NCBI GenBank assembly: GCA_035291665.1
Contig: DATDRP010000003.1
Coordinates: 20,549 to 84,548 of the forward strand
Source: Patescibacteria group bacterium
GTDB lineage: Bacteria; Patescibacteriota; Microgenomatia; UBA8517
DNA length: 64,000 nucleotides
Direction: 5' to 3'
Part shown: piece by piece, positions 1 to 64,000 of the stretch
How the letters are laid out: every line of letters begins with the position of its first letter
Position numbering within the stretch: the first letter of the stretch is position 1
The notes under the pieces: model-generated
Told to the model about the DNA's origin: nothing
Seen by the model: the letters and a program-made list of their open reading frames with translations, nothing else
Database searches by the model: none
Made by a program: the position numbers and the translations under genes

Positions 1-543
1 TATTCGGCATCGGTAGACTTTGACGGAGGCGATGATTACGGCGCAACAAGTAATGCTTCAATAATAGCCTCTAATACTTCCACATATACAAACTTATCAT
101 TCGGCGGTTGGTTCAAGCCAGCAACGTCCCCGACTTCCGACACCTTTATTATGAAAGGTAATGGAAATACGACAAATGAATTCAGACTGACAACGGATGC
201 CAGCGCGTATCCGCAATGTGAGATCTATTACTCTGCTGCCTGGCATGTTATTGCAAAAAAGACAACTGCCCTTGCATCGTCCGCATGGACTCACCTACTT
301 TGTACGTATGACGGTACAAATGGAAGACTGTATATAAATGGTATCCAGGCTGATTATAAGGCTGATACCAATTCTGTTACTTCTTCATCCTCAAGTCCGT
401 TAACTCTTGCATCCGACCCGAATAATGGTTCACGGACAGGTTTCTTTGACGGCCAGATCGACGAGGTTAAGATCTGGAATTACGCTCTGTCGGCTCAACA
501 AGTCAGGACTGATTACAACCGCAACTCAGCCGTTAAGTTCTAA
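1..543 (+). CDS. C-terminal part of a LamG / concanavalin-A-like lectin-fold protein (5' end outside window)
   Basis: Frame 1 is open from nt 1 to the TAA at 541-543. The listed ORF 151..543 is only the portion after an internal Met. The C-terminus 'FFDGQIDEVKIWNYALSAQQVRTDYNR' is the Laminin_G_3-type signature and is paralogous to the C-terminus of the 6088..10860 product. Confidence 0.6.
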   Translation, partial: YSASVDFDGGDDYGATSNASIIASNTSTYTNLSFGGWFKPATSPTSDTFIMKGNGNTTNEFRLTTDASAYPQCEIYYSAAWHVIAKKTTALASSAWTHLLCTYDGTNGRLYINGIQADYKADTNSVTSSSSSPLTLASDPNNGSRTGFFDGQIDEVKIWNYALSAQQVRTDYNRNSAVKF

Positions 544-593
544 CTTTAGTGTCAGATTATCACGGATGGCAAACTGATATACACTGATAAGAT

Positions 594-3500
594 ATGAAAT
601 TTAATATAAAAGATAAAAAGACAGGTTTAATGGTTTCTCTGATCGCAGCGGCTGTAGTTATTCTCGTAATTTCGTTTATTGTGGTAAAGGGACCAAAAAA
701 GAATGAAGAAATTACATTTGAAAATACTGGGAATAAAACACTTGTCATAAACATCGACAAAAACCAATATCTTCCTGGTGAAGAGGTCTATATCCAAATG
801 GCTTCTCTTGACGATCAGGGAAACACTCTTTGCAACAGCAAGCTCGAAATAGTTATAACCAACAACCTACAACCTACCCCCTACAACCTACCCCCTACAA
901 CCTACAACCTGTCTGTATTCCCCTCTACGACCTGTAGTCCTGACAATAACGTTACCAATAGTCCTGATTATTATGCTTATTTCATTCCCAAAGATATTGG
1001 AATTTATAAGATAACACTCAAAAACATTGACACTGGCAACACTGTAAAAACTGAATTTGAAGTGAGAGATAATCCGCCGGATCTGTCCGTCACTCGTTGG
1101 AGTGCAACCCGTATCAATCCTTCCAAATCCAGCCGTTATCCGATGGTGATAACTGTAACAGCAAACGAGGACTTCATAGGTACAATATCCGATACAATTC
1201 CTGAATCATACAGCTTTGCTTGGACAGGACCGGGAAAAGTTGAAGGGAACTCAATCACTTGGGAAGCGAAATTAAAAAAAGGCGAAAAAACCGAACTTAA
1301 ATATGAATACATACCCGAAAAAGTAAGCCCAAAATTATTTACAATCGGCCCGATTATTACCAGTAAACCACAAAACATTACTAACAACTTACAACTTACA
1401 ACCTACAACTCGACATGGTATATCGCATCTGACTCCGTTATAACCAGCAAAACCACCGGTGGTGATTGGAACGTCGGAGGCTCATGGGTTGGTGAAGTTG
1501 CACCTGGGACGGGAGATTCGGCGGTGATTGCTACAACCGGCGCAAGTACCATCGTTTTAACAAGCAGTCCGACTGTTTTGGCATTAACTATTAATAGTGG
1601 TTCTATTCTCACCAATAATTCCACCGCTCAAACTCTCACACTGACCACCACTTCTGTAACACCTCTTACCAACAGTGGAACATTTACACCGAGCACATAT
1701 ATAACAATTGTTGTCAACGGAGCCGCCGCCATAAACCCAGTACTTTCTGGGACTTGGACCGGCAGTAGTTCTTTTTATAACCTGGAATTCAGACCGGCTC
1801 TCGGAACAACAGCCAGAACTTACACGATGGGTACCGCTTTTACGGTTAACGGAAACATGATCCTTTATCCCACCACAAGCTCAGAAAGAGCTCTTACTGT
1901 TACCCTGAGCGGTACATCGACTGTGGTCGGAACAACCACGCTCAACGGTACCGGATGTAATGACGCCGGAGATAGCACTTCCGGCTCTTCAGTTCTTAAT
2001 ACCAACGCGCAAACTTTTTCTTCCGGAAAAATCGATATCAAAGAAAACGCTGAATTTTGTATACTTACAGGAAGCGCTGCTACAATTACCTTAACAGGCA
2101 CTTCCGGGACACTTTTAACTAATCCAAATGCCGGTTCTTTTACACAATCCACTTCTACCATCAATGTTACAAGCACCTCCGGCCCGGTACAGTTATTTTC
2201 AGCTGCTGAAACTATCTATAACCTAACCATCAATTCCTCCTCGGCAACCACTGTTGTCAACTCAGGTGCAACACCGACATTTGCATCCAGCGGTGCTTTG
2301 ACTATTACTTCAGGAGTTTTGAATTTTGATACAGGAGTAACAGGTCCGGGAAACAGTACCCTAACAATCGGAGCTTCTGGAACACTGTGTCTGGGTGGAA
2401 CTGCCGCTGCAACAAACACCAGTGTAACCTGCAATACCGGAGCCACCTCAACTTCTGCGATCCTAATGCCATCTTTTACAACTTACACTTTTGACGCATC
2501 ATCAACTGTTATTTTTCTTTCAGATATTGACCTAACCGCAGCAAATGTAATTTCCCGGATAGCCGGTAATAGCTACGGCAATCTCTATCTTTATCCTACA
2601 TTTGTCACAACATCGCGCGCATATACTTTTGAAACAGGAACTTTAAGTATTGCCGGTAACTTTACGATTAATCCAAACGAATCGGGCGCGGGTTCTCCTG
2701 TTCTAACAGTAAACTTGGGCGGAACAACCACCATTGCAGCTGGAAAAACTACCACAATTACTGCAACAAACAGTGCCGCCTCCAACTTAAACCAAGCCGC
2801 CAATACCAACACACTTTCTTCAGGGAAAATAGATATTGCTACAAAGGGAACACTCACTGCTATTACAACAGGCACTATTACTCTCACCGCCACATCAGGT
2901 ACCCTTTTTACCCGTGATACAAGCGGCTCTCCAGGAACTTTTACACAAGCTTCTTCAACTATTTCTGTAACCTCAGCCTCAGGTCCGGTACAACTGTTCT
3001 CTTCCACTAATACTATATATAGTTTGACAATTAATTCAGCTGCGGCAACTACTGTTGTCAACTCAGGTGCAACACCGACATTTGCATCCGGCGGAGCTCT
3101 GACTGTCACATCAGGAGTTTTGAATTTTGATACAGGAGTGACAGGTCCGGGAAACAGTACTCTTACAATCGGAGCTTCTGGAACGATGTGTCTGGGTGGA
3201 ACTTTGGCTGCAACAAACACCAGTGTAACCTGCAATACCGGAGCAACATCAACAACAGCTATCCCAATGCCATCATTCACAACATATACATTTGATGCAG
3301 CTTCAAAAGTAATTTATCTATCGGATGCAGATCTCACCGCAGGTAACGTAATCTCAAGATTGGCTGGTGGAAGCTACGGCAATCTCTACCTCTATCCAAC
3401 ATTTGTCACAACATCCCGCTCCTACACTCTCGAAACCGGAACTGTCGGCATAGCCGGAGATTTAATTATTAACCCTGATGAATCGGGTGCGGGTTCTCCA

Positions 3501-5537
3501 GTTCTAACAGTAAACTTGGGTGGAACAACCACCATCGCAGCCGGAAAAACTACCACAATTACTGCAACACACAGTGCTTCATCCATACTTGATGTCAATC
3601 CCGGTTCCAGTTATGACTTCTCAACAGGACTCTTGGTAACCGGTACCGGAGGTACATTAGACGCAACCAGTGCTTCCTCAACAATCACATTAACAGGAAC
3701 ATCAGGTACGCTATTTTCAAATAGCGGAACTTTTACAATAACCAGCGGAACTCCGACCGTATCAGTTACCGGAGGGACCGGAACAACCTTAAACTCAGGA
3801 ACGATCACTTTTTATAATTTAACAATCTCACCATCAGGAACAAGTACAATCAATGCTTTTACAGACGATTTAACGGTCACAAATACCTTAAATGTCGCCA
3901 CTGGCGACACATTTTCCCTACCTTCAGGTCAAGATCTGACTCATTCCGGTGCAACTCTGACCTTAGACGGAACAATTTCAGGGTCCGGCAGGTACATTTA
4001 CCAAAGCGCTACTGCTTTTCCGGCAACCGGAGTTATAAGTTCCGTTCTTCGTATGGACTCAACCAACAATGACCAAACTATGTCAGGGACACAAACGTAC
4101 GGAGGTAATGTTGAAATCTATAACAACTCAACTTCTGCCCGAGTCATTACATTAGGTACAGCCGGAAGCCAAACTCTGACTTACAGCGGCGATGTCACTT
4201 TAAATGCGGCAAATAGCGGAAGCGTCAGCTTAACTGCTTCAGCTACCTATAATCCGGCCGTAACAATATCAACCGGAAATCTCGCGGGCACTGCTGGAAA
4301 CGGAACTGAAAATATTACAACCGGGACTGGAACCTGGATCGTGGGTGGAAGCGTTGATCTGACAAATGTCGGAACATTCACGGCTACAGGTGGGACTTTC
4401 CAAATGAACGGTGCGAGTAAAACTTTGACTTCCTCGGGTAAGTCTTTTAACAATTATTCCGTAACGGGCGGATCCGTCCAGTTTGCCGATACAACCGATA
4501 TCGACGCCGATCTTGCTATAACATCAGGAACTTTGGATTTGAACGGACAAACAATTACAATTGGAGGCAGTTTTGATAATGACGCTGCAATGTCCCACAA
4601 CAATGCTTCTGTTACTTTCAATGCCGCATCCGGAGCCAAAACTATCGATGCCGACGGAACGGGGGCCGATGCTTTTTACGATATAACTTTTGACCAGGGA
4701 ACATCTGCTTCATGGCAGATAACCGGAGCGCTTGATGCTGACCATAATTTTACGATTACCGACGGGACTGTTGACGCCAATGCTCTCGCTATCAATGTCG
4801 GAAACAATTGGGCCAACAGTGGAGGAACCTTTACTTCAAATTCAAATGTCGTTACGATGGATGCGCAGGATGCCGGTAATACTTTAACCGGTACAATGAC
4901 GGGGACCTCGTCTTTCTATGATCTGGTTTTCAACGACGGAGGTAGTTCCGGCGCTTGGTCTTTCGCCGCCAATTCTGCAACAATTACTCATGATTTTACT
5001 ATAACAGCTGGAGTTGTTACTGCTCCTTCTACAACTCTCACCATTGGTGAAGATTTCAGGAATAATGAAGCAACAGGGTCTTTTGTTAATAACTCCGGAA
5101 CGGTAACTTTTAATACAACTAACCCATCCTATCTTTTATATGCAGCCACAACCACCTTTTACCATCTTATTATTTCAACAGCAACCAAGCAGGTATATTT
5201 TGAAGATACCGACGGAGTCGTCACCGATATCAATGGCAGTCTTACGATACAAGGAACTGATTGTGATATTAATCGGGTTTTCTTAAACTCGAATCTGGAT
5301 GATGAGGATTGGGAAATTGATGCCACTGATGCGGGTTTCGGCAATGTTGATATAGATTATGCCGACGTTGAAGACTCAACAGCCAACGGAGATCAGATAA
5401 CGGCCAATAATTCGACTGCAGACAATTTGGGAAACACAAATTGGAGTATCGTTGCCGGTGCATGCAATCCGGTGACTCCCAATCAACCGAATGTTCGTGG
5501 TAATCTTAAAATTAAAGGAGGGGTAAGGATTCTCTGA
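594..5537 (+). CDS. Giant (1647 aa) secreted/surface protein with N-terminal signal-anchor and T/S/G-rich parallel beta-helix-like repeats (adhesin-like)
   Basis: Long ORF with an N-terminal hydrophobic helix (LMVSLIAAAVVILVISFIVV). Repetitive 'TLTGTSGTL...VNSGATPTFAS...GVLNFDTGVTGPGNSTLTIGASG' units typical of beta-helix adhesins. Contains an internal 267-aa tandem duplication. Confidence 0.6.
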   Translation: MKFNIKDKKTGLMVSLIAAAVVILVISFIVVKGPKKNEEITFENTGNKTLVINIDKNQYLPGEEVYIQMASLDDQGNTLCNSKLEIVITNNLQPTPYNLPPTTYNLSVFPSTTCSPDNNVTNSPDYYAYFIPKDIGIYKITLKNIDTGNTVKTEFEVRDNPPDLSVTRWSATRINPSKSSRYPMVITVTANEDFIGTISDTIPESYSFAWTGPGKVEGNSITWEAKLKKGEKTELKYEYIPEKVSPKLFTIGPIITSKPQNITNNLQLTTYNSTWYIASDSVITSKTTGGDWNVGGSWVGEVAPGTGDSAVIATTGASTIVLTSSPTVLALTINSGSILTNNSTAQTLTLTTTSVTPLTNSGTFTPSTYITIVVNGAAAINPVLSGTWTGSSSFYNLEFRPALGTTARTYTMGTAFTVNGNMILYPTTSSERALTVTLSGTSTVVGTTTLNGTGCNDAGDSTSGSSVLNTNAQTFSSGKIDIKENAEFCILTGSAATITLTGTSGTLLTNPNAGSFTQSTSTINVTSTSGPVQLFSAAETIYNLTINSSSATTVVNSGATPTFASSGALTITSGVLNFDTGVTGPGNSTLTIGASGTLCLGGTAAATNTSVTCNTGATSTSAILMPSFTTYTFDASSTVIFLSDIDLTAANVISRIAGNSYGNLYLYPTFVTTSRAYTFETGTLSIAGNFTINPNESGAGSPVLTVNLGGTTTIAAGKTTTITATNSAASNLNQAANTNTLSSGKIDIATKGTLTAITTGTITLTATSGTLFTRDTSGSPGTFTQASSTISVTSASGPVQLFSSTNTIYSLTINSAAATTVVNSGATPTFASGGALTVTSGVLNFDTGVTGPGNSTLTIGASGTMCLGGTLAATNTSVTCNTGATSTTAIPMPSFTTYTFDAASKVIYLSDADLTAGNVISRLAGGSYGNLYLYPTFVTTSRSYTLETGTVGIAGDLIINPDESGAGSPVLTVNLGGTTTIAAGKTTTITATHSASSILDVNPGSSYDFSTGLLVTGTGGTLDATSASSTITLTGTSGTLFSNSGTFTITSGTPTVSVTGGTGTTLNSGTITFYNLTISPSGTSTINAFTDDLTVTNTLNVATGDTFSLPSGQDLTHSGATLTLDGTISGSGRYIYQSATAFPATGVISSVLRMDSTNNDQTMSGTQTYGGNVEIYNNSTSARVITLGTAGSQTLTYSGDVTLNAANSGSVSLTASATYNPAVTISTGNLAGTAGNGTENITTGTGTWIVGGSVDLTNVGTFTATGGTFQMNGASKTLTSSGKSFNNYSVTGGSVQFADTTDIDADLAITSGTLDLNGQTITIGGSFDNDAAMSHNNASVTFNAASGAKTIDADGTGADAFYDITFDQGTSASWQITGALDADHNFTITDGTVDANALAINVGNNWANSGGTFTSNSNVVTMDAQDAGNTLTGTMTGTSSFYDLVFNDGGSSGAWSFAANSATITHDFTITAGVVTAPSTTLTIGEDFRNNEATGSFVNNSGTVTFNTTNPSYLLYAATTTFYHLIISTATKQVYFEDTDGVVTDINGSLTIQGTDCDINRVFLNSNLDDEDWEIDATDAGFGNVDIDYADVEDSTANGDQITANNSTADNLGNTNWSIVAGACNPVTPNQPNVRGNLKIKGGVRIL
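2020..3620 (+). repeat. Internal tandem duplication, 2 x 801 bp (~85-90% identical), inside the 594..5537 CDS
   Basis: Copy 1 'ggaaaaatcgatatc' at 2032 and copy 2 'gggaaaatagatatt' at 2833. 'caatcggagcttctggaac' occurs at 2365 and 3166. The period of 801 is a multiple of 3, and substitutions are of all types. Confidence 0.8.
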
Positions 5538-5656
5538 TTTTGTAATAAAATGAAAAATTAATGATAATTCAAAACTTAAAATATGATTTACACAGATAAA
5601 AAGCGGATTAACACGGATAATTATAAATTGACCTAATTACCTAATTGATCTAAATA

Positions 5657-6016
5657 ATGAACCAGGCACCAAGTAAAAACAAATACAACCTGGAGGAAAG
5701 AACAGCCAAGTTCGGTGAGATGATAATCGAACTTTGTAAAAAGATACCTAAAAATGTCATTACTATTCCGATCATTAATCAATTAATCAAGTGTGCAACT
5801 AGTATTGGAGCGAATTACTGTGAAGCTGATGACGCGGAAAGCAAGAAAGATTTCAAACATAAGATCGGTATCTGTAAAAAGGAATCCAGAGAATCCAAAT
5901 TCTTTTTAAGGATGCTGGCAAAAGCAGTTCCTGAATTTAAAGAAGAGATCAAGTCACTCTGGCAAGAAGCAAAAGAAATCAATCTGATATTTAATTCGAT
6001 TTATAAAAAGGTTTAG
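5657..6016 (+). CDS. Four-helix-bundle protein (23S rRNA intervening-sequence protein / Avd-like family)
   Basis: 119 aa. 'SIGANYCEADDAESKKDFKHKIGICKKESRESKFFLRML' matches the family pattern (SIxxNIAEG ... DF ... KE ... E ... YWL). Flanked by short inverted repeats (5628-5650, 6048-6072). Confidence 0.7.
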   Translation: MNQAPSKNKYNLEERTAKFGEMIIELCKKIPKNVITIPIINQLIKCATSIGANYCEADDAESKKDFKHKIGICKKESRESKFFLRMLAKAVPEFKEEIKSLWQEAKEINLIFNSIYKKV

Positions 6017-6047
6017 TCATTGTATATTGGAGTTTGGGGTTTGTTTT

Positions 6048-6072
6048 GAAATTAGGTCAATTAGGTTAATTA
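6048..6072. repeat. 25-bp element AAATTAGGTCAATTAGGTTAATTAG; perfect inverted copy at 14140-14165, related inverted copy at 5628-5650
   Basis: Reverse complement = CTAATTAACCTAATTGACCTAATTT, which is identical to 14140-14164. The 5628-5650 copy 'TTGACCTAATTACCTAATTGATC' shares ACCTAATTGA. Confidence 0.8.
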
Positions 6073-6087
6073 GAAATTCACAAAGGT

Positions 6088-9000
6088 ATGATAAAAAGAA
6101 TATTTAATGGTATAAGAAGAGGACGAAGAACAAGATTAATTCTTGCTGGTTTACTAATTTTCATCGTTCTTCCCTTTGCAATTAATACCCTACTGAATAT
6201 CAATTCTCAAGGAGTACGGGCTGATACATTCCTCAAATTTGATGAAGGGTATGGGACAAGCTCAGCAGTTAACGACAGTAATGGTGCTGTTTCAGCCGGT
6301 TCAATAACGGGCGGCACCTGGAAAACGGAAGATCTTTGTTTTGACGGGAAGTGTCTTTACTTTGACGGTAACGGGGATTTTGTCTCTTTTGCCGATGATG
6401 CTGATCTTGATTTTGCCGGTTCCGATTCCTTCTCCCTCATGGGTTGGTTCAGACATGCTCCTTTTACACCCTCCGTTGATATCGACCACGAAACCGGAGA
6501 CACCAGCCAATATACTTCCCTCACCGACCCCGATAGTGATCTTTCCGTTACCGCCGCAGCTGCCCAAAACGGCACCAATTACGGCCTGGCAGTCCAGATC
6601 GATGACACGACGGCTACTTACGGTAGAAAAGACATTACCGCCAACACCAGCGGAATCGCCAGGTATAGTTTCTATTTCGATATCAATAATTTAACAATGT
6701 CAGAGGCTGGTGATGAATTTACGTTTGCAAATATATACAATAGCGGTGTAAACTCTACTTCCTTTGTAAATGTCAAACGATTTTCCGGAGTTTACACACT
6801 TCGAGCTGCTATAGTAGATGATGCCGGTGCTGCCTCTTACACGAGCTACTACACTATTACAGATGCACCCCATTATGTTGAAGTCGAATTAAAGCGGGCT
6901 TCAACTGTTTCATCCAGTGACGGTACTGTGCAATTATGGATCGACGGGGTTGCCCAAGAAACCAAGACCGGCGTAGACAATTACGACCGGTTTAACGATT
7001 TTTGGTCAGTCCGCCTGGGAGCAGTTAGCAGTATAGACGCCGGTACCTCCGGCACCTTTTATGTTGATGAGCTGGAAATATTCACCGGCACACCGCAGGC
7101 AATTCTCGCTAAATACGAAGCTACCGAAGTTGAAGGTGGCTACAAGGTATATCTTGAAAACAACGGTCGGTTGGACTGCGGGATCGACAATGAAAACACT
7201 TACTTCCCCTCGGATTCTGCCTCTACCAACTCCTCCAACTACGATGACAACCGCTGGCATCACTTCGCCTGTGTCAAAAACGGTACCACTTCCTTAACTT
7301 TGTATTCTGACGGAAACCGGGTCGGATTGGACGATTCCATTACCTCATCCACTCTGGAAAATAACAATCTTTTTTATATCGGAATAGACGGCGACGGCGC
7401 AGCCAATGATTACCAGGGTTTTATTGATGAAGTTAAAATTTATAGAAGTGCCAAAACCGCGACTGAAGTCAAAGGCGATTATGTCAAAGGCTCAACTCTC
7501 GGAGAAACCTCCGCATCATTTCTTAAAGACCAATCCCCTCTTTCCGACGGCCTGGTAGGATATTGGAAAATGGATGAAGCTTCAGGTGATGCCGCTGATT
7601 CATCCGGAAATGGAGTTACCTTAACTAATCAAAGTACCGTTTCATACGTAGGAGGAAAATTCGGAAATAGTATTGATCTTGTTCCCGCTTCGACAGATTA
7701 TTTCTCAACTGCGACAGACATAAACGGCATCCAGTCCATTTCCTTTTGGGTATATCCCGATGATGTAACGGCCAATTACTTTATCAGTTATTCCGACACA
7801 GTCTATATCAGCGTTTCCTCCGGAACATTAGCCGCCAACGGCTTTACCGGCACTTTTTATGTCAATGGTAAAGCTTCTACTACTCTGGCTGTCTCAACCT
7901 GGCAATTAGTTACTGTCACATTCGCTTCTATAAATGCCGCAGATACGTACGTTGGTCGTGTAGGTACTACTGCAAATTATATGGATGGAAGAATCGATGA
8001 AGTCCGCTTCTATACCCGGGCACTCTCCCCCGGTGAAATCACCAATCTATACAATTGGGCTCCGGGACCTATAGCTGAATTGAAATTTGATGAAGGAACG
8101 GGAGAAACTCTCTATGATTCTTCGGGCAATGGTTATTCTGCAAGCGCCATAAACGGAAATACCTGGGTCCAGGGAAAATACAGCAAAGGTATATGGTTTG
8201 ACGGATCTGCCGATTATATAAACGTTTCAACCGGTTTTGGAACATTTTCTCCATCCGGAGCTACTTCCATCTCTGCCTGGGTAAATTCAGAGGTTACCGA
8301 TTCTGCAAGACATATGATCTTATCTCTTACCGGTACTAATACCATTTTTGTAATGAATATCGAAGAAAACAATAACCGCTGGCTTGCCCAATCTGGAAAA
8401 GCCGGGGTTGGCGGTGATGATTGCAGTGGTACCGATGTAATCACCAATGGAACTTGGTATCACGTAACCGGTGTTTTTGCAGACAATAAGATCAAGCTTT
8501 ATGTCAATGGAAGTTTGGTAAACACCTGCGATTATAATTTCTCTCTATCTGCTTCAGACAGCACTAATACCTGGCATATCGGCAATTACGAAGAAAACAG
8601 CAGTCTCTATTACTACTGGAAAGGTATCATCGACAATCCTAAAGTTTATAACTACGCCCGGACGCAAGCGCAAATCATCGAAGACATGAATGCCGGCCAT
8701 CCGGCACCGGGATCCCCGATAGGTTCTTCTGTTGCCCACTGGAAGTTTGATGAGGGCGGATTGGATATGTGCTCAGGACTGACCAACGATTTCTGCGATT
8801 CATCCCTCAACGCAAATGATCTGGCATTTTCTACCACCACCGGTGGATTTACCAATTCCGGTAAATTCGGCAGAGCCTTTAACGGTGACGGGGCAGTCTG
8901 GGCTTCCCGAGCCGATGACTCTGACTTTGACGTTGGTACCGACAGTTTTACCATTTCCTTTTGGATGAAATCCGATAATTCCGGAGGCAGTGGCACCCAA

Positions 9001-10860
9001 TACATCGTCAATCGGGCTAGCGCCACCATCGCTGGGTTTGGTGTCTATGGCAATTCATCAGGCAATATCGTTTTTGGGGTGGATGATGATACTTCCTGGG
9101 GACCGGACGCAACTGTCACCACCACCTCCAATCTGTACAATCAGTCCTGGCATAATATTGTCGCTGTCAAAACCACCACTTCCAAACTGGAAATCTATGT
9201 TGACGGAGTATTGAATAACCAGTCGACAGCCAGTATCCCCACTGGATCTCTCAGTAACGACCTCACTATTTACCTTATGGACCGGGACGGGGCTAACAAT
9301 GGCGACGAATTCATCGGTGATCTGGACGAAACTCAAATTTTTCTTTCCGCCTTGACTGCAGATCAGGTTAAAGTTCTATATAACCAAGGCTCAGCAGTTG
9401 TCTGGGGAGCAACGTCCACCGATTCCTCCGGCAACGCCAGCTGGTCCTCCACAAACGAGTATTGCCCCCCCGGCCAGGGTTCAACTTGCACCGCCCCGAT
9501 TGTCGAATGGAATTTTGATGAAAATACGGGCCAATATGTCTACGACATTTCCGGAAACAATGTTTGGGGTTGCCTTGAAGATGCCAATTGCAGTAGTCCC
9601 ACTGTCGGAACTGAGGATCCGAAATGGTTTCCGGGAAAAATTGGTTCAGCCTTATCTTTTGACGATACGGATGATGCCGTTTTTATTCCTGATAACGCCA
9701 CTATTGATATTGGCACATCCGACTTTTCGATCGAAGCCTGGATATATCTGAATGATTACAGCTCTGCAACAGACGATATGATACTAAACAAAAGAGAAAC
9801 TGGAATAGGTGACTCCTGTACATCGGCGGCTGCCAACGGCTATGCAATAGTTATCTACACTACCGACGAGCTAGCAGTAGACGTATGTGCTAACCCCAAT
9901 GGTTGGGAAATGTACTCGGCAGCCCAGGCACTTCCAGCTGGCGGCTGGCATCATGTTGTTGCTGTTATTAACCGCACTACCTCCACAAATAGTCTAATCT
10001 ATCTTGACGGAATGTCACTTAGCGTTATACGTACAGGAACCATGCCTACTGCAACAATAGCCAACACTTATAATATTTTTCTTGGAGCTCAATATGGCAA
10101 TGGAGACCTGGATTTTAATGGCAAGATCGATCAGATGAAAATCTATAATTACATCCGCACCCCCGCCCAAGTCGCCTGGGATTATAACCGGGGCAAATCA
10201 ACAGGTTGGTGGAAAATGGACGAAAATACCGGAACAACAACAAATGACTCAAGCGGAAATGCTTATCACTCCCAAACATTTAACGGTGCGACTACCTGGA
10301 CAACCGGTAAATACAATACCGCATTGACTTTTGATGGTACCGACGACAATGTCAGAATCACAGAAGGGACAAAAATTGATTTGGGAGCAACCACGGATAA
10401 CTATTCTGTCTCAGCTTGGTTTAAAACGACTACTAACTACACAACGAACCCCGGTGCGATAGTTGCCAAAGATGACGGATCAGGAGTTTACCCCTTCAGC
10501 CTGCAGGTAAATACCTCCGAACAACCCTGCATAGTTATGAATGACGGCTCTGCCCGTACTCTTTGCGGAACATCAACTGTCAATGACGGAAACTGGCATT
10601 TTATTACAGGTGTAAGAGATGTTTCGGGTGATACTACCACCCTTTACATTGACGCCATCAGGGTCAATTACCAAACCGATCCAACAACTGCAACCATGGT
10701 AAATGATGACAATGTCTCCATTGGAAATTCAGGTGCGGGAAGCTATCTCACTAATGATTTCAACGGTCAAATCGACGACGTTAAACTGTGGAATTATGCA
10801 TTAACCATTCAACAAATCAGAACTGAATATACCGGCGGGACGCTGAAATTCGGACCCTGA
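6088..10860 (+). CDS. Giant (1590 aa) secreted multi-LamG (concanavalin-A-like lectin/glucanase fold) repeat protein
   Basis: N-terminal signal-anchor (LILAGLLIFIVLPFAI). At least six repeats of the jelly-roll signature 'G-x-IDEVKIY/IW-x-x-AL-x-x-x-Q/E-I/V' (GFIDEVKIYRSAKTATEV, GRIDEVRFYTRALSPGEI, GDLDETQIFLSALTADQV, GKIDQMKIYNYIRTPAQV, GQIDDVKLWNYALTIQQI). Confidence 0.65.
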   Translation: MIKRIFNGIRRGRRTRLILAGLLIFIVLPFAINTLLNINSQGVRADTFLKFDEGYGTSSAVNDSNGAVSAGSITGGTWKTEDLCFDGKCLYFDGNGDFVSFADDADLDFAGSDSFSLMGWFRHAPFTPSVDIDHETGDTSQYTSLTDPDSDLSVTAAAAQNGTNYGLAVQIDDTTATYGRKDITANTSGIARYSFYFDINNLTMSEAGDEFTFANIYNSGVNSTSFVNVKRFSGVYTLRAAIVDDAGAASYTSYYTITDAPHYVEVELKRASTVSSSDGTVQLWIDGVAQETKTGVDNYDRFNDFWSVRLGAVSSIDAGTSGTFYVDELEIFTGTPQAILAKYEATEVEGGYKVYLENNGRLDCGIDNENTYFPSDSASTNSSNYDDNRWHHFACVKNGTTSLTLYSDGNRVGLDDSITSSTLENNNLFYIGIDGDGAANDYQGFIDEVKIYRSAKTATEVKGDYVKGSTLGETSASFLKDQSPLSDGLVGYWKMDEASGDAADSSGNGVTLTNQSTVSYVGGKFGNSIDLVPASTDYFSTATDINGIQSISFWVYPDDVTANYFISYSDTVYISVSSGTLAANGFTGTFYVNGKASTTLAVSTWQLVTVTFASINAADTYVGRVGTTANYMDGRIDEVRFYTRALSPGEITNLYNWAPGPIAELKFDEGTGETLYDSSGNGYSASAINGNTWVQGKYSKGIWFDGSADYINVSTGFGTFSPSGATSISAWVNSEVTDSARHMILSLTGTNTIFVMNIEENNNRWLAQSGKAGVGGDDCSGTDVITNGTWYHVTGVFADNKIKLYVNGSLVNTCDYNFSLSASDSTNTWHIGNYEENSSLYYYWKGIIDNPKVYNYARTQAQIIEDMNAGHPAPGSPIGSSVAHWKFDEGGLDMCSGLTNDFCDSSLNANDLAFSTTTGGFTNSGKFGRAFNGDGAVWASRADDSDFDVGTDSFTISFWMKSDNSGGSGTQYIVNRASATIAGFGVYGNSSGNIVFGVDDDTSWGPDATVTTTSNLYNQSWHNIVAVKTTTSKLEIYVDGVLNNQSTASIPTGSLSNDLTIYLMDRDGANNGDEFIGDLDETQIFLSALTADQVKVLYNQGSAVVWGATSTDSSGNASWSSTNEYCPPGQGSTCTAPIVEWNFDENTGQYVYDISGNNVWGCLEDANCSSPTVGTEDPKWFPGKIGSALSFDDTDDAVFIPDNATIDIGTSDFSIEAWIYLNDYSSATDDMILNKRETGIGDSCTSAAANGYAIVIYTTDELAVDVCANPNGWEMYSAAQALPAGGWHHVVAVINRTTSTNSLIYLDGMSLSVIRTGTMPTATIANTYNIFLGAQYGNGDLDFNGKIDQMKIYNYIRTPAQVAWDYNRGKSTGWWKMDENTGTTTNDSSGNAYHSQTFNGATTWTTGKYNTALTFDGTDDNVRITEGTKIDLGATTDNYSVSAWFKTTTNYTTNPGAIVAKDDGSGVYPFSLQVNTSEQPCIVMNDGSARTLCGTSTVNDGNWHFITGVRDVSGDTTTLYIDAIRVNYQTDPTTATMVNDDNVSIGNSGAGSYLTNDFNGQIDDVKLWNYALTIQQIRTEYTGGTLKFGP

Positions 10861-11017
10861 TGATAAAACTCCACCCCGCTTACTCTTAATGCATTTATAG
10901 TTTACTCAATTAATATCAATTTAATCGTGTTATAGCCGTTTAATACATGGATATAAGACATCTGTTATTTGCCATTTCATCTACTTGGGTTTTTAAAAGA
11001 ATGTATAATCAGAAAAA

Positions 11018-11614
11018 ATGAGCATCCTGGATCCGAAGGACTTTTCAAATCAGAATTTATCTGACCGTAAAGTTAAAAGTAATAATTTACCCAGAAGATA
11101 TACCCTGCTGATACTTCTTTTTATTCTGACAGTCATTCCTATTATAGCCGGAGTATATTTTTTGATAATTACTCAAAAGAAAAATTTATCTGTAAATAAT
11201 AGTCAAACTACCGGAAGTGAAATTGAAATCCTTACAAAAGAGATTTCAAAAAGCATAATCCTTCCGGATGAAACTCCTGTACTTGCAACTGTGACGGATC
11301 TTGAAAAAGTGAAGGGTCAAATATTTTTTAAAAATGCACAACTCGGAGACAAAGTTCTTATATATATTCAAGCGAAAAAAGCAATCCTTTACCGCCCAAG
11401 TGGTGGTTTGATAGTTGAAATCGGAACAATTGATCAAAAAACAAAAGACATTCCTGTGGGTCAAAATTCTTTTAACGTAACTCCTTTTGTTACCCCGACA
11501 AAGTTTCCCGACGAAAATATGTATATACCTATCACGTCTCCTTCACCCACCTCCAAAGTAACTCCTTCTGCAACTCCATCCGAAAAACCAGTACCTACCA
11601 ATGTGTTGTATTAA
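11018..11614 (+). CDS. Hypothetical membrane-anchored protein with P/T/S-rich C-terminus
   Basis: 198-aa ORF with a single TM helix (LLILLFILTVIPIIAGVYFLII). The C-terminal 'TPTKFPDENMYIPITSPSPTSKVTPSATPSEKPVPT' is low complexity. No recognisable domain. Confidence 0.4.
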   Translation: MSILDPKDFSNQNLSDRKVKSNNLPRRYTLLILLFILTVIPIIAGVYFLIITQKKNLSVNNSQTTGSEIEILTKEISKSIILPDETPVLATVTDLEKVKGQIFFKNAQLGDKVLIYIQAKKAILYRPSGGLIVEIGTIDQKTKDIPVGQNSFNVTPFVTPTKFPDENMYIPITSPSPTSKVTPSATPSEKPVPTNVLY

Positions 11615-12038
11615 AATAAAGTTTTTTTCAGCATTTCGTTGTTTACCAAGAATCGGTATGGTGTAGGTAAGAGTAATATACTATGCCTGGCAAATACTTC
11701 ATTCAATTGAATTAATTAATATTTACAGACGTAAATACGGACTTAATATTTTTCGAATTAAAATAATTCAATCAATTAAATTATTTAAAATTGTTATCTG
11801 TCAAAAAGTGCTTTAATTGCTTCGCTGTGAAAACAACAAAAATAGCTTCATTTGACTATATACTATATATATAAGATATATTCAGTTACTTAAATGATCT
11901 ATTAATATTCATTAATTATACTTATGATATACCGTTTTTGACTCTTGACAGTCCTTATACCGATGTTACAGAATAAAAACTAATAGTTATTCGATTTGAT
12001 TTGCGACTTTTAGATTGATGTAATTAATTTATATTTTT

Positions 12039-14069
12039 ATGGATAAAGTATTTGAAAAAACAGAAAAATATATCCTCTTTGTACTTGTTCTGATTCTACC
12101 CTTTACAGTACTGTCTCTTTCCTCTAATCCGTATGTTGTTACAAAATTGATGATTTTGGTTTTTGGTCTCTCATTATATTTATTTGTTAAAGCTGTAAGA
12201 ATTATTGCTACAGGTAAAATTACATTTAATTCTACTGTTTATGATCTTCCGGTACTCATAATAGTATTTGCAACGGTTATTAGCACCATCTACCGGACAC
12301 CGAATAAAATGGAAGGCTTACTTCTCCCGGGAACAACAACGGCGATCGTAGGAGCGGCACTGCTTTTTTTCGCTCTGAATCAGATAAAGGAGAAAAGCGA
12401 CATGGCGAAAGTGCTTATATTTTCAGGTGCTATTTATGCTCTTTTTATAATACTCGCCTTTTTGGGCGTCTTTGAAAAAATCCCCCAGCTTCCGGCGTAT
12501 CTCCGGTCAAAAACATATTCACCGGAAGGCGGTTATTTACCGTCAATGATCTTTTTGGCATCACTTTTACCAGTTTCAATTGCTTGGATTTTATCGCAAA
12601 AAGAAATCGCAGAAAAAACAAAGTATATTGCCGCGAGTGTATCTATTGTAGCCGGACTATTATTATCTGTTTACCAAATCCTTCCCGGCAGACCCCTTTC
12701 CCCCAGATTCCCGTCAATGGGAGTTTCCTGGAATATTGCAGTTGATTCCTTGAAAGAAAGTCCTGTACTTGGAGTCGGACCGGGAAATTATTTGTCCGCG
12801 TTTAATAGATACCGACCGCTTTCATATAATTCAACCAATCTCTGGGCAATAAAATACGCAACAGCATCTAACTTTTATTTTCAACTTCTTACTGAAACCG
12901 GACTCTTGGGAATAGCCGGATTGATACTTCTCTTGACATCTTTATACAAAGTCACGAAAAAAGATCTGAAAGAAACCACTCTTGTGAAATGGGGTTTTGC
13001 CGCAATCGCACCGGTTGTTTCACTTACCCTGCTATTGATTTTCTTATTTGCCTTCCCGGCAACCGCACTATTGATAGTGATGCTTTTTGTGCTTCTTTCT
13101 CTTGGGGCTAAGACTAGCCACAACAATGTTAATCTGACTGTACAAAGACTGAAAGATGAAGACACGGGAGTCTTTTCCGCATCAAAAGTACTGGCTTATG
13201 CTGTTGCGATTCCGATGGCAGCTGTTGTTATATATGTAGTCTATATCGGAGGCAAAATATTAATTGCCGAGTACTACTTTAAGAGTTCTCTTGAAAATCT
13301 CGTTCAAAACCGCGCCCAGGAAACATATGACTCAATGAGGCAGGCAATTACTCTTAATCCCCGGGTAGACCGATACCGTGCCACATTCTCCAGAGTTGCT
13401 TTGATTCTTGCTGACGCAATTGCCCGAAAACCCGAGATCACAGAAACGGACCGGACAACAATAACTCAACTTATCCAGCTTGCAATCTCAGAAGGTAAAG
13501 CCAATGTTGCTTTGAACCCGAGAAGAGCCGGAAATTGGGAAGCTTTGGCACGAACTTACCAGTCAATCATCCCGCTGGCCAATGGTGCTGATGCATTTGC
13601 CGCTCAATCATTCAGTCAGGCAATCGCACTCGATCCTATCAATCCTAACTATAGAATTGCCCTTGGAGGTCTATACTTCAATTCAAAAGATTATGAAACT
13701 TCAGCGAGAGTCTTTGAATTAGCGGTTGCATCCAAAGACGATCTCCCTAACGCTCACTATAACTTAGCCTTTACTTATAAAGAGTTGAATAAAATTGATG
13801 CGGCAATACAACAAATGAGTACAGTCCTTGGATTGGTCCAGCCGGGAACGCCAGATTATGAAACGGCTCAAAAGGCTCTTGAAGATTTGCAAAATAAAAA
13901 GAAGGAGCTTAGTCCTGCCGCAACCGACAACCTGACTCCCCCTCAGCAGCCGGAAGACTTATTAAAACCAAAAGTAGAACTTCCTGCAGGTGCACAGCCT
14001 CCCGAAAATGTTATCACTCCAACCACTGCTCCGGGAGCAGAAGGCGGACAGGTAACTCCAACTCCATAA
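12039..14069 (+). CDS. Polytopic membrane protein of the Wzy_C (O-antigen ligase / O-oligosaccharyltransferase-like) type with C-terminal TPR repeats
   Basis: About 10 predicted TM helices in the N-terminal 400 aa. The C-terminus has TPR-like repeats (AQSFSQAIALDPINPNYRIALGGLYFNSKDYETSARVFELAV...AHYNLAFTYKELNKIDAA) and a P/Q-rich tail. The Wzy_C family call comes from architecture only. Confidence 0.45.
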   Translation: MDKVFEKTEKYILFVLVLILPFTVLSLSSNPYVVTKLMILVFGLSLYLFVKAVRIIATGKITFNSTVYDLPVLIIVFATVISTIYRTPNKMEGLLLPGTTTAIVGAALLFFALNQIKEKSDMAKVLIFSGAIYALFIILAFLGVFEKIPQLPAYLRSKTYSPEGGYLPSMIFLASLLPVSIAWILSQKEIAEKTKYIAASVSIVAGLLLSVYQILPGRPLSPRFPSMGVSWNIAVDSLKESPVLGVGPGNYLSAFNRYRPLSYNSTNLWAIKYATASNFYFQLLTETGLLGIAGLILLLTSLYKVTKKDLKETTLVKWGFAAIAPVVSLTLLLIFLFAFPATALLIVMLFVLLSLGAKTSHNNVNLTVQRLKDEDTGVFSASKVLAYAVAIPMAAVVIYVVYIGGKILIAEYYFKSSLENLVQNRAQETYDSMRQAITLNPRVDRYRATFSRVALILADAIARKPEITETDRTTITQLIQLAISEGKANVALNPRRAGNWEALARTYQSIIPLANGADAFAAQSFSQAIALDPINPNYRIALGGLYFNSKDYETSARVFELAVASKDDLPNAHYNLAFTYKELNKIDAAIQQMSTVLGLVQPGTPDYETAQKALEDLQNKKKELSPAATDNLTPPQQPEDLLKPKVELPAGAQPPENVITPTTAPGAEGGQVTPTP

Positions 14070-14139
14070 GAGTAAGAGCTAGAGATAGAGAAAGTGTAAG
14101 TTTAATTCCACTTGCAAGGTGGGCAAATCCTCATAATTT

Positions 14140-14165
14140 CTAATTAACCTAATTGACCTAATTTC
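14140..14165. repeat. Perfect inverted copy of the 25-bp element at 6048-6072
   Basis: 'ctaattaacctaattgacctaatttc' at 14140-14165. Followed (14200-14335) by a 'ggaaattggtaattggatat / tttggaatttggttattgg' module shared with island B and, reverse-complemented, island H. Confidence 0.8.
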
Positions 14166-14338
14166 TGTGTTGGAAACAAGAGAACTTGTTCGACATTAAT
14201 AACCAAGCACCAAAATCCAAATAAATTCAAAATCCACGATTCAAGATGAAAGATTGGAGTTTGGAAATTGGTAATTGGATATCATTTGTAATTTGGAATT
14301 TGGTTATTGGTCATTCGTAAACAATTCGTGATCAGTTA

Positions 14339-15013
14339 TTAATCAAAGATGGCGTCAAAGTACTGATATGTAAATCCGCCTCGATTCACCCACTCTGATG
14401 AAAAACTGCCGTTTGTTATTAATTTTTTGAAGTATTTGTATTCCCCATCTGATGCTTCGCGAAGGATAAACCAATCCCCGTCTTTATTCACAAATCCGTA
14501 ATAAGAATTGGAGGGGTCGCTTGTATCATCGAGTTCGGCTATCCGGTAACCGTCTGTCGGCTGTTTGATGGCAGGATCTATTAGATTTCCACCCGAATCC
14601 TTCAAAGCTACCGTTCCGGGACCGGGTGCGCTTCCGAAGAAAGCTGCATGGGCGCGTTTGGTGAAGATTGAAAACATAAACACCGAAAGTCCTGCCGAAC
14701 CGATGAGCTTTAAAAATGCCCTGCGGTCAAGGTCGAACTTCCGGTTTTCGGGAATCACATCTGCCTCAAGAAGCTCAACCTCATCGCTTCCGGAACCTTT
14801 TTTCTTACTCTTTTTTATTGCCGGAACCGTCGAAATTTTTTGAATAGTTAACGCTTTCGATCTTTTGGGGGTAATCAGAAATCCAAAATATACTAAAAGC
14901 GGTAAGAATATTAACGTTGCAGTAAGCTGGATTGGAGAAGACACGTATGATATCCCCACCAATAACATGAGTGTTACTACAATAAAATTGTAATAAATTA
15001 TCAATTTCTTCAT
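14339..15013 (-). CDS. Hypothetical membrane protein with an internal twin-arginine-like motif
   Basis: 224 aa. Two N-terminal TM helices, then 'DRRAFLKLIGSAGLSVFMFSIFTKRAHA', which is a canonical RRxFLK Tat motif + h-region + AxA, located ~105 aa from the N-terminus. C-terminal globular domain unassigned. Confidence 0.45.
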   Translation of the reverse strand: MKKLIIYYNFIVVTLMLLVGISYVSSPIQLTATLIFLPLLVYFGFLITPKRSKALTIQKISTVPAIKKSKKKGSGSDEVELLEADVIPENRKFDLDRRAFLKLIGSAGLSVFMFSIFTKRAHAAFFGSAPGPGTVALKDSGGNLIDPAIKQPTDGYRIAELDDTSDPSNSYYGFVNKDGDWFILREASDGEYKYFKKLITNGSFSSEWVNRGGFTYQYFDAIFD

Positions 15014-15052
15014 AAATTCAGGCTGACTGCGCTAATGTAATTTTTTACGCTG

Positions 15053-15784
15053 TCACAAAATTTTTATATATTTATCAAGAACAAATCCGTAAATGTTCGA
15101 ATCTAAAACAATTTCATACCAATTGTTCTTATACTCTACATATCCGTATTCTTCACCGTCATTTGCTTTTTTGATAATTTCAAACCCCGTGGAAGGGCCT
15201 GTTCGTATATTGACATAACCAAGGTTTGCCGGAGCAATAATTTTCAACTTGCCTGCAACTTCCCGTTCCGGCTTTTGGGAAACGCTGCCGCTTTCAGTAC
15301 TAACCAAAGTATTATTCTCATTTGAAAACGTTTTCTCCCATTTAGCCGGTTCTGGTTCATGATCTTTTTGTGACTTTACTTTATCGATATTTTTTACTCC
15401 GAGTGCAAAAAATATCATAAAAAGAAAAATCATGATAATAATATTCTTCCTGCCCAGCTTTACCTCTGGGTTTAAGCCTTTTTTAACACTGGCTGTAGTT
15501 TTTACCAAAGTTATAAGAAGGTATAAAGGAACAGGAAGAAATACGAATTGAAAAATTAAAGTTTTTATATCTTTTGAATTAGCAAACCCGCTGATGCTTA
15601 AAAAAATCGCAAGAATTGTGCATATGAACATAAAACCAATACCGGAAAAACTGGCCAGTTTACCTTCTTTTTTCGAAGAAATTCGGGAAGCGTAATTACC
15701 GGGATTGGAAATGGCGGTTTTTTCTATTTTGGAATCATCCGAAACGGGGTGATTCGATTTCTCATTAAGGACAGTATTCTTCAT
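15053..15784 (-). CDS. Membrane-anchored protein with C-terminal SH3b (bacterial SH3) domain
   Basis: TM helices in the N-terminal half. C-terminal 'GYVNIRTGPSTGFEIIKKANDGEEYGYVEYKNNWYEIVL...GFVLDKYI' has the SH3_3 pattern. Confidence 0.5.
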   Translation of the reverse strand: MKNTVLNEKSNHPVSDDSKIEKTAISNPGNYASRISSKKEGKLASFSGIGFMFICTILAIFLSISGFANSKDIKTLIFQFVFLPVPLYLLITLVKTTASVKKGLNPEVKLGRKNIIIMIFLFMIFFALGVKNIDKVKSQKDHEPEPAKWEKTFSNENNTLVSTESGSVSQKPEREVAGKLKIIAPANLGYVNIRTGPSTGFEIIKKANDGEEYGYVEYKNNWYEIVLDSNIYGFVLDKYIKIL

Positions 15785-15794
15785 TGGGTATTTA

Positions 15795-16553
15795 TTACTG
15801 TTTATTTGTTTCTCTCAGATACGGAAAATTGGTCCAGCCAACTGTTCCGTCAAGAAGTTTTATTTGATACCAATTGGCCTCTTTTTTCAAATACTCATAA
15901 ATAAGGCCATATTCCATCTTACCTATAATTTTTGAATTGTTGAGCTTTTGTTCATAGACATCACAGGTTGCGTATTTTGAATCAGATAAAGTAAGGTATC
16001 CCAAAAGCGGTGCTTCTGTCGGGGTTGGCGTAACATCCGCCTGGTTTTCCAAGGTCGCCAAAAGATCGGCCAGTTTAGTCACATCACCTGAAACTCCCAG
16101 GATTTCATTCAAACTCCTTTGTTCTGCCCGGATTTGCGAAAGCTCCTCTTTGATTGAAGATAATTCTTTGGTAATTCCGGAGTTATCGTCTTTGGCGGTG
16201 CTTACAGTTGCCTCCTTGGTGCTGGCAGCTTCGGTATCTGTTGAAAGAACCTGTTTATTATCAGACGTCAGAGGTAATTTCCTTGTTCCGTTTATAAAAT
16301 AAGAAACAGCTCCTGTTATGATTATCAAAACCATAACCGTTAACAGTTTGGCAGCACTAATTGGAGTTGCGTTTTTAGCAAAAGCATTATCTTTTACTTT
16401 TCCTGCACGAATCCCGGTAAAAGCCAATACCGGAACAAACATGGAAAGCAGTATCACATTTACCGGCATCGGGAAAAACAGTATTGTAACAACAAAAAAT
16501 ACAACTGTAAAAATTAACAGATAGTAATAAAGAAATTTATCTATTTTCCCCAT
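15795..16553 (-). CDS. Membrane-anchored protein with C-terminal SH3b domain (paralog-like neighbour of 15053..15784)
   Basis: N-terminal TM helices, central coiled-coil (EELSQIRAEQRSLNEILG), and a C-terminal 'GKMEYGLIYEYLKKEANWYQIKLLDGTVGWTNFPYL' SH3b-like segment. Confidence 0.45.
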   Translation of the reverse strand: MGKIDKFLYYYLLIFTVVFFVVTILFFPMPVNVILLSMFVPVLAFTGIRAGKVKDNAFAKNATPISAAKLLTVMVLIIITGAVSYFINGTRKLPLTSDNKQVLSTDTEAASTKEATVSTAKDDNSGITKELSSIKEELSQIRAEQRSLNEILGVSGDVTKLADLLATLENQADVTPTPTEAPLLGYLTLSDSKYATCDVYEQKLNNSKIIGKMEYGLIYEYLKKEANWYQIKLLDGTVGWTNFPYLRETNKQ

Positions 16554-16786
16554 GATTCATTTTAACAAACAACAAGCTACTAATTAACTGCTAATTTAAA
16601 ATCACTAATTAATACAAATTCCTATTCGTGATAATTCGCGTTTCCCATTAGTGAGTAATTCGTGATTATAATACAATTGCAATTCGTGAACCTAATATCT
16701 TAATATCGAATCACCTAGTATCTTTTTTGGTAATTCGTAGCCAACTCTTGCAATTTATATCTTTTTGGCCTATATAATGACTAAAT

Positions 16787-17293
16787 ATGAAAAAAGAATA
16801 TACACTCCTTTTTATTGCAGGACTTTTTCTTCTTGCCTACTTACTTGATGCAGTTGTAAACCCGCTTGGCGTCCGACTGCCAACACCTTACCATTACTTT
16901 ACGGGTGAATACCTTTACAAATATCCATTTACAACAGCATCAATTGTCATTAAAGCAATAGGTCTTTTTCTTACACCTCTTTGGCTCTTTTCGTTCATGG
17001 GGAAAAAATATTTCCTGAAAGGCATCATCTTATTGATACTGGCTGTTTTAATGCAATTGTACGCTCTCCAGGATATCGTTACGCGTGCAGCAGTAGTACC
17101 GATTGAGTGGTCTTTATCAATTTCGATGGCCGGTGTCGCCCTTTTCATTCCTGTAGTATTATTTCTCTTCGGCGGCATTATCGCAAAAATCTTTGGCTTG
17201 GATAAGGAAGAGTTGGATGCAGAAGAAGAAGATGATGACGAAGGTATATTAACCGGTGAGAGTGAAAGTGAAACAAAAGAAACTCAAGGCTAA
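16787..17293 (+). CDS. Hypothetical polytopic membrane protein with acidic C-terminal tail
   Basis: 168 aa with 4 hydrophobic helices. C-terminal 'EELDAEEEDDDEGILTGESESETKE'. Confidence 0.4.
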   Translation: MKKEYTLLFIAGLFLLAYLLDAVVNPLGVRLPTPYHYFTGEYLYKYPFTTASIVIKAIGLFLTPLWLFSFMGKKYFLKGIILLILAVLMQLYALQDIVTRAAVVPIEWSLSISMAGVALFIPVVLFLFGGIIAKIFGLDKEELDAEEEDDDEGILTGESESETKETQG

Positions 17294-17345
17294 ATCCTCA
17301 AATCAATAAGGGTTATTTTTCCCAAGAAAAAGTGTATTACAAAAG

Positions 17346-17747
17346 TCAATTATTGTTCCTTGCTTGTTGAGCCCGGGTAACAAGATTCCATACAAATTTT
17401 TGACCGACTACCACCAGAACTCCGAGATATAAAGCCCATCTCCAACCAGAAATACCGAATCCCAGTACGTTTGCCACACGGGTAATTAACCATATTCCAA
17501 GTGAGTTTACAACCCAAAAATAAATCCAGGTGACCGTTCCCGCTTCATATTTTATTCCCCGTGACATAATAATATCCCAAGCTGTCCAAACCAATACCGT
17601 CAGCCAAAAGGACGAATAAATTGCCGCTTCAACTGTTGTAAATTTCCAAGTTCCAAAGACAAAATCATTCGGAAAAGCCTTACCCGCGAAATAAAAAAGT
17701 AAGAAGTTTATCAGCCAAAATGCAAGATATAATACGTGGTTATACAT
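17346..17747 (-). CDS. Hypothetical small membrane protein
   Basis: 133-aa ORF with 4 predicted TM helices and several aromatic residues. No recognised family. Confidence 0.35.
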   Translation of the reverse strand: MYNHVLYLAFWLINFLLFYFAGKAFPNDFVFGTWKFTTVEAAIYSSFWLTVLVWTAWDIIMSRGIKYEAGTVTWIYFWVVNSLGIWLITRVANVLGFGISGWRWALYLGVLVVVGQKFVWNLVTRAQQARNNN

Positions 17748-17799
17748 TATTTTCTCTCACCTCCCTCAAGAATATAGTATAACAACTTTACCGAAGGTA

Positions 17800-17968
17800 A
17801 AGAAGAGAAAAGATATTGATTGTAAGCGGTAGGAAGTGAGATGTGAGAAGTGAGTTGTGAGTGATGGGTAATTAGTCTTAAGTATCCAGTTGTACGCGGT
17901 AAGTTGTAGGTTGTAGGAAGTGAGTTGTAGTAAATTAGTAGTAATTCGTGATAATAATTCGTGACTAA
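17800..17968. repeat. Composite intergenic repeat island A (GT-rich C-depleted module + AATTCGTGA array)
   Basis: 'ggtaggaagtgagatgtgagaagtgagttgtgagtgatgggtaattag...gtaagttgtaggttgtaggaagtgagttgtag...gtaattcgtgataataattcgtgactaattagtgattcac'. Almost no C on the + strand. Confidence 0.7.
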
Positions 17969-18703
17969 TTAGTGATTCACGCCTAAAACTATTCTTGCAT
18001 CGATATTCTCCAAGTCATCCGTTTCATAATCGTTTATTTTTAATAATTTTTTCGTATCACTTATGACAACATCCAGTTGATCTTCTTTATCTTTCGATAT
18101 AACCAATAAGTTCTCATCATTTCTTGTTGTATTCCCCGTTTCCACGTTCGTATATCCCAACTCTTCGAAATCGCTTGCAATGCTGCCGGCCAAACCGGAG
18201 GTCCCTGATCCGTTCAGAATTTCCAGACGAACTTCAGATCTTTCCAGATCTGTGTTTGCGGGTGACTGGTCAACGGTTGAATCGGATTCAGCAACAATTT
18301 CAACTGCTTTCGTTTCGATTGTATCTGCCTGCTCACCCATATCAACATCAACTTTACTACCTTCTTCAGACGGATTTATCTTTGTTCGTGAGAATAATGC
18401 TAACGATGTTGCCGAAATAATAATAATCATACTAATTAAAGAAAGAATAAATATTTTTTTATTACTTTTTTCCAAAGGAATTTCTTCCTCTACGTCCGAA
18501 TATCTCATTTCATCAGCAGTTGAGACAAAACCCGGTAATTCCTGATTTTGCGGTGAAGGTTTATCTGATGCGAGATGCCTGGACGCGGATTTTGTTACAC
18601 CGGACTCATTTTCTTCCTTGACGGTCATCGATTCGGGAACATATGAACCGGATTTTGTTTTAATAAATTTCTTCTTGGCCATAAAACTTGCTTCAAAACT
18701 CAC
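17969..18703 (-). CDS. LytR_C (LytR/CpsA/Psr C-terminal) domain membrane protein
   Basis: Single TM (IFILSLISMIIIISATSLALF). C-terminal 'VRLEILNGSGTSGLAGSIASDFEELGYTNVETGN...NLLVISKD' matches the LytR_C pattern (VxVLNGSGxxGLAxxxaxxLxxxGFxV). Confidence 0.55.
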   Translation of the reverse strand: MSFEASFMAKKKFIKTKSGSYVPESMTVKEENESGVTKSASRHLASDKPSPQNQELPGFVSTADEMRYSDVEEEIPLEKSNKKIFILSLISMIIIISATSLALFSRTKINPSEEGSKVDVDMGEQADTIETKAVEIVAESDSTVDQSPANTDLERSEVRLEILNGSGTSGLAGSIASDFEELGYTNVETGNTTRNDENLLVISKDKEDQLDVVISDTKKLLKINDYETDDLENIDARIVLGVNH

Positions 18704-18947
18704 CTTCCAGGCTCGTTTTGATGCCTTTCGGCAAGATTATATGAAGTATTTTGAAATCACTTCATAGTCACACAACCACTCTTGTATTACCCATTATGAC
18801 AAATGTAATATGTATGTACAAACCCAATCTCAGTTATCAGTTTTCGGTAGTTTGTTGTCGGATGTCAGTAAGTCAGTTAAATTGTAAATAGAATACCGAC
18901 AAATTGTATTTTGAAAACAAAAAAACCGATACCCGAAAACCGAACAT

Positions 18948-20579
18948 ATGCTGCAAATTCAATTTTTACTTATTAACGCTCACTTTACGATAAACCTTTT
19001 GGTCGCATTGGTTTGCTTTGCTGTCGCATGGCTTTATTTTGACGCTTGGCTCGGCCGTAAGGATATCAGGGAAGGAACAAAAATGCTCGGATTTTTATTT
19101 CTATCTCTGTCATTCATAGTACACTCAACCTATATTGAACAGACTCTCCTGGAAACTTCTCTAATCGGCGTAAAAACCATAGAAATCTTAACCGTAGTTT
19201 TCAGAACATTGGGTTATCTGGTTCTTATAAGCGGTCAAATAATCGATCCTTTGCAGCCGCTTCCGACTTATCGGTCGCAAAGCAAGGAGAAAGGATTCGG
19301 TATAAAAAATCCAAAAGCCCACGCACTTTTGATACTGGGTTCAATCCCCTTACTCGACAGTGTCAATTTTCTTTTTCCTGTGTTGGCAATCATTACGGCG
19401 TTTTTGTATATCAGGCGGGCTACCTTGGGTCTTGAATTTCACCTTCGCACCATCGGTTACAGCTTAACAATACTTTCCATAAGTGAGCTTTTTCATCTGG
19501 CAAGCCTTTTCAGAAGTACGGATAACATTAATATCATTAAATTGGTGGGACCTTTCGGGCCACTCTGGATAATAGAACATGCCCTCTTAATATTTTTTAT
19601 GGTTATTTTAGGGCGCTGGGTGTGGAGTTATTTGGCAAAAAGACTCGAAACGCAAATGTTTATGATATTCACTTCCGTTACTCTTGTAGTTTTTTTAACT
19701 ACCGCGGTATTTTTTACATCCGTCTCGATAAAAAACTTTCGCGATGACATTTTGTCCAATCTGAAAATAAATGTTAAAGTCCTGCAATATACACTGGAAA
19801 GTAAAAAGGCGGAAACGCTTTCCGATTCTCAAGTCATAGCCCAAAATCGGGAAATCATATCGGCTGTATCAGAAAAGGACAGAAAAAAACTGGCTGACTT
19901 GACCATTGAAATGCTTTTGACAAAAAAACAGGATTATTTGGTTGTTACTGATGAAAATGGTGCGATCCTTATTCGGGCTGACGATCCTGAAAAGGCCGGA
20001 GGGTCTTTATCCGACGATCCTTTGGTAAAACGCGCTTTAACCGGCGAACCGACAGCGGGTTTGATTACAAAAGAAGGCGTACTGGCACCAACCGTATCCG
20101 TGCGGGCTTCGTCCCCGGTTAAAAACGGTACTGATACAATCGGAACTGTTACTATCGGAACAACCGTTGATAACGCATACGTAGACGGTTTGAAAGACGC
20201 TACAGGGCTTGATGCAAGCATTTATGCTGATAATGTAAGGTCAGCAACAACATTCATTGCATCTGACGGCAAAAGCCGCTGGGTTGGTATTAAAGAAGAG
20301 ACTGAAGAAGTCAAAAAAACCGTGCTTGGAGACGGAAATGATTATCAGGGGTCAGTAAATATTCTTAATATCCCATATCTTGTTTCTTTCTCTGCAATAA
20401 AAAGTGTCGACCAGAATTCCATTGGGATGCTTTTCGTCGGTCGTCCTGAGGTTTCTACACTTGAAGCGGCAGCTAAGCTAATTGAACAGACATTCTTAGT
20501 GACTGTAATACTTCTTATTGTCTCCACAATCCCCGCTTATTTTATTTCAAAATATATAATTGACCAAATCAAGACTTAA
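18948..20579 (+). CDS. Polytopic membrane sensor with extracytoplasmic Cache-like domain and no transmitter (kinase) domain
   Basis: About 8 N-terminal TM helices, then a ~270-aa predicted extracytoplasmic region flanked by a final TM helix (FLVTVILLIVSTIPAYFISKYII). The ORF ends 6 aa after that helix, so no HisKA/HATPase is present. Confidence 0.45.
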   Translation: MLQIQFLLINAHFTINLLVALVCFAVAWLYFDAWLGRKDIREGTKMLGFLFLSLSFIVHSTYIEQTLLETSLIGVKTIEILTVVFRTLGYLVLISGQIIDPLQPLPTYRSQSKEKGFGIKNPKAHALLILGSIPLLDSVNFLFPVLAIITAFLYIRRATLGLEFHLRTIGYSLTILSISELFHLASLFRSTDNINIIKLVGPFGPLWIIEHALLIFFMVILGRWVWSYLAKRLETQMFMIFTSVTLVVFLTTAVFFTSVSIKNFRDDILSNLKINVKVLQYTLESKKAETLSDSQVIAQNREIISAVSEKDRKKLADLTIEMLLTKKQDYLVVTDENGAILIRADDPEKAGGSLSDDPLVKRALTGEPTAGLITKEGVLAPTVSVRASSPVKNGTDTIGTVTIGTTVDNAYVDGLKDATGLDASIYADNVRSATTFIASDGKSRWVGIKEETEEVKKTVLGDGNDYQGSVNILNIPYLVSFSAIKSVDQNSIGMLFVGRPEVSTLEAAAKLIEQTFLVTVILLIVSTIPAYFISKYIIDQIKT

Positions 20580-20611
20580 ACCACGAATTGGCTACAAATT
20601 TTTATAACAGA

Positions 20612-20720
20612 TTTCAAGAAAACCACCGAGTCGGACTCGGTGGATGAATTGAATTCTGATATGTCATCCTCCGTTAAAGGAAACCCCCGAGTCGGACTCG
20701 GGGGAGGATGTCATGATATT
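20612..20720 (-). ncRNA. Candidate structured small RNA / RNA element, copy 1 (minus strand), ending in an intrinsic terminator
   Basis: Outer stem ATGACATCCTCC...GGAGGATGTCAT (20661-20672 / 20704-20715) encloses the hairpin CCCCCGAGTC-G-GACTCGGGGG. The 3' hairpin CCACCGAGTC-C-GACTCGGTGG (20623-20643) is followed on the minus strand by TTTTCTTGAA. Second copy at 58480-58598 has compensatory stem changes. Confidence 0.5.
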
Positions 20721-20791
20721 AAACTACAAATGCAGATATCGACTAAAGTGGATATTCATTAAGAGCTTGTACTATAATCATTTGTATACAT

Positions 20792-21199
20792 ATGCCTAAA
20801 GTACTTCTAATTGAAGATGATCCATTGGTTGTAAGGATGTATCAGAAGATACTCACTTTTGAGGGTTTCCAAGTAGAAAGCGCGCCCGATGGAAGAGAGG
20901 GTGTCATGAAAGCAAAAGAAGTGAAACCCGATCTTATTTTTTGCGATGTGATGATGCCCAAAATGAACGGCATTGAAGTCTTGGAGCTACTCAAATCAGA
21001 TGCCGAGACAAAAGAAATTCCAGTTATAATGCTTACCAATTTATCCGGAACTCACGATGCAGAATTGGCGCTTCAGAAAGGTGCGTTTGCCTATATGGTA
21101 AAAAGCGAATACCGTCCGAAAGAAGTTGCGGCCAAAGCAAAAGAACTTATTGCGGGTTTAAAACTTACTCCGAGTGCACCCCAGGTATCGGGAGAATAA
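20792..21199 (+). CDS. Stand-alone response-regulator receiver (CheY-like REC) protein
   Basis: 135 aa. 'KVLLIEDDPLV...DLIFCDVMMPKMNGIEVL...IPVIMLTNLSG...AFAYMVKS' has the phospho-acceptor Asp and conserved Lys. No output domain. Confidence 0.8.
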   Translation: MPKVLLIEDDPLVVRMYQKILTFEGFQVESAPDGREGVMKAKEVKPDLIFCDVMMPKMNGIEVLELLKSDAETKEIPVIMLTNLSGTHDAELALQKGAFAYMVKSEYRPKEVAAKAKELIAGLKLTPSAPQVSGE

Positions 21200-21379
21200 A
21201 ACACTGTAACCAAGCAACCGAATTTCCAATTACGTAATTGATCTAATTACTAAATAATTACCAATAACCAAGCATCAAATTACAAATAATAATTAATTTA
21301 CAAATATTAATCAGGTATTAATTGTTAATTTTCTCAATACAGATAGTTTTTTTATTGAAATTTAGTGATTGTAAATTTG

Positions 21380-21583
21380 TTTGGAAATTGGAATTTGGTA
21401 ATTGGATATTTAGGTATTAGGTTGTAGGAAATGGGAAATGAGTAGTGACTAGTGGGAAGTGGGAAATGGAGATAAGCAAGTAGGTTGTAGGAAATTAGTA
21501 GCAATTCGTAGCTAATTGGAAGTATTTCGTGAACTTAATATCTTAATATCGAAGCACATAATATCTAACTGATTCGTGTTTAA
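21380..21583. repeat. Composite repeat island B (TAATTG/GGAAATTGG module, GT-rich module, AATTCGTA array, 33-nt 3' motif)
   Basis: 'ggaaattggaatttggtaattggatat' is shared with 14255-14285. 'ggttgtaggaaatgggaaatgagtagtgactagtgggaagtgggaaatgg'. 'cttaatatcttaatatcgaagcacataatatct' at 21534-21566. Confidence 0.7.
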
Positions 21584-21991
21584 CTAATTCTTCGTCGCTG
21601 CTTTGGGTATTTCCTCGCGCGTATAACCGGCAAGTATTTCTTTGATTTGGGCTACGATTTCCTTCGGTTTGTTTTGTGATTTCACAATATATTTAACAGC
21701 TCCCAAATCAAGTGCTGTGTCAACATCTTTATCCCCCGAGAGGTTGGTAAGAACAACTACAGGTATATTTTTGAGGTCGGGGTTGTTTTTGATTATTCGA
21801 AGGACATCAATACCGCTCATTTTTGGCATCATGATATCAAGAAGTATCATTATTGGTTTGAAACTCTTCAACTTTTCAATTCCTTCTTCACCGTTTCTGG
21901 CCATCTCAACATCAAACCCTTCAAACTGGAAAACAGTCTGATACATTCGGGATACAAGGGGGTCGTCTTCAACAATTAAAACTTTAGACAT
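21584..21991 (-). CDS. Stand-alone response-regulator receiver (REC) protein
   Basis: 135 aa. 'KVLIVEDDPLV...ILLDIMMPKMSGIDVL...IPVVVLTNLSGDKD...KYIVKS'. Confidence 0.8.
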   Translation of the reverse strand: MSKVLIVEDDPLVSRMYQTVFQFEGFDVEMARNGEEGIEKLKSFKPIMILLDIMMPKMSGIDVLRIIKNNPDLKNIPVVVLTNLSGDKDVDTALDLGAVKYIVKSQNKPKEIVAQIKEILAGYTREEIPKAATKN

Positions 21992-22100
21992 GGTTCACTA
22001 ATTTTATACTAATTTTCACTAATTATATTCCATAAAAAACTCGTGATCAATCAATTCGCGTTTTTAATTCGCAATCAATTCGCGATTTAATAATTCGTAG

Positions 22101-24251
22101 CTAATTCGCAGCTCTAGCCAGAGGCAGACTCACCTTAAAAACCGATCCTTTGCCTTCAACCGACTCAAAACCAATTTCCCCTTTCATCTTCTCCACCAAC
22201 ATTTTTGTTATAAAAAGTCCCAAACCGGTTCCTTCAACATCTTCCGTACCTTCGGTTTTTGCCCGAAAGAATTTGCTAAAAACTTTTTTGTGGTCTTTTA
22301 GCGGTATTCCGTATCCCGTATCGGAAATTTCCAAAATAACGTGTTTCCCGGAAACGGCACTCTTTACAACAACCCTTCCTGCTGGTTTATTATATTTAAT
22401 CGCGTTAGAGAGAAGATTTTCCAAAACATCCCTGAGCTTTTGCTCATCTGCTTCGACAATAGCGGATGCAATTTCATAATCCTCATCCAAGATCACTCTT
22501 TTTTCCTGGGCAATTGAGGCAACCTGTGAGACCACGCTTTTTACTGTTGCCATAAAATCCACCTTTGTAAGTTCAAGTTCTATTGTGCCTGATTCAGTTC
22601 TTGCTATTTCCAAAAGATCATCCACAAGATGGTTTAACCTCTGATTGGCTTTCTCGATGGCATCAAAATTCTCCAATGTATCTTTGTCCATCTTTATTTT
22701 CTCGTCTTTTATAAGACTGACAAAACCATTAATTACCGTAACCGGTGTCCGCAGTTCGTGAGTTGCGATAAAGACAAACTCGTCTCTGAGTCGTATAACT
22801 TCCTGTGCTTTTTCGAGTTCGCGCTTTTGCATTTTGCGTAATTCCAGAGTTCGTTCTTCAACTTTTTGCTCAAGTGTGTGGGAAAACTCCTGTATCTTTT
22901 TAAAAGCTTGAGCGTTGGAAAGAGCGACTGCCAACTCAGTTGAAAGAATTTCCAATACTCCCAAATCCTTATCAAAATAAATATCACCGGATTCTTTTTC
23001 TCCCAGAAGTAAATATCCGACAGTTCTTTCGTGAGTAGAGAGTGGCACAAATACCGACACAACGTACTTTCGCATAATTTTTTTAAGTCTCCCTTCCTCC
23101 ATTTCTTCGAAAATTTGCGACCTGCCGCTGGCTGCAAGGTCTTTAAGCTCCGGAAAAGTCGGAAATGAATAATTTGTACTTCTATCACCAAAGACGTCTT
23201 CGATCTTTCGTGCTCCCAGAACGAATATAGCAGCTTTTGAAAAACGCAAGTTTTCCTTGAGAACTGAAAACATGCTTGCGGTCAGATCCTCAAGATCCAA
23301 AGTTGAAGCTAATATCCGGGAAATTTTTTTTAACAACTCATTGGAATGAAAATGTCCTTTGTAAAAAATATTATCTGTTAGGTCTTCGAAAAGCCTCAAA
23401 AGCGGTTGGAAAGAGTATGCGATTATTAAAGCTAATATTGTTGAAGATACAATATTGGAAGTTGACGTTCTTACATTCGTAATATAAGAAGTAATCAGAA
23501 AAAATCCTCCAGCGTAAAGTAAACCCAATGTAATTGCGAGCAATATATATGTTATAGACCGGGCAACTACCAAGCGAATATCCATAAGTCTATGTTTTAG
23601 TATTGCGTACGTAATAATCAAAGCCATTGCGACATTAACAAAAGGTCCGATATAAATAAGTCTGTAATTACCCAATTGAGGCAGGATTACATTCGGTACA
23701 ATGCCAATAACCATAGGGAGCATGCTTGCAAGTAATACATATCTAATTTGGGATCGAATATTACCTTTTAATCTCATCATACCTCTAATAAGAATTACCA
23801 AAGCTGTGTTATAAATAATCCCCAGGTAAATAGCCCAAATAATATAAACCGGACCTAGAATTACAGAATTACCTTGGTCGTCAAGAATAATCCGTTCAAT
23901 CCAGAGATTGGTATTAAAAAGTGGTATAAAAAAAATAAAAGGGACTGTTACCAGCAATATTGTCCAAATTTTTTCAGGAAATTTGCCGTTAACCAAGGTA
24001 TAGGAGAAATAAAAAATCGCAGAAGGAACTATGCTTCCGGAAACATAAATCATCCTACTCCAAAATAAAGCAGGCTCTTGAGTCTTAGATAATCTGAAAA
24101 ATGCAATTGCAAATGCCCAAACAATAACATTTAGGATAAAAACCGAAAATGATAGATTTAATGGATTTTTGGGATTCTTAACAAGAACTACTAAAAAAAC
24201 TGGTATTGATAAAATTCCAGACAATATGAGCGCCAAATCTATGATATTCAT
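22101..24251 (-). CDS. Sensor histidine kinase with N-terminal multi-TM sensor region
   Basis: N-terminal half has ~8-10 TM helices. H-box 'FVFIATHELRTPVTVINGF'. HATPase_c motifs 'ISDTGYGIP...GTGLGLFITKMLVEKMKGEIGFES'. Confidence 0.8.
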   Translation of the reverse strand: MNIIDLALILSGILSIPVFLVVLVKNPKNPLNLSFSVFILNVIVWAFAIAFFRLSKTQEPALFWSRMIYVSGSIVPSAIFYFSYTLVNGKFPEKIWTILLVTVPFIFFIPLFNTNLWIERIILDDQGNSVILGPVYIIWAIYLGIIYNTALVILIRGMMRLKGNIRSQIRYVLLASMLPMVIGIVPNVILPQLGNYRLIYIGPFVNVAMALIITYAILKHRLMDIRLVVARSITYILLAITLGLLYAGGFFLITSYITNVRTSTSNIVSSTILALIIAYSFQPLLRLFEDLTDNIFYKGHFHSNELLKKISRILASTLDLEDLTASMFSVLKENLRFSKAAIFVLGARKIEDVFGDRSTNYSFPTFPELKDLAASGRSQIFEEMEEGRLKKIMRKYVVSVFVPLSTHERTVGYLLLGEKESGDIYFDKDLGVLEILSTELAVALSNAQAFKKIQEFSHTLEQKVEERTLELRKMQKRELEKAQEVIRLRDEFVFIATHELRTPVTVINGFVSLIKDEKIKMDKDTLENFDAIEKANQRLNHLVDDLLEIARTESGTIELELTKVDFMATVKSVVSQVASIAQEKRVILDEDYEIASAIVEADEQKLRDVLENLLSNAIKYNKPAGRVVVKSAVSGKHVILEISDTGYGIPLKDHKKVFSKFFRAKTEGTEDVEGTGLGLFITKMLVEKMKGEIGFESVEGKGSVFKVSLPLARAAN

Positions 24252-24260
24252 CTGAAGTAA

Positions 24261-25187
24261 CTATTTGGGAACAATTAAAAATCCGGCTGTTCTACCGGTG
24301 CCCTTGCCAAAAACTATCTTTTCCTGGACATTCCCTACTTGGCTAAGATAATAATTCATTTCCTCGGGAGTTCTCAACGGGGCGTATTTCTTCAAAATTG
24401 CAGAAAAGCTACGCATAAAATCTCTGCCCTCCGAATTCGTTTGCGCCATGGCTATTACTCCAGCTAGTCTTTCCTGTTCCTCCCGCGGTTTTTTCTTTCC
24501 TATTTCAAGCATCTCATCGAGCATCTCATCAGGGTCAAAATGTTTAGGATCCAAGCTTGTTACAAAAAACTTGTCGCCACCAATTCTGAAAAAGTTATCC
24601 ACTACTCCTACCATTGTATCTGCAGGAAAATAAGATGCAGAAAAAACCGATACTCCTAACCATTTCCCGGAATCTTTTACAGGAAGGTGATCTGGCATAC
24701 CTCTCGAATAATCATGCAATAAAAACTGAGCCTCTGAAAGCCTTTTTGAAGCAACCATGGAATCGAGTTTAGGTTGACTGGCATCTCTTGCGAGTTGCGA
24801 TGAATCTATTGCCAGGTAAGATACCGCGCCATTGGTTCTTTCGGCAATATGTGTGGCAAGCGGACAAAGTCCGGCTCCAAAATCAAATACCCTGTCACCC
24901 GGCATTGGAGAAATAGCTCTGACCACATCACGTCGAAATTCGGTTAAATTCTCAACTAAAGGTTCATAAATTTTCATTCGTCCTGGTATATGTTTTTGCC
25001 AAATACCAGCCATTTCTTGTCCATAAGACTTCATGAAAGATATTTTTGTATCAGTAGGCAGTAGATGAACAATTGTCATCATTTCGCCTGGAGTAAGGTC
25101 TTCACCAACTTTGTAGCGATTGTGGATCATTTGTACTGATCGAGGATCTATTAATGTTGGTTTATTAATGCCAGTTTCGGGCGTCAT
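24261..25187 (-). CDS. Putative class I SAM-dependent methyltransferase-like protein (co-oriented with the RR-HK genes)
   Basis: 308 aa. 'RVFDFGAGLCPLATHIAE' resembles methyltransferase motif I (hh-D-h-G-x-G-x-G). The rest is unassigned, so this is a weak call. Confidence 0.3.
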   Translation of the reverse strand: MTPETGINKPTLIDPRSVQMIHNRYKVGEDLTPGEMMTIVHLLPTDTKISFMKSYGQEMAGIWQKHIPGRMKIYEPLVENLTEFRRDVVRAISPMPGDRVFDFGAGLCPLATHIAERTNGAVSYLAIDSSQLARDASQPKLDSMVASKRLSEAQFLLHDYSRGMPDHLPVKDSGKWLGVSVFSASYFPADTMVGVVDNFFRIGGDKFFVTSLDPKHFDPDEMLDEMLEIGKKKPREEQERLAGVIAMAQTNSEGRDFMRSFSAILKKYAPLRTPEEMNYYLSQVGNVQEKIVFGKGTGRTAGFLIVPK

Positions 25188-25236
25188 ATTATTTACTATA
25201 TATGCTTATATTGATCATTGCATCATCTGATATTAT

Positions 25237-25614
25237 TTAAGTTTTTTTACTATTCAGTAGTTCCTCAATTTTCCGTCCTAATTCTTTTGGTTCGGCATCC
25301 TTTTTCACCCAATAATCAACGGCTCCTTTTTCCTTTGCCAACTCTGAATCATATTTACCTGATAAATTGGTAAGTATTACAACGGGAATATTTTTTGTAT
25401 CCGGATCTTCCTTAAGCTTCTCCAATACCTCCATCCCGTCGGGTTCGGGCATCATGATATCAAGAAGGATGAGATCGGGAAGTATTTTTTTAGCTTTATT
25501 CAAACCTTCAAGTCCGCCAATTGCTACTTCAGAATCAATATCACTGAAAGAGAGGGATTTCTGATACATCCTCGCAACCAGCGGTTCGTCTTCAACAATT
25601 AAAACCTTTGTCAT
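25237..25614 (-). CDS. Stand-alone response-regulator receiver (REC) protein
   Basis: 125 aa. 'KVLIVEDEPLV...LILLDIMMPEPDGMEVL...IPVVILTNLSG...DYWVKK'. Confidence 0.8.
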   Translation of the reverse strand: MTKVLIVEDEPLVARMYQKSLSFSDIDSEVAIGGLEGLNKAKKILPDLILLDIMMPEPDGMEVLEKLKEDPDTKNIPVVILTNLSGKYDSELAKEKGAVDYWVKKDAEPKELGRKIEELLNSKKT

Positions 25615-25840
25615 AGATATAAATAACTTTTAATTGAACAATTAATAAGGACCTTCATAAATTTTCCTCCCTATTAATTTTAGGAAAATTTCCAAAGAAC
25701 CTTGCATTTTTGCTTTGCAAAAGTGTTAATACTTTCGTCATGTTTCAGAATAACTATTAATTGTGACATTATTAAAGTCACATTAGGACGCTTCAATTAC
25801 TTTAATTTAAAATTAGCTTAAAGTTCAATAGGATGTTTTT

Positions 25841-26218
25841 TTACAGCGACGAAGGTTGGAGAATTTTATTTATCTTTTTACCCATCTCTTTCGGTTTAAT
25901 ATCTTTTTTAACCCAATAATCAATAGCGCCTTTTTCCTTTGCAAGATCCATATCATTTTCCCCGGACAAATTGGTAAGCATGACAATCGGGATATTTTGT
26001 ATTTCAGGATCTGTCTTAATTTTTTCGAGTGCTTCGATCCCATTCATTCCCGGCATCATAATATCCATCAAAACAATATCAGGCTTCCAATCACGCGTTT
26101 TGGCAACTCCATTTTCACCACCCATCGCAAGTTCTACTTCAAAGTTATCGAACGCCAATGCTTTCTCGTACATTCTTGCCACCAGCGGCTCATCTTCAAC
26201 TATTAAAACCCTTGTCAT
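25841..26218 (-). CDS. Stand-alone response-regulator receiver (REC) protein
   Basis: 125 aa. 'RVLIVEDEPLV...IVLMDIMMPGMNGIEAL...IPIVMLTNLSG...DYWVKK'. Confidence 0.8.
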   Translation of the reverse strand: MTRVLIVEDEPLVARMYEKALAFDNFEVELAMGGENGVAKTRDWKPDIVLMDIMMPGMNGIEALEKIKTDPEIQNIPIVMLTNLSGENDMDLAKEKGAIDYWVKKDIKPKEMGKKINKILQPSSL

Positions 26219-26354
26219 ATTGCTACAAATATACTACGTATTCAAAACTAATTAATCTACAAATTATTATAGTACATGTGTTTGAAAGATATCCACTCAA
26301 ATTATTCTTGTATTCGAAGCTTAATTTGAATAAAATTCGTAGCTAATTTGTAGC

Positions 26355-28136
26355 CTAACCTTTTGGTAAAACCAGTTCAAATTCCGAACCTTTATCGACT
26401 TTTGATTTAACAAGATAAACTTTCCCATTCATGGCATCCGCTAACATCCTCGATATATAAAGTCCAAGCCCAACTCCTTGGGTTGAATCGTGTTTATAAA
26501 AATCCTCCCCCACCTGTTGAAATTTCTTAAACAGCATTTTTTGATCTTTTTCACTCATACCTCTCCCCGTATCGGAAACATTAATTTTTACACTATCTTT
26601 TTCTTCCAGCACTTTAATCGTGATTCTACCATTGTCAGTGAATTTATTTGAATTACTGACAAGATTATAAATAACTTGATTTACTTTTGTCCGGTCTGCA
26701 TAAACCTTAATATCTTTATCCTCATGGTATTCAATTAAATTTCCTTTCTTTGTTGCCGGTGATGCGAGCTCTCCCAAGACGGCGTTTACTTCATCAGAGA
26801 CCGAAAAGCGTTCGGTTTTAAACTGCACTCTATTATGCTCAAGTGACGATACTTCCAGAAGTTCATCAACAATTGCAATAAGCCTCGCGGCTGAGGTGTC
26901 AATGTCCTGCACCATTTCAGCAAGGTCTTTCTCGGTAACTTTCGCCGGATATAAATTTTTAATAAGATCAACATTTCCTTTTATGGCTACCAGTGGAGTG
27001 CGAAGTTCGTGGGATGCCAGGGCAATAAATTCGTCTTTGCTTCTTTCCAATAGCCTTTCGTCGGTGACATCCTCAAGAAGGATTACTGTTCCGATTGTGT
27101 CAGTTCCCCGTTCGACATTCGCCGCAATTAAACTGAAGATGCGGTTGATATATGTCACATCTTTGGTATAAACCAATTCTTCACTCTTATCTAAACTTTT
27201 TTGAACTTTCTCGACATCGAAATTCTTCGTCAGAATCTGCTTTATGGTCGATAAGTTCTCGGTAGAAAATAATTTTTTAACTTTATTATTTATCCTGCTA
27301 ATGGCTCCGTCTTTGTCCAATAAGATATAACCAACCGGCATACTATCAATAGATGTGACAAGTGTCGCTTCTATTGACTTTCCATAGTCCTCAGCTAAAA
27401 CAAAGGCATTGTGGGTTGACAACAAAAGTCCGGTAAGCGCAAGTATATAGCTTACGAGTCTGATAAGAACTGACATATAAAACATTAAATCACCCGGATT
27501 TGCAGACGCAAGGTAAAAAGGTATTTGGGAAAGAAGTAGAGCAATAAGCGCGGTTATAAAAACCTGGTCAAAAAATTTCTTCTTCCAAGTTCCTTTTGTA
27601 AGATAACCAAATATTGTAACCAGAAGAAGTGCACTCGAAACGGCTATCGCTATCAGTGCGGGAATCTTTACAAATAAAAATGAAATTGTGAGAAAAATAG
27701 AAAAAAACATTGAAAGCAAAAATATCTGATTTTTCAATTTACCCTTGTGTCCGACATTTCGAATTGATTCATTAGTCCAAACAAGATAACTCAGAAAAAA
27801 TATAAGGGATAATAAAAGTGTTGCGGGGTCTGATACTTTCCCCGAAAGAAGAAGTGTTGGCTTAACCAAGTAGAAATAAAAATCCAAAACCGAAGCACCT
27901 AAAAAACCAAAACCGATGAATGCATACTTTGATTTGTTTCTTGTGTCAAATTTAATCAGAGATACTGCACATGCAACAATCGAAACAATTACAATAAAAG
28001 AGCCTATTATCGGGAAAAATGATACTCCCAGAGTGCCTTTGATACCTCGGGTCAAAAGATACAGCGAAACAAAATAAAAAATTGTAATTAGGTGAAAAAC
28101 CAGTCTGTTGAGGTGTTTTTGGGCAAGGTCTTTCAT
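26355..28136 (-). CDS. Sensor histidine kinase with N-terminal multi-TM region and cytoplasmic PAS-like segment
   Basis: H-box 'FIALASHELRTPLVAIKGN'. HATPase_c 'VSDTGRGMSEKDQKMLFKKFQQVG...GVGLGLYISRMLADAMNGKVYLVKS'. N-terminal 260 aa hydrophobic. Confidence 0.8.
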   Translation of the reverse strand: MKDLAQKHLNRLVFHLITIFYFVSLYLLTRGIKGTLGVSFFPIIGSFIVIVSIVACAVSLIKFDTRNKSKYAFIGFGFLGASVLDFYFYLVKPTLLLSGKVSDPATLLLSLIFFLSYLVWTNESIRNVGHKGKLKNQIFLLSMFFSIFLTISFLFVKIPALIAIAVSSALLLVTIFGYLTKGTWKKKFFDQVFITALIALLLSQIPFYLASANPGDLMFYMSVLIRLVSYILALTGLLLSTHNAFVLAEDYGKSIEATLVTSIDSMPVGYILLDKDGAISRINNKVKKLFSTENLSTIKQILTKNFDVEKVQKSLDKSEELVYTKDVTYINRIFSLIAANVERGTDTIGTVILLEDVTDERLLERSKDEFIALASHELRTPLVAIKGNVDLIKNLYPAKVTEKDLAEMVQDIDTSAARLIAIVDELLEVSSLEHNRVQFKTERFSVSDEVNAVLGELASPATKKGNLIEYHEDKDIKVYADRTKVNQVIYNLVSNSNKFTDNGRITIKVLEEKDSVKINVSDTGRGMSEKDQKMLFKKFQQVGEDFYKHDSTQGVGLGLYISRMLADAMNGKVYLVKSKVDKGSEFELVLPKG

Positions 28137-28204
28137 TATTTATATGTAAGAAGATTCCCTGCGAAAGAGGAATCTTTGTCGAAAGTGTTCAAGAATCCTT
28201 CAAA

Positions 28205-28594
28205 TCAGCCGGATTTCGACGCCGAACCTAAATATTTTTCAACCAAATCGCCTAATTTTGCTATATCGGTTTTACTTTTAATAAGATAACCGGCGGCACC
28301 TTTTTCCATTGCAAGTTCCGCATCATTTTTCCCGGAAAGATTCGTAAGCATTACGATCGGAATTTTTGCCGTTTTGGGATTGCTTTTTAATTTATCCAAG
28401 ACTTCAATTCCGTCGGGTTCCGGCATCATAATATCAAGGAAAATAAAATCAGGATTTTCTGATTCTGCTTTTTCAAGTCCTTCTTTCCCGCCGATTGCCA
28501 GAACGGTATCATACTTTGCGAACCTGAGGGCTTTTTCATACATTCTTGCCACCAGCTCTTCATCTTCGACTAATAGTACTTTCACCATAATCAC
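28205..28594 (-). CDS. Stand-alone response-regulator receiver (REC) protein
   Basis: 129 aa. 'KVLLVEDEELV...FIFLDIMMPEPDGIEVL...IPIVMLTNLSGKND...GYLIKS'. Confidence 0.8.
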   Translation of the reverse strand: MIMVKVLLVEDEELVARMYEKALRFAKYDTVLAIGGKEGLEKAESENPDFIFLDIMMPEPDGIEVLDKLKSNPKTAKIPIVMLTNLSGKNDAELAMEKGAAGYLIKSKTDIAKLGDLVEKYLGSASKSG

Positions 28595-28654
28595 TAATTA
28601 TACACGAATTAAAATCACTAATTTACTACTAATTACATGCTAATATTAACCTGA

Positions 28655-29056
28655 ATGGCCAAATTAATCTTCCCTAAATTAAGTTATACCATAATGGGAA
28701 TCCTTTTTCAGATTCATGCAAAACTCGGGAATCAATATCAAGAAAAATACTACCAACGAGCATTAGAATCGGCCTTAAAAGAACATGATATAAAATATAA
28801 AAAAGAACTCAAATCGGACTTATTTTATAACGAAGTAAAGATAGGGAAATATTTTCTCGACTTTTTGATTGAAGATAAAATTATATTAGAGTTAAAGACT
28901 AAACCCTTTTTTACTGGTCAGGATATAAGACAGGTTTTAGCTTACTTAAAAGCCAACAATAAACGTTTAGGTATTCTGGCAAATTTTAGAACTGGAAGTC
29001 TCACATATAAAAGAATTATTAATAACCACTACACCCCATTCATAAATAATTCGTGA
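28655..29056 (+). CDS. GxxExxY family protein (PD-(D/E)XK-like fold)
   Basis: 133 aa. 'HAKLGNQYQEKYYQRALESAL...DFLIEDKIILELKT' matches the GxxExxY signature and the downstream D...E.K motif. Gene is flanked by AATTCGTGA-type repeats. Confidence 0.7.
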   Translation: MAKLIFPKLSYTIMGILFQIHAKLGNQYQEKYYQRALESALKEHDIKYKKELKSDLFYNEVKIGKYFLDFLIEDKIILELKTKPFFTGQDIRQVLAYLKANNKRLGILANFRTGSLTYKRIINNHYTPFINNS

Positions 29057-29105
29057 TTCCTATTCGTGAGCAATTCGTGATTTAGTGTATTAAATTCGTA
29101 AGTAA

Positions 29106-31457
29106 TTAGTGATCAGCCAACGGCAGTGTCAGTGTGAATGTGCTTCCTTTCCCAAGATCGCTTTCCGTAAGAACCAAATCCCCATTCATGATACGTGCAA
29201 ATTCACGGCTGATATATAATCCCAAACCCGTACCTCCGGCTTGTCTTTGTGTGATGTCATCCATAACTTGCTGGAAACGCTGGAATAAAAGATTCTGCTT
29301 GTGTTTTGCAATCCCCATTCCCGTGTCGGAAACATCCACCCGCAGCATTTTTCCATCAATTGTATTTCTGACAGTAATACCTCCTTCACCTGTAAATTTA
29401 ATTGAGTTTCCGATGAGATTAATAAGTATTTCTTTGAACAAGCCTTCATCCGCAGCAATAAATTGGTTTTTGGGATCTTCAATATTTTCCGCTTTAATAT
29501 ACAGTCCTTTATTTTTAGCCAAAGATTCCAGTTCATGAATAATCTGTTTTGTAATAAAATTGGCGTCTACTTTTTCCATTTTAAATTTAAGCCGCGCCTG
29601 ATCAAGTCGGGACACATTCAAAAAATCAGATACCAGTTTGGTAAGTCTCTCGGCAGAAGTTTGTGTATCCTGAAGAAGCTGTAAATCCACTTCGCTGAGA
29701 TGGCTTTTTCCGTATCCCGCTTGGATCGTATCAAGGTTTCCGGAAATAATTGTTAATGGTGTGCGGAGTTCGTGCGATGCAATAGAAAAAAAGTCATCTT
29801 TCTGCTGTTGAAGGCTCACTTCCTCAGTAATGTCATGAATAATTCTTACAACACCTGCAAAGGATCCTTCAACCGTGACAGGTGAAGCGTTGATGCTTGC
29901 ATCAATCAATCTTCCCGATTTGCTTTGAATTTTTAATTTGGTTTCTCTGTTTTTTGCCGTAACTGCAGCGGTGTCGCTAAGATGGGCAGGGGAAATCGGT
30001 TTACTTTCTTTATCAAATGCTTTGATCGTGTCGGAATAATCTCTTCCGATAAATTCATCCGACTTGTACCCAAATGTATTCTCAAATGAAGGGTTGACAT
30101 AAGTTACCATCCCTTTACTGTCGGTTAATATTACCGCTTCTCCGGTATTTTCAAGGATGGCCTGGCTTTTTACCTGCTCTTCTTTGAGGGCATGAGAACC
30201 GGATCGAAGTTTTGCCTGAATTATGATTTCTGCTTCCTTTTCCTCTGAAGCATCACGGAATATTTTGATAGCGCCTTTTACCTCGCCATCGATGATAAGC
30301 GGTGTTGTCATTGAAACTATCGGGAATTTCCTGCCCGAGGATTCGACATAGTAATAATGATTGGCATCAAGATCGGTAATAATCGTTACCGCTTTTTTAA
30401 GTACCTGTACCGAAACTCTTTTTTCTAAAGGAATTTCCACTGTTCCTTCATATGCTTTTGCAAGTTCGCTCCATGATTTTCCGATAATTTCGCCTTCGGT
30501 AAGACCTAGTATTTTCGAGGCTGCTGGATTTACTAGATTTACTTTATAATCGGGCCCTATTACCAAAAGTCCTTCACCCATTGAGGAAATTATCAAATTT
30601 ATTCTATCCCTTTCCTCTTTCAGATTTTGTTCAAGGTTTTTTTCATCTTCAAGAACTTTCAGTAGCGTATCCCGTCTCTCCTCCAACTCCTTTTTTGCGT
30701 TTTCAAGCTCCTCTTTTTGTCTTACCAGTTCATGCATTACATTTTTCTGATCAGTAATATCTCTTTGAATCGCAAGAAAGCCTATCAGTTCACCTTTTTC
30801 ATTTGCGATCGGATTGACTGAATTGCTGATGATAATTAAAGTTCCGTCTTTCTTTTTATTAATCATCTCTATATTGACGGGCTTTTTTGATGTAATAGTG
30901 TCCCAAAACCGGGCATAAAATTCAGATGTTTGTTTTCCGGATTTTAATAGTCTGGGGGTTTTTCCTTTCCACTCATCTTGTGTATACCCATAAGTGTTGG
31001 TAAATGACGGATTAACATACTGTAAAATTCCATTTTCATCGGTGATAAAAATAACATCATTGGAGCGTTCAATCCCAAGATGGAGGGCTAACGTATGTTC
31101 CTTCAACTGGATTATCTTTTTTGTTGAATCAGTAAAATAACCAATAACGTAGGAAACCAGAATCATTCCTATTCCGCCGACGATTGGCTGATAATAGATG
31201 TCATTAAACGTTGCTCCGGAAGTAAGATAGACAAAGATAAAGTTAATAACAAAAGCGAGAGATCCGCTAACAACACCTGTTTTCATTCCAAAGACAGCGG
31301 GAAATGTCAGTATGGGTACAGCAATAGCAGCCTGAGCAATATTTCCGACAATAGGAAGTCCGATAACAAGGCCTGCAATATAAAATATTACCGAAGATCC
31401 GGCAATCAGAACTTTCCGCAAGTTTTTATTATTAAGAGTTTGGGCAGGTTCGGGCAT
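29106..31457 (-). CDS. Multi-PAS sensor histidine kinase with N-terminal membrane domain
   Basis: 783 aa. N-terminal TM helices. At least two PAS-like modules (NDVIFITDENGILQYVNPSFTNTYGYTQDEW; GEAVILTDSKGMVTYVNPSFENTFGYKSDEF). Coiled-coil, H-box 'FFSIASHELRTPLTIISGN', HATPase_c 'VSDTGMGIAKHKQNLLFQRFQQV...GTGLGLYISREFARIMNG'. Confidence 0.8.
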   Translation of the reverse strand: MPEPAQTLNNKNLRKVLIAGSSVIFYIAGLVIGLPIVGNIAQAAIAVPILTFPAVFGMKTGVVSGSLAFVINFIFVYLTSGATFNDIYYQPIVGGIGMILVSYVIGYFTDSTKKIIQLKEHTLALHLGIERSNDVIFITDENGILQYVNPSFTNTYGYTQDEWKGKTPRLLKSGKQTSEFYARFWDTITSKKPVNIEMINKKKDGTLIIISNSVNPIANEKGELIGFLAIQRDITDQKNVMHELVRQKEELENAKKELEERRDTLLKVLEDEKNLEQNLKEERDRINLIISSMGEGLLVIGPDYKVNLVNPAASKILGLTEGEIIGKSWSELAKAYEGTVEIPLEKRVSVQVLKKAVTIITDLDANHYYYVESSGRKFPIVSMTTPLIIDGEVKGAIKIFRDASEEKEAEIIIQAKLRSGSHALKEEQVKSQAILENTGEAVILTDSKGMVTYVNPSFENTFGYKSDEFIGRDYSDTIKAFDKESKPISPAHLSDTAAVTAKNRETKLKIQSKSGRLIDASINASPVTVEGSFAGVVRIIHDITEEVSLQQQKDDFFSIASHELRTPLTIISGNLDTIQAGYGKSHLSEVDLQLLQDTQTSAERLTKLVSDFLNVSRLDQARLKFKMEKVDANFITKQIIHELESLAKNKGLYIKAENIEDPKNQFIAADEGLFKEILINLIGNSIKFTGEGGITVRNTIDGKMLRVDVSDTGMGIAKHKQNLLFQRFQQVMDDITQRQAGGTGLGLYISREFARIMNGDLVLTESDLGKGSTFTLTLPLADH

Positions 31458-31571
31458 ACATTCATATTAACAAACAATACCTCACTAATTAATTGCTAAT
31501 TCCAATTGGAGATTAATTCGTGTTTCTAATTTGTGAGTAATTAGTGATCAAAATTCGCTTGCAATTCGTGA

Positions 31572-33821
31572 TTAAATTTCTTCCATAATTCCCTTAATCT
31601 CTTCCTCATTCAAAACCCCCGTTACAACTTTGACTACACTTCCCCGGCGGTCCAAAAACAAGTGGGTCGGGAGTGAGTTGATATTCAATTCTTCCATTAG
31701 CTCACCATCTGCATCGACGACAATATCGTATTCATATTGCCCGCGGCGAGAAAAAATTAAAACTCTGGATAGAGTTTCCTGACTTGCGATAACTGCACCT
31801 TTTATTGTCCGGTCCTTTAGTAACCTATCCAATACTGACACCTGTTCAATAGCCAGCGGGTTCCAGCTTCCGATAAAGCTAATTACCGCATTGTCTCCTC
31901 TTAAATCCCTGATATCGAATACTTTGTCGTTTATTGTGGGAAGATTAAAATTATCAAGAATTTTCCCCATCAGAGGATTTGAAATATTACCAATCTCAGC
32001 TTGTTTTATCCTGATAAGAGCTTTTTCGGTTAAATATTTTACAAAACCGAACCTGAAAAAACCGAAATTCAACCCGCTTGCTTTGGAAAGTTCAAAATCG
32101 GAATTCAAGACCGTTGATCTTTCTAAAGAAAATATTTGGCTCGTCAGAATGTCATAGCCTGATGCTTTGACTGTTAAATAATATGTTCCGGGCGGAAGTA
32201 AATATTGGTAAACACCATCTTTTATGTCTTGCGGATTGTCCTGTCCGAAAGTCTTCCCATCCCAAACATTCCAGATTTTTGTTAACGGATCCTGGACATA
32301 GACCGTAACTTTTCCTTTTGAAATAGATTTACCTGATTCCTTATCGCTTATTTCACCGGGTCCGACAACCAAAATTTTGTTTAATGTTTTTGTTGTAATG
32401 TTACCTGCTCCATCAACAGCTTTTGCCGAAAGATCATACAATCCGACTTCAGGAAAATTAATAAATCCCGACCATAGCCCCGTATCAACCGATTGATCGA
32501 GTGGAAATGTCAGATCACCTGCATAAAGCGTCACTTCGGATGGACCGCCAACGGTAGAAAGGGTTACCTTGTGGTCAATTCCCGTCATCGTGATAATCAC
32601 ACCTTCTTCGTTCGGGATAAGGGGTTGCGGGCCTACCGATATCAAATTTCCCCCAACTCGCGGAGGAAGCCTGTCGATGACAAGAATTATTGTCTCAGAT
32701 TTTCCTGTATTTCCCCGTTCATCAAGAGCTCTTACAATAACCTCGTAATTTCCATCTTCAAAAACATAAGGCAGGAAATCAAAAGTTACTTCATCGGTCC
32801 CCAAGTTTTCAGTATTATCGGCTGGCAGCCAATTCTCCCCTCCGTCTGTTGAATATGAAACGCTTGCGACTTCTTCATTATCGGTTGCCGTTCCTTCAAT
32901 AACCGGAGGTTCGGTGTAACTTGATTCAATATCGGTCGTCAGGCTCACCCGGGGAGCAGTTCTATCAACCGGAATTGGCGTGGGGGTTGGAGTTGACGTA
33001 GTTGTAGTAGTGGTAGGAGTTGGGGTTGAAGTTGCTGTTGCGGACGTCGGAGCAGCAGTCGCTCCGGTTGCAGAAGTTGAAAACGTATATTCACTTGAAC
33101 AACCTTGATTACCAGAACCATCAGTCGAACACACGCGGTAATAATAAGGCGTACCGGCCGCTAAAGACTGGGTAATTGTTAAGGAATGAGAAGTAACCAT
33201 TTGTGAACCACTTGCCGAAAAAGGATATATTTGCTCCTCCGCATTAACGTCATACTGAACTACAGAACTTGCTGATTCATTAGTCGTCCAAGTAATAGTT
33301 GCGGAACCTGTTGTGATTGAACTCGCGGTGACATTTGTAATTGTTGGTGCTGTAACATCATTTTGGCCAGTGACCGTAAAAATCAAACTTCCAGTACAAC
33401 TTACCGGATTTGCTCCACCGCTATCATCGGAAACCTGAACAACCCAATCGCTGGAAGCACCTTCGATATCTCCAATGCTTAATGTTATAGTGGGGCTAAT
33501 CGAGGCTCCGGGAGCTAAGGAGGTCGATGCATAGCGAAACGTATATGAATCATTTGCTACATCTACATACCAGGAAGGATATATAGAATAACCTTGAAGA
33601 GTGGTTTCATTATGTGGCTTATATAATCTAATCCACAACACATTTGCAGACGGATCGCCATTTGTAACCGTGAATATATATGGAGACTGTACATTTGGTT
33701 GGTTATCTGTAGGTGTTGCGGTTGCAATACAAGATTCGATAGCTGCCTTTACGTTCACAGGAAAAATAATTTTAGCCAAAAAAACAAGGAATAATATAAC
33801 TAATAAAATAAATTTTCTCAC
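31572..33821 (-). CDS. Secreted FN3/Ig-like repeat surface protein with P/T-rich linker and C-terminal thioredoxin-like (TlpA/redoxin-like) fold lacking CxxC
   Basis: Signal peptide. 'TAPTITNVTASSITTGSATITWTTNESASSVVQYDV' is FN3-like. A (T/P)n linker. The C-terminal 'VFDIRDLRGDNAVISFIGSWNPLAIEQ...PTHLFLDRRGSVVKVVTGVLNEEEI' aligns to TlpA/ResA-type redoxins, but WCxxC is replaced by WNPLA. Confidence 0.5.
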   Translation of the reverse strand: MRKFILLVILFLVFLAKIIFPVNVKAAIESCIATATPTDNQPNVQSPYIFTVTNGDPSANVLWIRLYKPHNETTLQGYSIYPSWYVDVANDSYTFRYASTSLAPGASISPTITLSIGDIEGASSDWVVQVSDDSGGANPVSCTGSLIFTVTGQNDVTAPTITNVTASSITTGSATITWTTNESASSVVQYDVNAEEQIYPFSASGSQMVTSHSLTITQSLAAGTPYYYRVCSTDGSGNQGCSSEYTFSTSATGATAAPTSATATSTPTPTTTTTTSTPTPTPIPVDRTAPRVSLTTDIESSYTEPPVIEGTATDNEEVASVSYSTDGGENWLPADNTENLGTDEVTFDFLPYVFEDGNYEVIVRALDERGNTGKSETIILVIDRLPPRVGGNLISVGPQPLIPNEEGVIITMTGIDHKVTLSTVGGPSEVTLYAGDLTFPLDQSVDTGLWSGFINFPEVGLYDLSAKAVDGAGNITTKTLNKILVVGPGEISDKESGKSISKGKVTVYVQDPLTKIWNVWDGKTFGQDNPQDIKDGVYQYLLPPGTYYLTVKASGYDILTSQIFSLERSTVLNSDFELSKASGLNFGFFRFGFVKYLTEKALIRIKQAEIGNISNPLMGKILDNFNLPTINDKVFDIRDLRGDNAVISFIGSWNPLAIEQVSVLDRLLKDRTIKGAVIASQETLSRVLIFSRRGQYEYDIVVDADGELMEELNINSLPTHLFLDRRGSVVKVVTGVLNEEEIKGIMEEI

Positions 33822-33910
33822 GGCAGGTTCCTTTTTTAGAATAACACTTCACTCGATTAATATAAATTGTGCAATTTATAATGATGAAGTTTAAAATATA
33901 AATAAAATAA

Positions 33911-36043
33911 TTGATGCTTAGTAAAATGATTCAAGACGAAATTCCAAACCTTATAAAAACTGCAATTGACTATGGAAAGAAAGGAGATCTTAAAAAATCA
34001 ATAAACTACTTCTTAAAAGCTGAAAAGTTATTACCGAATAATCCCTTAATCACCTACAATCTTGGCCATGCTTATCATGTCAGTAAAAAACCTCTCCAGG
34101 CAATAAAATATTTCAAAATAACACTCCATCAATTTCCCAACGATCTTGAATCCATGATTAGCATAGGGAGCTGCTATCAGGAATTAGAAGATTATAGCCA
34201 GGCTGAAAAATATTATAATCATATTCTCAAATATTCGCCCCAACATCCAGAAACACTCGCCAACCTCGGTTCGCTTTGCCTTGAAATGAACAGACCAAAA
34301 ATTGCAATTCGACTGCTTAAAAAAGCTCTCAAATACAATCCGAACTTATCTAAGGCTTACTATAATCTTGCCAACACTTACTATAAAACCGGGCAAAGAC
34401 ATAAAGCTTTAAAACTTTTAAACAAAGCTATTTCTATCGATCCCAAATATTCCCAGGCATACAATCTGCAAGGGCAAATCTATTACGAGTTCGAGAAACC
34501 GGAAGAGGCAATAAAATCACTCGGTGAGGCGATTAAAAATACACCTAACGAAGCCTACTGTTATCTCAATTTAGCAAATATTTTGAAAAACACCAAATAC
34601 AGGAAAAAAGCGATCACACTTTACCAAAAAGCAATAAAGATCATGCCCCGCTTCAGTAAAACTTATCCGCATCTTTATATGCAGTACAGGCAAATATGCG
34701 CATGGAGCAAACTACCTAAGCTTGAAAAAAGAATTAACCATGATAACGTCAAACCTTTCAAAAGATTATTTGTTCCTACTGAAACACCATTCGGTGACTT
34801 ATTCAGAATCGCAGATCCTGCCCAGAACCTTAATATAGCCCGCAGATGGAGCGAGGCAATTGATAGAAGCATGAAGATATTCAATATGAAGTTTAATTTT
34901 ATACCTGCAAAAAAGGATCGCATTAATGTTGGCTACATTTCAGCTGATTTCCAATTTCATCCCGTAAATGTAATCATGTCTCCCTTCTATAAAGAACATG
35001 ATAGAAAGAAATTTGAAATATTTGCTTATTGCTATGGGCCAAAGTCCAGCGATGCATACCGTAAAACTGTCGAGGACGGTGTGGATCACTTTAAAATGAT
35101 TCGAAAAAATCATTTCTCAAAAGCGGCAAGAATTATTTACGAAGACAAAATTGACATATTGGTTGACCTGATGGGATATACGCAAAATTCCATCGTCGAA
35201 ATTTCTGCACTGAGACCCGCACCGATCCAGATATCCTATTTAGGTTTCCCAGGATCGATGGGTGCCTCTTTTATAGATTATATAATTGCGGATAAGATTC
35301 TTATCCCGGAAAATGAACAAAAATTCTACACTGAAAAAATTATTTATATGCCCCGCTGTTATCAAATTAACCATCCTTATTTAGTATCCAACAAAGGTTT
35401 CAAAAGAAGCGATGTCGGTCTTCCTGAAAATAAATTCATCTTCTCCAGTTTCAATCGGCCGGAAAAAATTGAACCGGTGATCTTTGCGTCATGGATGAAC
35501 ATTTTGAAAAAAGTGGAGAAAAGTATATTGCTTCTTTGGGTGCAGCCGGAGATCAAGGATGCAAGAAACAACCTTCTTTACTATACTCAAAAACACGGCG
35601 TTGACGTCAGACGGATATATTTTGCGGACCAGCTTCCACTTCCCGAACATCTGGAAAGAATGGGGTTAACTGATCTTTCGTTAGATCCCATGATTTATTC
35701 CGGAGGACACACAACAAGCCTATGTTCATGGGCAGGACTTCCGGTTATTACTATCAAAGGAACGCACTACCTTTCAAGAATGAGCGACAGTATTCTCAAA
35801 GCAATGGACATGGATGAACTGGTTTGCGATAACTTAACTGAATATGAAAAGCTTGCTGTCAAATTGGCAAACGACAAGGAATCTTTATGGGTTATTAAAA
35901 GAAAACTTCTGAAAAAAAGAACTGAATCGGATTTTTTCCATACAGAAAAAAATATAAGATACCTCGAACAAGCTTATTTGAATACTTTTGAGATTTATCA
36001 AAAAGGTGGGAAACCTAGACATATAAATGTCTCCAAACTTTAG
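33911..36043 (+). CDS. TPR-repeat protein with C-terminal GT41 (O-GlcNAc transferase-like) glycosyltransferase domain
   Basis: N-terminal TPRs (AYYNLANTYYKTGQRHKALKLLNKAISIDP...). The C-terminal 'INVGYISADFQFHPVNVIMSPFYKEHDRKKFEIFAYCYG' parallels the OGT catalytic-domain start (R-h-GYVSSDFxxHPxSHLMxSI...FEVF). Confidence 0.6.
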   Translation: MMLSKMIQDEIPNLIKTAIDYGKKGDLKKSINYFLKAEKLLPNNPLITYNLGHAYHVSKKPLQAIKYFKITLHQFPNDLESMISIGSCYQELEDYSQAEKYYNHILKYSPQHPETLANLGSLCLEMNRPKIAIRLLKKALKYNPNLSKAYYNLANTYYKTGQRHKALKLLNKAISIDPKYSQAYNLQGQIYYEFEKPEEAIKSLGEAIKNTPNEAYCYLNLANILKNTKYRKKAITLYQKAIKIMPRFSKTYPHLYMQYRQICAWSKLPKLEKRINHDNVKPFKRLFVPTETPFGDLFRIADPAQNLNIARRWSEAIDRSMKIFNMKFNFIPAKKDRINVGYISADFQFHPVNVIMSPFYKEHDRKKFEIFAYCYGPKSSDAYRKTVEDGVDHFKMIRKNHFSKAARIIYEDKIDILVDLMGYTQNSIVEISALRPAPIQISYLGFPGSMGASFIDYIIADKILIPENEQKFYTEKIIYMPRCYQINHPYLVSNKGFKRSDVGLPENKFIFSSFNRPEKIEPVIFASWMNILKKVEKSILLLWVQPEIKDARNNLLYYTQKHGVDVRRIYFADQLPLPEHLERMGLTDLSLDPMIYSGGHTTSLCSWAGLPVITIKGTHYLSRMSDSILKAMDMDELVCDNLTEYEKLAVKLANDKESLWVIKRKLLKKRTESDFFHTEKNIRYLEQAYLNTFEIYQKGGKPRHINVSKL

Positions 36044-36066
36044 AATTTTGATCTGCAACCAATAAA

Positions 36067-37620
36067 TTAGGAAGACAATTGATTGATTATTACTTGCGCT
36101 TTTTGGACAAGTGCATCCGCTTGTTCGTTAGTAATTTTATTTCCGCTCTGCGCCTCAACTGCATTGATAAACGCCTGAAGTGAATTGATCGCCGCCTGAT
36201 CATTGTTTTCATTTACATCGCCAAGAGCACTTTGGGCTGTTTCAAGTTTTTGGTCTAAGCTATTCAGTATCCCGTTCTGGAAATTATACGAAATAACCAG
36301 ATCAACAAGGCTTTCTATTTGTTCAGTCGGTGATGGAACTTGGAAAAATGGATATACTCCCATATCGGCTCTTGTACCATCGGGGTCAAGGGGGCTATTT
36401 GGATCCCCTGAATCAATCGAAGGAGAAGAGCTTGTTAAATGATAATCTCCGTTTAATAAATCTACAAAAAGAGGATCTATGTCTAAAATTCCCACACTAT
36501 TTGTATCTGGCCAACCCCCTTGGATCAGACTATAATTTATATTTGCAAGAGTATACGATCCACCTCCAAATTCTGGTAGAGTAATAGGACTGTTAGAAAA
36601 TCCCGTATTCCCCCAAACGATTGAATTTGAAATATTAATCCAACCGCCCCAGTCTCTGTAATTCCTTATCTGTACAACAGTCTCATCTGATAATACCTCA
36701 CTTGTATTTCCAACAATCGTTGTATTACTTATTTCTAAAATCGAGTCATTACCATAATAGATAATACTTCCTCCCGTCTGGTGATTATTAGAAAATTCAC
36801 TATTGTTGATTACAAGCCATCCACCTTGCCAATCCGTAAATGAAAAATCATAATTGTCCCTTACTATAGTATTATTAAACGTTAGTGGAGGGTTTAAATC
36901 TCCACCAATACCACTATTCCCTATGACAGTTACATTGAAGTTATTATTATTTTCGATTAAAACATCATTAAGAGTTGCTCCCGCGCCAGCAACACTCATA
37001 CCACCATTATTGTTCATAAACCTAGAATTCGTAAAGGTAACGAATCCACTTTGCCCCCACTGACTACCTTCAATTTGAATGATACTATTCCCTGCATTAG
37101 TCTCATCTTCGTAATTGCTAATTTCAATATTATCGACTAAAGAATTTGGGGAACTTATAAAACAAACTGCTCTTCCCTCTTGGGCGATGTTATTATTAAT
37201 TATCAAGTCCTGTAATGTAATCGAGGAATCTCTAACATATACACCTCCACCACATCTTGGATTTCCACTCGAAATGATAGTACCCGAACCCCCGATGACC
37301 GTAAATCCCTGAAGTTTTGCTAAATTAGATTCACCAGTTACTGCACTTACAACAGATGAATTAATTCCTGTACCATCAATTGTAGTAAAAGCAGCTCCAT
37401 TTCCTTGTACAACAATGTCCTTTCCCTCAAAATTAATAACCTCGTTGTATGTTCCTGCAGCTACATTTACAACATCCCCTGTTTGAGCAATATCAATTGC
37501 AGATTGTATTGTTGAGTACTGTGAAGGAACTTCAAGTTGAGATGCAAATACTTTACCGGGAAATAAAATAAAAAATGGAGTTAAAACAGATACCAAAACC
37601 AATTTTAGATTATTCTTCAT
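36067..37620 (-). CDS. Secreted right-handed parallel beta-helix repeat protein
   Basis: Signal peptide. 'IQSAIDIAQTGDVVNVAAGTYNEVINFEGKDIVVQGNG...TIDGTG' is the typical beta-helix N-cap. Repetitive N/G/S-rich turns. C-terminal helical tail. Confidence 0.5.
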   Translation of the reverse strand: MKNNLKLVLVSVLTPFFILFPGKVFASQLEVPSQYSTIQSAIDIAQTGDVVNVAAGTYNEVINFEGKDIVVQGNGAAFTTIDGTGINSSVVSAVTGESNLAKLQGFTVIGGSGTIISSGNPRCGGGVYVRDSSITLQDLIINNNIAQEGRAVCFISSPNSLVDNIEISNYEDETNAGNSIIQIEGSQWGQSGFVTFTNSRFMNNNGGMSVAGAGATLNDVLIENNNNFNVTVIGNSGIGGDLNPPLTFNNTIVRDNYDFSFTDWQGGWLVINNSEFSNNHQTGGSIIYYGNDSILEISNTTIVGNTSEVLSDETVVQIRNYRDWGGWINISNSIVWGNTGFSNSPITLPEFGGGSYTLANINYSLIQGGWPDTNSVGILDIDPLFVDLLNGDYHLTSSSPSIDSGDPNSPLDPDGTRADMGVYPFFQVPSPTEQIESLVDLVISYNFQNGILNSLDQKLETAQSALGDVNENNDQAAINSLQAFINAVEAQSGNKITNEQADALVQKAQVIINQLSS

Positions 37621-37678
37621 TCAGTTAGCCCATTCTAACACATATTGTCAAACAATCGGTTTTTTTGTAAATTGAAGT

Positions 37679-40567
37679 ATGGCAATAACAGTCGTCCAAA
37701 ACCTGACACCAATTACAGAAGCAGACAGCACCACCGGATGGGTTGCCAGTCAGGGTACAACCGCAGCCGATACAGGCGTATACAGGGAAGCAACAGCCTC
37801 CATCGCTACAGAAATCCGTACTGCAGGAATGCAATATTTAATGTTTACAAGTACTACAACATGGAATCTGAGTAGCACTCATATCTACGCATGGTTAAAC
37901 TATCTTTTCGCAGCCGATTTGCAAAATAGAGCAACCGGAGGAATCAGAATCCGGGTTTCGACGACGTCCAGCGTAAATACCAACTACGGAGAATGGTATG
38001 TCGGAGGTTCGGATACCTATGGTGGAAGTTGGCGCTGTTTTGCACAAGACACATCGGCTGGTTTTAATGCAACATCCGGCACTCCACCAACTCTCTCTTC
38101 AATTGTAGGTGTAGGCTTTTCCTTTAATATTTTGAATACAGGTAAGGCTGTCGAGTCAACATTCGTCGACGCGATCCGCTATGGGGACGGTGTAACGGTT
38201 TATGCAGATGATACTGCAACTTATACAATGCAAAATATTTATGACGCCGTGGAAGCAAATACCAACGGTGCGGCTGCCGGAATAATCAGAAAAGAAGGAG
38301 GAGTCTACCTTGTTCAAGGGAAACTGCGTTTCGGAGATGCGTCAGGTACCAACTCCTTCTATTTTTCAGATACTAACCAAATTCTCGTATTTGAAGACGC
38401 AAACGTTTCGGCTTCACATTATGAAATTCTGGTTCAGGGAAACTCTACCGGAAACACTAGATTCCAACTGGGATCAGTGACTGGCAGCGGAACTTCTATG
38501 GTCGGATCGGAAGGTTTCGTCATTAAATCCGCAAATACATCACTACCCTTTGCTTTTAATGCAACCGATAACGATATTCAGCAATTTAAAATGTACGGAA
38601 GCACACTAGTAAATGCGGGTACTGTCAATCTCGGTAGTACTTCAACCGCGCTTGGAAAATCCGGATCGACGATACATCTTGTTGACAATAACTTTACAAA
38701 TCCGACACAGGTTGTCAGAAATATATCAAGTTCTGCTTCAGAAAATTATTCTGTCAGAAATAATATTGTATCTGCGAATAGCTCAAGGGCATCGCTTAAT
38801 ATATATGACGGAGTTACAACGACATCCGGCCAATGGACAATTACCGAAGGTAAAGGATTTGAAGACTCTGCAACGGCTGCAACTGTTACCGTTTCCGGTG
38901 AACCATTTCCTAATACGACTGCAAATAAACCATATGTTTCAGTATTGGATAGCGCTTCGGCAATATGGAATCTAAACGATGTGAGTGACAGCGCTGGAGG
39001 AAGAATTAGTGTTACCGACCAAACGGAAATAGCTTTTGATGGAAATTCAAATGGACAAGTTAATGAACAATACACTGTTACATGGAAAACCCAAACACCG
39101 GAAGGTACTGCTGTATCAACATCCAGGGTGAAAATAGTTGCAAGCGACAATGGTTCCGGAAGCCCTGCACTCGAAAACGAAGGATCGAGTAATGGCACTG
39201 GAGATGCAACTACTACATATTTACGTGCAAGATTTGTTCCAAGCGGCGCATCATCATTAACCACTACTACTCATGTCCCGGCTGCATTCAAAAGCTATAA
39301 ATACGGGAAGCTTCCCTTCTACACATCAGCTACAATTAATCAACCTGTTTCTGTTACCGCTACACATACTCCGGATCTTTATCAAGTAGAAACAACTGCT
39401 GCAACTGCTGTCTCAGCAGGAGAATCCGGAACTGCAGTAAGCATTTTGGAAGCTTCAACAAATGAACATTCATTAATTAAATTTGTCAATGGAGCAGGCG
39501 GAACTTTATCCAATGATGATACTATCACTGCATCAGGAGCTTCTCCTGCAACAGGACAAGTCGTAGGGAAAATTATTGAGGGCGATAGTGCTGCTGGAAC
39601 AATTCTTCTTGATAACCGAAACGGATCAACTTACGATAACGGGGAAACTTTAAGCAACGGTTCGGGCTGGACCGCTAACTATACAAACAGCTCCGAACAA
39701 AGGTTCCACTGGATTGTCGACGCCGGATTAAGTCAATCACGATCAGCTCAGACACTTTATGACTATATAATGGCTAAACTTGATGAAGCCACAGCAGATA
39801 CTTCACCTACCATTGACAAACTGATAATCGATGGAAGGGCAGAATTTGGTACTCCTTACCAGGGTGTATCAACAAGTCCTAATAAATTTAAGACTGTTAG
39901 GAATGTTTCTTTGACTCGCGGATGGGCGATCGCGAATTTAAACAACTTAAGCTTAATTACACAGTTCACTGACAATGCTGGAACCGCTTTCACTCCAGCC
40001 GCGACTGTTAACCTAACAGTCACAATAAAAAATCAGGCTGGTACTAACCTTGCGGGTGTTGAAGTAGCAATTTTCCAGGACAACGCAGCAAGAACCGTAG
40101 TTCTTGCTTCCACTCCCACTGATGAAGATGGTCAGGTGACAACTACTGTTGTTTCAGGACTTGGAGCTATCATCATCCGTGCCCGCCAAAGCACCGAAAT
40201 TGCCACTTTTCTAACATCTCAAGCATTCACCTCAGAGCTTGTAACAACAGTTGAATCAAACCATAATTTTCAAACTGGTGATCCGGTTGTTTACAGCAAG
40301 GATGGCGGCAGCGCAACTATTGGTTTAACGGAAGGAACAACCTATTATGTCCGTGAAGATACTGCCAACACATTGTATCTTTATGATACTGCTGCTCACG
40401 CAGTCGCAGGTGGTGGCACCGGATTGAAGGATCTGACAACAAATGGTGCTGAAACACACCAACTAAACCCGGTTAGGTATGTTGCCGGAAGTGCAACAGG
40501 AACTGTCGGTTCAACTGACTTCTCTTCTCAAATCACGTTAGTAACGGATAATATTGCGACGGGGTAA
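37679..40567 (+). CDS. Large (962 aa) S/T/G-rich hypothetical protein, member of a local 3-gene paralog family; no signal peptide
   Basis: No N-terminal hydrophobic segment. Shares with 41041..43479 and 44215..47055 the segments '...QTLYDYIMAKLDEA...' / 'LLSQIYEYLKYVTRGG' / 'LTDIYAYLQYYLRDGQ' and a beta-rich low-complexity composition. Confidence 0.45.
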   Translation: MAITVVQNLTPITEADSTTGWVASQGTTAADTGVYREATASIATEIRTAGMQYLMFTSTTTWNLSSTHIYAWLNYLFAADLQNRATGGIRIRVSTTSSVNTNYGEWYVGGSDTYGGSWRCFAQDTSAGFNATSGTPPTLSSIVGVGFSFNILNTGKAVESTFVDAIRYGDGVTVYADDTATYTMQNIYDAVEANTNGAAAGIIRKEGGVYLVQGKLRFGDASGTNSFYFSDTNQILVFEDANVSASHYEILVQGNSTGNTRFQLGSVTGSGTSMVGSEGFVIKSANTSLPFAFNATDNDIQQFKMYGSTLVNAGTVNLGSTSTALGKSGSTIHLVDNNFTNPTQVVRNISSSASENYSVRNNIVSANSSRASLNIYDGVTTTSGQWTITEGKGFEDSATAATVTVSGEPFPNTTANKPYVSVLDSASAIWNLNDVSDSAGGRISVTDQTEIAFDGNSNGQVNEQYTVTWKTQTPEGTAVSTSRVKIVASDNGSGSPALENEGSSNGTGDATTTYLRARFVPSGASSLTTTTHVPAAFKSYKYGKLPFYTSATINQPVSVTATHTPDLYQVETTAATAVSAGESGTAVSILEASTNEHSLIKFVNGAGGTLSNDDTITASGASPATGQVVGKIIEGDSAAGTILLDNRNGSTYDNGETLSNGSGWTANYTNSSEQRFHWIVDAGLSQSRSAQTLYDYIMAKLDEATADTSPTIDKLIIDGRAEFGTPYQGVSTSPNKFKTVRNVSLTRGWAIANLNNLSLITQFTDNAGTAFTPAATVNLTVTIKNQAGTNLAGVEVAIFQDNAARTVVLASTPTDEDGQVTTTVVSGLGAIIIRARQSTEIATFLTSQAFTSELVTTVESNHNFQTGDPVVYSKDGGSATIGLTEGTTYYVREDTANTLYLYDTAAHAVAGGGTGLKDLTTNGAETHQLNPVRYVAGSATGTVGSTDFSSQITLVTDNIATG

Positions 40568-40576
40568 ATATGAATC

Positions 40577-40987
40577 ATGAATTATGAATTAAGAAGTATG
40601 AAGAAAGAATTAAAGAAAATAAAAAATTTTACGGATTTGAATGTTTGGAAAGAAGCCCACAAACTTGTACTTACCGTGTATAAAATAACTAAGAAATTTC
40701 CTAAAGATGAACAATTCGGCTTGATAAACCAATTAAGACGTGCAGTTGTTTCAATAACATCTAATATTTCAGAAGGATTTAGCAGATATTCTTATAAAGA
40801 AAAGTCCCAATTTTACTTCATGGCACTTGGATCCCTAACGGAAGTTCAGAATCAATTAATAATAGCTAAAGACTTAAAGTACATTACCAGCAATGAATAT
40901 TATCAACTAGAAGAGTTGACTGTTGTTGTAAGTAAATTACTAAACGGTCTTATCAAAGTATCTAAAACTAAAATTCATGATTCGTGA
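40577..40987 (+). CDS. Four-helix-bundle protein (23S rRNA intervening-sequence protein / Avd-like family), second copy
   Basis: 136 aa. 'SITSNISEGFSRYSYKEKSQFYFMALGSLTEVQNQLIIAKDLKYIT' is the family signature. The palindromic motif GAATCATGAATT occurs at both flanks (40571-40582 and, reverse-complemented, 40971-40982). Confidence 0.7.
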   Translation: MNYELRSMKKELKKIKNFTDLNVWKEAHKLVLTVYKITKKFPKDEQFGLINQLRRAVVSITSNISEGFSRYSYKEKSQFYFMALGSLTEVQNQLIIAKDLKYITSNEYYQLEELTVVVSKLLNGLIKVSKTKIHDS

Positions 40988-41040
40988 TTTATTGATGTTT
41001 AATACCATGATTCATAATTCTTGATTCGTGATTCAAATAT

Positions 41041-43479
41041 ATGAGTAGTGTAATTCTCACCAATTGGACAGTTTTCTATTCGGATGATACCGGAGCCGGA
41101 AATGGATATAAACAAATCCGCTGGACGGGTGCTGGTGCACCTGAAACAAATACTAACACAGCGAATGAACTTTATTCAGCGGTTGCCGACCTCTTTTCCG
41201 TCCCAGCTCAAAATAATGCAAACGACACTGTCCCGATGCAGGCAGTAACACCAACCGTTTATAATATCGGATCATTCGACGCAGGTGATCTTGAACCTTG
41301 GTTTATCGATCCTGTCAGCATCCGTCATTTAACCGGAGGGTCACTTGAGTCTGTAAATTGGACCAGGGATTTGACTGCACGAACTGGTTCAAGAGGAATT
41401 GTAAAAATTCCCCGCTCAGGATCCAACATTGTTTCTGGTGATGTCGGAACGACAATTACCAATGACACCGATGGCGATACCGGAACATTACTGTATGTTG
41501 AAACAAGCTATTTGTGGATCAGGCCAACAAATAACTTGGCGGGTAATGATTGGGATTCAACAGGCACTACAACAATTACCTGTAATACCCATAGTGATTC
41601 CCAAACCGGTGCAAGCACAAATGGCGAGCGTCTTTGGTCAAATATTTACACACTTGGTACTATTGCAGCAAATACCAGAATTTATATCTACCAAAATTTT
41701 TCACCTATCACAAACTTCTGGGGCGACGGACATGTTGACAGGTTGTATTTGGTTAATGACGGATTTGATGCGGGTCTTATTGACGATGGTCTTCTTACAA
41801 TTTTTGCCAGACAGTATGGAATTCTTTACGATCACTATTCTATCGACGTGACTCTTGGCGGCCGCAACCCTGTCCCTTTGGCCACATCTGACGATACAAA
41901 CAATGATACAGGTTACCGGTCAATGACAATCACCGGCGCTACAGGTAATTATATTGAGGGAGAAGTAATTTCTAATGGTACCAATGCAAGCGGCATTGTT
42001 ACTTTAGAAACGGGAGATCCCACTACCACCCTATACTATTATCTGGTCGGTGATCTGACTACTGATTTTTCAACCTCTCAAACCATAACCGGAGCTACCT
42101 CCAGTGTAACCGGAACCTCAGGGACATTTGCAAATAATGGTCCCACAGCCTTATCGGGTATAACTATTACCTTTGGCCAAACTCAGGAAGACATCGGCGT
42201 CGGTGGCAACCAACCTTATGATGTCTCAATAAATTGCGGCGGCTACCTACTAAGTCAAATTTACGAATATTTAAAATATGTCACCCGGGGAGGAAATATC
42301 AGTGATATCGATTCCGGGGGGCAAACAGTTACGGGACAACGCTATATTACTGCAGGCGACGTCAGACTCTCCTATGACAGTCAAACAGTTAATTTTTTGG
42401 AGGGGGCGACCCTCACAGGTCAATCTAGCGGAGCAACCGGAATCATTACCGCCGACCACGACGCTGGAACTACAGGAACGCTTATTGTCCGTGATGTACG
42501 TGGAACTTTTCAAGACAATGAAAATATCCAAGACGATCAAGGTACTCCGGGTAACGCGGATATTATTGCAACGGGTGGAATCGAATCGACTTTGGTTCAA
42601 AAAGCTGCACCTTTCGGAACTTTTGCCGGAGGTGTATTTTTTGGTGCAAGAGGAGTTTGGATTCACAGTATGCACTCGGATGATGCCAATAACTATGAGC
42701 TCATCGACTCAAATGGAGTTGTCCGAAATCCCCCTCTAACAGTTTCAATATCTGTTCATGTTGAAAACTCTTCCGCTACCGCTATCGAAGGCGCACAAGT
42801 ATTTGTCCGGAAATCGGGTTATTACTATAGTTACACATCAGCAGCCGGAAACAATACTGCTGATACGGATTTTATTGTAACAGGAGCAGTCGACACCGAT
42901 CTGCCTCAAACCGGGTGGCTGCATATTTGGGATGCATCAGCAAATACCAAGCAAAACTATCGTTATCAAAGTTGGTCGACTTCAACCAACTCTACTTTTC
43001 AGCTGAACACTGCAGTATCCGGGTCCGCAACCAGTACTCACGCTGATCCAACCACCCACCTTGTTTCAACCTCAACAAACTTTTTAACTTCAGATATCGA
43101 AGAGGGCGACACGATAAGAAATACGACAACCGGTGCTTGGGCAATTGTCGATGAAATTGTTGATGCGGATAATATTACAACTTCCGCTTTATCAAGCGGT
43201 CAATGGACAAGCGGTGACGGGTTTTCTTTTCATACTCTGGCCATTAATTACGAAAACGCTGTAGACAAGGTGGACATCCCGATTTTTAACGGCCAAACAA
43301 ATGCGAGCGGCAACGTCTCATCAACTTATGGCGGTTCGCTACCAATTTCTGTTATCGTGAGAGTCAGATCAAACCAAGGATCACCAAAATATATTCCATA
43401 CAACACCTCAGGGACCGTTACAACGAACGGGTATTCGCTTAATGCCGTATTAACGCAGGATACGGTAGCAGGTACTTAA
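41041..43479 (+). CDS. Large (812 aa) S/T/G-rich hypothetical protein, paralog of 44215..47055
   Basis: 'AAPFGTFAGGVFFGARGVWIHSMHSDDANNYELIDSNGVVRNPPLTVSISV' vs 'QAPFGTLAGGVFFGAQAVWVEGMSSTDNNNIKFTDAGGTLRQPFTSITLSI' in the downstream gene. No signal peptide. Confidence 0.45.
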   Translation: MSSVILTNWTVFYSDDTGAGNGYKQIRWTGAGAPETNTNTANELYSAVADLFSVPAQNNANDTVPMQAVTPTVYNIGSFDAGDLEPWFIDPVSIRHLTGGSLESVNWTRDLTARTGSRGIVKIPRSGSNIVSGDVGTTITNDTDGDTGTLLYVETSYLWIRPTNNLAGNDWDSTGTTTITCNTHSDSQTGASTNGERLWSNIYTLGTIAANTRIYIYQNFSPITNFWGDGHVDRLYLVNDGFDAGLIDDGLLTIFARQYGILYDHYSIDVTLGGRNPVPLATSDDTNNDTGYRSMTITGATGNYIEGEVISNGTNASGIVTLETGDPTTTLYYYLVGDLTTDFSTSQTITGATSSVTGTSGTFANNGPTALSGITITFGQTQEDIGVGGNQPYDVSINCGGYLLSQIYEYLKYVTRGGNISDIDSGGQTVTGQRYITAGDVRLSYDSQTVNFLEGATLTGQSSGATGIITADHDAGTTGTLIVRDVRGTFQDNENIQDDQGTPGNADIIATGGIESTLVQKAAPFGTFAGGVFFGARGVWIHSMHSDDANNYELIDSNGVVRNPPLTVSISVHVENSSATAIEGAQVFVRKSGYYYSYTSAAGNNTADTDFIVTGAVDTDLPQTGWLHIWDASANTKQNYRYQSWSTSTNSTFQLNTAVSGSATSTHADPTTHLVSTSTNFLTSDIEEGDTIRNTTTGAWAIVDEIVDADNITTSALSSGQWTSGDGFSFHTLAINYENAVDKVDIPIFNGQTNASGNVSSTYGGSLPISVIVRVRSNQGSPKYIPYNTSGTVTTNGYSLNAVLTQDTVAGT

Positions 43480-43618
43480 ATATAAAAAATAAGTCAGCTC
43501 GAATTGGTAATGGGGATTACAAAAATAATCTCCAATAGGGTCTTGATTTTATACCGGCATATAGTTCATATTAAATATATGCATTTTGTAGACTGAGGCT
43601 ACTCGGAGTAAATGCCGA

Positions 43619-43999
43619 TTGTTCATGAAAATTAAAATTGTCAGATATCCATATTATGATCATAAGGTTGGCGAGATCGTAAATTTCGGTGAAGAAAAGA
43701 ACCGGTCACTTGTTTCATTCCAAAAAGCAGTTTGGGTTGATGATAAAGGCAATCCCCCTGTCGAGAAAGGCAGGAAGAAATTAGTAAACCAAGCAAAAAC
43801 ATTGTTATCGAAATCGTCCAATAAACCAAAAAAATTTCTTTCAAATAAACTATCCGAAAAGGTTCAGCAAAAGAAAAAAGAAATTCAAATTGAAGATGTT
43901 CAGAAACCTGTTGAATTAAAAACACAAAATTCTGAAGGGGCGAATTCTGAAGACGATAAGGCAGTTGAAAAGAAAAGTTTTTGGGATCGCTTGAAATAG
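43619..43999 (+). CDS. Lys-rich hypothetical protein
   Basis: 126-aa ORF, 'KKLVNQAKTLLSKSSNKPKKFLSNKLSEKVQQKKKE'. Ends 1 nt before the next ORF (43999 / 44001). Confidence 0.35.
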   Translation: MFMKIKIVRYPYYDHKVGEIVNFGEEKNRSLVSFQKAVWVDDKGNPPVEKGRKKLVNQAKTLLSKSSNKPKKFLSNKLSEKVQQKKKEIQIEDVQKPVELKTQNSEGANSEDDKAVEKKSFWDRLK

Positions 44000-44000
44000 A

Positions 44001-44204
44001 ATGAAAATTTTTAATCTGCATTCTAACGCGAAAAAAGAAGTAAAAAATTTAAAAAAAGTTTCTCATGAAGAATATGATCAATTGGGTAAACTAAAATCAA
44101 ATCAATACGTAGAATTTACGGTAATCGGCAAAAACAGGTCATGGATTGATTTCATGCCTTTGAAGGTTTTCAAGAAATTAAATCCTAATGTAATATTAAA
44201 ATAA
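44001..44204 (+). CDS. Small hypothetical protein
   Basis: 67-aa ORF tightly packed between 43619..43999 and 44215..47055. Co-orientation and spacing suggest co-transcription. Confidence 0.3.
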   Translation: MKIFNLHSNAKKEVKNLKKVSHEEYDQLGKLKSNQYVEFTVIGKNRSWIDFMPLKVFKKLNPNVILK

Positions 44205-44214
44205 CTAATTAAAC

Positions 44215-47055
44215 ATGGCTATCCAAAACGACTTTACGATTTATCCGGCAACAAAAACAATACGTCATACTTCAGGTACTGCCGTATACGACACGGTCGA
44301 TTTTTATACCTGGTTAATGGACACCTTTGACGAACCGGGATATCTAACATACGAAACACCGATCAGGTATAACACACCTACATCATTCACTATGATTAAC
44401 GGTTGGTTTTTGGATAATGGTGACGGCGATGGTGTTACAGTTGCATTGGGAAATATTCTTCAATATCTGACCGGCGGAGGTATTGATACGTCAGGGTATT
44501 CAACAGTAAATGATCCGATTTTAATGGTAGATATGGACGGAACAACGGACTTTGTATACTCCGATCTTGATAACACTGTTGTTGCAAATACCACAGAGGA
44601 TGTCGGACCTCTGCTTGCTTTTAAAAACGACTACCCGGCAGCAGGTAGGGCAAGAATTTGGGTGAGGGATACAAACACACATGGTGCAATTTCAGATAAT
44701 GACACCATTGCAGTTACCGGTGGGACAGGTGCTGGTGATGCTCTTGGTGCGTCAGCCAGCGGAGACGAAATCTATCACAACCTCTTTACAATTGCTTCAT
44801 TCCCGACTGATGTTAATCCCCAAGTTTATGTTTATCAACGTCACCCTGTAACGGCAGGAAGCTATAACGTTAGGGTTCGTATTGCCGAGTGGTCGGCTTT
44901 CACCAACTGGGATCGGGGTTCCATTGATGTACTTATTCCTGTACAGCTTGGTGGGGCTGCGATTGATGGTGGAAATATTTCAACATTTGTACGTCAAACC
45001 GGAGACACCTTTACTTATGTTACTTCTACTCTTACCTCTTCCGGTAGAACACCGATCGCTACGGAAACTTCAGCCGATGAGGTAAACATCACTAAAGGTG
45101 AGCACTATCTCCTCTATGACACTTCCAACACAGGTTCCTTCTCTGTTGACGATGTCATATCAAACCGTGACCTATCTGCAGGAATTCCGCCGGATTGGTA
45201 CGCCGAAGTTGTTGCCGTAGACGAATTTGCAAGCACGACCGAGGGTATGCTAACACTTCGGGGGTTAAGAGGGGTAATTGCAAATAATGATGCAATTTTT
45301 GTCAGTAATGTCCAGGAAGCTTTGGTAAACGGTAAAGTTGGTGATACCTATTTCACCTACACCGGAGGTACGGATCCAACAACACTTGATCAAGTCATGA
45401 CAGGAAGTTCATCAGGAGCCAAAAGGATTCTCCGGGGTGTTGACGCAACAGAAAATTATTTAGTCCTTCAAGATGATCCAACCATAACCGGCTCAAACCG
45501 TAATGCATACTACAAAGACTTTACAACCGGCGATACTGTTACAGGAGCGACCAATGGATCAGTTACCCCGGACGCTACTTCGGTAACCTTAATTTCCGGC
45601 TATAACGATATAACAGTTGCACATGTCAACGGAACTATAGTGGTCAACGGTTTTTCCGGAACATTCCTGCGCGGTGAAAGAGTCACCTGGACAGGTGGTG
45701 GACCGGCAATTGTGATTTATACAGATGGCTCCAGTACGATGACATTGGGAAATGTCGAGGACGAAACAGCCCTTACCACAAGCGGTTTAACAATTACAGG
45801 ACAACGATCCACTGCAACTTGCACTACTAATGGAACCGGAGGTATGACAGATAGCAATACCCAACAGTTCAACTTTACTCTCCAATCATTCGCCGCAAAC
45901 TATTCTGTCTTTATTCAAGGGGGTTCAATTTATAACGCCAGTAGTGAAGGAAGATCTCTTACCGATATCTATGCCTATTTGCAGTATTACCTTCGAGACG
46001 GTCAGGATATATCAAGCAGGGTGATTTACACTTCAGATGCTTCGAGTATATTAGAAGTCGCCGCAGAGGAATACGTCAAAGCTGACGTCGACTACTCTGC
46101 TACCAAGCAGGCTCCTTTCGGAACATTGGCTGGAGGAGTTTTCTTTGGAGCACAAGCAGTCTGGGTTGAAGGTATGAGTTCAACTGATAATAACAATATC
46201 AAGTTCACTGATGCGGGCGGAACTCTAAGACAACCTTTCACCTCCATCACCCTATCAATAACAAATACAAGAGAATTCGATAGAATCGCTGTTTATCCTA
46301 AGCATTTAACATTATCGCTTCCGAATAAAACTCAGTATACAAGTCACGCGACAACTAATGCTTTGAGTGACACAACATTCGACGCTCCCGATACGGTCAC
46401 TTTCCCCAACGACACTCCGACGTCCGGAACTTTTATTGTTGTTGATAATTCAGCCAGTGAGGAACACAGATACAGATATTCCGCTTTTGACAATCTCGGC
46501 GGTACAGGAACTAATGATGGAGAATTATTCCTTCCTTCCGATGCGTCACAGGGGGGTGCTGTTGCGGGTACAGCAACAGGTGGGTCAGATGGTCAAACTC
46601 TCTTTGATTCAGCAGCAAGTTTTGGCGGCACTGAGGATGTCGTGGTTGGAGACATAATAAGAAGAACCAATAACGAAGGCGGATGGGCATATGTTGTGAC
46701 TGTTAATTCAACAACGCAATTGACTACTACACTATTCAACGCAGGAATTACTGCCGGATGGGATGAAACAGCAACAGCCGACGCTTATGAAATTAATGAA
46801 TTAGTAGTTGCTTATACTGGTTCCGATACGTTTTTCATCCCCTATCTGGATACAATTGAAGATGTCGGAGATGACGGCTCACCCGGTTCTGTAACTCAGT
46901 CTCTTACTTATGTTTCTGACCGAAACGTTGTGGTTGAAGTAAGAAACGTCCAAAATACAACCCAAATCCAGCCGTTTAAAACTACAGGTACTATTGGATC
47001 AAACGGTTTAACCCAGTCTGTCATCCGAAATGAAGATACAGTCTACGGAACATAA
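44215..47055 (+). CDS. Large (946 aa) S/T/G-rich hypothetical protein, paralog of 41041..43479
   Basis: See paralog evidence above. N-terminus 'MAIQNDFTIYPATKTIRHTSGTAVYDTVDFYTWLMDTFDE' is similar in pattern to the 41041 gene N-terminus. No signal peptide. Confidence 0.45.
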   Translation: MAIQNDFTIYPATKTIRHTSGTAVYDTVDFYTWLMDTFDEPGYLTYETPIRYNTPTSFTMINGWFLDNGDGDGVTVALGNILQYLTGGGIDTSGYSTVNDPILMVDMDGTTDFVYSDLDNTVVANTTEDVGPLLAFKNDYPAAGRARIWVRDTNTHGAISDNDTIAVTGGTGAGDALGASASGDEIYHNLFTIASFPTDVNPQVYVYQRHPVTAGSYNVRVRIAEWSAFTNWDRGSIDVLIPVQLGGAAIDGGNISTFVRQTGDTFTYVTSTLTSSGRTPIATETSADEVNITKGEHYLLYDTSNTGSFSVDDVISNRDLSAGIPPDWYAEVVAVDEFASTTEGMLTLRGLRGVIANNDAIFVSNVQEALVNGKVGDTYFTYTGGTDPTTLDQVMTGSSSGAKRILRGVDATENYLVLQDDPTITGSNRNAYYKDFTTGDTVTGATNGSVTPDATSVTLISGYNDITVAHVNGTIVVNGFSGTFLRGERVTWTGGGPAIVIYTDGSSTMTLGNVEDETALTTSGLTITGQRSTATCTTNGTGGMTDSNTQQFNFTLQSFAANYSVFIQGGSIYNASSEGRSLTDIYAYLQYYLRDGQDISSRVIYTSDASSILEVAAEEYVKADVDYSATKQAPFGTLAGGVFFGAQAVWVEGMSSTDNNNIKFTDAGGTLRQPFTSITLSITNTREFDRIAVYPKHLTLSLPNKTQYTSHATTNALSDTTFDAPDTVTFPNDTPTSGTFIVVDNSASEEHRYRYSAFDNLGGTGTNDGELFLPSDASQGGAVAGTATGGSDGQTLFDSAASFGGTEDVVVGDIIRRTNNEGGWAYVVTVNSTTQLTTTLFNAGITAGWDETATADAYEINELVVAYTGSDTFFIPYLDTIEDVGDDGSPGSVTQSLTYVSDRNVVVEVRNVQNTTQIQPFKTTGTIGSNGLTQSVIRNEDTVYGT

Positions 47056-47077
47056 ACTTATTTAATAATTGGGAGTT

Positions 47078-47584
47078 TTAATTCTTACTTCTTAACTCAT
47101 CTTTTTCCAGTTTTGCTCTTATTGTAAGCATTTCAAGCCCTTTTGCGGTTTCCCCTAAGACATAAAGAAGCTGTCCGTAATTGTAATATGCGGCTTTATA
47201 TCTGGGATAAATGTTAATTGCCCGCCGGTAGCACCTTTTTGCATACTCATGATTACCCATTGATGTATAAACATTTCCCAAATTGTTATAAATTACGGCA
47301 CTATAAGGCTTTATACTCAGCGCTTTTTCAAAAATATCCTCTGCTTCTTTCAGAAATCCTACATTTTTAAGCGCGACTCCCAAATTACAGAATGCCCGGA
47401 AGAAATTTGGATCGAGCCGGATCGCATCTTTGTAGCTATTTATTGCAGAGGGTAAATTGCCGTTTTTTAACAAGGAATTCCCCATCTGGTAATAAATTTT
47501 GGCTTGCTTGCGTTTCATAATTAGATGAAAACCAAGTGCTCTTAACCCTCGGTTGTTTATTATATATAATCTATTATATGGCAC
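47078..47584 (-). CDS. TPR-repeat protein
   Basis: 168 aa. 'YYQMGNSLLKNGNLPSAINSYKDAIRLDPNFFRAFCNLGVALKNVGFLKEAEDIFEKALSIKPYSAVIYNNLGNVYTSMGNHEYAKRCYRRAINIYPRYKAAYYNYGQL' gives 3-4 TPR units. The true start may be the internal Met at 47518. Confidence 0.55.
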   Translation of the reverse strand: MPYNRLYIINNRGLRALGFHLIMKRKQAKIYYQMGNSLLKNGNLPSAINSYKDAIRLDPNFFRAFCNLGVALKNVGFLKEAEDIFEKALSIKPYSAVIYNNLGNVYTSMGNHEYAKRCYRRAINIYPRYKAAYYNYGQLLYVLGETAKGLEMLTIRAKLEKDELRSKN

Positions 47585-48921
47585 TTAGAGTGTATTGGTA
47601 TGAGAACCCGAGAATAATTGAGATTCCGCTTCCGGCAACAGAAATTACTATTCAGGACTTGACTGATCAGATTAAAGATCTTGAAGACGAACCTGCAAAT
47701 CTTGCCTTCCCGATTTTGGTAAAAACCTTCGGTAAGCAGCCGTTGGGAGCAGGTGTTTATGTAGGTATCACAGCTGAACTGCAAAATGCCAAAGTGTCTT
47801 TTGCAGCCAGAGATGGAACCGATATCCCACCGGAGGTGCTTTGTACAATCTCCGGTGGAAATTTGGTTGCTGTCGATGAAAATGGCGTTCCTATGAACCC
47901 AATACACCCGACTGCGTATACTCAAGTTGTTCTTGCCCAGTCCTCCTCGGCAACAATTGCCACACCGCCGTCGGACTACAGTTTGCTGTATCTTGTGGAG
48001 TCACTGCGGGGAAACCACGCATCGGTTGGGAACATTTGGTACTGGGACCCGGTTAGCGGGTCTGATACCAATGACGGGACCACGCCATCAAACGCAGTGC
48101 AAACCTTCGCTAAGGTTCAATCACTTTCTGATTTGGCAAACGGGGTTAATGATATCGTTTTCGCGCTCGTTACCGACCCATCCGGTATTACAACGGTTAC
48201 AAATGAAAATATTAATATCACCTCTTCTACACCAGGCATGAAACTCCGGGGGCCGGGGTATGCCTTTCAATTCAAACCGGCAACGGCGGGTAGCGATGTG
48301 ATTACAATATCTGCCGACAATGTTGAAGTCAGCGGCTTTTATATCCAGCCAAAATCTCCGGGATCCGATAACGGTATCACGGTAACCGGTGATAGTGCTC
48401 TTATTAAAGATATCTGGGTTGATACGGCAACCGCCAATGGAATTGATATCAGCACTTCCTCAAGAACCAAAATTGAAAAGTGCGTCATCGAAAACTGCAC
48501 CGGAAACGGAGTTAATCTTGGCGCGTCAACGATCAAATCCAATATCACAACCTGTATCATCTCCGGTTGTGTCAACGGGGTTGATCTAGGAGGGTCGGGG
48601 TTAACCGACAATATCCTGGAAAATAATGTTATTTATAATAATTCCGGTTATGGGATTGATATCGGTGCCGGAGTTTTGCGGACGGGTGTTCGGATGCATC
48701 ACACGTTTTCTAATAACACTTCGGGCAGTTATTACGACGAACCGCCCACTGCAGCAAAATACACTTTTGTCGAAGAAGGTGTTGCAACCGGAGATATAAA
48801 CGCTATTGTAGATGCAGTTTGGGATGAGGTTATCTCACCTTCCGCCCATACCGGTGCCCAATCAGCGGGTAAAACTCTTCGCGATGCAAAAACAAAAGCC
48901 ACTCTGGCATCACTTAAGTAA
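47578..48921 (+). CDS. Right-handed beta-helix (pectin-lyase fold, tailspike-like) protein
   Basis: Repeats 'GNGVNLGASTIKSNITTCIISGCVNGVDLGGSGLTDNILENNVIYNNSGYGIDIGAG' are typical parallel beta-helix rungs. No signal peptide. The start is placed at the ATG at 47578, because the track's GTG at 47536 overlaps the divergent TPR gene. Confidence 0.45.
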   Translation: MALRVYWYENPRIIEIPLPATEITIQDLTDQIKDLEDEPANLAFPILVKTFGKQPLGAGVYVGITAELQNAKVSFAARDGTDIPPEVLCTISGGNLVAVDENGVPMNPIHPTAYTQVVLAQSSSATIATPPSDYSLLYLVESLRGNHASVGNIWYWDPVSGSDTNDGTTPSNAVQTFAKVQSLSDLANGVNDIVFALVTDPSGITTVTNENINITSSTPGMKLRGPGYAFQFKPATAGSDVITISADNVEVSGFYIQPKSPGSDNGITVTGDSALIKDIWVDTATANGIDISTSSRTKIEKCVIENCTGNGVNLGASTIKSNITTCIISGCVNGVDLGGSGLTDNILENNVIYNNSGYGIDIGAGVLRTGVRMHHTFSNNTSGSYYDEPPTAAKYTFVEEGVATGDINAIVDAVWDEVISPSAHTGAQSAGKTLRDAKTKATLASLK

Positions 48922-48934
48922 TTTTGTAAATTAG

Positions 48935-49235
48935 AGATAAGAAAAAAAATGGGATGTGGGAAGTGGGTTCTAAGTAATAGGTTGTAAGCAGTAAGTTGTA
49001 GGAGGTAGGTTGTAGGAGATAGGTTATAGGAAAAGAGAAATGAGTTGTGGGAAGAGAAACTGGGAATGAGATGTGAGTTGTGAGTAGTGGGAAATACAGA
49101 TAAGAAATTAGGAATATAGGAATTAAGAAATTTAGAATAAAGAGAATAGAGAAATAGGAAAAATAATTGCGGAAGGGAGATTGATAATTGTAAAATAAAT
49201 CCTATATTAATGGTGTTGTGAAGACTAACGAAGTA
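48935..49235. repeat. Composite repeat island C (modules X and Y)
   Basis: Module X 'gggatgtgggaagtgggttctaagtaataggttgtaagcagtaagttgtagg' and module Y 'gtgggaaatacagataagaaattaggaatataggaattaagaaatttagaataaagagaatagag'. Only ~5 C in ~240 nt on the + strand. Confidence 0.75.
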
Positions 49236-49427
49236 TTACTCAGCTTTTGGATCGGTCGGCTCTTCTTTGACTGCTTTTTCGAATTCACTTTTAGCCTGTT
49301 TTATGCCTTTTGTGGTTTCACCGGCTTTCTTGCCAAGACCTCTGAAAATTGCTCCACCGAAGAATAAAAGTACTACTAAAACGATAATGATAATTTCGGT
49401 CGTTCCGATATTTTGAAGAAATCCCAT
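49236..49427 (-). CDS. tatA: Twin-arginine translocase subunit TatA/E family
   Basis: 63 aa. 'MGFLQNIGTTEIIIIVLVVLLFFGGAIFRGLGKKAGETTKGIKQAKSEF' gives N-terminal TM + FG hinge + amphipathic helix. Flanked on both sides by GT-rich repeat islands. Confidence 0.7.
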   Translation of the reverse strand: MGFLQNIGTTEIIIIVLVVLLFFGGAIFRGLGKKAGETTKGIKQAKSEFEKAVKEEPTDPKAE

Positions 49428-49439
49428 ATTAAAAAATAT

Positions 49440-49900
49440 ATTAATACTAAGATTCCCGAATGTCCAGTAGCAGTTTTACCCCATATTAGTAAAGGGTGAC
49501 AGAAAATTAGATTTAAGTTTAAGTTGTATGTTGTAGGTGATAGGAAGTGAGTAATGAGAAGTGAGATGTGAGAAATAAGAGTTAAGAGGTAGGTTGTAGG
49601 TGGTGGGATGTGGGATGTGAGTGGTGGGAAATACAAATAAGAATTTAGGAATACAGGAATTAAGAGAAAAGAAATGGGATGTTGGAAGTGGGTTTTAAGT
49701 AATAGGTTGTAAGTAGTAAGTTGTGGGAAAAAGGTTGTAGGTTATAGGTTATAGGAGCGAAGTTAGAAATATAGAAATTTAGTATTTTGTTTTAAGTTTT
49801 CAATTGAAGAACATTGGCCATTTAGCATTCGTATCTCGTCTCACGTATCACGTATTACATCGCTTGGTTTGAAAAGTACCGAACTAACAAGATCTCATTG
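49440..49900. repeat. Composite repeat island D (modules Y then X, then 'CGTATCTCGTCTCACGTATCACGTATTAC' module)
   Basis: Y: 'gtgggaaatacaaataagaatttaggaatacaggaattaagag'. X: 'gggatgttggaagtgggttttaagtaataggttgtaagtagtaagttgtggg'. These are the same modules as island C in swapped order. The tail module is shared with island F. Confidence 0.75.
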
Positions 49901-49934
49901 ACAGTTTCGATTACATCAAATTAATATTACCTGT

Positions 49935-50606
49935 ATGCCTTCAGCTTTATACAATAGAAAATACGTACAGAATGGCTACTATTATATTTATCACAAGTCC
50001 TCGGGAGGAAAAGAATTATTCCGCGATGAAGATGACTATTTGAATTTTGTTAAAACTTTTCAATATTATTTGACATCACCCACCGGTAAACCTCTAAGTC
50101 AAACAAAAAAAGAGGATTTAACCCAAACACCTTCACATATCCAGCTCTCTTTCAGGATACTACTGTTTGTCCTTCTACCCAAAAGTATACACATATTAAT
50201 CCGACAAAATACTCCCCCTCAGACCAACAATAATATAACTAATCTGATGCGAAGACTTTCTATCACTTATTCGATGTACTATAAAAACAGATACGATACT
50301 CATGAAAGCTTATTTGATGGGAAGTATAAAAATATTAATATCCCCGACAACGAAAAACTTCTTTATTTGTCCAAACATATTCACAGAATGCCCCTTGACC
50401 TTTATCCGCAGGAAACACTTGAGAAATACATTTACTCCAGTTATCCCTTTTATATTGGTGTGGCCGGCAAACCCGATTGGTTAGATACAAAAATAATATC
50501 CGATATACTCTTACGGTCAAGTCCGGGTTTGGGATACAAAAATTTTGTTGAAAATTCACACCTTGGCAAAGACTTGGATAAGAAATATATCGTGAATGGG
50601 GGTTAA
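49935..50606 (+). CDS. IS200/IS605-like Y1 (HuH) transposase / RAYT-like protein with degenerate HuH motif
   Basis: 'NGYYYIYHKSSGGKELFRDEDDYLNFVKTFQYYL' corresponds to the N-terminal block (YHVxxRGNxRxxIFxDDxDxxxFL). 'KSIHILI' sits at the HuH position, where the first His is replaced. 'ITNLMRRLSITYSMYYKNRY...SLFDGKYK' corresponds to the LxxLxxxYT...WQxRY(K) block with the candidate catalytic Tyr. Confidence 0.5.
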   Translation: MPSALYNRKYVQNGYYYIYHKSSGGKELFRDEDDYLNFVKTFQYYLTSPTGKPLSQTKKEDLTQTPSHIQLSFRILLFVLLPKSIHILIRQNTPPQTNNNITNLMRRLSITYSMYYKNRYDTHESLFDGKYKNINIPDNEKLLYLSKHIHRMPLDLYPQETLEKYIYSSYPFYIGVAGKPDWLDTKIISDILLRSSPGLGYKNFVENSHLGKDLDKKYIVNGG

Positions 50607-50692
50607 CAACCAATAATTAAATCTATATATCTGTTTTTTGGGACTCTTGATCAAACTATAAGAAGAAAGTATGATTAGGAAACAATAAATTT

Positions 50693-50938
50693 ATGTTTTC
50701 CAACATCGGCGTCACTGAAGTTATTATCATCATCTTGGTTCTGACTGTGATTCTCGGCAGTAAGAAAATGGGAGAACTTGCCAGCAATGCCGGACGGGCT
50801 GGCGCTGAGCTAAAAAAAGTCAAAAAGGAATATGAAGCTGCTATGAAAGAATTGGACAAGGAAATCAACGTTGATGATGAAAAAAAAGAAAAATCAGAAA
50901 AGAAAGATTCTTCAGAAAAAAAAGGAGGTGAGCTTTAA
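50693..50938 (+). CDS. Tat translocase subunit, TatB-like (TatA/B family with extended charged tail)
   Basis: 'MFSNIGVTEVIIIILVLTVILGSKKMGELASNAGRAGAELKK' has the TatB-like 'LG' hinge instead of FG. The long K/E-rich C-terminal tail is TatB-like. It overlaps the next tatA by 1 nt (TAATG). Confidence 0.55.
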   Translation: MFSNIGVTEVIIIILVLTVILGSKKMGELASNAGRAGAELKKVKKEYEAAMKELDKEINVDDEKKEKSEKKDSSEKKGGEL

Positions 50939-51078
50939 TGGCTAATTTTGGAGTACCGGAACTTCTCATTATTTCATTAATACTTGTGTTCATGTTCGGA
51001 AGCAGAAAAATTCCGGAATTCATTAAAGGTATGGGTCAGGGAATCAAAGAATACCGAAAAGCTGTAAGCCGTAAGTAA
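50938..51078 (+). CDS. tatA: TatA family protein (46 aa; absent from ORF track because <60 aa)
   Basis: ATG at 50938 overlaps the upstream stop (TAATG). Translation is MANFGVPELLIISLILVFMFGSRKIPEFIKGMGQGIKEYRKAVSRK, with stop TAA at 51076-51078. Canonical TatA TM-FG-amphipathic helix. Confidence 0.7.
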   Translation: MANFGVPELLIISLILVFMFGSRKIPEFIKGMGQGIKEYRKAVSRK

Positions 51079-51100
51079 ACCTTGGATTTCAACGTAAATT

Positions 51101-51835
51101 ATGCCCAAAACGCAGGAGCTTCAACTTGAAGAGTCCATAAATAAATATTATCCGTTTCTGATGGAAATCAGGAAAAGACTTTTATTCCTGGCAACAATCT
51201 TTGTGGTTTCCGCAGTCGGGGGATTTTTTTATTACGAACGGATTGTCAGAATAATTGTTGATTTTTTGTCGCTTGACGGCATCAACATTGTTTTCACCTC
51301 GCCTTTCCAGTACTTAAATCTTGCCGTTGATGTTGCCTTCCTGGTCGCAGTAATTGTTATCTTTCCGGTAATCATCTATCAGATAATAACTTTCCTACGT
51401 CCCGCTCTCAAAAAAAGTGAGTACAATTTAATGATCTCCTTAATCCCCATTGGTTTTTTCCTATTTATATTCGGCTTCATCTACGGAGTTGTCATGATGC
51501 GCTATGTTATGCAACTATTTTTCGAAAAATCAGTCGAGCTTAATATCGGCAACATGCTGGATATAAGCTCGCTACTTTCCAAAATAGTATCAACTTCAAC
51601 TTTTATGGGTTTAGCTTTTGAATTTCCAATCGTTGTCACGGCTTTGGTAAAACTTAAAGTTATAAAACTTAAAGTCGTTTCCCAACAAAGAGTTTACGCC
51701 TGGTTTGCATCCCTGATCTTCGCGGCAATGCTGCCGCCTACGGATCTGCTTTCTTTGGCACTTCTGACTATGCCTCTTGTAATCCTATTCGAATTTACGC
51801 TATTATTTAACAGATTATTTTCTTTGAGAAAATAA
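51101..51835 (+). CDS. tatC: Twin-arginine translocase subunit TatC
   Basis: 244 aa, six TM helices. 'GLAFEFPIVVTALVKLKVI' and 'AAMLPPTDLLSL' match conserved TatC segments (FE-PV, P-TD). Confidence 0.8.
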   Translation: MPKTQELQLEESINKYYPFLMEIRKRLLFLATIFVVSAVGGFFYYERIVRIIVDFLSLDGINIVFTSPFQYLNLAVDVAFLVAVIVIFPVIIYQIITFLRPALKKSEYNLMISLIPIGFFLFIFGFIYGVVMMRYVMQLFFEKSVELNIGNMLDISSLLSKIVSTSTFMGLAFEFPIVVTALVKLKVIKLKVVSQQRVYAWFASLIFAAMLPPTDLLSLALLTMPLVILFEFTLLFNRLFSLRK

Positions 51836-51912
51836 TCATATTATAAGTCCGGTTAGATTTGGGCACTTGCCAAGCCCGATCGCACCTAACCATAGAGAGG
51901 GAGTGATAGTAA

Positions 51913-52059
51913 ATGTTAAGAGGTATTGGAACTACAGAACTATTAATCATTGCTGTTGTACTTTTGGTGTTGTTCGGAGGTAAGAAGTTGCCTGAACTTG
52001 GAAAAGGAATCGGAGACGCTATCCGAGAGTTCAGAAATTCAATGAAGAATAAGGAATAA
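51913..52059 (+). CDS. tatA: TatA family protein (48 aa; <60 aa, not in ORF track)
   Basis: SD GGGAG lies 9 nt upstream of ATG 51913. Translation is MLRGIGTTELLIIAVVLLVLFGGKKLPELGKGIGDAIREFRNSMKNKE, with stop at 52057-52059. Confidence 0.7.
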   Translation: MLRGIGTTELLIIAVVLLVLFGGKKLPELGKGIGDAIREFRNSMKNKE

Positions 52060-52110
52060 TTTTTTACTTTAAAAAAATAAAAAGTTTCGGACTGCTTCAT
52101 CTTTGTTTGT

Positions 52111-52509
52111 ATGGGATTGATATCGCCGTTATTTTCGCTTATTGCACCGTTTATTATTTGGCCGGTTGAGTATCTGTTGCCTTTTCCTTATTTAGTCGAA
52201 GAAGTCTACAAGTCAATACTCGTACTTCTCGTGGTTAATGACAATCTTTCAAAGAAGGATCAAGCACTTCTTGTTGTTGTTAACGGAGTATTATTTTCAA
52301 TTTCGGAAACATTCTTCTATTTTATTAATATCTATAAAGTCGGTTCTCTGACAACAGTTTTGGAGCGACTTATTTCTACCACCCCGTTACACATTGTTAC
52401 GATTTTAATTATTTTCTATTTTGCAAAGAAAAATAAGAAATTGTTGCCAATTGGTTTTTTTGTTTCGGTAATCCTTCATTATTTATTTAATTTGATGATT
52501 GGAAAATAA
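52111..52509 (+). CDS. Small polytopic membrane protein, possibly CPBP/CAAX-type intramembrane protease-like
   Basis: 132 aa with 4 TM helices. 'VEEVYKS' (EExxxK), 'ILHYLFN' (HxxxN). Short for the family, so a weak call. Confidence 0.25.
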   Translation: MGLISPLFSLIAPFIIWPVEYLLPFPYLVEEVYKSILVLLVVNDNLSKKDQALLVVVNGVLFSISETFFYFINIYKVGSLTTVLERLISTTPLHIVTILIIFYFAKKNKKLLPIGFFVSVILHYLFNLMIGK

Positions 52510-52564
52510 ACGGGTAAGATAGTTGCGCATATAATTAATATTGTCCTGTATAATCGCTACAAAA

Positions 52565-52730
52565 TATAATCTCTGATGTGAGAGTTGAGAGATGAGATGT
52601 GGGAAGTGAGAAGTGAGTTGTAAGCAGTAGGTTGTAGGTAATAGGTTGTGGGAGGTAGGAAATTGGTATATTCCTAATATCTTAATATCGAAGCACATAA
52701 TATCTCTCCTATTCGTGATCAGTTCGTGAT
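52565..52730. repeat. Composite repeat island E (GT-rich module + 33-nt 3' motif + TTCGTGAT pair)
   Basis: 'gatgtgagagttgagagatgagatgtgggaagtgagaagtgagttgtaagcagtaggttgtaggtaataggttgtgggaggtagg', then 'cctaatatcttaatatcgaagcacataatatct' (52673-52705), then 'attcgtgatcagttcgtgattc'. Confidence 0.75.
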
Positions 52731-53297
52731 TCAAAGAATCCATTGAAGAAAAACTGTCGCAAACTCATCCTCAGAAAAATCAATCAGTGTTTTTGCTCCC
52801 ATTTGTTTGTAAAAATTCAAAGACAGGTTGGTCGTATCGCTGACGTAAGAATATATTGCTTTCATGCTATTTTCTCTTGAAAATTTGATGGCCTTCTTGA
52901 AAAGTCTCGATCCGTACCCCTTATCCCGATATTCCGGCCGGATATACATATACATCAACTCATAAGAAGGTTTAATCATGTGGTAATCCTCTGAAACCCA
53001 TTTTTCTTCTTTAAAAGTTTTTTCCCAAAAATTCATTTTCGCATCCGAAAAACCAAAAACACAAAAACCAACGTAGTTGTCGCCGTTTTCATCTTCTTGA
53101 AATATTACATGTACTTTGGAGTTTGAATCTTTGTCGCGAAGGTCAAATTCTTTGGAAATTCTTTTTACAAATTTTTTATAAAAAGTATCACCGCCTACAA
53201 TCTCTGAAATTTGCATTATTTCGTCACGGACCATACCCAAGTATATTTCAAATGGGATTTTGTAGTAAAGATTACTTTGTAGGTCAAAATAGAGCAT
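52731..53297 (-). CDS. GNAT family N-acetyltransferase
   Basis: 188 aa. 'YMYIRPEYRDKGYGSRLFKKAIKFSRENSMKAIYSYV' is acetyl-CoA-binding motif A (R/Q-x-x-G-x-G/A). Confidence 0.65.
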   Translation of the reverse strand: MLYFDLQSNLYYKIPFEIYLGMVRDEIMQISEIVGGDTFYKKFVKRISKEFDLRDKDSNSKVHVIFQEDENGDNYVGFCVFGFSDAKMNFWEKTFKEEKWVSEDYHMIKPSYELMYMYIRPEYRDKGYGSRLFKKAIKFSRENSMKAIYSYVSDTTNLSLNFYKQMGAKTLIDFSEDEFATVFLQWIL

Positions 53298-53304
53298 ACG
53301 GCAA

Positions 53305-53631
53305 AAGCACTATGGCCAGGCGCTAGGTATAAGGTAGTGAGAAGTGAGAAATGAGATGTGGAAATTGAGATGTGGGAAGTAAGTGGTGGGAAGTGGAAAA
53401 TAGGTTGTAGGAGGTAGGATATCAGGAATATAGGAATTAAAGGAATAAGTAGTTTCGTTCTTCTTTTTTCGTCTCTCGTATCCCGTATAACTTGTCACTT
53501 GTTACGTATTACTTTTCCCCTACCGCTTGATATCTTTCCTATTCGAGTTCAATTCGTAGCTATAATTCGTGATAATTAGTGATGTAAATTTGTGAGCTAA
53601 ATTCGTGAGTTCAATTCGTCTTAACTCGTAG
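53305..53631. repeat. Composite repeat island F (GT-rich module, 'TCGTCTCTCGTATCCCGTATAAC...ACGTATTAC' module, AATTCGTGA array)
   Basis: 'ggtagtgagaagtgagaaatgagatgtggaaattgagatgtgggaagtaagtggtgggaagtggaaaataggttgtaggaggtagg', then 'cgtctctcgtatcccgtataacttgtcacttgttacgtattac', then 'caattcgtagctataattcgtgataattagtgatgtaaatttgtgagctaaattcgtgagttcaattcgt'. Confidence 0.75.
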
Positions 53632-56478
53632 CTAATTAGTAGACATACTCGTGTAGCTCTTTGAGACCCATCCCAATAGGTCTTTATCATATTCTATTTG
53701 GTACCAGTCATCTTTCTCGGAGATTACGCTATACGAATCACCGGGATTTACTTTCGCCACCTCAACACCATCCGGTTGACTTCTGACTCGAAGCCAGCCT
53801 GTCGGCGTTTCAGTTATCTTAATTTCAATAGGTTCTGCGTCAGCTACTTTTTCTTCTGATTCTTCTGAAGCGTTGGATGTGACAATATACTTATTTTCTA
53901 TCCAACCGGATTTTTCAGAACCGTCCGCTAATGCTATTTCAACCCAATCTCCGTCCTCGCTGACTTTCACAACCTGTTCATCGTTTTTTACATCAAATAA
54001 TATCTCGCCATCTGTATCCGGAAGGTTCCGCACCTGAATATCAGCCTCGGAATCAGACTTCAATCTTACAAATTCAACTCCCCCGACCGATTCTTCCTGG
54101 TTGGCTGTCTGTGCAACTTCTTCCTTGGTTTTGGTAACTTCCTGATCGCTCACTGCCGGCGTGTTGGACGCTGCCGGTACGTAACGAAGAATCAATGCCG
54201 TTGTGAATGATGAAGTAACCGCAACTATCATCAAAGGCAGTGCCGTTCGCAATAAACCCTTAAATCCACCCCTTTTCTTTTCAGGCTGGGTTGCTTTTTT
54301 CTTATTTTCAGGCTCTACCTCCTGAACATGATCCTGAGAAAGCTTTTTCTTTTTTCTGCCGGAAATCATTCTCATGTAAAGCGCCAGGAAGACAAAACCT
54401 GTCGCCATGATGATGATGAGTCCCCAAACTGCAATAGCCTGAGCACCTCCGACAAATCCAAATAGCGTACCGGTCGAACCAGCTTGCGTCACCAGCTCTT
54501 TTAGTTTATCCATCTTCTCAGTTACAGCTTGAAGCTCAATCACAGCTTCACGATAATTTCTGATCTTCTGTTCAGGTGTTTGAGCTGTAGCCTGAAGGTT
54601 ATTGATTTTATCCAAGGATACATTAATGTCGCTTGTCAGAGTTACACCCTGGGCAAAAAAAGCCGTTCCTTCCAGTGGTTTGGAAAGCTCTTCCGCTTGT
54701 TTACGAAGACTGTCGATTTCATTGTCAGATATCACCCAAATGTCTTCCACTCTGACGGCAAAGACTTTGGTTTCGGCTGGTTCAAGTTCGAACTCACCTT
54801 CAATATAGTATTGATCTTTCTCTGTATCGTACTGGACTTTTAATCCTTCATCCACCTCTATGATATCTTCTTCTCTGACTTCAGGAGGAAGATAATATTT
54901 TATTGGTACGCTTTGAGAAACAAGAGTTGAGGGATTCGTGATCATTGATTTAAAAACCATGCTCCCTTCTTCAAGCCAAAAGTTGGAAAATGACGTTCTT
55001 CCACCCTTGGCCAAAAGCATTTTGTTTGATGAGATGAGTGCTTTAAGAGTAAGTAGCGAATTTTTAATCTTGGCAACAGCAGTACTTCCGAAAGACTTCG
55101 ACTCTGTTACAGCGCTGGCTTTTGGAATTCTATTTATAGCAAGTATGCTTTTTTTGAGATCCTCTACATTCTCGGGTTTAACCTGGTTTTTAGAATCGCC
55201 TATCGATGATAAATATTGGTCCACCTGGTTATTTTTTGTATCTAATACCAAAACTGTTTCTTCGACGTCTTTGATTTTTCCGAAAACTGTCGGCTTACTT
55301 GAGCTGTCGCTTGAATCTCCGATCATTTTTTCCAATATCGAAAGATAGTTTGTGAGACCGGCAAGCTCGCGTTTTGTATTTGGTGTTTTTCCGCTTGTTG
55401 ATAATGAATTCTTCGCATAAGCCACAACTTTTTTAATCGCTTTCACCTGGTCATTTACATCGGGTAGAACATCCCAGTTCCAGGAATCGGAAAGCCAATT
55501 CACCTGACCAAAAAACGAATTGACCGATCCGGAATCGCTTTCATCCCCAATCACCGAATCCAGCTCGGTTAAATTGTTCATAAGCTCCTCCTCGCTTAAC
55601 GTATTCCATTTTGAGCTTATGTTGGACGATTTACTCTGAATATATTGATTGTTAATATAAACCTGAGTCGCAATACTCTTTGATTGCGTCAGTTTTTCAG
55701 TTAGATCCTGGTTATCCTCTTCGATAAAACTTTCAATAATTGGTTTATTGACCAGCTTTTCCAAGAGGAGTCTGTTTTCTTTAATCGTTTTTTTAACATC
55801 ATTTAAATCTGCTGACACATTGGTGATATTCGTTGCGTTATCGATATCGGTCTTTGTTGCAAGATTTCCGCTTGTCAGGGTTGTACCGGTAAGTGTTCTT
55901 GTGGATGAATCCCAGATGTTGGTAACCAGAGATCCGAAACCCGTCAGAGTCCTGCCTGAATAATTCCAAATGTCATACGCTAGGTTTCCAAAACCCGAAA
56001 GTGTTTTGTTGGAATAATTCCAAACTGCTGAAGCGATTGAACTGGTTGTCAGACTGCTTGCTGTATCGCTGACTTCAAAGCTCTTATCTATACATAAATT
56101 CTCTGTTCCATTGGTACAACAAACCCGTGATCTATAAAATCCCGTTGCAGTTGGTGCTGTAAAATCTTTATGGTACCAACCATCAGTCTCCATAGTCATC
56201 AAAGCTCCGTTATGAATAAGGTTGTTGCTTTGATCGCGTGTGGTGATTGTGCAGGTGTAACCGGCAACAATTGGTGTATAGGAGTCATCAAACAGAAATT
56301 CACCGACAGTGCAATCAGTATCAGGAGTACAAACATTTGAGCTGCCCGACGCAGCCTTAACAAGATCAGCTCTCATCAAGGCTGCGCTAAATAACAAAGC
56401 TAAAATAGCTTTAAAGCCAAAACCTTTAGCGGTTCTTGTATAGCTTTGAGATTTAATTGTTAATTTTTGGGCAGTCAT
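53632..56478 (-). CDS. Large (948 aa) envelope protein: signal peptide, extracytoplasmic N-domain, coiled-coil, two TM helices, tandem C-terminal SH3b domains
   Basis: N-terminal signal (ILALLFSAALMRADLVKAAS). TM 'LFGFVGGAQAIAVWGLIIIMATGFVFLALY', then a K-rich loop, then TM 'LLRTALPLMIVAVTSSF'. C-terminal 'GWIENKYI' and 'GWLRVRSQPDGVEVAKVNPGDSYSVISEKDDWYQIEY...GWVSKSY' are SH3_3-like. Confidence 0.5.
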   Translation of the reverse strand: MTAQKLTIKSQSYTRTAKGFGFKAILALLFSAALMRADLVKAASGSSNVCTPDTDCTVGEFLFDDSYTPIVAGYTCTITTRDQSNNLIHNGALMTMETDGWYHKDFTAPTATGFYRSRVCCTNGTENLCIDKSFEVSDTASSLTTSSIASAVWNYSNKTLSGFGNLAYDIWNYSGRTLTGFGSLVTNIWDSSTRTLTGTTLTSGNLATKTDIDNATNITNVSADLNDVKKTIKENRLLLEKLVNKPIIESFIEEDNQDLTEKLTQSKSIATQVYINNQYIQSKSSNISSKWNTLSEEELMNNLTELDSVIGDESDSGSVNSFFGQVNWLSDSWNWDVLPDVNDQVKAIKKVVAYAKNSLSTSGKTPNTKRELAGLTNYLSILEKMIGDSSDSSSKPTVFGKIKDVEETVLVLDTKNNQVDQYLSSIGDSKNQVKPENVEDLKKSILAINRIPKASAVTESKSFGSTAVAKIKNSLLTLKALISSNKMLLAKGGRTSFSNFWLEEGSMVFKSMITNPSTLVSQSVPIKYYLPPEVREEDIIEVDEGLKVQYDTEKDQYYIEGEFELEPAETKVFAVRVEDIWVISDNEIDSLRKQAEELSKPLEGTAFFAQGVTLTSDINVSLDKINNLQATAQTPEQKIRNYREAVIELQAVTEKMDKLKELVTQAGSTGTLFGFVGGAQAIAVWGLIIIMATGFVFLALYMRMISGRKKKKLSQDHVQEVEPENKKKATQPEKKRGGFKGLLRTALPLMIVAVTSSFTTALILRYVPAASNTPAVSDQEVTKTKEEVAQTANQEESVGGVEFVRLKSDSEADIQVRNLPDTDGEILFDVKNDEQVVKVSEDGDWVEIALADGSEKSGWIENKYIVTSNASEESEEKVADAEPIEIKITETPTGWLRVRSQPDGVEVAKVNPGDSYSVISEKDDWYQIEYDKDLLGWVSKSYTSMSTN

Positions 56479-56510
56479 TTAATTTTTATTATGTTTTGCT
56501 TTTTATCCGG

Positions 56511-56651
56511 CTACTCGCGGGTAGCCTTTCTGACTTCCCGGATAGATTCGCCGATACCTTTTGCAAGTTCCGGCAGCTTTCTTCCGCCGAATAAAAACAA
56601 CATTATTACACCGATAACTAATAATTCGGTGCTTCCGAAGTTTTGTAACAT
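56511..56651 (-). CDS. tatA: TatA family protein (46 aa; <60 aa, not in ORF track)
   Basis: Minus-strand ATG at 56651. Translation is MLQNFGSTELLVIGVIMLFLFGGRKLPELAKGIGESIREVRKATRE, with stop (CTA on +) at 56511-56513. The listed +-strand ORF 56467..56733 is its antisense artefact. Confidence 0.65.
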   Translation of the reverse strand: MLQNFGSTELLVIGVIMLFLFGGRKLPELAKGIGESIREVRKATRE

Positions 56652-56876
56652 AATTTTATTTCACCCCCTTCCAATCACTAAAAAGCGCATGCATAAAACG
56701 ATTGGTGCGTTTTTTAATGTATATCCAGTATGACTACTATAATAAAATCTTGTCAAGTACTAAATTCTATGCACAATAATCTTATCTTATTCTTATCATT
56801 TATTGAGTTGATAGCCTTGATTTAATAAATATGCATAGATTTGACAGTATGATAAGTAAATGATAATATTTTTTAT

Positions 56877-57833
56877 ATGTTAAGGCTTGATTACCATTTA
56901 TCCCCCACACTCCAACATAACCTACAAAATATTGAAGCGGTGCGGGTAAAAATTCTGACAACCGCACTTTCTCCCAAGCATGAACTCAGATTTAAATGGG
57001 AAACAAAATTATTAAAGATATATTCATCACTATGCCTGTCCGGAAGCGACATATCGAAGAAACAAATAATCGGGATTTTATCTTCAGGTGAAAAGAAAAA
57101 GGCCAACCGGGAGGAATCCGAAATAATCCGCTACAGAAACTGCCTTGACCACATCAGGAATGATTGGATGGCTAGTGGTAAAAACATTGGTACTAATGAT
57201 GTAAAAAATCTTTATGATGTAGCCTTGGTGCCTGTAGGAAGCTTTAATCCATCTTTATTTAATACCAAAGAAAAAGATCTGAAAAAAATTCTTGATTACG
57301 TTCAATCATCAAAAGAGAATCCTATCATTCAAGCCGGAATTGTTCAAATTCAGATTCACACACTGCAGCCTTTCAAAGAAGGGAACGGAATCGTTTCAAG
57401 ATTACTGACTGATCTTATCCTTTATAAAAACGGCTATGACGTCCGTGAGCTTATTGCACCTGAAATCGAGATGTATAACAGGCAAAAATCGCACGACATC
57501 GCAATTGATCTTTGCATAAAGGAAGATTCAATGTCTAAATGGCTTGATTATTTTGTTTATATCACGCTTCTCCAGCTCAAAAATGTCGCAACTGATATAA
57601 CTGAATCAAAATTTCTCACAGATTCAAAAAATTCTAATTTCAATCTTAATTCCAGGCAGAAAAAGATCCTTTTATTCCTTGAGGCTCCGAATAGTAAACT
57701 TGCAAATAAAGATGTTCAGAAAATGTTTAGTGTTTCCCAAATTACGGCGTCAAGAGATCTTTCTCATCTTGCCGGTTTGGGTCTATTGATTGGATACGGT
57801 AAAGCCAGGTCAAAAGTCTATATGAAGTCATGA
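56877..57833 (+). CDS. Fic/Fido-family protein with degenerate active-site motif and C-terminal winged-helix
   Basis: 'IHTLQPFKEGNGIVSRLL' aligns to HPFx(D/E)GNGRxxR with His->Gln and first Arg->Ile. The C-terminal 'SRQKKILLFL...VQKMFSVSQITASRDLSHLAGLGLLIGYGKARSKVY' is the wHTH typical of Fic proteins. Confidence 0.55.
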   Translation: MLRLDYHLSPTLQHNLQNIEAVRVKILTTALSPKHELRFKWETKLLKIYSSLCLSGSDISKKQIIGILSSGEKKKANREESEIIRYRNCLDHIRNDWMASGKNIGTNDVKNLYDVALVPVGSFNPSLFNTKEKDLKKILDYVQSSKENPIIQAGIVQIQIHTLQPFKEGNGIVSRLLTDLILYKNGYDVRELIAPEIEMYNRQKSHDIAIDLCIKEDSMSKWLDYFVYITLLQLKNVATDITESKFLTDSKNSNFNLNSRQKKILLFLEAPNSKLANKDVQKMFSVSQITASRDLSHLAGLGLLIGYGKARSKVYMKS

Positions 57834-58479
57834 ACCGTATCGGTACTTCTGTTATAATTTACGTATCGGTACAAATAAGATTCTCCAACAAACAAAAATT
57901 TTAGTGGTTTTAAAGATATCCTATACTTTCGAATTTTATAAATATTTAATTTTGGTTCTTAAAAAATATAATGTTTTATTTTTCATAACGGTACAACTAC
58001 ATTTTTGTATTTTGTTGATAATTTTTTTATAATTTCTTATAAATTTTTTGGGTCTTAAATTGCTAAATTATTAAAATATTTCTAGGTATATTCTTATGTA
58101 CCTTCGGTACATTCATATTTTCCTGCTATTTTTCTAAAAAAACCCAAGTCAGTTATTGATATCCCCCATTGGTCTAACACTGTAGTTTTTTCTAAAGAAA
58201 AATTTCATCATTTTTAATACTTCTTTTTTTGTATTTTAAATTGTTATTCCAATATTTTTATACTGCTCCGGTGCAATTACCCCTCGGTATTTTTCCTCCG
58301 TTATTTCGTATGAAGTAAATTTTCTCTGAAACTAGAATTCTCTTTTCTTATCCCCGAACATACATACATGGTATTTCAGGAAGTTGGATAATTTTTTTTA
58401 GTTTATTATTGATTCCTAATCTTCGTAACAACTATTTATGTAACGGTTGATTATTAAAATATTTGAATTTTTTATATTG

Positions 58480-58598
58480 TAATGACATCCTCCCCGCCTT
58501 AAAAGGCGGGGTTTCCCTAAGGAGGATGACATACCGTGCCCGCCGGCAGGCAGGTCAGAGTTCAATTCATCCACGCCCTAAAGGGTTAGGTTTTCTTG
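58480..58598 (+). ncRNA. Candidate structured small RNA / RNA element, copy 2 (plus strand), ending in an intrinsic terminator
   Basis: Outer stem ATGACATCCTCC (58482-58493) ... GGAGGATGACAT (58521-58532) encloses the hairpin CCCCGCC-TTAAAA-GGCGGGG. Shared single-stranded 'TCAGAGTTCAATTCATCCAC'. 3' hairpin CCTAA-AGGG-TTAGG followed by TTTTCTTGAA. Reverse-complement homolog of 20612-20720. Confidence 0.5.
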
Positions 58599-58858
58599 AA
58601 CGCTGTTATAATTAGATTGTAAATATAATTCTTATAATATAATACAAAATTAATATTAATATTTTAAATTTATCGTTCTTGAAAGTAAATTAATTATAAT
58701 TCTTGAATAGAATTTATATAACTACATAAAAATATACATTTCACTAACTACTATTATATATAACACTATATGTATTAATAGATCTCATAATAGCACTAAA
58801 TACCACTTTATAATTTTTACAACATCTGATATATATAGAGTTATAAAGAGGAATTAAT

Positions 58859-59887
58859 ATGGATGATCAGCAATCAGCTGGACTTTTCAGTATCGGAGCA
58901 GCTTCCGAATATCTAGGAATATCTATTGATACACTAAGAAGATGGGAAAGAAAAGGCAGAATCGAACCCCTACGATCCCCAGGAGGGCATCGCTATTTCA
59001 AGAAGGAAGACTTGGATAATTTATTTGGAAGAAGATACACAAGAGAAGAACCGGCTAACCAATCAACTATGCCCGATAGTACACCTATTGAACAAACAAA
59101 TATTAAGGAAGATGTAACACAACCCTTAAGCAATTTAAACGATAATAATTCAAGTGTAACTGAGAATTTAACGTCTACCCAATCAGCAGATGCAACCGTT
59201 CAAGATACTATATCTAAAGAAGATTATCCGCAACAAACTGCAAATCCTCAATTAAAGACTGAAGTTCCGGAAAATAATCCTCTACAAGAACCAATTTCAC
59301 CTACTCCAGTTGCTATACCCGTTCCAAACCAGAATGAAATGTTAAAAACCATTCCTTATTCGGATCCGGGCGTACCTGCTGCTACCGAAAATATACAAAG
59401 TTCCTCAACTGCACCCGAAGTGCAAGTTGCCTCTCCCCAACCGATAATAGAACTGCCAAAGATCTCGCCGGATGAGTATCCCGATACGAAAGTTTCAAAG
59501 CCGGATCAAATAACTAATGAACCGGTTGCTAAACCTACGGAACCTATTCAAAGCTATGAGAACGATAATACAACACAAAATGCACATTTAGTTGAAGCGC
59601 CTTCTCAGGTTGAAAATGCTAACACACAAGAAACGCTTATACCTGTTACCCCGGTTCCTGAATCTTCATCACAAGTGCCTTTGAATGAAGCTCCAAAACA
59701 ACCTGTATATGAAACAACAAAAGATATTGATAAAAAAATTGAAGAAGTTTTACAAAGCAGTAAACCGAAGAAGAAAATTACAACAGAAACCAAGTTACTA
59801 ATAGCCATAGCAATCGCTATTGTTGTAAACATTATTCTTTTTACACTTTGGTTCAAATCTTACGCTTCAGTATCACCAGTAAACTAA
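58859..59887 (+). CDS. MerR-family HTH protein with long disordered P/T/Q-rich linker and C-terminal transmembrane anchor
   Basis: 'FSIGAASEYLGISIDTLRRWERKGRIEPLRSPGGHRYFKKEDL' is a MerR/excisionase-type HTH. About 230 aa of low-complexity sequence follow. C-terminal 'LLIAIAIAIVVNIILFTLWF' TM helix. Confidence 0.55.
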   Translation: MDDQQSAGLFSIGAASEYLGISIDTLRRWERKGRIEPLRSPGGHRYFKKEDLDNLFGRRYTREEPANQSTMPDSTPIEQTNIKEDVTQPLSNLNDNNSSVTENLTSTQSADATVQDTISKEDYPQQTANPQLKTEVPENNPLQEPISPTPVAIPVPNQNEMLKTIPYSDPGVPAATENIQSSSTAPEVQVASPQPIIELPKISPDEYPDTKVSKPDQITNEPVAKPTEPIQSYENDNTTQNAHLVEAPSQVENANTQETLIPVTPVPESSSQVPLNEAPKQPVYETTKDIDKKIEEVLQSSKPKKKITTETKLLIAIAIAIVVNIILFTLWFKSYASVSPVN

Positions 59888-59889
59888 CG

Positions 59890-60065
59890 AAAGGGATATT
59901 ACGTGCTTCGATATTAAGATATTAGGACTATTTCAATTTTTAATTTCCCTCTTTCCACCACTCACATCTCACTTCCCATTACTCATTTCCAATTTCTTTT
60001 CTCTTTTCTCTTTATTCTAAATTACTTAATTCTTAAATTCCTGTATTCCTAAATTCTTATTTCTA
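59890..60065. repeat. Composite repeat island G (reverse orientation: 33-nt motif complement, then CT-rich complement of modules X/Y)
   Basis: 'gatattacgtgcttcgatattaagatattagg' (59895-59926) is the reverse complement of the 33-nt motif. '...ctctttattctaaattacttaattcttaaattcctgtattcctaaattcttatttc' is the reverse complement of module Y. Confidence 0.7.
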
Positions 60066-60070
60066 ATGTG

Positions 60071-60141
60071 TGGACCGGCCGAGAATCGAACTCGGGACTC
60101 GTCGTTGCGAACGACGCGGTATTCCACTTACCTATCGGCCC
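60071..60141 (-). tRNA. tRNA-Ala (anticodon CGC)
   Basis: Reverse complement folds as acceptor GGGCCGA / CCGGTCC (G3:U70 alanine identity pair; A7:C66 mismatch). D-arm GGTA-AGTGGAA-TACC. Anticodon stem CGTCG/CGACG with loop TTCGCAA (anticodon CGC). T-arm CCGAG-TTCGATT-CTCGG. Discriminator A. CCA not encoded. Confidence 0.85.
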
Positions 60142-60240
60142 TGTGATGGCACTATTATACCAATAAATGAATTTACAAAACACATTAGCCATAGTTCATA
60201 CTCTCTATCTAATATCGAATCACTTAATATCAATTTATTT

Positions 60241-61413
60241 TTACTGAAGTACGTTCAGTGGATTAATATGCACTCCGTTTTGAATTACCTCAAAATGCAA
60301 ATGCGTACCGGTTGACCTTCCGGTTGATCCCATCTTCCCTATCGTATTGCCTCGATTTACTGATTGACCCGGAACCACATAAATTTTTGCCATATGTGCA
60401 TAAAGCGTACGGTATCCATTACCGTGATCGAGAATTACTCTGTTCCCATAACCGAATGCATCCGGCCATCCGGCAACAATTACTTTTCCGGAATCGGCAG
60501 CCAATATATCAGGAGCCGCACGGTTAGCAATATCAAGACCGGGATGATACCAGACAAACCTCTGAGTGATTGTACCCCCTGCCGGCCAAACGAAGGCTCC
60601 TGATGCAACTACAGTACCTGCATCCGGCGTAGTCTGTTTCGTTCTTGTTGTCGGGGACCAAAGAACTTGAGACGGCTTCACTCCGTCAGGAACCATAATT
60701 TCCTGCCCAATAGCCAGAACAAATGTTTCATCGTTGGCAAATGTGTTAAACGGGTAGTTAACAATAACCTGAGGATCTACATCATAAGTTTTTGCGATTG
60801 AATAGACCGTATCGCCCTTTTTTACGGTATGCATTACACCTGTAATTGGAGGGATTTCAAGAACCTGATCTACTTTTATCGAATCTTTGCTTTGAAGATC
60901 GTTTTGCCATCGTATTGTATCTGTAGTTACCCCGAACTTCTCTGCTATTGAACTCACCGTATCTCCGGTTTGGACTTCATAATCAATCACCCCGCCCCGA
61001 ACATTTTCTGAAAAATTAGTAGAAATTTGCGTGCTCTGAGTAGAACTGGTAAGGACTGAAGTTGAGGAAGGAATTGTCCATGGATCAACATTTCGACCCG
61101 GAAATTCTTGGGAGACAATTGGGGCAATAAACATACCCAGCCCAGCCAGGCTTGTCATTCCAAAATGCACCAGCGGTTTTGCATACTTACCTCTTTGGCG
61201 ATACAAAGAAACAACGATAAATCCCTTTCCGGAGTTAAACTTTGACATTGAGAAATTGATTTTTTTAAGAAAATACTCTGTCAGTTCCTTAAAAAATTCT
61301 AATAATAAATCTTTTTCTTTGTGGAAATATTTCTTGAATTTCCGCCGCCCCAAATTGAAGTGGTTTTGAATTACAATCTTTGACGGCAACACCAGATAAT
61401 GGTTTCTCCTCAT
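60241..61413 (-). CDS. LysM-domain M23 family metallopeptidase (peptidoglycan endopeptidase-like)
   Basis: N-terminal TM. Two LysM motifs (YEVQTGDTVSSIAEKFGVTTDTIRWQNDL; HTVKKGDTVYSIAKTYDVDPQVIVNYP). C-terminal M23 'HPGLDIA...YGNRVILDHGNGYRTLYAHM...GSTGRSTGTHLHFEV' (HxxxD ... HxH). Confidence 0.75.
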   Translation of the reverse strand: MRRNHYLVLPSKIVIQNHFNLGRRKFKKYFHKEKDLLLEFFKELTEYFLKKINFSMSKFNSGKGFIVVSLYRQRGKYAKPLVHFGMTSLAGLGMFIAPIVSQEFPGRNVDPWTIPSSTSVLTSSTQSTQISTNFSENVRGGVIDYEVQTGDTVSSIAEKFGVTTDTIRWQNDLQSKDSIKVDQVLEIPPITGVMHTVKKGDTVYSIAKTYDVDPQVIVNYPFNTFANDETFVLAIGQEIMVPDGVKPSQVLWSPTTRTKQTTPDAGTVVASGAFVWPAGGTITQRFVWYHPGLDIANRAAPDILAADSGKVIVAGWPDAFGYGNRVILDHGNGYRTLYAHMAKIYVVPGQSVNRGNTIGKMGSTGRSTGTHLHFEVIQNGVHINPLNVLQ

Positions 61414-61526
61414 GACTTGGTTTGTATTAAAACATTATATTATACCAAAACTCTGCGAATTCGTGATCTATGAAGTAGTCAAACAATCCAAAAACTCTTT
61501 TTACCGAAGGTTTAAGGAGTTTATAT

Positions 61527-62876
61527 TCAAGAAGTTGTGAGTGAATCCAAAAACTCTTTGTTGTCCTTGGTTTTTTTGAGTCTTTCCAATAGAGCTTCCG
61601 TCCGTTCATCTTCCGAAACCATCTCAAGCATACGTCGGAGTGTATACACCTTTTGCAGAATATCTTTACCGTAAAGAAGCTCCTCCTGGCGGGTGCCCGA
61701 TCTTGTAACGTCAATTGATGGGAAAATTCTTCGGTCTGCCAATTTTCGATTAAGGTGCAGTTCCATATTTCCCGTACCTTTGAATTCTTCATAAATAAGG
61801 TCATCCATTCGCGAACCCGTATCAACCAAACAGGTTCCAATGATTGTCATTGATCCGCCGTTTTGAATCTTTCTTGCCGCTCCGAAAAATTTCTTTGCAG
61901 GATATAAAGCAACCGGATCGAACCCTCCTGTTAGAGTTCTTCCCGATGTGGGAAGTGCCAGATTGTATGCCCTGGCCATTCTTGTTATTGAATCCAAAAG
62001 AACTACAACATCCATCCCCATTTCAACCATCCTCTTTGCTTTCTCAAGCGCAAGTTCTCCGACTCTTGTTTGGGCATCGGGTGACTCGTCAAAGTTTGAT
62101 GATGCGACTTCACCCAATCCGTTGGTGACTGTATTCATATGCATCCTGATGTCCGTTACTTCTTCCGGACGCTCCCCGATCAAAACCGCCATCAAATGCG
62201 CTTTTACATCGGATTTTCCATCCTCGGCAAAGTTTTTCGCAATCCCTGTAATAACATCTTTCAAAAGCCACGTTTTACCGGCCTTTGGAGGAGATACAAT
62301 AAGTCCTCTTTGTCCAAAGCCGATTGGCGCAACGAGATCAATTACTCGCGTTGTCAAAGGTTCTGCTCCGGTCGATAGAGTGATATGTTTGTCGGGGTAG
62401 ACTGCAGTCATGCTGTCATAATCAGGTCTCTCCAATAATTTTTCAGTGTCGGAACCGTTTACCTTCTCAACTTTCAAAAGCCCCCAATATCTTTCGTTTT
62501 CTTTCGGTGAACGCGCTTGTCCGCCAACCAAATCACCTACTCGCAGATTGAATCTTCTTATCTGTGAGGCTGAAATATAAACATCTTTATTGGAAGGGGT
62601 GAAATCAGGTCGGAGAAGTCCTGACCCTTCATTGGCAATATCCAGTACACCCTCGACATATTCTGTAGGAAGATTAGCGTCAGGCATATAACGGTCATAA
62701 CCGTTTTGACGATAGGGTTCATCCTGAACCGGATTAACATCATTGACAGGTGCTTCCGCTTTTATTGGTTCCGGCTTCTCACCTACAAGATTTTTAACTT
62801 CGTCAACGGGTTTTACATCATTTCCGGGATCCAAAATTTCGTCTTTATCAGTCTTAGTGGACTTCTTTGTAGCCAT
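61527..62876 (-). CDS. rho: Transcription termination factor Rho
   Basis: N-terminal RNA-binding OB region '[14 protein letters not shown]...[44 protein letters not shown]'. Walker A 'SPPKAGKT'. '[13 protein letters not shown]' and the C-terminal '[39 protein letters not shown]' are highly conserved Rho blocks. Confidence 0.9.
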
Positions 62877-63064
62877 TAAATTAATTCGTACAACATAATA
62901 ATAAAAATAATATGTCGAAAAATTCTTAGGAAGTAGATCTCATTTTAGTGAGGCCATCTCTAACTAGTTACGATTGTATATACAAGCCTCGGCATTGTCA
63001 AGGCTCACTAAATTTTAGTTGTTTTTGTGCAACTTATTACTTGTTTCTTGTTTCCCAATTAGAC

Positions 63065-63841
63065 TTATACTTTCTCTGCTATTACCAGTAGTCTTCTCCA
63101 TGATGTCCCCGGAGGATCGCAGGTTTGCATAACGAGTATCTCTTTTCCGAAATCTTTGAATATATACGACGTATCCCCGGCTTCAACAATTGTTACTTCG
63201 GTAACTTTATATAAAAAGCGTTCCTGCCTGAAAAAAACGATTATTTCATCGTCAATATCCAGCTTTTTAAGATCATAAAAAACAGCATTGTATTTTTGAA
63301 TTTCGGATGCTGTTCCGGTCGAATGGGAAAAGAGGTAAATATTTTTTCCATATCCGGGAAAATAAGTTCCCTTGGTATGAGCTATACCTTCTTTCAACGC
63401 TTCAAGATATTCTGTTTCGTTATTTGGATCAACGTTTTCAATGACATTAGAAAATGCTGAAATTTTCGGTATGGCAACCGAGAATTCTGTACCGATTCCG
63501 TAACTCTCAGCTTCTCTGACAATCGCCTCGATATTTTCTTTTTTTGGGGTAGGAGCAATAACATATTTATACGGATCCATTTCAGGTGCTTTACGATTTG
63601 TACCGTTCTTTAATAATGGAAATAAAATTACAATCGTCAACCCCAACGCCAAAAATGTTATAAAAGTCCCGGTGTTTTTCAGCAACCTATAAGAATAGAT
63701 ATGGGGTTTTGAGTATTTATTTTCCAATTTTTGCCGGTACAATATTTCTTTGTCTTTTTTGGATAAAAATGTACCGCTTCTTTTTGCTTCCCTCTCCTTC
63801 CACACTTTTGCAAAGTCTTTTGTATCCCGCATATAATTCAA
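63065..63841 (-). CDS. Sortase family transpeptidase
   Basis: N-terminal TM (FITFLALGLTIVILFPLL). 'IAHTKGT' (His), 'VMQTCDPPGTSWRRLLVIAE' (TLxTC active-site Cys followed by conserved Arg). Confidence 0.6.
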   Translation of the reverse strand: MNYMRDTKDFAKVWKEREAKRSGTFLSKKDKEILYRQKLENKYSKPHIYSYRLLKNTGTFITFLALGLTIVILFPLLKNGTNRKAPEMDPYKYVIAPTPKKENIEAIVREAESYGIGTEFSVAIPKISAFSNVIENVDPNNETEYLEALKEGIAHTKGTYFPGYGKNIYLFSHSTGTASEIQKYNAVFYDLKKLDIDDEIIVFFRQERFLYKVTEVTIVEAGDTSYIFKDFGKEILVMQTCDPPGTSWRRLLVIAEKV

Positions 63842-63884
63842 TAATACACTTTTAAAAAGATGGAATTTGTAAGACGAAATTTTT

Positions 63885-64000
63885 CACCACCCTCATCCCA
63901 TTTCCCATCTCTTACCACTTACTTCTCACAACCTGTCTCCAAAATCCAAAACCAAATCCCAAATTCCAATTTCATCTCCCTTTTCTCTATTCTCTTAGTT
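63885..64000. repeat. Repeat island H (reverse orientation, G-depleted on + strand)
   Basis: 'caccaccctcatcccatttcccatctcttaccacttacttctcacaacctgtctccaaaatccaaaaccaaatcccaaattccaatttcatctccc' is the reverse complement of GT-rich and GGAAATTGG-type modules. Continues beyond the window edge. Confidence 0.6.

What the first reader, a model, noticed from the sequence alone, without database searches (positions are those of the whole stretch)
48935..49900. Multi-module interspersed repeat family with extreme strand asymmetry (C-free on one strand), shuffled module order, at least 8 loci in 64 kb
Islands at 17800-17968, 21380-21583, 48935-49235, 49440-49900, 52565-52730, 53305-53631, 59890-60065 and 63885-64000 are assembled from a small set of modules:
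- X: 'GGGATGTGGGAAGTGGGTTYTAAGTAATAGGTTGTAAG'.
- Y: 'GTGGGAAATACARATAAGAAWTTAGGAATAYAGGAATTAAGA'.
- A 'CGTCTCTCGTATCCCGTATAAC..ACGTATTAC' module.
- AATTCGTGA arrays.
- The 33-nt 3' motif.
The same modules recur in different order (islands C vs D) and in both orientations (G and H are reverse complements). Stretches of >200 nt contain only ~5 C on one strand. Such RNA could form only A-U/G-U pairs, so this is not a hairpin-type REP/BIME. Islands concentrate around the tatA copies and flank a RAYT/IS200-like gene.
Basis: seen in the sequence. Interest (0 to 1): 0.75.

Follow-up and report, generated by a model that had tools for sequence, protein, structure and literature searches.

The report
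Degenerate 7-base tandem repeats between genes
The C-free "islands" are long, sloppy tandem arrays of a 7-base unit (roughly WWGTRRG) that fill the spaces between genes in an uncultured groundwater Woesebacteria (CPR) genome; this is a known kind of bacterial simple repeat seen in a new lineage, not a modular mobile element.

Summary
All eight islands exist, one strand almost lacks C (316 nt with 9 C; 337 nt with 8 C; longest C-free run 133 nt), and independent assemblies are 100% identical.

Every island has its strongest self-similarity at a lag of 7 or 14 nt. The islands are in-phase, degenerate heptanucleotide arrays with the unit W-W/G-G-T-R-R-G.

- Period-7 arrays cover 940 nt of the window, against 0-63 nt for periods 5, 6 and 8-11.
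- Neighbouring units are more alike than a permuted order, which is the mark of slippage in 7- and 14-nt steps.
- Relatives (Microgenomates) carry period-7 arrays with unrelated units.
- "Module" X has only two copies, both flanking one tatA. Y has two full copies, but its 17-nt core recurs in five islands.
- The neighbouring 223-aa gene descends from a RAYT/IS200-type transposase. It has lost a catalytic His and the Tyr, and it lacks the REP hairpins that flank its homologs elsewhere.

Best reading: slippage-generated heptanucleotide arrays of the LSSR/STRR class, shuffled by local duplication. A role as unstructured, G-free Rho-loading RNA is possible but not supported statistically. This is a new member of a known kind, of moderate interest.

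The parts
48949..49091 (+). Island C: two in-phase blocks of WWGTRRG heptamers (15 + 4 units). Contains module X (48951-48988).
49087..49160 (+). Module Y (49087-49128), including the Y core TAGGAATATAGGAATTAAG, followed by 8-9-nt period TAGGAATA-type repeats.
49519..49755 (+). Island D: heptamer blocks 49519-49628 (16 units, 0 C) and 49660-49755 (14 units, 0 C), separated by module Y (49624-49665). Module X lies at 49676-49713.
49826..49860 (+). The second copy is at 53478-53520.
17822..17952 (+). Two blocks of 9 WWGTRRG units each, running into the AATTCGTGA repeats at 17943-17975.
21381..21506 (+). TTGGAAW heptamers (21381-21410) followed by WWGTRRG heptamers. The 30-nt motif lies at 21536-21565.
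52578..52659 (+). 12 WWGTRRG units. The 30-nt motif lies at 52675-52704 and the AATTCGTGA-type repeats at 52707-52731.
53323..53445 (+). 14 WWGTRRG units followed by the Y core (53423-41). Downstream are CGTATNN heptamers (53478-53520) and AATTCGTGA repeats (53545-53619).
59927..60065 (-). G-free on the + strand. WWGTRRG units lie on the - strand (59947-59986), with the Y core and octamer repeats at 59995-60065. The 30-nt motif is at 59895-59924.
63883..64000 (-). WWGTRRG units (63883-63929) and TTTTGGA heptamers (63938-63969) on the - strand. The island runs on past the window end, where the Y core lies (L001 8858-8874).
857..910 (-). TTGTAGG/GGGTAGG heptamers (AACCTAC on the + strand), in frame inside ORF 594-5537. 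A second such array is at 1380-1410.
49236..49427 (-). Context only: tatA (63 aa), the gene lying between islands C and D.
49935..50606 (+). Context only: decayed RAYT/IS200-like (Y1 transposase family) gene. The first HUH His and the catalytic Tyr are replaced, and there are no flanking REP palindromes.

Best explanation
The islands are non-coding arrays of a degenerate heptanucleotide tandem repeat. On the G-rich strand the unit is W, W/G, G, T, R, R, G, for example TTGTAGG, AAGTGAG and ATGTGGG. They lie in the intergenic regions of a Candidatus Woesebacteria (Microgenomates, CPR) genome from the Rifle aquifer.

Mechanism, in steps:
1. Arrays grow and turn over by slipped-strand mispairing or unequal exchange in steps of 7 and 14 nt. 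This is shown statistically.
2. Because the founding units contain no C, the whole array is C-free on one strand and G-free on the other. This is inferred.
3. Units then diversify, mostly by A/G and A/T changes. This is shown.
4. Larger pieces of 60-90 nt, such as X and Y, are copied between nearby or similar arrays by duplication or ectopic recombination. That gives the appearance of shuffled modules. The duplication is shown; the mechanism is inferred.

The preference for a 7-nt register is shared across Microgenomates, but the unit sequence is genome-specific. This points to a property of the replication or repair machinery rather than to a sequence-specific mobile element.

The arrays are probably largely neutral spacer DNA. 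When transcribed in the G-free sense they would give long, unstructured, C-rich RNA, and this may be tolerated or mildly useful.
For: Period 7:
- TRF calls periods 7, 14 and 21 in every island.
- Intergenic autocorrelation peaks at lags 7, 14, 21 and 28 (0.350, 0.334, 0.325 and 0.312, against about 0.295 elsewhere). Coding sequence shows only 3-periodicity.
- Each of the 8 islands peaks at lag 7 or 14.
- Period-7 arrays cover 940 nt, against 0-63 nt for periods 5, 6 and 8-11.
- Four consecutive GTRRGNN units occur 15 times, against 0 in 100 shuffles.

Unit matrix:
- In 125 in-phase units, position 4 is T in 119, position 7 is G in 117, and positions 5 and 6 are about 50/50 A/G.

Slippage signature:
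- Adjacent units differ by a mean Hamming distance of 2.52, against 2.86 when units are permuted within their own array (p<0.001).
- Pairs with at most 1 mismatch number 25 against 17.4 expected at lag 1, and 25 against 14.7 at lag 2. There is no effect at lag 3.

Location:
- 58 of 90 arrays in the window plus relatives lie in the roughly 16% of sequence that is non-ORF.

Lineage:
- Roughly 40% of 80 Microgenomates Rho loci carry period-7 arrays with unrelated units such as CTATTGG x10, AAGTTCA and TACTAAC.
- The pooled relatives show small peaks at lags 7, 14 and 21.
- The WWGTRRG family is absent from all of them.

C is not forbidden:
- The X and Y paralogous copies differ by A/G 8, C/T 3, A/T 4 and G/T 2. 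C therefore does arise by point mutation in roughly neutral proportion.

Reality of the sequence:
- Assemblies from several samples are identical through the islands.

Literature:
- Heptanucleotide units are the most abundant class of long simple sequence repeats in many prokaryotes, and polymerase-linked slippage has been proposed. This is Mrazek et al. 2007 as summarised in PMC4679880.
Against: - The arrays are far more degenerate than classic SSRs. Units differ by about 2.5 of 7 positions, yet phase is kept for up to 16 units.
- C is almost absent even at the two free positions, with 7 C in 250 sites against about 37 expected (P about 1e-10).
- Neighbouring units that differ at a single position show 18 A/G and 16 A/T changes but 0 C/T. 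This is hard to obtain from symmetric neutral mutation and hints at a filter against C.
- No copy-number polymorphism was seen among samples. They all come from one site and one population.
- A 17-nt non-heptamer module (the Y core) is conserved in five islands. Pure slippage does not explain this.
Confidence: 0.72

Rival explanations
1. The arrays are functional 3' elements. Transcribed in the G-free sense, they give 80-240 nt of C-rich, G-poor, unstructured RNA that acts as a Rho loading (rut) site. They would terminate or insulate transcription in a genome with few intrinsic terminators.
For: - The G-poor strand has 27-45% C, 1-5% G and 15-31 YC dinucleotides per 100 nt.
- It folds at only -0.55 kcal/mol over 241 nt.
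- A complete Rho gene is present at 61527-62876.
- Terminator-like hairpins are not enriched in 46-64 kb (14 found, 13.6 expected) and none sits at a gene end there.
- Several 3' flanks fold no better than shuffled sequence, and some fold worse.
- In this genome the G-free sense follows a co-oriented upstream gene in 9 of 11 skewed arrays.
- Two convergent spacers (14070-14338 and 21200-21583) carry opposite-polarity repeats in their two halves.
- In five islands the order after the stop codon is the same: TCACGAATT repeats, then the 30-nt motif, then G-free heptamers.
Against: - Only tandem-gene contexts are informative, and they give 3 for and 1 against.
- Island H, between two minus-strand genes, has the G-rich strand as the sense strand.
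- Island D lies between divergent promoter-like sites and is probably not transcribed.
- In relatives the orientation is 5 for and 10 against.
- 3' flanks in general show no C>G skew (n=30, mean -0.03, p=0.67).
- Some intrinsic-type hairpins do exist, for example at 17802-17786 and after rho.
Confidence: 0.15
2. The arrays are multivalent binding platforms for a nucleic-acid-binding protein with a footprint of about 7 nt. Candidates are an OB-fold or cold-shock-type ssRNA/ssDNA binder, or a nucleoid-associated protein. The register and the absence of C would then be maintained by selection.
For: - Phase is kept over 100+ nt despite heavy unit divergence.
- T4 and G7 are nearly invariant while R5 and R6 vary freely.
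- C is strongly avoided at the free positions.
- There are no C/T differences among neighbouring units.
- CspB is reported to bind heptamer direct repeats, one protein per heptamer (PMC4679880).
- A UAG-N4-UAG spacing, as in TAGGTTGTAGG, recalls HutP sites. This is my own recollection and was not tested.
Against: - No candidate protein was identified.
- Arrays occur in both orientations and in every type of intergenic context.
- Relatives have period-7 arrays with unrelated units. A sequence-specific binder would have to change in every genome.
- Detection criteria partly impose the core pattern of the unit matrix.
Confidence: 0.08
3. The islands are a modular interspersed (mobile) repeat family, possibly mobilised by the adjacent RAYT/IS200-like protein.
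For: - Short modules recur in several islands: the Y core in 5, the 30-nt motif in 4-5, and AATTCGTGA arrays at 9 or more gene ends.
- The largest islands lie next to a Y1-transposase-family gene.
Against: - The islands have no hairpins and no shared termini.
- The bulk of each island is a tandem 7-mer.
- The RAYT-like protein lacks HUH His1 and the catalytic Tyr.
- That gene has no flanking REP palindromes, unlike its homologs.
- Its homologs elsewhere have no arrays nearby.
- X has only two copies, and they are adjacent.
Confidence: 0.04
4. The islands are an assembly artefact, such as collapsed or chimeric low-complexity sequence.
For: Short contigs from some samples break in or next to the islands. 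L086 starts at 49361 and L087 at 49813.
Against: Independent assemblies from several JGI samples and a Logan SRA assembly are 100% identical across the islands.
Confidence: 0.01

Closest known systems
Long simple sequence repeats (LSSR) with 5-11-nt units in prokaryotes, heptanucleotide class (Mrazek, Guo & Shah 2007, as summarised in PMC4679880)
   Same: - 7-nt unit in head-to-tail arrays that are longer than chance.
- Mostly non-coding.
- Scattered, lineage-specific distribution.
- Slippage is the proposed origin.
   Different: - The arrays here are much more degenerate and are mosaics of several unit variants.
- They run to 100-240 nt and are completely strand-asymmetric.
- To my knowledge, and after two literature searches that returned nothing, they have not been described in CPR/Patescibacteria.
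Cyanobacterial STRR (short tandemly repeated repetitive) heptanucleotide sequences (Mazel et al. 1990; cited from my own knowledge, and the term was confirmed in the library)
   Same: - Several families of tandem heptamers in intergenic regions of one genome.
- Genome- or lineage-specific unit sequences.
- Function unknown.
   Different: - The phylum and the unit sequences differ.
- STRR units contain both C and G, and the arrays are more homogeneous.
TAACTGA heptamer direct repeats of marine Beggiatoaceae and some Cyanobacteria (PMC4679880)
   Same: - Abundant intergenic heptamer direct repeats.
- A post-transcriptional role was proposed, with an OB-fold/CSP protein as a possible reader.
   Different: - Those repeats are 2-6 exact copies of a single heptamer, mostly just upstream of start codons.
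- Here there are up to 16 degenerate units, found mostly downstream of genes or between divergent genes.
REP/BIME elements and their RAYT transposases
   Same: - Interspersed intergenic repeats.
- A RAYT-family gene is adjacent to the largest islands.
   Different: - The arrays contain no palindromic hairpin.
- The RAYT homolog is catalytically degenerate and lacks the flanking REP palindromes that its homologs have.
Rho utilisation (rut) sites
   Same: One strand gives at least 80 nt of C-rich, G-poor, unstructured RNA.
   Different: - The orientation relative to genes is not consistent.
- rut sites are not known to be tandem heptamers.

Membership tests
Heptanucleotide LSSR / STRR-type tandem repeats | Repeat unit of 7 nt | tested here: met
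   - TRF calls periods 7, 14 and 21.
- Autocorrelation peaks at lag 7 in the intergenic sequence as a whole and in each island.
- Period 7 dominates periods 5-11.
Heptanucleotide LSSR / STRR-type tandem repeats | Head-to-tail tandem arrangement, longer than expected by chance | tested here: met
   - There are 13 in-phase chains of 4-16 units.
- The four-unit GTRRGNN pattern occurs 15 times, against 0 in shuffles.
Heptanucleotide LSSR / STRR-type tandem repeats | Predominantly non-coding location | tested here: met
   - All eight islands are intergenic.
- 58 of 90 arrays lie in the roughly 16% of sequence that is non-ORF.
- The exceptions are two in-frame arrays inside ORF 594-5537.
Heptanucleotide LSSR / STRR-type tandem repeats | Generated by slippage: local unit-to-unit similarity and copy-number polymorphism | tested here: inconclusive
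   - Neighbouring units are more alike than a permuted order at lags 1 and 2.
- No length variation was seen among assemblies from the same site.
REP/BIME (RAYT-associated) | Imperfect palindrome able to form a stable hairpin | tested here: not met
   Over 241 nt, the minimum free energy is -0.55 kcal/mol on the G-free strand and -15.6 kcal/mol (z -1.1) on the G-rich strand.
REP/BIME (RAYT-associated) | RAYT with an intact HUH motif and catalytic Tyr, flanked by REP copies | tested here: not met
   - The motifs read KSIH in place of NHFH, and KHIH in place of KYIH.
- There is no flanking palindrome. Homologs P0002 and P0004 have one on both sides.
Transposable element / MITE | Defined ends (terminal inverted repeats) and target-site duplication | tested here: inconclusive
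   - No shared termini or bounding inverted repeats turned up in the repeat search.
- The islands fill whole intergenic spacers.
- No strain lacking an island was available for comparison.
Rho-dependent terminator (rut site) | At least 70-80 nt of C-rich, G-poor, unstructured RNA | tested here: met
   The G-poor strand has 27-45% C and 1-5% G and folds at -0.55 kcal/mol. This holds for one strand only.
Rho-dependent terminator (rut site) | Lies downstream of a co-oriented gene, so that the C-rich strand is the transcript | tested here: inconclusive
   - Skewed arrays in the window: 9 for and 2 against.
- Informative tandem-gene contexts: 3 for and 1 against.
- Relatives: 5 for and 10 against.
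- 3' flanks in general show no skew.
Rho-dependent terminator (rut site) | Rho-dependent 3' ends demonstrated | not testable with these tools
   This needs Term-seq or RNA-seq with and without Rho inhibition. Only the presence of a rho gene is shown.
Known RNA families (Rfam) | Match to a curated covariance model at its gathering score | tested here: not met
   The only hit in the whole window is tRNA-Ala at 60071-60141.

The most novel reading that the evidence does not exclude
The heptad arrays are not neutral. On this reading, the near-total exclusion of C from one strand, the strict 7-nt register kept through heavy divergence, and the fixed order after stop codons would mark a previously undescribed, selection-maintained 3'-end or insulator element of CPR bacteria. 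That order is TCACGAATT repeats, then the GATATTA x3 motif, then G-free heptamers. The transcript would be read in a 7-nt register by an OB-fold protein such as Rho or a CSD protein.
Probability: 0.12. Interest if true: 0.65.

Novelty: new member of a known kind. Interest (0 to 1): 0.35.

Why it matters
- **Streamlined genomes.** CPR/Patescibacteria genomes are small and streamlined. It is therefore notable that about a quarter of this window's intergenic DNA lies in the repeat islands (about 2.1 kb of 8.4 kb), and 940 nt is detected as period-7 arrays.
- **Origin of the 7-nt bias.** Many Microgenomates carry period-7 arrays with unrelated units. This fits the old proposal that a 7-nt slippage register is a property of the replication machinery, and it gives a new, deep-branching lineage in which to test it.
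- **Practical consequences.** These arrays break short-read assemblies. Their G-free strand stays open in all three frames, which can create spurious ORFs. In-frame copies inside a giant surface-protein gene could act as frameshift switches.
- **If selected.** If the arrays turn out to be under selection, they would be a handle on transcription termination or RNA-protein recognition in organisms that cannot yet be cultured.

Tried and rejected
- **Rfam at gathering thresholds.** Only a tRNA was found.
- **Canonical G-quadruplex motifs (G3+ x4).** None occurs in any island.
- **Hairpin or REP structure.** Rejected by folding both strands.
- **Replication-strand explanation for array polarity.** Cumulative GC skew falls steadily across the window, apart from a local rise at 49-50 kb caused by the arrays themselves, while array polarity switches.
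- **General 3'-flank C>G skew.** Absent.
- **Orientation rule in relatives.** Not reproduced.
- **Pfam on the 223-aa ORF.** No hit even at E=10. Its family came only through homologs.
- **Association of that gene's homologs with arrays.** None found.
- **Metagenome scan for five consecutive GTRRGNN units.** It hit at least 120 unrelated contigs of 34-71% GC, mostly homogeneous single-unit repeats.
- **Phase variation.** The look-up of the partial first ORF failed. The 1647-aa ORF was found with the same allele on all 7 contigs read.
- **Mrazek et al. 2007.** The paper could not be read directly.
- **DnaA-box and Shine-Dalgarno resemblances.** Considered by eye and dropped as too weak.
Full report
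**What is there**

The region 48935-49900 holds two non-coding islands on either side of a small minus-strand tatA gene (49236-49427, Pfam TatA_B_E).

Both islands are almost free of C on the + strand. The stretch 48909-49224 has 9 C in 316 nt and 49481-49817 has 8 C in 337 nt. The longest C-free run is 133 nt (49501-49633). Shuffling within 500-nt blocks gave a mean longest run of about 53 nt and a maximum of 88 nt.

Two of them, at 59.9 kb and 63.9 kb, are in the opposite orientation. Contigs from several Rifle-aquifer samples and a Logan assembly match the window at 100% through the islands, so they are not assembly artefacts.

**The organising principle is a 7-nt tandem repeat**

When the islands are written out in sevens, the units line up: TTGTAGG, AAGTGAG, ATGTGGG, TGGTGGG, AAATGAG and so on.

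- TRF reports periods 7, 14 and 21 in every island.
- Each island has its best autocorrelation at lag 7 or 14, at 0.45-0.59 against about 0.28 elsewhere.
- All intergenic DNA in the window peaks at lags 7, 14, 21 and 28. Coding DNA shows only codon periodicity.
- With one detector, period-7 arrays cover 940 nt, against 0-63 nt for periods 5, 6 and 8-11.
- Four consecutive GTRRGNN units occur 15 times, against none in 100 shuffles.

A chain search found 125 in-phase units in 13 blocks of 4-16 units. The composition by position is:

| Position | Composition |
|---|---|
| 1 | A 55, T 61 |
| 2 | A 48, T 52, G 23 |
| 3 | G 84, A 29 |
| 4 | T 119 |
| 5 | A 61, G 59 |
| 6 | A 56, G 67 |
| 7 | G 117 |

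Positions 1 and 2 played no part in detection, yet they hold only 7 C in 250 sites. About 37 would be expected from intergenic composition (P about 1e-10).

**Origin**

Neighbouring units are more alike than the same units permuted within their own array.

- At lag 1, the mean Hamming distance is 2.52 against 2.86 (p<0.001).
- Pairs with at most one mismatch number 25 against 17.4 at lag 1, and 25 against 14.7 at lag 2.
- There is no effect at lag 3.

This is the mark of local duplication in 7- and 14-nt steps, in other words slippage.

**The 'modules'**

- X has exactly two copies, at 48951 and 49676. They lie within a 92-nt duplication at 89% identity.
- Y has two full copies, at 49087 and 49624.
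- So X and Y are a local duplication around tatA, in the order X-Y on one side and Y-X on the other.
- The paralogous copies differ by A/G 8, C/T 3, A/T 4 and G/T 2. C does therefore arise by mutation inside the islands.
- The 17-nt Y core AGGAATAYAGGAATTAA is truly interspersed. It occurs in five islands, always on the G-rich strand.
- The 'CGTCTCTCGTATCC' module is itself a heptamer array of CGTATNN units, at 49826-49860 and 53478-53520.
- The AATTCGTGA arrays and a 30-nt motif are separate elements tied to gene 3' ends (see 'Other elements' below).

**Organism and relatives**

The window's Rho protein is 72-79% identical to Rho of Candidatus Woesebacteria MAGs. The source contigs are Rifle groundwater metagenomes.

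About 1.2 Mb of loci from 80 relatives contain many period-7 arrays, but with unrelated units: CTATTGG x10, AAGTTCA, TACTAAC, AAAACTC and others. These often sit in the spacers next to rho. The pooled relatives show small autocorrelation peaks at lags 7, 14 and 21. The WWGTRRG family is absent from all of them.

A metagenome-wide scan shows that NNGTRRG heptamer arrays as such are common in contigs of every GC content, mostly as homogeneous repeats of a single unit.

The 7-nt register is therefore general, while the unit is genome-specific. That fits a mutational mechanism better than a sequence-specific mobile element.

**The RAYT idea**

The 223-aa ORF at 49935-50606 has no Pfam hit of its own. 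Its homologs at 36-42% identity carry PF01797.

- In the alignment, the HUH motif NHFH reads KSIH, and the catalytic-Tyr motif KYIHxNP reads KHIHRMP.
- Homologs P0002 and P0004 are flanked on both sides by REP-like palindromes, GTGGTTCCGAACCAC and GCAGGTTCSGAACCTGC. They lie in tight housekeeping contexts with no arrays.
- The window copy has no such palindrome.

It is a decayed RAYT and is unlikely to have anything to do with the heptamers.

**Function**

The G-free strand as RNA is unstructured, at -0.55 kcal/mol over 241 nt. It has 27-45% C and 1-5% G, which is the composition of a Rho loading site, and rho is present.

Evidence that leans towards a 3'-end role:
- Terminator-like hairpins are at chance level in 46-64 kb.
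- Several 3' flanks fold no better than shuffled sequence, and some fold worse.
- In this genome the G-free sense follows a co-oriented gene in 9 of 11 skewed arrays.

Evidence against:
- Convergent spacers are uninformative, because one of the two genes always satisfies the rule.
- The informative tandem-gene contexts give 3 for and 1 against.
- Relatives give 5 for and 10 against.
- 3' flanks in general have no C>G skew.
- Island D lies between promoter-like sites of divergent genes.

I therefore treat a rut or insulator role as a minority hypothesis (0.15). A heptad-register binding protein is a smaller one (0.08).

Two observations remain unexplained by neutral slippage. C is excluded from the free positions. 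Neighbouring units that differ at a single position show 18 A/G and 16 A/T changes but no C/T.

**Other elements**

- AATTCGTGA is on the + strand in 11 of 11 exact copies.
- With one mismatch allowed, it lies 2-70 nt after the stop codon, in gene-sense orientation (as TCACGAATT), for 11 genes, and in the opposite sense for 2.
- The motif GATATTAnGTGMTTCGATATTAAGATATTAGG has 4-5 copies. Four of them lie 5-45 nt after a stop codon in gene-sense orientation.
- Both elements are absent from relatives.
- In five islands the order after the stop codon is TCACGAATT repeats, then the 30-nt motif where present, then G-free heptamers.

**Comparison and verdict**

The closest known things are the heptanucleotide long simple sequence repeats of prokaryotes, the cyanobacterial STRR sequences, and the TAACTGA repeats of Beggiatoaceae (PMC4679880). 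For the first of these, polymerase-linked slippage in a 7-nt register has been proposed.

The defining features of that class were tested here, and three of the four were met:
- a 7-nt unit;
- a tandem arrangement with a length beyond chance;
- a non-coding location.

The fourth, copy-number polymorphism, was not observed. REP/BIME membership fails on both defining features.

I found no description of such arrays in CPR bacteria. I class this as a new member of a known kind. It is unusual in its degeneracy, its strand purity, and the length of the islands. Interest is 0.35.

Noticed in passing
window 14323, 16657-16689, 17943-17975, 22038-22085, 29048-29112, 31515-31571, 52710-52729, 53564-53608, 61458: AATTCGTGA-type repeats with an 11-13-nt period. 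All 11 exact copies are on the + strand. They lie 2-70 nt after stop codons in gene-sense orientation (TCACGAATT) for 11 genes, and in the opposite sense for 2. The RNA is unstructured, and the repeats are absent from 80 relatives' loci. This looks like a genome-specific 3'-end element.
   Followed up: partly
window 16693-16722, 21536-21565, 52675-52704, 59895-59924 (rc), partial at 60210-60236: A conserved 30-nt motif, GATATTAnGTGMTTCGATATTAAGATATTAGG, containing three GATATTA repeats. Four of the five copies lie 5-45 nt downstream of a stop codon in gene-sense orientation. It forms no hairpin and is genome-specific.
   Followed up: partly
window 857-910 and 1380-1410, inside ORF 594-5537: Heptamer arrays (AACCTAC x7.7 and ACTTACA x4.4) lie in frame within a 1647-aa putative surface protein, where they encode ...NNLQPTPYNLPPTTYNL.... 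Gain or loss of one unit would shift the frame, so this could be a phase-variation switch. The same allele is present on all 7 contigs read.
   Followed up: partly
window 49935-50606; L210 5960-6000 and 6670-6700; L211 1710-1740 and 2427-2446: The 223-aa ORF is a decayed RAYT. Its homologs in other Patescibacteria keep the HUH and Tyr motifs and are bracketed by REP-like palindromes (GTGGTTCCGAACCAC and GCAGGTTCSGAACCTGC), the classic RAYT-REP arrangement. The window copy has lost the first HUH histidine, the catalytic tyrosine and the flanking palindromes.
   Followed up: yes
window 49236-52059: Four TatA/B/E-like ORFs (49236-49427 on the minus strand, 50693-50938, 50938-51078 and 51913-52059) surround one tatC (51101-51835). 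This is unusually many for a small CPR genome.
   Followed up: no
window 20792-28588: There are five paralogous stand-alone response-regulator receiver genes of about 125-135 aa: 20792, 21584, 25237, 25841 and 28205. They show up as direct or inverted DNA repeats at 64-80% identity.
   Followed up: no
window 6048-6078 and 14135-14165; 14253-14303 and 21245-21303; 21381-21410: Other short-period intergenic repeats are shared between spacers. One is a 31-nt stretch of AATTAGGTY 9-mers that is 100% complementary between two loci 8 kb apart. Another is a set of TTGGAAW heptamers shared by three spacers.
   Followed up: no
L001 6885-7742 (about 1.1-2.0 kb beyond the window's right end): An 858-nt spacer contains about three tandem copies of a roughly 50-nt unit, GAGTGAAGTTATTCACGAGTTTTGACACAGCTTTTACCTCAAGTCTTAAC.
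   Followed up: no
window 57834-58858: A 1-kb gene-free stretch at 29-34% GC (lowest in 58001-59000) contains 8-22-nt period repeats. Two independent assemblies end here, at 58543 and 58682.
   Followed up: no
window 20623-20704 (minus strand): Two near-identical strong hairpins, CC(C/A)CCGAGTCCGACTCGG(G/T)GG, each followed by a T-rich run. They lie 60 nt apart in the spacer between two plus-strand genes, on the opposite strand to those genes.
   Followed up: no

Follow-up and report, generated by a model that had tools for sequence, protein, structure and literature searches.

The 64 kb window (the whole stretch of DNA analyzed here, from a Microgenomates/Woesebacteria-like member of the Patescibacteria) harbors a Tat export locus of the Microgenomates type within the CPR. 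We consider it very probable (about 85%) that the layout of this locus goes back to a distant ancestor and that its five TatA-family genes represent an ancient paralogy and were not made by repeats. A single tatC lies amid four anciently diverged TatA-family orthogroups, termed U2, U1, D1 and Dfar. The TatB-like U2 and the TatA-like U1 form a core three-component set with TatC, and these three occur together in nearly every related locus. The heptamer repeat islands and a degenerate IS200-like gene are later, lineage-specific additions in the intergenic spacers. The locus is real but largely ordinary and inherited, and its genes are recognizable by standard models.

The tat genes of the window

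49236..49427, minus strand: A1, TatA-family protein of 63 aa (PF02416 29.7 bits; U2 class model 70.9 bits)
50693..50938, plus strand: A2, TatA-family protein of the U2 type, 81 aa (PF02416 25.0 bits; U2 class model 80.2 bits)
50938..51078, plus strand: A3, TatA-family protein of the U1 type, 46 aa (PF02416 39.0 bits; U1 class model 75.4 bits)
51101..51835, plus strand: tatC, single receptor subunit, 244 aa (PF00902 137.6 bits)
51913..52059, plus strand: A4, TatA-family protein of the D1 type, 48 aa (PF02416 62.6 bits; D1 class model 96.1 bits)
56511..56651, minus strand: A5, TatA-family protein of the Dfar type, 46 aa (PF02416 50.6 bits; Dfar class model 85.2 bits)

The five TatA-family ORFs and tatC have exactly the coordinates given in a first-pass annotation of this DNA, whose figure of 7.5 kb for the cluster agrees with a measured span of 7.4 kb. 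Its further statements on this gene set were confirmed as well: three of the ORFs are shorter than 60 aa (46, 46 and 48 aa), in the TatB-like ORF at 50693 an “LG” hinge (ILGSKK) is combined with a long acidic tail, the copies diverge from each other, and their number is unusually high, with five TatA-family genes compared to the usual one to three.

All five copies score above the gathering threshold of 21 bits of the Pfam model TatA_B_E (PF02416, mttA/Hcf106). Judged from their sequences they share one architecture, i.e. G-x-x-E, a hydrophobic helix, [FL]G[GS] and a basic amphipathic stretch. On the NCBIfam model TIGR01411 (tatAE, cut-off 53.9 bits) A4 reaches 64.1 bits, followed by A5 (49.8), A3 (46.5), A1 (30.0) and A2 (28.9), and the cut-off of TIGR01410 (tatB, 56.5 bits) is reached by neither U2-type copy (A2 33.3 bits, A1 22.5 bits). 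For A2 the tatB score is slightly above the tatAE score, and both are under their cut-offs. When every stop-to-stop segment of the 64 kb window was scanned with HMMs in six frames, no sixth TatA-family copy or remnant was detected; the counts of paralogs and of Tat substrates reported for this genome cover this window.

The pairwise protein identity of the five copies is just 33-59%, and none of them is therefore a recent duplicate. The best DNA match among them, between A4 and A5, amounts to 75% over 111 nt. With identities this low, and with no repeats between A2, A3, tatC and A4, the copies do not have the appearance of a recent segmental or tandem duplication.

The PF00902 match of TatC covers profile positions 2-208 of 208, and the TatC structures of E. 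coli (9dzz, E=1.6e-15) and Aquifex (4b4a, E=6.7e-12) are matched. On NCBIfam TIGR00945 the protein scores 112.4, under the strict cut-off of 132.7, and an identical Patescibacteria protein carries the NCBI name TatC. Its residues E22 and E107 are invariant in 24 relatives and align with E15 and E103 of E. coli TatC, which bind the twin-arginine motif.

Conserved paralog classes in related loci

The comparison set consisted of 87 related tatC loci (about 82 distinct), in which tatC is 40-57% identical. HMM scans revealed 268 TatA-family ORFs in the same order across these loci. Class U2 is TatB-like with a long acidic tail, class U1 lies immediately 5' of tatC, class D1 lies immediately 3' of tatC and precedes a PrsW-like gene, and class Dfar is located immediately upstream of the gene for a giant SH3-domain membrane protein. 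Class HMMs were built without the window sequences and subjected to five-fold cross-validation by locus, in which 200 out of 204 sequences were assigned to their own position class. The classes defined by position are therefore orthogroups defined by sequence as well. The same HMMs place A1 to A5 in U2, U2, U1, D1 and Dfar, respectively; A2 to A5 score best with the class of their own position, and A1 scores best with U2.

Orthologues of A2 (U2) are found in essentially every related locus. Those of U1, D1 and Dfar have kept their places in 34-64 loci despite deep divergence, which speaks for purifying selection. The synteny comparison suggested in the first-pass annotation yielded essentially the pattern that it had named as speaking against its own proposal: in relatives with a tatC of only 40-57% identity the paralog types recur, each at its own position, and this indicates an old inherited layout, not a recent repeat-driven expansion.

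The number of copies per locus differs, with one copy in 1 locus, two in 20, three in 17, four in 17, five in 2, six in 2 and eight in 1. Upstream of tatC it varies from 2 to 6 among the relatives, which indicates that duplication and loss of the upstream pair was recurrent within the clade. To this extent the recurrent duplication proposed earlier holds, but an expansion specific to this genome does not, as position-matched orthologues are present in the relatives.

Repeat islands and a transposase-like gene

48926..49160, no strand: repeat island 1, purine-rich heptamer arrays (T-R-R-G-N-N-D), then AGGAATTA-type units
49524..49785, no strand: repeat island 2, heptamers of the type seen in island 1
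49935..50606, plus strand: degenerate IS200-like (Y1) transposase homologue between A1 and A2, whose homologues match PF01797
52562..52707, no strand: repeat island 3, heptamers and a 33-nt motif
53336..53452, no strand: repeat island 4, heptamers

Twelve heptamer arrays occur in the window compared to 0 in 50 shuffles. The heptamer repeat types are also present in other intergenic spacers of the window, and the 33-nt motif of island 3 recurs at three other intergenic sites. The islands, which had been described as separating the copies from each other, are real and flank A1 as well as lying between the prsW-like and GNAT genes and between the GNAT and giant genes; none is found between the tightly packed genes at 50693, 50938, tatC and 51913.

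This arrangement could be taken to mean that the five copies arose by recurrent, lineage-specific duplication, with the repeat islands on their flanks or the transposase-like gene as the promoting factor. A1 is bracketed by islands 1 and 2, which share blocks of 88.5% (96 nt) and 88.7% (62 nt) identity, half of the 12 heptamer arrays (six) are found no farther than 4.5 kb from tat genes, A1 and A2 have the IS200-like homologue between them, and relatives differ in their upstream copy number. We nevertheless regard this explanation as highly improbable. Only 3 out of the 87 related loci contain heptamer arrays, and the relatives with 6-8 copies contain none; the arrays are thus not what drove the duplications. 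Every copy has its position-matched orthologues even at the low tatC identity of these loci, and the window copies are neither close in protein sequence nor similar over long stretches of DNA. The blocks shared by islands 1 and 2 are moreover in direct and not in inverted orientation, and thus leave the inversion of A1 unexplained.

The transposase-like gene points in the same direction. The ORF at 49935-50606 has no Pfam, PDB or PHROG match of its own, and a match to PF01797 (Y1_Tnp) was not obtained even at E up to 1. All 11 of its homologues from related loci do match PF01797, and the ORF is therefore homologous yet degenerate. The family motifs LMPNHFHLL and RYIHLNP appear as LLPKSIHIL and SKHIHRMP in the window ORF; HFH is changed to SIH and the Tyr of RYIH to His, i.e. 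neither the first histidine of HUH nor the catalytic tyrosine is present. The designation as transposase-like is justified by Y1 (IS200-like) homology, seen via the relatives, but the catalytic motifs are gone. The ORF itself stands outside the conserved layout, and homologues of it occur without synteny in 16 loci. Duplication driven by repeats or by a transposase is largely refuted, and we retain the inherited layout as our reading of the locus.

Properties of the individual copies

The hinge of A2 is G-S, its KK is not followed by Pro, and its tail is rich in acidic residues and lysine. Since the U2 copies score below the TIGR01410 cut-off and lack a Gly-Pro hinge, we infer their TatB role from position, tail and ubiquity. 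The stop codon of A2 and the start codon of A3 overlap by one base (TAATG), and GGAGGTG is located upstream of A3; the U2 and U1 genes are probably translationally coupled.

By its sequence A1 is a second, fast-evolving TatB-like (U2-type) copy, inverted with respect to the rest of the locus. It reaches 70.9 bits on the U2 class HMM and at most 37 on every other class, and scores 88-126 against all inner and outer U2 copies. The outer U2-type copies of four related loci (L005, L008, L009 and L012) have mutual scores of 145-172, which is above the score with their own inner copy except for a tie in L012. A1 is too diverged for such a placement with either the outer or the inner U2 copies, so its position is what speaks to its origin. 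Most likely A1 would be what is left of an outer U2-U1 pair after an inversion and the loss of the U1 partner; an outer pair of this kind is still found in Woesebacteria- and Amesbacteria-type relatives.

The condition of A1 could also suggest that some of the short ORFs (A1 especially, perhaps A5 or A3) are decaying or non-functional, the working system being an ordinary TatA(B)C set. A1 diverges more than any other copy, no longer has the KK behind its hinge (FGGAIF), shows no clear SD sequence upstream, and lies inverted beside a degenerate mobile-element gene. A1, A2, A3 and A5 are under the NCBIfam family cut-offs, and two copies suffice in some relatives. We hold this to be improbable: all five ORFs are intact and above the Pfam threshold, the U1, D1 and Dfar orthologues are fixed in position over many loci, A1 still fits the U2 class model well above the others, and A5 is preceded by a good SD-like sequence (AAGGGGGTGA) and a promoter-like site (TTGACA-18-CATACT).

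Genes in the neighborhood

47578..48921, plus strand: beta-helix (NosD-like) protein without signal peptide (Beta_helix 40.9 bits, NosD 32 bits)
52111..52509, plus strand: short PrsW-like membrane protein, 132 aa (PF13367 26.4 bits)
53632..56478, minus strand: giant membrane protein, 948 aa (SH3_3 61.8 bits)
56877..57833, plus strand: Fic-domain/HTH protein, divergent from A5 (Fic 30.3 bits)

The conservation of the locus extends to the genes around it. The beta-helix gene is conserved immediately upstream of the tat genes, with orthologues in 43 loci; its mechanical ORF begins at 47536, and the orthologue alignments begin from the Met at 47578 (query residue 15). Orthologues of the Fic/HTH gene take the same relative position in 31 loci. 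A4 sits between tatC and the prsW-like gene. Over 68 loci D1 and PrsW are both present in 29, PrsW only in 5, D1 only in 7 and neither in 27, and the PrsW-like gene is a conserved partner of the D1 copy.

A5 is the first gene of a pair with the giant gene, which follows 32 nt downstream on the same strand and has orthologues in 47 loci. Dfar and the giant gene occur together in 32 loci, the giant gene only in 6, Dfar only in 0 and neither in 30, and across loci Dfar lies 6-33 nt upstream of the giant gene. In the giant protein a Sec-type signal peptide and a large N-terminal domain are combined with a TM-loop-TM segment and with SH3_3 domains at the C-terminus. No conserved RR was found at the N-termini of its orthologues, which look like Sec signals; the protein is therefore not an obvious Tat cargo.

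This strict linkage, together with the prsW-like gene that usually follows D1, the Sec-type signal of the giant protein and the tail of Dfar, which is the shortest among the four classes, might mean that D1 and Dfar are non-translocase small membrane partners of the PrsW-like and giant SH3 proteins (e.g. in assembly, anchoring or local membrane remodeling) that were recruited from TatA. We think this unlikely. Of the whole set, D1 and Dfar conform best to canonical TatA: their Pfam and tatAE scores are the highest, and they have the FGGKKLPE hinge as well as the Glu that is conserved in the TM helix. The giant gene occurs without Dfar in six loci, and beyond the gene neighborhood nothing points to a non-Tat role.

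With the inherited Tat locus as the preferred reading, TatC, with its conserved RR-binding glutamates, and the U2 protein would constitute the signal-peptide receptor, and the short TatA types U1, D1 and Dfar would provide the oligomerizing translocation component. By analogy with the auxiliary TatE and TatAc, D1 and Dfar may be adapted to their neighbor genes or share expression with them. Substrate-specialized TatA pores may exist; for these, as for the roles of D1 and Dfar, it is the conserved gene neighborhood that gives the hint.

A candidate Tat substrate

14339..15013, minus strand: membrane protein, candidate Tat substrate, with an internal twin-arginine signal (DRRAFLKLIGSAG...KRAHA|A)

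The internal RRxFLK motif that had been noticed in this protein is present (RRAFLK) and conserved across its family. It is positioned at residue 97 and not at the N-terminus: two N-terminal TM helices are followed by the internal RR signal, which agrees with the twin-arginine signal pattern of an S/T-R-R-x-F-L-K-type motif, an uncharged h-region and an AxA-type site (LDRRAFLKLIGSAGLSVFMFSIFTKRAHA|A), and by a C-terminal domain of ~100 aa. No other protein of the window is a strong candidate for an RR signal. Its family comprises about 590 full-length homologues with the internal pattern RRxF[LVI]K; among 87 sequences R98 is invariant, R97 is at least 90% conserved, and F-x-K is conserved too. 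The C-terminal domain was modeled with a pLDDT of about 90; it has no PDB fold match and no cofactor-binding motif, and Pfam contains no model for the family. As far as can be judged from sequence, this family member is a credible Tat substrate. The conserved internal-RR family and the invariant residues E22 and E107 of TatC would both be in agreement with a working RR pathway.

Significance

The genomes of CPR bacteria are very small and encode few exported enzymes that obviously bear a cofactor. Even so, much of the Microgenomates retains four different TatA-type genes, each in its fixed place, and in some lineages six to eight are retained. A more far-reaching and somewhat doubtful idea, which we put forward tentatively, is that the Microgenomates possess an elaborated Tat system of four old TatA orthogroups and one TatC, in which D1 is hard-wired to a PrsW-like membrane protease and Dfar to a giant, wall-binding SH3 membrane protein with a Sec signal, the paralogs have specialized roles, and the internal-RR family is served. 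If this were true, the TatA paralogs of these ultra-small single-membrane bacteria would represent partner-specific translocases or helpers that assemble a large surface protein, and the paralog roles would exceed the known split into TatA, TatB and TatE. The pairing of Dfar with the giant SH3 protein and the internal-RR family are testable entry points to Tat function in these organisms.

Several of these genes of ~46-50 aa are missed by gene callers, e.g. those at 10770-10922 and 13670-13813 of locus L001, so that CPR surveys are likely to underestimate the number of Tat subunits. The occurrence of TatA and TatC in Microgenomatia has been reported (PMC9166423), which is the sole statement on this point that we found in the literature.

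Comparison with known systems

The homologues of the ORF at 49935-50606 resemble the IS200/IS605 Y1 and REP-associated tyrosine transposases in matching PF01797 and in carrying the HUH and Tyr motifs. Like REP-associated transposases, the window ORF sits among short intergenic repeats; these are tandem heptamers here, compared to the palindromic REPs of the latter. The loci with intact homologues of this ORF contain no heptamer arrays.

The family of the candidate substrate differs from dual Sec/Tat membrane proteins of the Rieske QcrA type, known from actinobacteria, in that its C-terminal domain has neither a cofactor-binding motif nor a known fold. It resembles them in its N-terminal TM helices, the internal RRxFLK signal-like helix and a C-terminal domain that is predicted to be exported.

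Several short TatA paralogs with an FG-x-KLPE hinge are likewise found in the TatAd/TatAy/TatAc and TatCd/TatCy systems of B. subtilis, a bacterium with a single membrane. A4 matches the TatAd structure 2l16, its best match among solved structures being chloroplast TatA (7b7o). In B. subtilis, too, one paralog is genomically tied to a particular neighbor, as tatAd-tatCd adjoins the substrate gene phoD; unlike in that case, the gene beside Dfar encodes a Sec-type and not an RR signal. Each main TatA of B. subtilis has its own TatC, whereas one TatC is present for all paralogs within the window.

The differences from the TatABC and TatE proteins of E. coli concern gene order (B-like, A-like, C compared to A, B, C), paralog number (four or five compared to three) and the polar TM position, which is Glu in all paralogs here and Q in TatA, E in TatB and K in TatE of E. 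coli. The U2 hinge is G-S or G-G compared to the G-P of E. coli TatB, the U2 scores are under the tatB cut-off, and, unlike in E. coli, two paralogs are fixed beside non-Tat genes. Both systems have one TatC whose RR-binding glutamates are conserved, a gene for a longer TatB-like protein and one for a shorter TatA-like protein by tatC, and one or more extra short TatA-type paralogs, of which TatE is described as a distinct TatA-family member (PMC5777986).

Tat genes of the window

A scan of every stop-to-stop segment with a family HMM (filters off) found exactly five TatA-family genes, A1 to A5, around the single tatC of the window. All six genes are present in the mechanical ORF list at the positions proposed by the first-pass annotation and have Pfam matches, with A1 to A5 exceeding the gathering score of 21 bits for TatA_B_E (PF02416). 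The tat genes are thus confirmed as real and the count of five as right.

Tat genes of the window (bits against Pfam TatA_B_E; for tatC against the TatC model)
A1, 49236-49427, minus strand, 63 aa, 29.7 bits
A2, 50693-50938, plus strand, 81 aa, 25.0 bits
A3, 50938-51078, plus strand, 46 aa, 39.0 bits
tatC, 51101-51835, plus strand, 244 aa, 137.6 bits
A4, 51913-52059, plus strand, 48 aa, 62.6 bits
A5, 56511-56651, minus strand, 46 aa, 50.6 bits

Membership in the TatA/B/E superfamily and in TatC was found, and A1 to A5 have a common architecture of G-x-x-E, hydrophobic helix, [FL]G[GS] hinge and basic amphipathic stretch. The cut-off of NCBIfam tatAE (53.9) is exceeded by A4 alone (64.1). The TatB-like LG hinge and long tail ascribed to A2 are indeed present, as 'ILGSKK' and a long charged tail; A2 scores 33.3 with the TatB model TIGR01410 vs a cut-off of 56.5, and the label "TatB-like" thus denotes resemblance and a presumed role rather than tested family membership. 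The stop of A2 overlaps the start of A3 (TAATG), with GGAGGTG before the overlap. The window TatC can be aligned along its entire length with that of E. coli, placing E22 and E107, invariant in 24 relatives, opposite E15 and E103, the residues that bind the twin-arginine motif.

Conserved layout at related loci

Beyond an identical record, the nearest relatives of the window TatC have an identity of only 55-60%. A single-sequence TatC scan of species-representative genomes found no relative, so that an alignment-based scan was needed; the 24-protein TatC alignment as query yielded 80 loci from Woese-, Ames-, Roizman-, Gottesman-, Levy- and Daviesbacteria, WWE3 and other Patescibacteria. Exact-protein look-ups added seven loci, leading to a total of 87 (numbered from L001), and five duplicate or truncated copies among them (L002, L004, L006, L007, L013) were left out of the class statistics. 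Many GenBank MAG records with a Microgenomates-type locus (L009, L011, L017, L019-L021 and about 35 others) carry discordant titles such as "uncultured Gammaproteobacteria", "Pseudomonadales", "Oligoflexia" and "Saccharibacteria", apparently taxonomic mislabels.

From each locus, the ORFs in all six frames (30 aa or longer) were searched with an iterated TatA HMM. The resulting 268 TatA-family members from 88 sources (87 loci and the window) stand in a recurring order, in which four position-defined TatA classes can be told apart.

Recurring gene order at the tatC loci
U2, upstream, first in order, 55-100 aa, with tail
U1, between U2 and tatC, 45-55 aa
D1, within 500 nt past tatC, 47-53 aa
prsW-like gene, after D1, followed by a GNAT gene in some loci
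Giant SH3-domain protein, after prsW-like/GNAT, opposite strand, roughly 750-1100 aa
Dfar, 6-33 nt upstream of the giant gene, opposite strand, 46-52 aa
Fic/HTH gene, past Dfar, last in order

Class HMMs were built from the position-defined sets with the window left out, and 5-fold cross-validation by locus recovered the own position class for 200 of 204 sequences. The position classes are thus sequence-distinct orthogroups older than the divergence of the sampled lineages. Their consensus sequences have diagnostic differences. U2 has no Pro past the hinge and an acidic-rich tail of about 22 residues; the consensus is KKIPEF in U1, KKLPELGKG in D1 and KKLPELARG in Dfar, which is almost without tail.

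Best class of the window copies
A1, U2, 70.9 bits (next best 37.4 or less)
A2, U2, 80.2 bits (next best 38.7 or less)
A3, U1, 75.4 bits (next best 64.3)
A4, D1, 96.1 bits (next best 88.3)
A5, Dfar, 85.2 bits (next best 77.1)

The first-pass annotation had suggested recurrent duplication and proposed a synteny check; related genomes carry the same copies at conserved positions, essentially the ancient paralogy that it had named as the opposite outcome. Judged from these comparisons, the copies are ancient and positionally conserved. In a long-range comparison, synteny with a Woesebacteria genome reaches well past the tat genes, in the order TPR/GT41, beta-helix gene, tat cluster, Fic, MerR, LysM-M23, Rho. 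Among the 60 loci with enough flank, one copy occurs in one locus, two in 20, three in 17, four in 17, five in two, six in two and eight in one. Five copies are a high count, yet below the maximum among relatives.

Clear TatA ORFs of 47-51 aa are absent from the gene calls of public contigs (L001 10770-10922 and 13670-13813; L006 15172-15327), and they score 78-86 bits with the family HMM. Counts of TatA genes taken from CPR annotations are thus likely too low. In L006 the gene calls place a small GIY-YIG ORF (10782-11045; 87 aa) in the interval from tatC to the D1 tatA, where the otherwise near-identical Woesebacteria contigs L005 and L007 have a gap of roughly 320 nt; this ORF may represent a small mobile gene for an endonuclease, or a mere gene-calling difference.

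The fifth copy and the age of the duplications

Relatives with extra copies repeat U2-U1 pairs upstream of tatC: two pairs in L005/L013 (Woesebacteria) and in L009 and L012 (Amesbacteria), three in L008. The outer U2-type copies of L005, L008, L009 and L012 are mutually alike (scores 145-172), and scores between outer and inner copy of the same genome are lower (136-146; L012 is the exception with a tie). As the outer copies are mostly closer across genomes than to their own inner copy, the outer-pair duplication predates these genomes.

A1 lies where these relatives have an outer pair, with the beta-helix gene on one side and the inner pair on the other. Unlike the outer pairs, it is inverted and has no U1 partner. 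An unfiltered six-frame HMM scan of the window found no sixth copy, and near A1 no pseudogene left over from an outer U1 partner. A1 is probably the remnant of an outer U2-U1 pair. Its pairwise scores (88-126 to everything) are uninformative for an assignment to outer or inner U2, since A1 is too diverged. The five proteins are 33-59% identical to each other; at the DNA level only A4 and A5 are notably similar, with 75% over 111 nt. None of the window copies stems from a recent duplication.

Heptamer repeats and the transposase-like ORF

The islands consist of tandem heptamers T-R-R-G-N-N-D (most commonly TAGGTTG, TGAGATG and TGGGAAG), followed by AGGAATTA-type units. The window contains 12 arrays of at least four units vs 0 in 50 shuffles, and six of these arrays fall within the stretch from 48.97 to 53.39 kb. 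That the copies are separated by islands is true of A1, which is flanked by them, and fails for A2, A3, tatC and A4, which follow each other closely and have no intervening repeats. Further islands lie between the prsW-like (52111..52509, plus strand) and GNAT genes and between the GNAT and giant genes. All across the window, heptamer arrays and other short tandem repeats occupy the majority of the longer spacers between genes; they are thus a trait of this genome's intergenic DNA and not of the tat genes. Only three of the 87 related loci have an array at all, and the relatives with 6-8 copies have none. The islands on either side of A1 share two blocks (96 nt at 88.5% and 62 nt at 88.7%) in direct orientation and permuted order, which leaves the inversion of A1 unexplained. 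Taking the ancient position classes, the rarity of arrays among relatives and the divergence of the copies together, a recent repeat-mediated duplication as the origin of the copies is not supported.

Between A1 and A2 lies the transposase-like ORF (49935-50606, plus strand). The ORF itself has no match in Pfam, PDB or PHROG, and its transposase-like character comes from homologues at 16 loci in non-syntenic places, all 11 aligned ones matching PF01797 (Y1_Tnp). In the alignment the HUH motif LMPNHFHLL is changed to LLPKSIHIL and the catalytic-Tyr motif RYIHLNP to SKHIHRMP. The ORF is a degenerate, probably inactive, IS200-type gene, and it is not part of the conserved tat layout. As its catalytic motifs are lost and loci with intact homologues are without arrays, movement of the repeats by an active RAYT/IS200 transposase was rejected.

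The islands have no Rfam match. At least 120 metagenome contigs (L088-L207), many from groundwater 0.1-um fractions, contain arrays of the (TAGGTTG)n type matching TAGGTTGTAGGNNNTAGGTTG, and the type is not unique to this genome. With a G+C of 0.31 to 0.70 these contigs are a mixed set too heterogeneous to interpret. The heptamers AACCTAC and ACTTACA, complementary to the tat-region units, form arrays at 857-910 and 1380-1410 inside ORF 594-5537 (1647 aa), and these arrays are translated unless the true start lies beyond them. A motif of about 33 nt, CCTAATATCTTAATATCGAAGCACATAATATCT, occurs in four intergenic spacers (52675-52707, 21536-21566, 16691-16723 and 59892-59939, the last as reverse complement), one pair being 100% identical over 31 nt; it has no Rfam match and, at the four sites, no consistent position relative to flanking genes.

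Candidate substrates and neighboring genes

A rule-based scan found one strong RR signal in the window, in the protein encoded at 14339-15013 (minus strand), and the internal motif noticed there earlier is present as LDRRAFLKLIGSAGLSVFMFSIFTKRAHA|A, starting at residue 95. About 590 homologues were found, essentially full length among those listed, and no Pfam model covers the family. These are small membrane proteins with 2-4 N-terminal TM helices and an internal twin-arginine signal of the consensus D-x-[DN]-RR-x-F-[LVI]-K-[LI]-IGS. In alignments of 18 and 87 sequences R98 is invariant, R97 at least 90% conserved, and the N-terminal TM helices, F100 and K102 are conserved. In the predicted model, three helices are followed by a disordered linker and then by a small, beta-rich C-terminal domain of roughly 100 aa, which is modelled with confidence and for which no fold match was found in the PDB. 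Actinobacterial Rieske proteins undergo dual Sec/Tat insertion, which the arrangement resembles, and the protein is a credible Tat substrate candidate. Several homologues are encoded on the same contig as tatC.

The conserved neighbors of the tat genes are not obvious Tat cargo. The giant SH3 proteins (in the window 53632..56478, minus strand) have Sec-like N-termini and no conserved RR at the N-terminus or before the last TM; RR occurs sporadically, at the N-terminus of the L039 protein and ahead of the last TM helix in those of L008 and L056. Immediately upstream of the tat genes (37679-48921) lie very large proteins without signal peptides, of 962, 812 and 946 aa and then a 447-aa beta-helix/NosD-like protein. 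This run is conserved in 27-43 related loci (e.g. L001 4149-9644); except for the beta-helix protein, the large proteins have no Pfam or PHROG match. The 812-aa, 946-aa and beta-helix proteins were rejected as Tat cargo or prophage for lack of signal peptides, RR motifs and PHROG hits. The 812-aa and 946-aa proteins have the N-terminal motif ..LYS.LQD.FDE..QMDD..PM.AQTPTEYT.. in common. Between two of the genes for these very large proteins, 40577-40987 (plus strand) encodes a 136-aa protein (131.6 bits to "23S rRNA-intervening sequence protein", 34.2 bits to bAvd-like), which by these scores matches the four-helix-bundle type accompanying diversity-generating retroelements.

Individual TatA classes are linked to neighbors, as counted over the 68 loci whose downstream flank reaches 6.5 kb or more. 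In 32 of them Dfar is accompanied by the giant gene, six have only the giant gene, none has Dfar alone and 30 have neither; for D1 and the prsW-like gene the numbers are 29 for both, five for PrsW alone, seven for D1 alone and 27 for neither. In the window A5 comes first, 32 nt from the giant gene, and is preceded by the SD-like sequence AAGGGGGTGA and the best promoter-like match of the region. Specialised roles of the TatA paralogs are possible, and all evidence for them is of this contextual kind. What remains of interest is that four TatA orthogroups are deeply conserved in very small genomes and that Dfar is strictly paired with the giant gene; a third point is the family of proteins with an internal RR.

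Comparison with known systems

For CPR, a limited literature search found one relevant statement, namely that a Tat system of TatA and TatC is present in Microgenomatia, Paceibacteria and Saccharimonadia (PMC9166423), and no description of the four-class TatA layout. TatA-type proteins are functionally diverse and may carry Q, E or K at the polar position of the TM helix (PMC5777986), whereas all classes from the window and its relatives have Glu there. In its presumed working, the locus most resembles a TatABC set supplemented by auxiliary TatA paralogs, in the manner of TatE in E. coli and TatAc in B. subtilis.

What the first reader, a model, noticed from the sequence alone, without database searches (positions are those of the whole stretch)
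49935..50606. RAYT/IS200-like Y1 transposase homolog with substituted HuH histidine, sitting inside the densest repeat region
The sequence follows the order of the IS200/RAYT family: YHV..RGN..IF.DD.D...FL, then the HuH block, then L..L...YT...WQ.RYK. The HuH position reads S-I-H-I-L-I, so the first metal-binding His is lost, while the Tyr-containing block 'LFDGKYK' is retained. RAYTs are known to mobilise REP/BIME repeats. Here the gene is flanked by islands C/D of a non-palindromic repeat family. This could be a domesticated or inactivated RAYT, or a variant that mobilises a different repeat class.
Basis: partly seen in the sequence, partly recalled or inferred. Interest (0 to 1): 0.55.

Follow-up and report, generated by a model that had tools for sequence, protein, structure and literature searches.

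The report
Catalytically dead RAYT-like transposase homolog
This gene is a real but degenerate relative of the REP-associated tyrosine transposases; it has lost all three residues needed to cut DNA, and I found no link between it and the unusual 7-base repeat islands around it, so it is an ordinary dead or repurposed transposase gene.

Summary
The ORF 49935..50606 (+, 223 aa) is real. It belongs to a large Y1/HuH transposase-like family, mostly from Patescibacteria, with class-2 "TnpA_REP/RAYT" motifs (NH[FY]H, FQ, YIH[LR]NP, SS).

The predicted structure is confident (pLDDT 92.7), and its best solved match is the E. coli REP-associated transposase 4ER8.

The catalytic Tyr (E. coli Y115) is His148 here. 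The metal-binding Asn of the Y---NP motif (E. coli N119) is Met152. So all three catalytic determinants are gone, along with four other near-invariant residues.

The protein sits on a branch about twice as long as its relatives'. It lacks the perfect hairpins that bracket many intact relatives. Two short contigs from other samples carry disrupted versions.

The heptamer-periodic, C-free islands occupy about half of the large intergenic gaps in the window. They are rare in family loci from other genomes. Island-bearing metagenome loci almost never encode a family member.

Verdict: a catalytically dead RAYT-family gene, either a relic or a non-catalytic survivor, and not the mobiliser of the repeats. 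Low to moderate interest.

The parts
49935..50606 (+). ORF of 223 aa: degenerate member of the class-2 Y1/HuH (TnpA_REP/RAYT-like) family
   Evidence: ORF listed. Homologs P0002-P0007 carry PF01797. AlphaFold2 model pLDDT 92.7; best Foldseek match in the PDB is 4ER8, E=1.9e-7. Pfam gives no hit for the window protein itself. NCBIfam REP_Tyr_transpos gives 17.9 bits against a cutoff of 80.
50184..50192 (+). Codons AGT-ATA-CAC = S84-I85-H86, the degenerate HuH motif (family consensus H-F/Y-H)
   Evidence: Alignment columns: His in 134 of 145 relatives at position 84 and in 141 of 145 at position 86. Aligned to H59-M-H61 of 4ER8.
50376..50393 (+). Codons for H148-I-H-R-M152-P153: the degenerate 'Y---NP' catalytic helix (family consensus Y-I-H-[LR]-N-P)
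   Evidence: Tyr in 131 of 145 relatives at position 148 and Asn in 121 of 145 at position 152. Aligned to Y115...N119-P120 of 4ER8. Roles of Y115 and N119 come from PMC8266576 and PMC6006769.
49898..49927 (+). Promoter-like site TTGACA-18 nt-TAATAT ending 7 nt before the ATG (possible leaderless transcript)
   Evidence: Consensus scan, 10 of 12 matches. A pattern match only, not evidence of function.
50052..50104 (+). 53-nt stretch deleted in contig L089 from another sample, which shifts the reading frame. The bacA fusion junction of contig L090 lies about 10 nt upstream (~50043).
   Evidence: DNA alignment; protein fragments P0063, P0156 and P0157. These could be real population variants or assembly artefacts.
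49501..49800 (+). Island E: C-free, heptamer-periodic repeat tract upstream of the gene, in the divergent gap shared with tatA(-). Context only; I found no functional link.
48914..49180 (+). Island D: related heptamer tract on the far side of tatA(-). It shares two modules at 89% identity with island E. Context only.
   Evidence: families D2 and D7.

Best explanation
The ORF encodes a catalytically dead descendant of a class-2 Y1/HuH transposase-like protein (the TnpA_REP/RAYT branch).

Shown:
- It keeps the fold and the C-terminal tail of a family that is widespread in Patescibacteria.
- The first metal-binding His of HuH is Ser, the nucleophilic Tyr is His, and the Asn that completes the metal site is Met.

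Inferred: it cannot form the 5'-phosphotyrosine intermediate, so it cannot cut or join single-stranded DNA. It is therefore not the engine of any repeat family in this genome. The heptamer islands around it are an independent, genome-wide feature of intergenic DNA.

Whether the protein is a decaying relic or is kept for a non-catalytic role (for example binding single-stranded or hairpin DNA) is open. The intact frame on a long branch favours some retained constraint. The disrupted variants and the absence of partner hairpins favour decay.
For: Homology and fold:
- (4ER8 is the best PDB match, E=1.9e-7, TM 0.68 normalised to the target).

Catalytic residues:
- map H84S, Y148H and N152M onto E. 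coli H59, Y115 and N119.
- Y115F is the catalytic mutant (PMC8266576). N119 is part of the metal site, and 'Y---NP' defines class 2 (PMC6006769).

Degeneracy beyond the active site:
- 7 of 25 columns that are at least 85% conserved are changed, against a family median of 1.

Long branch:
- Relatives are 45-61% identical to each other but 31-39% to the window protein.
- Three-point branch length is 0.66 for the window protein against 0.35 for relatives.

No partner hairpins:
- The window flanks fold worse than shuffles (z +1.2 and +1.4). Flanks of relatives hold perfect 12-16-bp hairpins (z -3.5 to -6.3).

Disrupted variants:
-.

No repeat association:
-.

Single copy in the window:
-.
Against: - The reading frame is intact over the full family length. 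If the excess divergence (roughly 90 nucleotide changes) had been neutral, fewer than 1% of simulated ORFs would stay open. So the gene is not a long-dead pseudogene.
- 18 of 25 highly conserved positions are kept, including the SS motif and C-terminal tyrosines.
- A promoter-like site sits just upstream.
- Loss of activity is inferred from sequence, not measured.
- The three-point branch estimate would be inflated if the window protein is simply an outgroup to the relatives used.
- The rest of the genome (a 606-kb contig) could not be searched for an intact paralog or for hairpin repeats.
Confidence: 0.75

Rival explanations
1. Exapted pseudo-enzyme. The protein is kept by selection as a non-catalytic binder of single-stranded or hairpin DNA or RNA, for example as a regulator or a genome-maintenance factor. 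Loss of the active site would then be part of that new role.
For: - Intact ORF despite a long branch.
- Retained structural core and C-terminal tail.
- 22 of 146 family representatives have independently lost at least one of H, H, Y while staying full length. They usually lose the Asn as well. This suggests the fold can persist without catalysis.
Against: - No close orthologs exist, so selection (dN/dS) cannot be measured. The nearest non-self relative is 41% identical.
- Frameshifted and truncated variants exist.
- There is no conserved neighbour or partner across 82 loci.
- Protein databases list only open ORFs, so recurrent 'dead but intact' members could just be early stages of decay.
Confidence: 0.35
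2. One reading: a variant RAYT that mobilises the non-palindromic heptamer islands.
For: - Island E lies 135 nt upstream of the gene, and 4 of 8 intergenic islands lie within 4.7 kb of it.
- Many heptamer units contain GTAG, the tetranucleotide that E. coli TnpA_REP requires next to its REP hairpin (PMC8266576).
- In two relatives (L024, L052) a purine-rich tract lies 100-200 nt downstream of the gene.
Against: - All three catalytic determinants are lost.
- The islands have no hairpin potential; one strand is C-free.
- They do not bracket the gene.
- They occupy about half of all large intergenic gaps.
- There are 16 tracts in this 64-kb window against 12 in about 1.2 Mb of family loci.
- Only 1 of 120 island-motif metagenome loci has a family gene.
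- The partner repeats of relatives are perfect hairpins.
Confidence: 0.03
3. Still an active nuclease with a rewired site: Y144, one helical turn before position 148, acts as the nucleophile, and S84, H86 and H148 form the metal site.
For: Y144 lies four residues upstream of H148 on the predicted helix 139-150. Two-tyrosine helices exist in other HuH enzymes (general knowledge; not tested here).
Against: - Tyr at position 144 is common in intact members (35 of 131). It is not enriched in members lacking Tyr148 (2 of 14).
- Asn152 is also lost.
- Near-invariant Gly22 and Gly124 are replaced.
- I know of no precedent in this family.
Confidence: 0.04

Closest known systems
TnpA_REP / RAYT (REP-associated tyrosine transposase), class 2 of the TnpA_Y1 superfamily (Quentin et al. 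2018, PMC6006769). The motif signature is closest to subclass 2.1, which is Bertels Group 1 (PMC5581495).
   Same: - Same fold: 4ER8 is the best structural match.
- Same motif order. The family consensus NH[FY]H, FQ, YIH[LR]NP and SS tail, at about 220-235 aa, matches the Table 1 signature of subclass 2.1.
- Low copy number and housekeeping neighbours.
   Different: - The window protein has lost the first HuH His, the catalytic Tyr and the NP-motif Asn.
- It scores below every curated threshold.
- It has no flanking REP-type hairpins.
- Subclass 2.1 was described as not REP-associated, yet many Patescibacteria relatives here are bracketed by identical hairpins. The subclass assignment rests on motif signatures only and is provisional.
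IS200/IS605 TnpA (IS608, ISDra2)
   Same: Same HuH/Y1 core fold (2XM3, 2A6O and 2VJV at E about 1e-4). Some relatives carry the same hairpin on both sides in direct orientation, as IS ends do.
   Different: - The helix motif is Y---NP rather than Y---Q.
- There is an extra C-terminal tail of about 70 aa.
- No tnpB gene, no high-identity multicopy pattern and no IS ends in the window.
Short tandemly repeated heptanucleotide arrays in intergenic DNA (cyanobacterial STRR; TAACTGA repeats of marine Beggiatoaceae, PMC4679880). This comparison is for the surrounding islands, not the gene.
   Same: Heptamer period, intergenic location and many dispersed arrays per genome.
   Different: Different unit sequences (GTAGGTT, GTGAGAA, GTGGGAA, AGGAATA). 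The units are highly degenerate and strictly C-free on one strand. The host is a Patescibacteria genome. The function of all these arrays is unknown. The STRR comparison is from my own knowledge and was not tested.

Membership tests
Y1 HuH transposase superfamily (Pfam PF01797 Y1_Tnp) | Sequence match above the Pfam gathering score | tested here: not met
   The window protein has no Pfam hit even at E<=10. Its intact homologs pass only narrowly (25-30 bits against a cutoff of 23).
Y1 HuH transposase superfamily | HuH/Y1 core fold | tested here: met
   AlphaFold2 model pLDDT 92.7, pTM 0.89. Foldseek matches in the PDB are 4ER8 at E=1.9e-7 and ISDra2/IS608 TnpA at about 1e-4. The model relies on a family alignment.
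Y1 HuH transposase superfamily | HuH motif with two metal-binding histidines | tested here: not met
   S84-I85-H86. The first His is present in 134 of 145 relatives. No alternative HuH is placed elsewhere by the profile alignment to 4ER8.
Y1 HuH transposase superfamily | Catalytic tyrosine on the C-terminal helix | tested here: not met
   His148, where 131 of 145 relatives have Tyr. This position aligns to Y115 of 4ER8.
TnpA_REP / RAYT (class 2) | Y---NP context, with the Asn completing the metal site | tested here: not met
   The window protein reads H-I-H-R-M-P; the family consensus is Y-I-H-[LR]-N-P. The role of N119 is from PMC6006769.
TnpA_REP / RAYT (NCBIfam NF047646 equivalog) | Score at or above the curated cutoff of 80 bits | tested here: not met
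   17.9 bits for the window protein and 37-45 bits for intact relatives. The whole Patescibacteria family lies outside the E. coli-type equivalog.
TnpA_REP / RAYT | Gene flanked by cognate REP hairpins (REPtron-like arrangement) | tested here: not met
   - Window: no perfect stem of at least 7 bp within 150 nt on either side. The flanks fold worse than shuffles. The best flank-to-flank inverted repeat is 29 nt at 76%, p about 0.02.
- Relatives: met in 19-22 loci under strict criteria, and in 44 of 76 loci by z>3.
TnpA_REP / RAYT | Low copy number per genome in a housekeeping context | tested here: inconclusive
   One copy in the 64-kb window, and all 12 contigs carrying the protein show the same context. 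The rest of the genome was not available. Some relatives have two paralogs within 20 kb.
IS200/IS605 insertion sequence | Subterminal hairpin ends, frequent tnpB partner, near-identical multiple copies | tested here: not met
   No hairpin ends. No conserved neighbour. No second copy in the window.

The most novel reading that the evidence does not exclude
Within a Patescibacteria-wide RAYT-like family, about 15% of lineages, this one included, have independently lost the whole active site yet kept the full-length fold. This would mean the protein has a second, non-catalytic job, such as binding single-stranded DNA, hairpins or even GTAG-containing heptamer arrays. The window gene would then be a stable pseudo-enzyme rather than a relic.
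Probability: 0.15. Interest if true: 0.55.

Novelty: new member of a known kind. Interest (0 to 1): 0.25.

Why it matters
This finding matters little for the gene itself. Inactive transposase relatives are common, and this one does not explain the repeats.

Two by-products have some value.
- The Patescibacteria family it belongs to is large, and many members are bracketed by identical perfect hairpins. This extends REP/RAYT-like systems into the Candidate Phyla Radiation.
- Catalytic residues are lost repeatedly in full-length members. This offers a test case for whether domesticated HuH proteins can keep a non-catalytic role.

The result also separates the heptamer islands from any transposase explanation, so they need their own account.

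Tried and rejected
- Chance ORF: rejected because of homology at E about 1e-39.
- An intact HuH or Tyr placed elsewhere: rejected by the family alignment and the 4ER8 profile alignment.
- Tyr shift to Y144: no enrichment in Tyr-less members.
- Terminal inverted repeats around the gene: only a 29-nt, 76% match, p about 0.02 under a crude null model, with no hairpin. I treat it as chance.
- Conserved operon partner or a link to the Tat genes: none. The best neighbour cluster occurs in 13 of 82 loci, and the Tat adjacency is unique to this genome.
- Phage or defence-system membership: no PHROGs or PADLOC hit.
- Known RNA in the flanks: Rfam finds only tRNA-Ala at 60071-60141.
- Correlating hairpin loss with catalytic loss across loci: no statistical power. 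The locus search pattern favoured intact HuH motifs, so only 4 degenerate genes were sampled (Fisher p=0.57).
- Rho/rut reading of the islands: rho is present, but only two intergenic gaps are informative for orientation. This stays an idea only.
- Searching the same genome for an intact paralog: not possible, because only the window and short flanks are reachable.

Full report
**Observation.** The window holds an intact ORF at 49935..50606 (+) of 223 codons. Its neighbours are a tatA-like gene on the minus strand (49236-49427), two tatA-like genes (50693-50938 and 50938-51078), tatC (51101-51835) and a fourth tatA-like gene (51913-52059). Further along lie a PrsW-like membrane protein and a GNAT acetyltransferase. 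An identical protein is deposited as a hypothetical protein of a Patescibacteria MAG on a 606-kb contig. It occurs on 12 contigs, always in the same context.

**Family and fold.** Pfam gives no hit for the window protein. NCBIfam gives only a weak match to REP_Tyr_transpos (E=0.0022, 17.9 bits against a cutoff of 80). Homology is nevertheless secure.
- Six relatives at 25-42% identity all carry PF01797.
- An exhaustive HMMER search of 1.84 billion cluster representatives finds 3607 relatives at E<=1e-3 and 435 at E<=1e-10. The nearest non-self relative is only 41% identical.
- Eighty genomic loci fetched with a family alignment come mostly from Patescibacteria lineages: Microgenomates groups, Saccharibacteria and Parcubacteria.
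- An AlphaFold2 model built on 100 family sequences is confident (pLDDT 92.7, pTM 0.89).
- Its best solved match is the E. coli REP-associated tyrosine transposase bound to a REP hairpin (4ER8, E=1.9e-7), followed by ISDra2 and IS608 TnpA.

**Catalytic residues.** I aligned 145 family representatives.
- The family profile aligned to 4ER8 places this motif on H59-M-H61. It places the family's Y-I-H-x-N-P on Y115-I-Y-I-N119-P of the E. coli enzyme.
- Y115F is the catalytic mutant of that enzyme (PMC8266576). N119 completes the metal site, and 'Y---NP' is the class-2 hallmark (PMC6006769).
- In the window protein this helix reads H148-I-H-R-M152-P. The nucleophile and a second metal-site residue are therefore also lost.
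It is Phe in 41 of 145 relatives.
- Further near-invariant positions are changed: H17Y, N20H, G22S, N117K and G124E. In total 7 of 25 columns that are at least 85% conserved are changed, against a family median of 1.

**Evolutionary state.**
- The closest relatives are 45-61% identical to each other but only 31-39% identical to the window protein. Three-point branch lengths are 0.66 against 0.35.
- If that excess had accumulated neutrally (about 90 nucleotide changes), fewer than 1% of simulated copies would still be open. This does not even count indels. The frame has therefore been under some constraint for most of that time, or the excess is overestimated because the window protein is an outgroup.
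- Two short contigs from other samples carry disrupted versions. One has a 53-nt frameshifting deletion (50052-50104). The other has a bacA gene fused about 10 nt upstream of that point. They may be real variants or assembly artefacts.
- Loss of catalytic residues is not unique. 22 of 146 representatives lack at least one of H, H, Y, usually together with the Asn. These are scattered among intact nearest neighbours.

**What intact relatives look like.** In 44 of 76 loci the 250 nt on either side of the gene share a significant reverse-complement match (z>3), and the top matches are themselves palindromes. Under strict criteria, 19 loci carry the same perfect hairpin on both sides.
- Stems are 7-20 bp.
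- The upstream hairpin ends a median of 29 nt before the ATG. The downstream hairpin starts a median of 14 nt after the stop.
- Orientation is direct in 10 loci and inverted in 8.
- There are 2-6 copies per locus.

These flanks fold far better than shuffles (z -3.5 to -6.3). The window gene's flanks fold worse than shuffles (z +1.2 and +1.4), with no stem of at least 7 bp within 150 nt. So where the family has a partner repeat, it is a REP-like hairpin. The window copy has none. Its nearest relatives (L002, L006) also lack them, so that loss may be older than the inactivation.

**The repeats.** The surrounding 'islands' are runs of degenerate heptamers (GTAGGTT, GTGAGAA, GTGGGAA, AGGAATA) that are C-free on one strand for 40-133 nt.
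- They occupy 8 of the 15 intergenic gaps of at least 180 nt in the window.
- Only island E is adjacent to the gene, on the upstream side. Islands D and E bracket the neighbouring tatA(-) gene and share two modules at 89% identity.
- The window has 16 such tracts in 64 kb. The 85 family loci have 12 in about 1.2 Mb.
- From the repeat side, 120 metagenome loci were selected by the 15-mer GTTGTAGGTTGTAGG. Of these, 43 contain genuine heptamer islands, but only one encodes a family member in 659 kb.
- No conserved gene neighbour exists across 82 loci.

**Mechanism.**
- Shown: the fold, the family and the loss of the three catalytic determinants.
- Inferred: the protein cannot make the covalent phosphotyrosine intermediate, so it is neither a transposase nor a nuclease.
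- I commit to this reading: a dead RAYT-family gene, unrelated to the heptamer islands (confidence 0.75).
- Within that reading, relic and retained non-catalytic binder are close to even. The open frame and conserved tail argue for retention. The disrupted variants, the replaced glycines and the missing hairpins argue for decay.

**Comparison and novelty.** The family's motif signature fits class 2 of the TnpA_Y1 classification and is closest to subclass 2.1 / Bertels Group 1. That subclass was described without REPs, whereas many Patescibacteria members here have bracketing hairpins. The subclass label therefore rests on motifs alone. The window protein fails the defining catalytic features and all curated thresholds. 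It is a degenerate homolog rather than a functional member. I rate it a new member of a known kind, with interest 0.25.

Noticed in passing
window 17822-17946, 21341-21516, 48914-49180, 49501-49800, 52564-52672, 53324-53436, 59927-60065 (-), 63877-63997 (-): Heptamer-periodic islands that are C-free on one strand fill 8 of 15 large intergenic gaps. The same kind of island occurs in 43 of 120 metagenome loci from varied environments. In some of those loci (L098, L102, L116) it appears as back-to-back G-rich and C-rich pairs. Function unknown. They resemble cyanobacterial STRR and Beggiatoa TAACTGA arrays in period and location.
   Followed up: partly
window 853-910 and 1364-1411, inside ORF 594..5537: Two heptamer tracts of the same family (in CCTACAA orientation) lie inside a 1647-aa ORF with no Pfam match. 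Either the repeats are translated, or the start of this ORF is mis-called.
   Followed up: no
window 61527-62876 (-): A Rho termination factor gene is present. Several islands would be transcribed as G-free, C-rich RNA downstream of genes, which looks like a rut site. Only two gaps are informative for orientation, so this remains an untested idea.
   Followed up: partly
window 16693-16735, 21536-21578, 52675-52717, 59895-59924 (-), 60210-60236: A 30-nt module, TAATATCTTAATATCGAAGCAC(A/G)TAATATC (three TAATATC units), recurs five times. In three cases it sits between a stop codon and a heptamer island.
   Followed up: no
window 16632-16690, 17942-17976, 22052-22086, 29047-29113, 31490-31572, 53540-53625; also 49828-49860 and 53480-53510: Other short-period intergenic arrays are present: 12-nt AATTCGTGAT-type units and CGTATCN heptamers. 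Intergenic DNA of this genome seems to be built largely of such degenerate tandem units.
   Followed up: no
window 20623-20643 and 20684-20704: Twin perfect hairpins CC(A/C)CCGAGTCGGACTCGG(T/G)GG lie 61 nt apart in one intergenic gap. They are the only GC-rich repeated hairpin in the window (0 of 100 shuffles reach the observed match count), and there is no Rfam match.
   Followed up: partly
window 49236-52059: Four TatA/B/E-like genes plus tatC are clustered around the finding. The minus-strand tatA is bracketed by islands D and E, which share two modules at 89% identity in swapped order.
   Followed up: partly
L010, L011, L020, L021, L026, L040, L074, L084 and others (gene at about 10001-10650 in each): Intact Patescibacteria relatives are bracketed by the same perfect hairpin just before the ATG and just after the stop (10 direct, 8 inverted). 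This is a REPtron-like or IS200-like unit.
   Followed up: partly
L001 (GCA_900089805.1, FLOH01000754.1): This contig has many G-free tracts of 45-88 nt, even inside called genes. This is an odd compositional feature of that assembly.
   Followed up: no
window 21584-21991, 25237-25614, 25841-26218, 28205-28594 (all -): Four paralogous ORFs of about 125-135 aa share 64-80% DNA identity in blocks (repeat families D4, D9 and D11). They were not annotated here.
   Followed up: no
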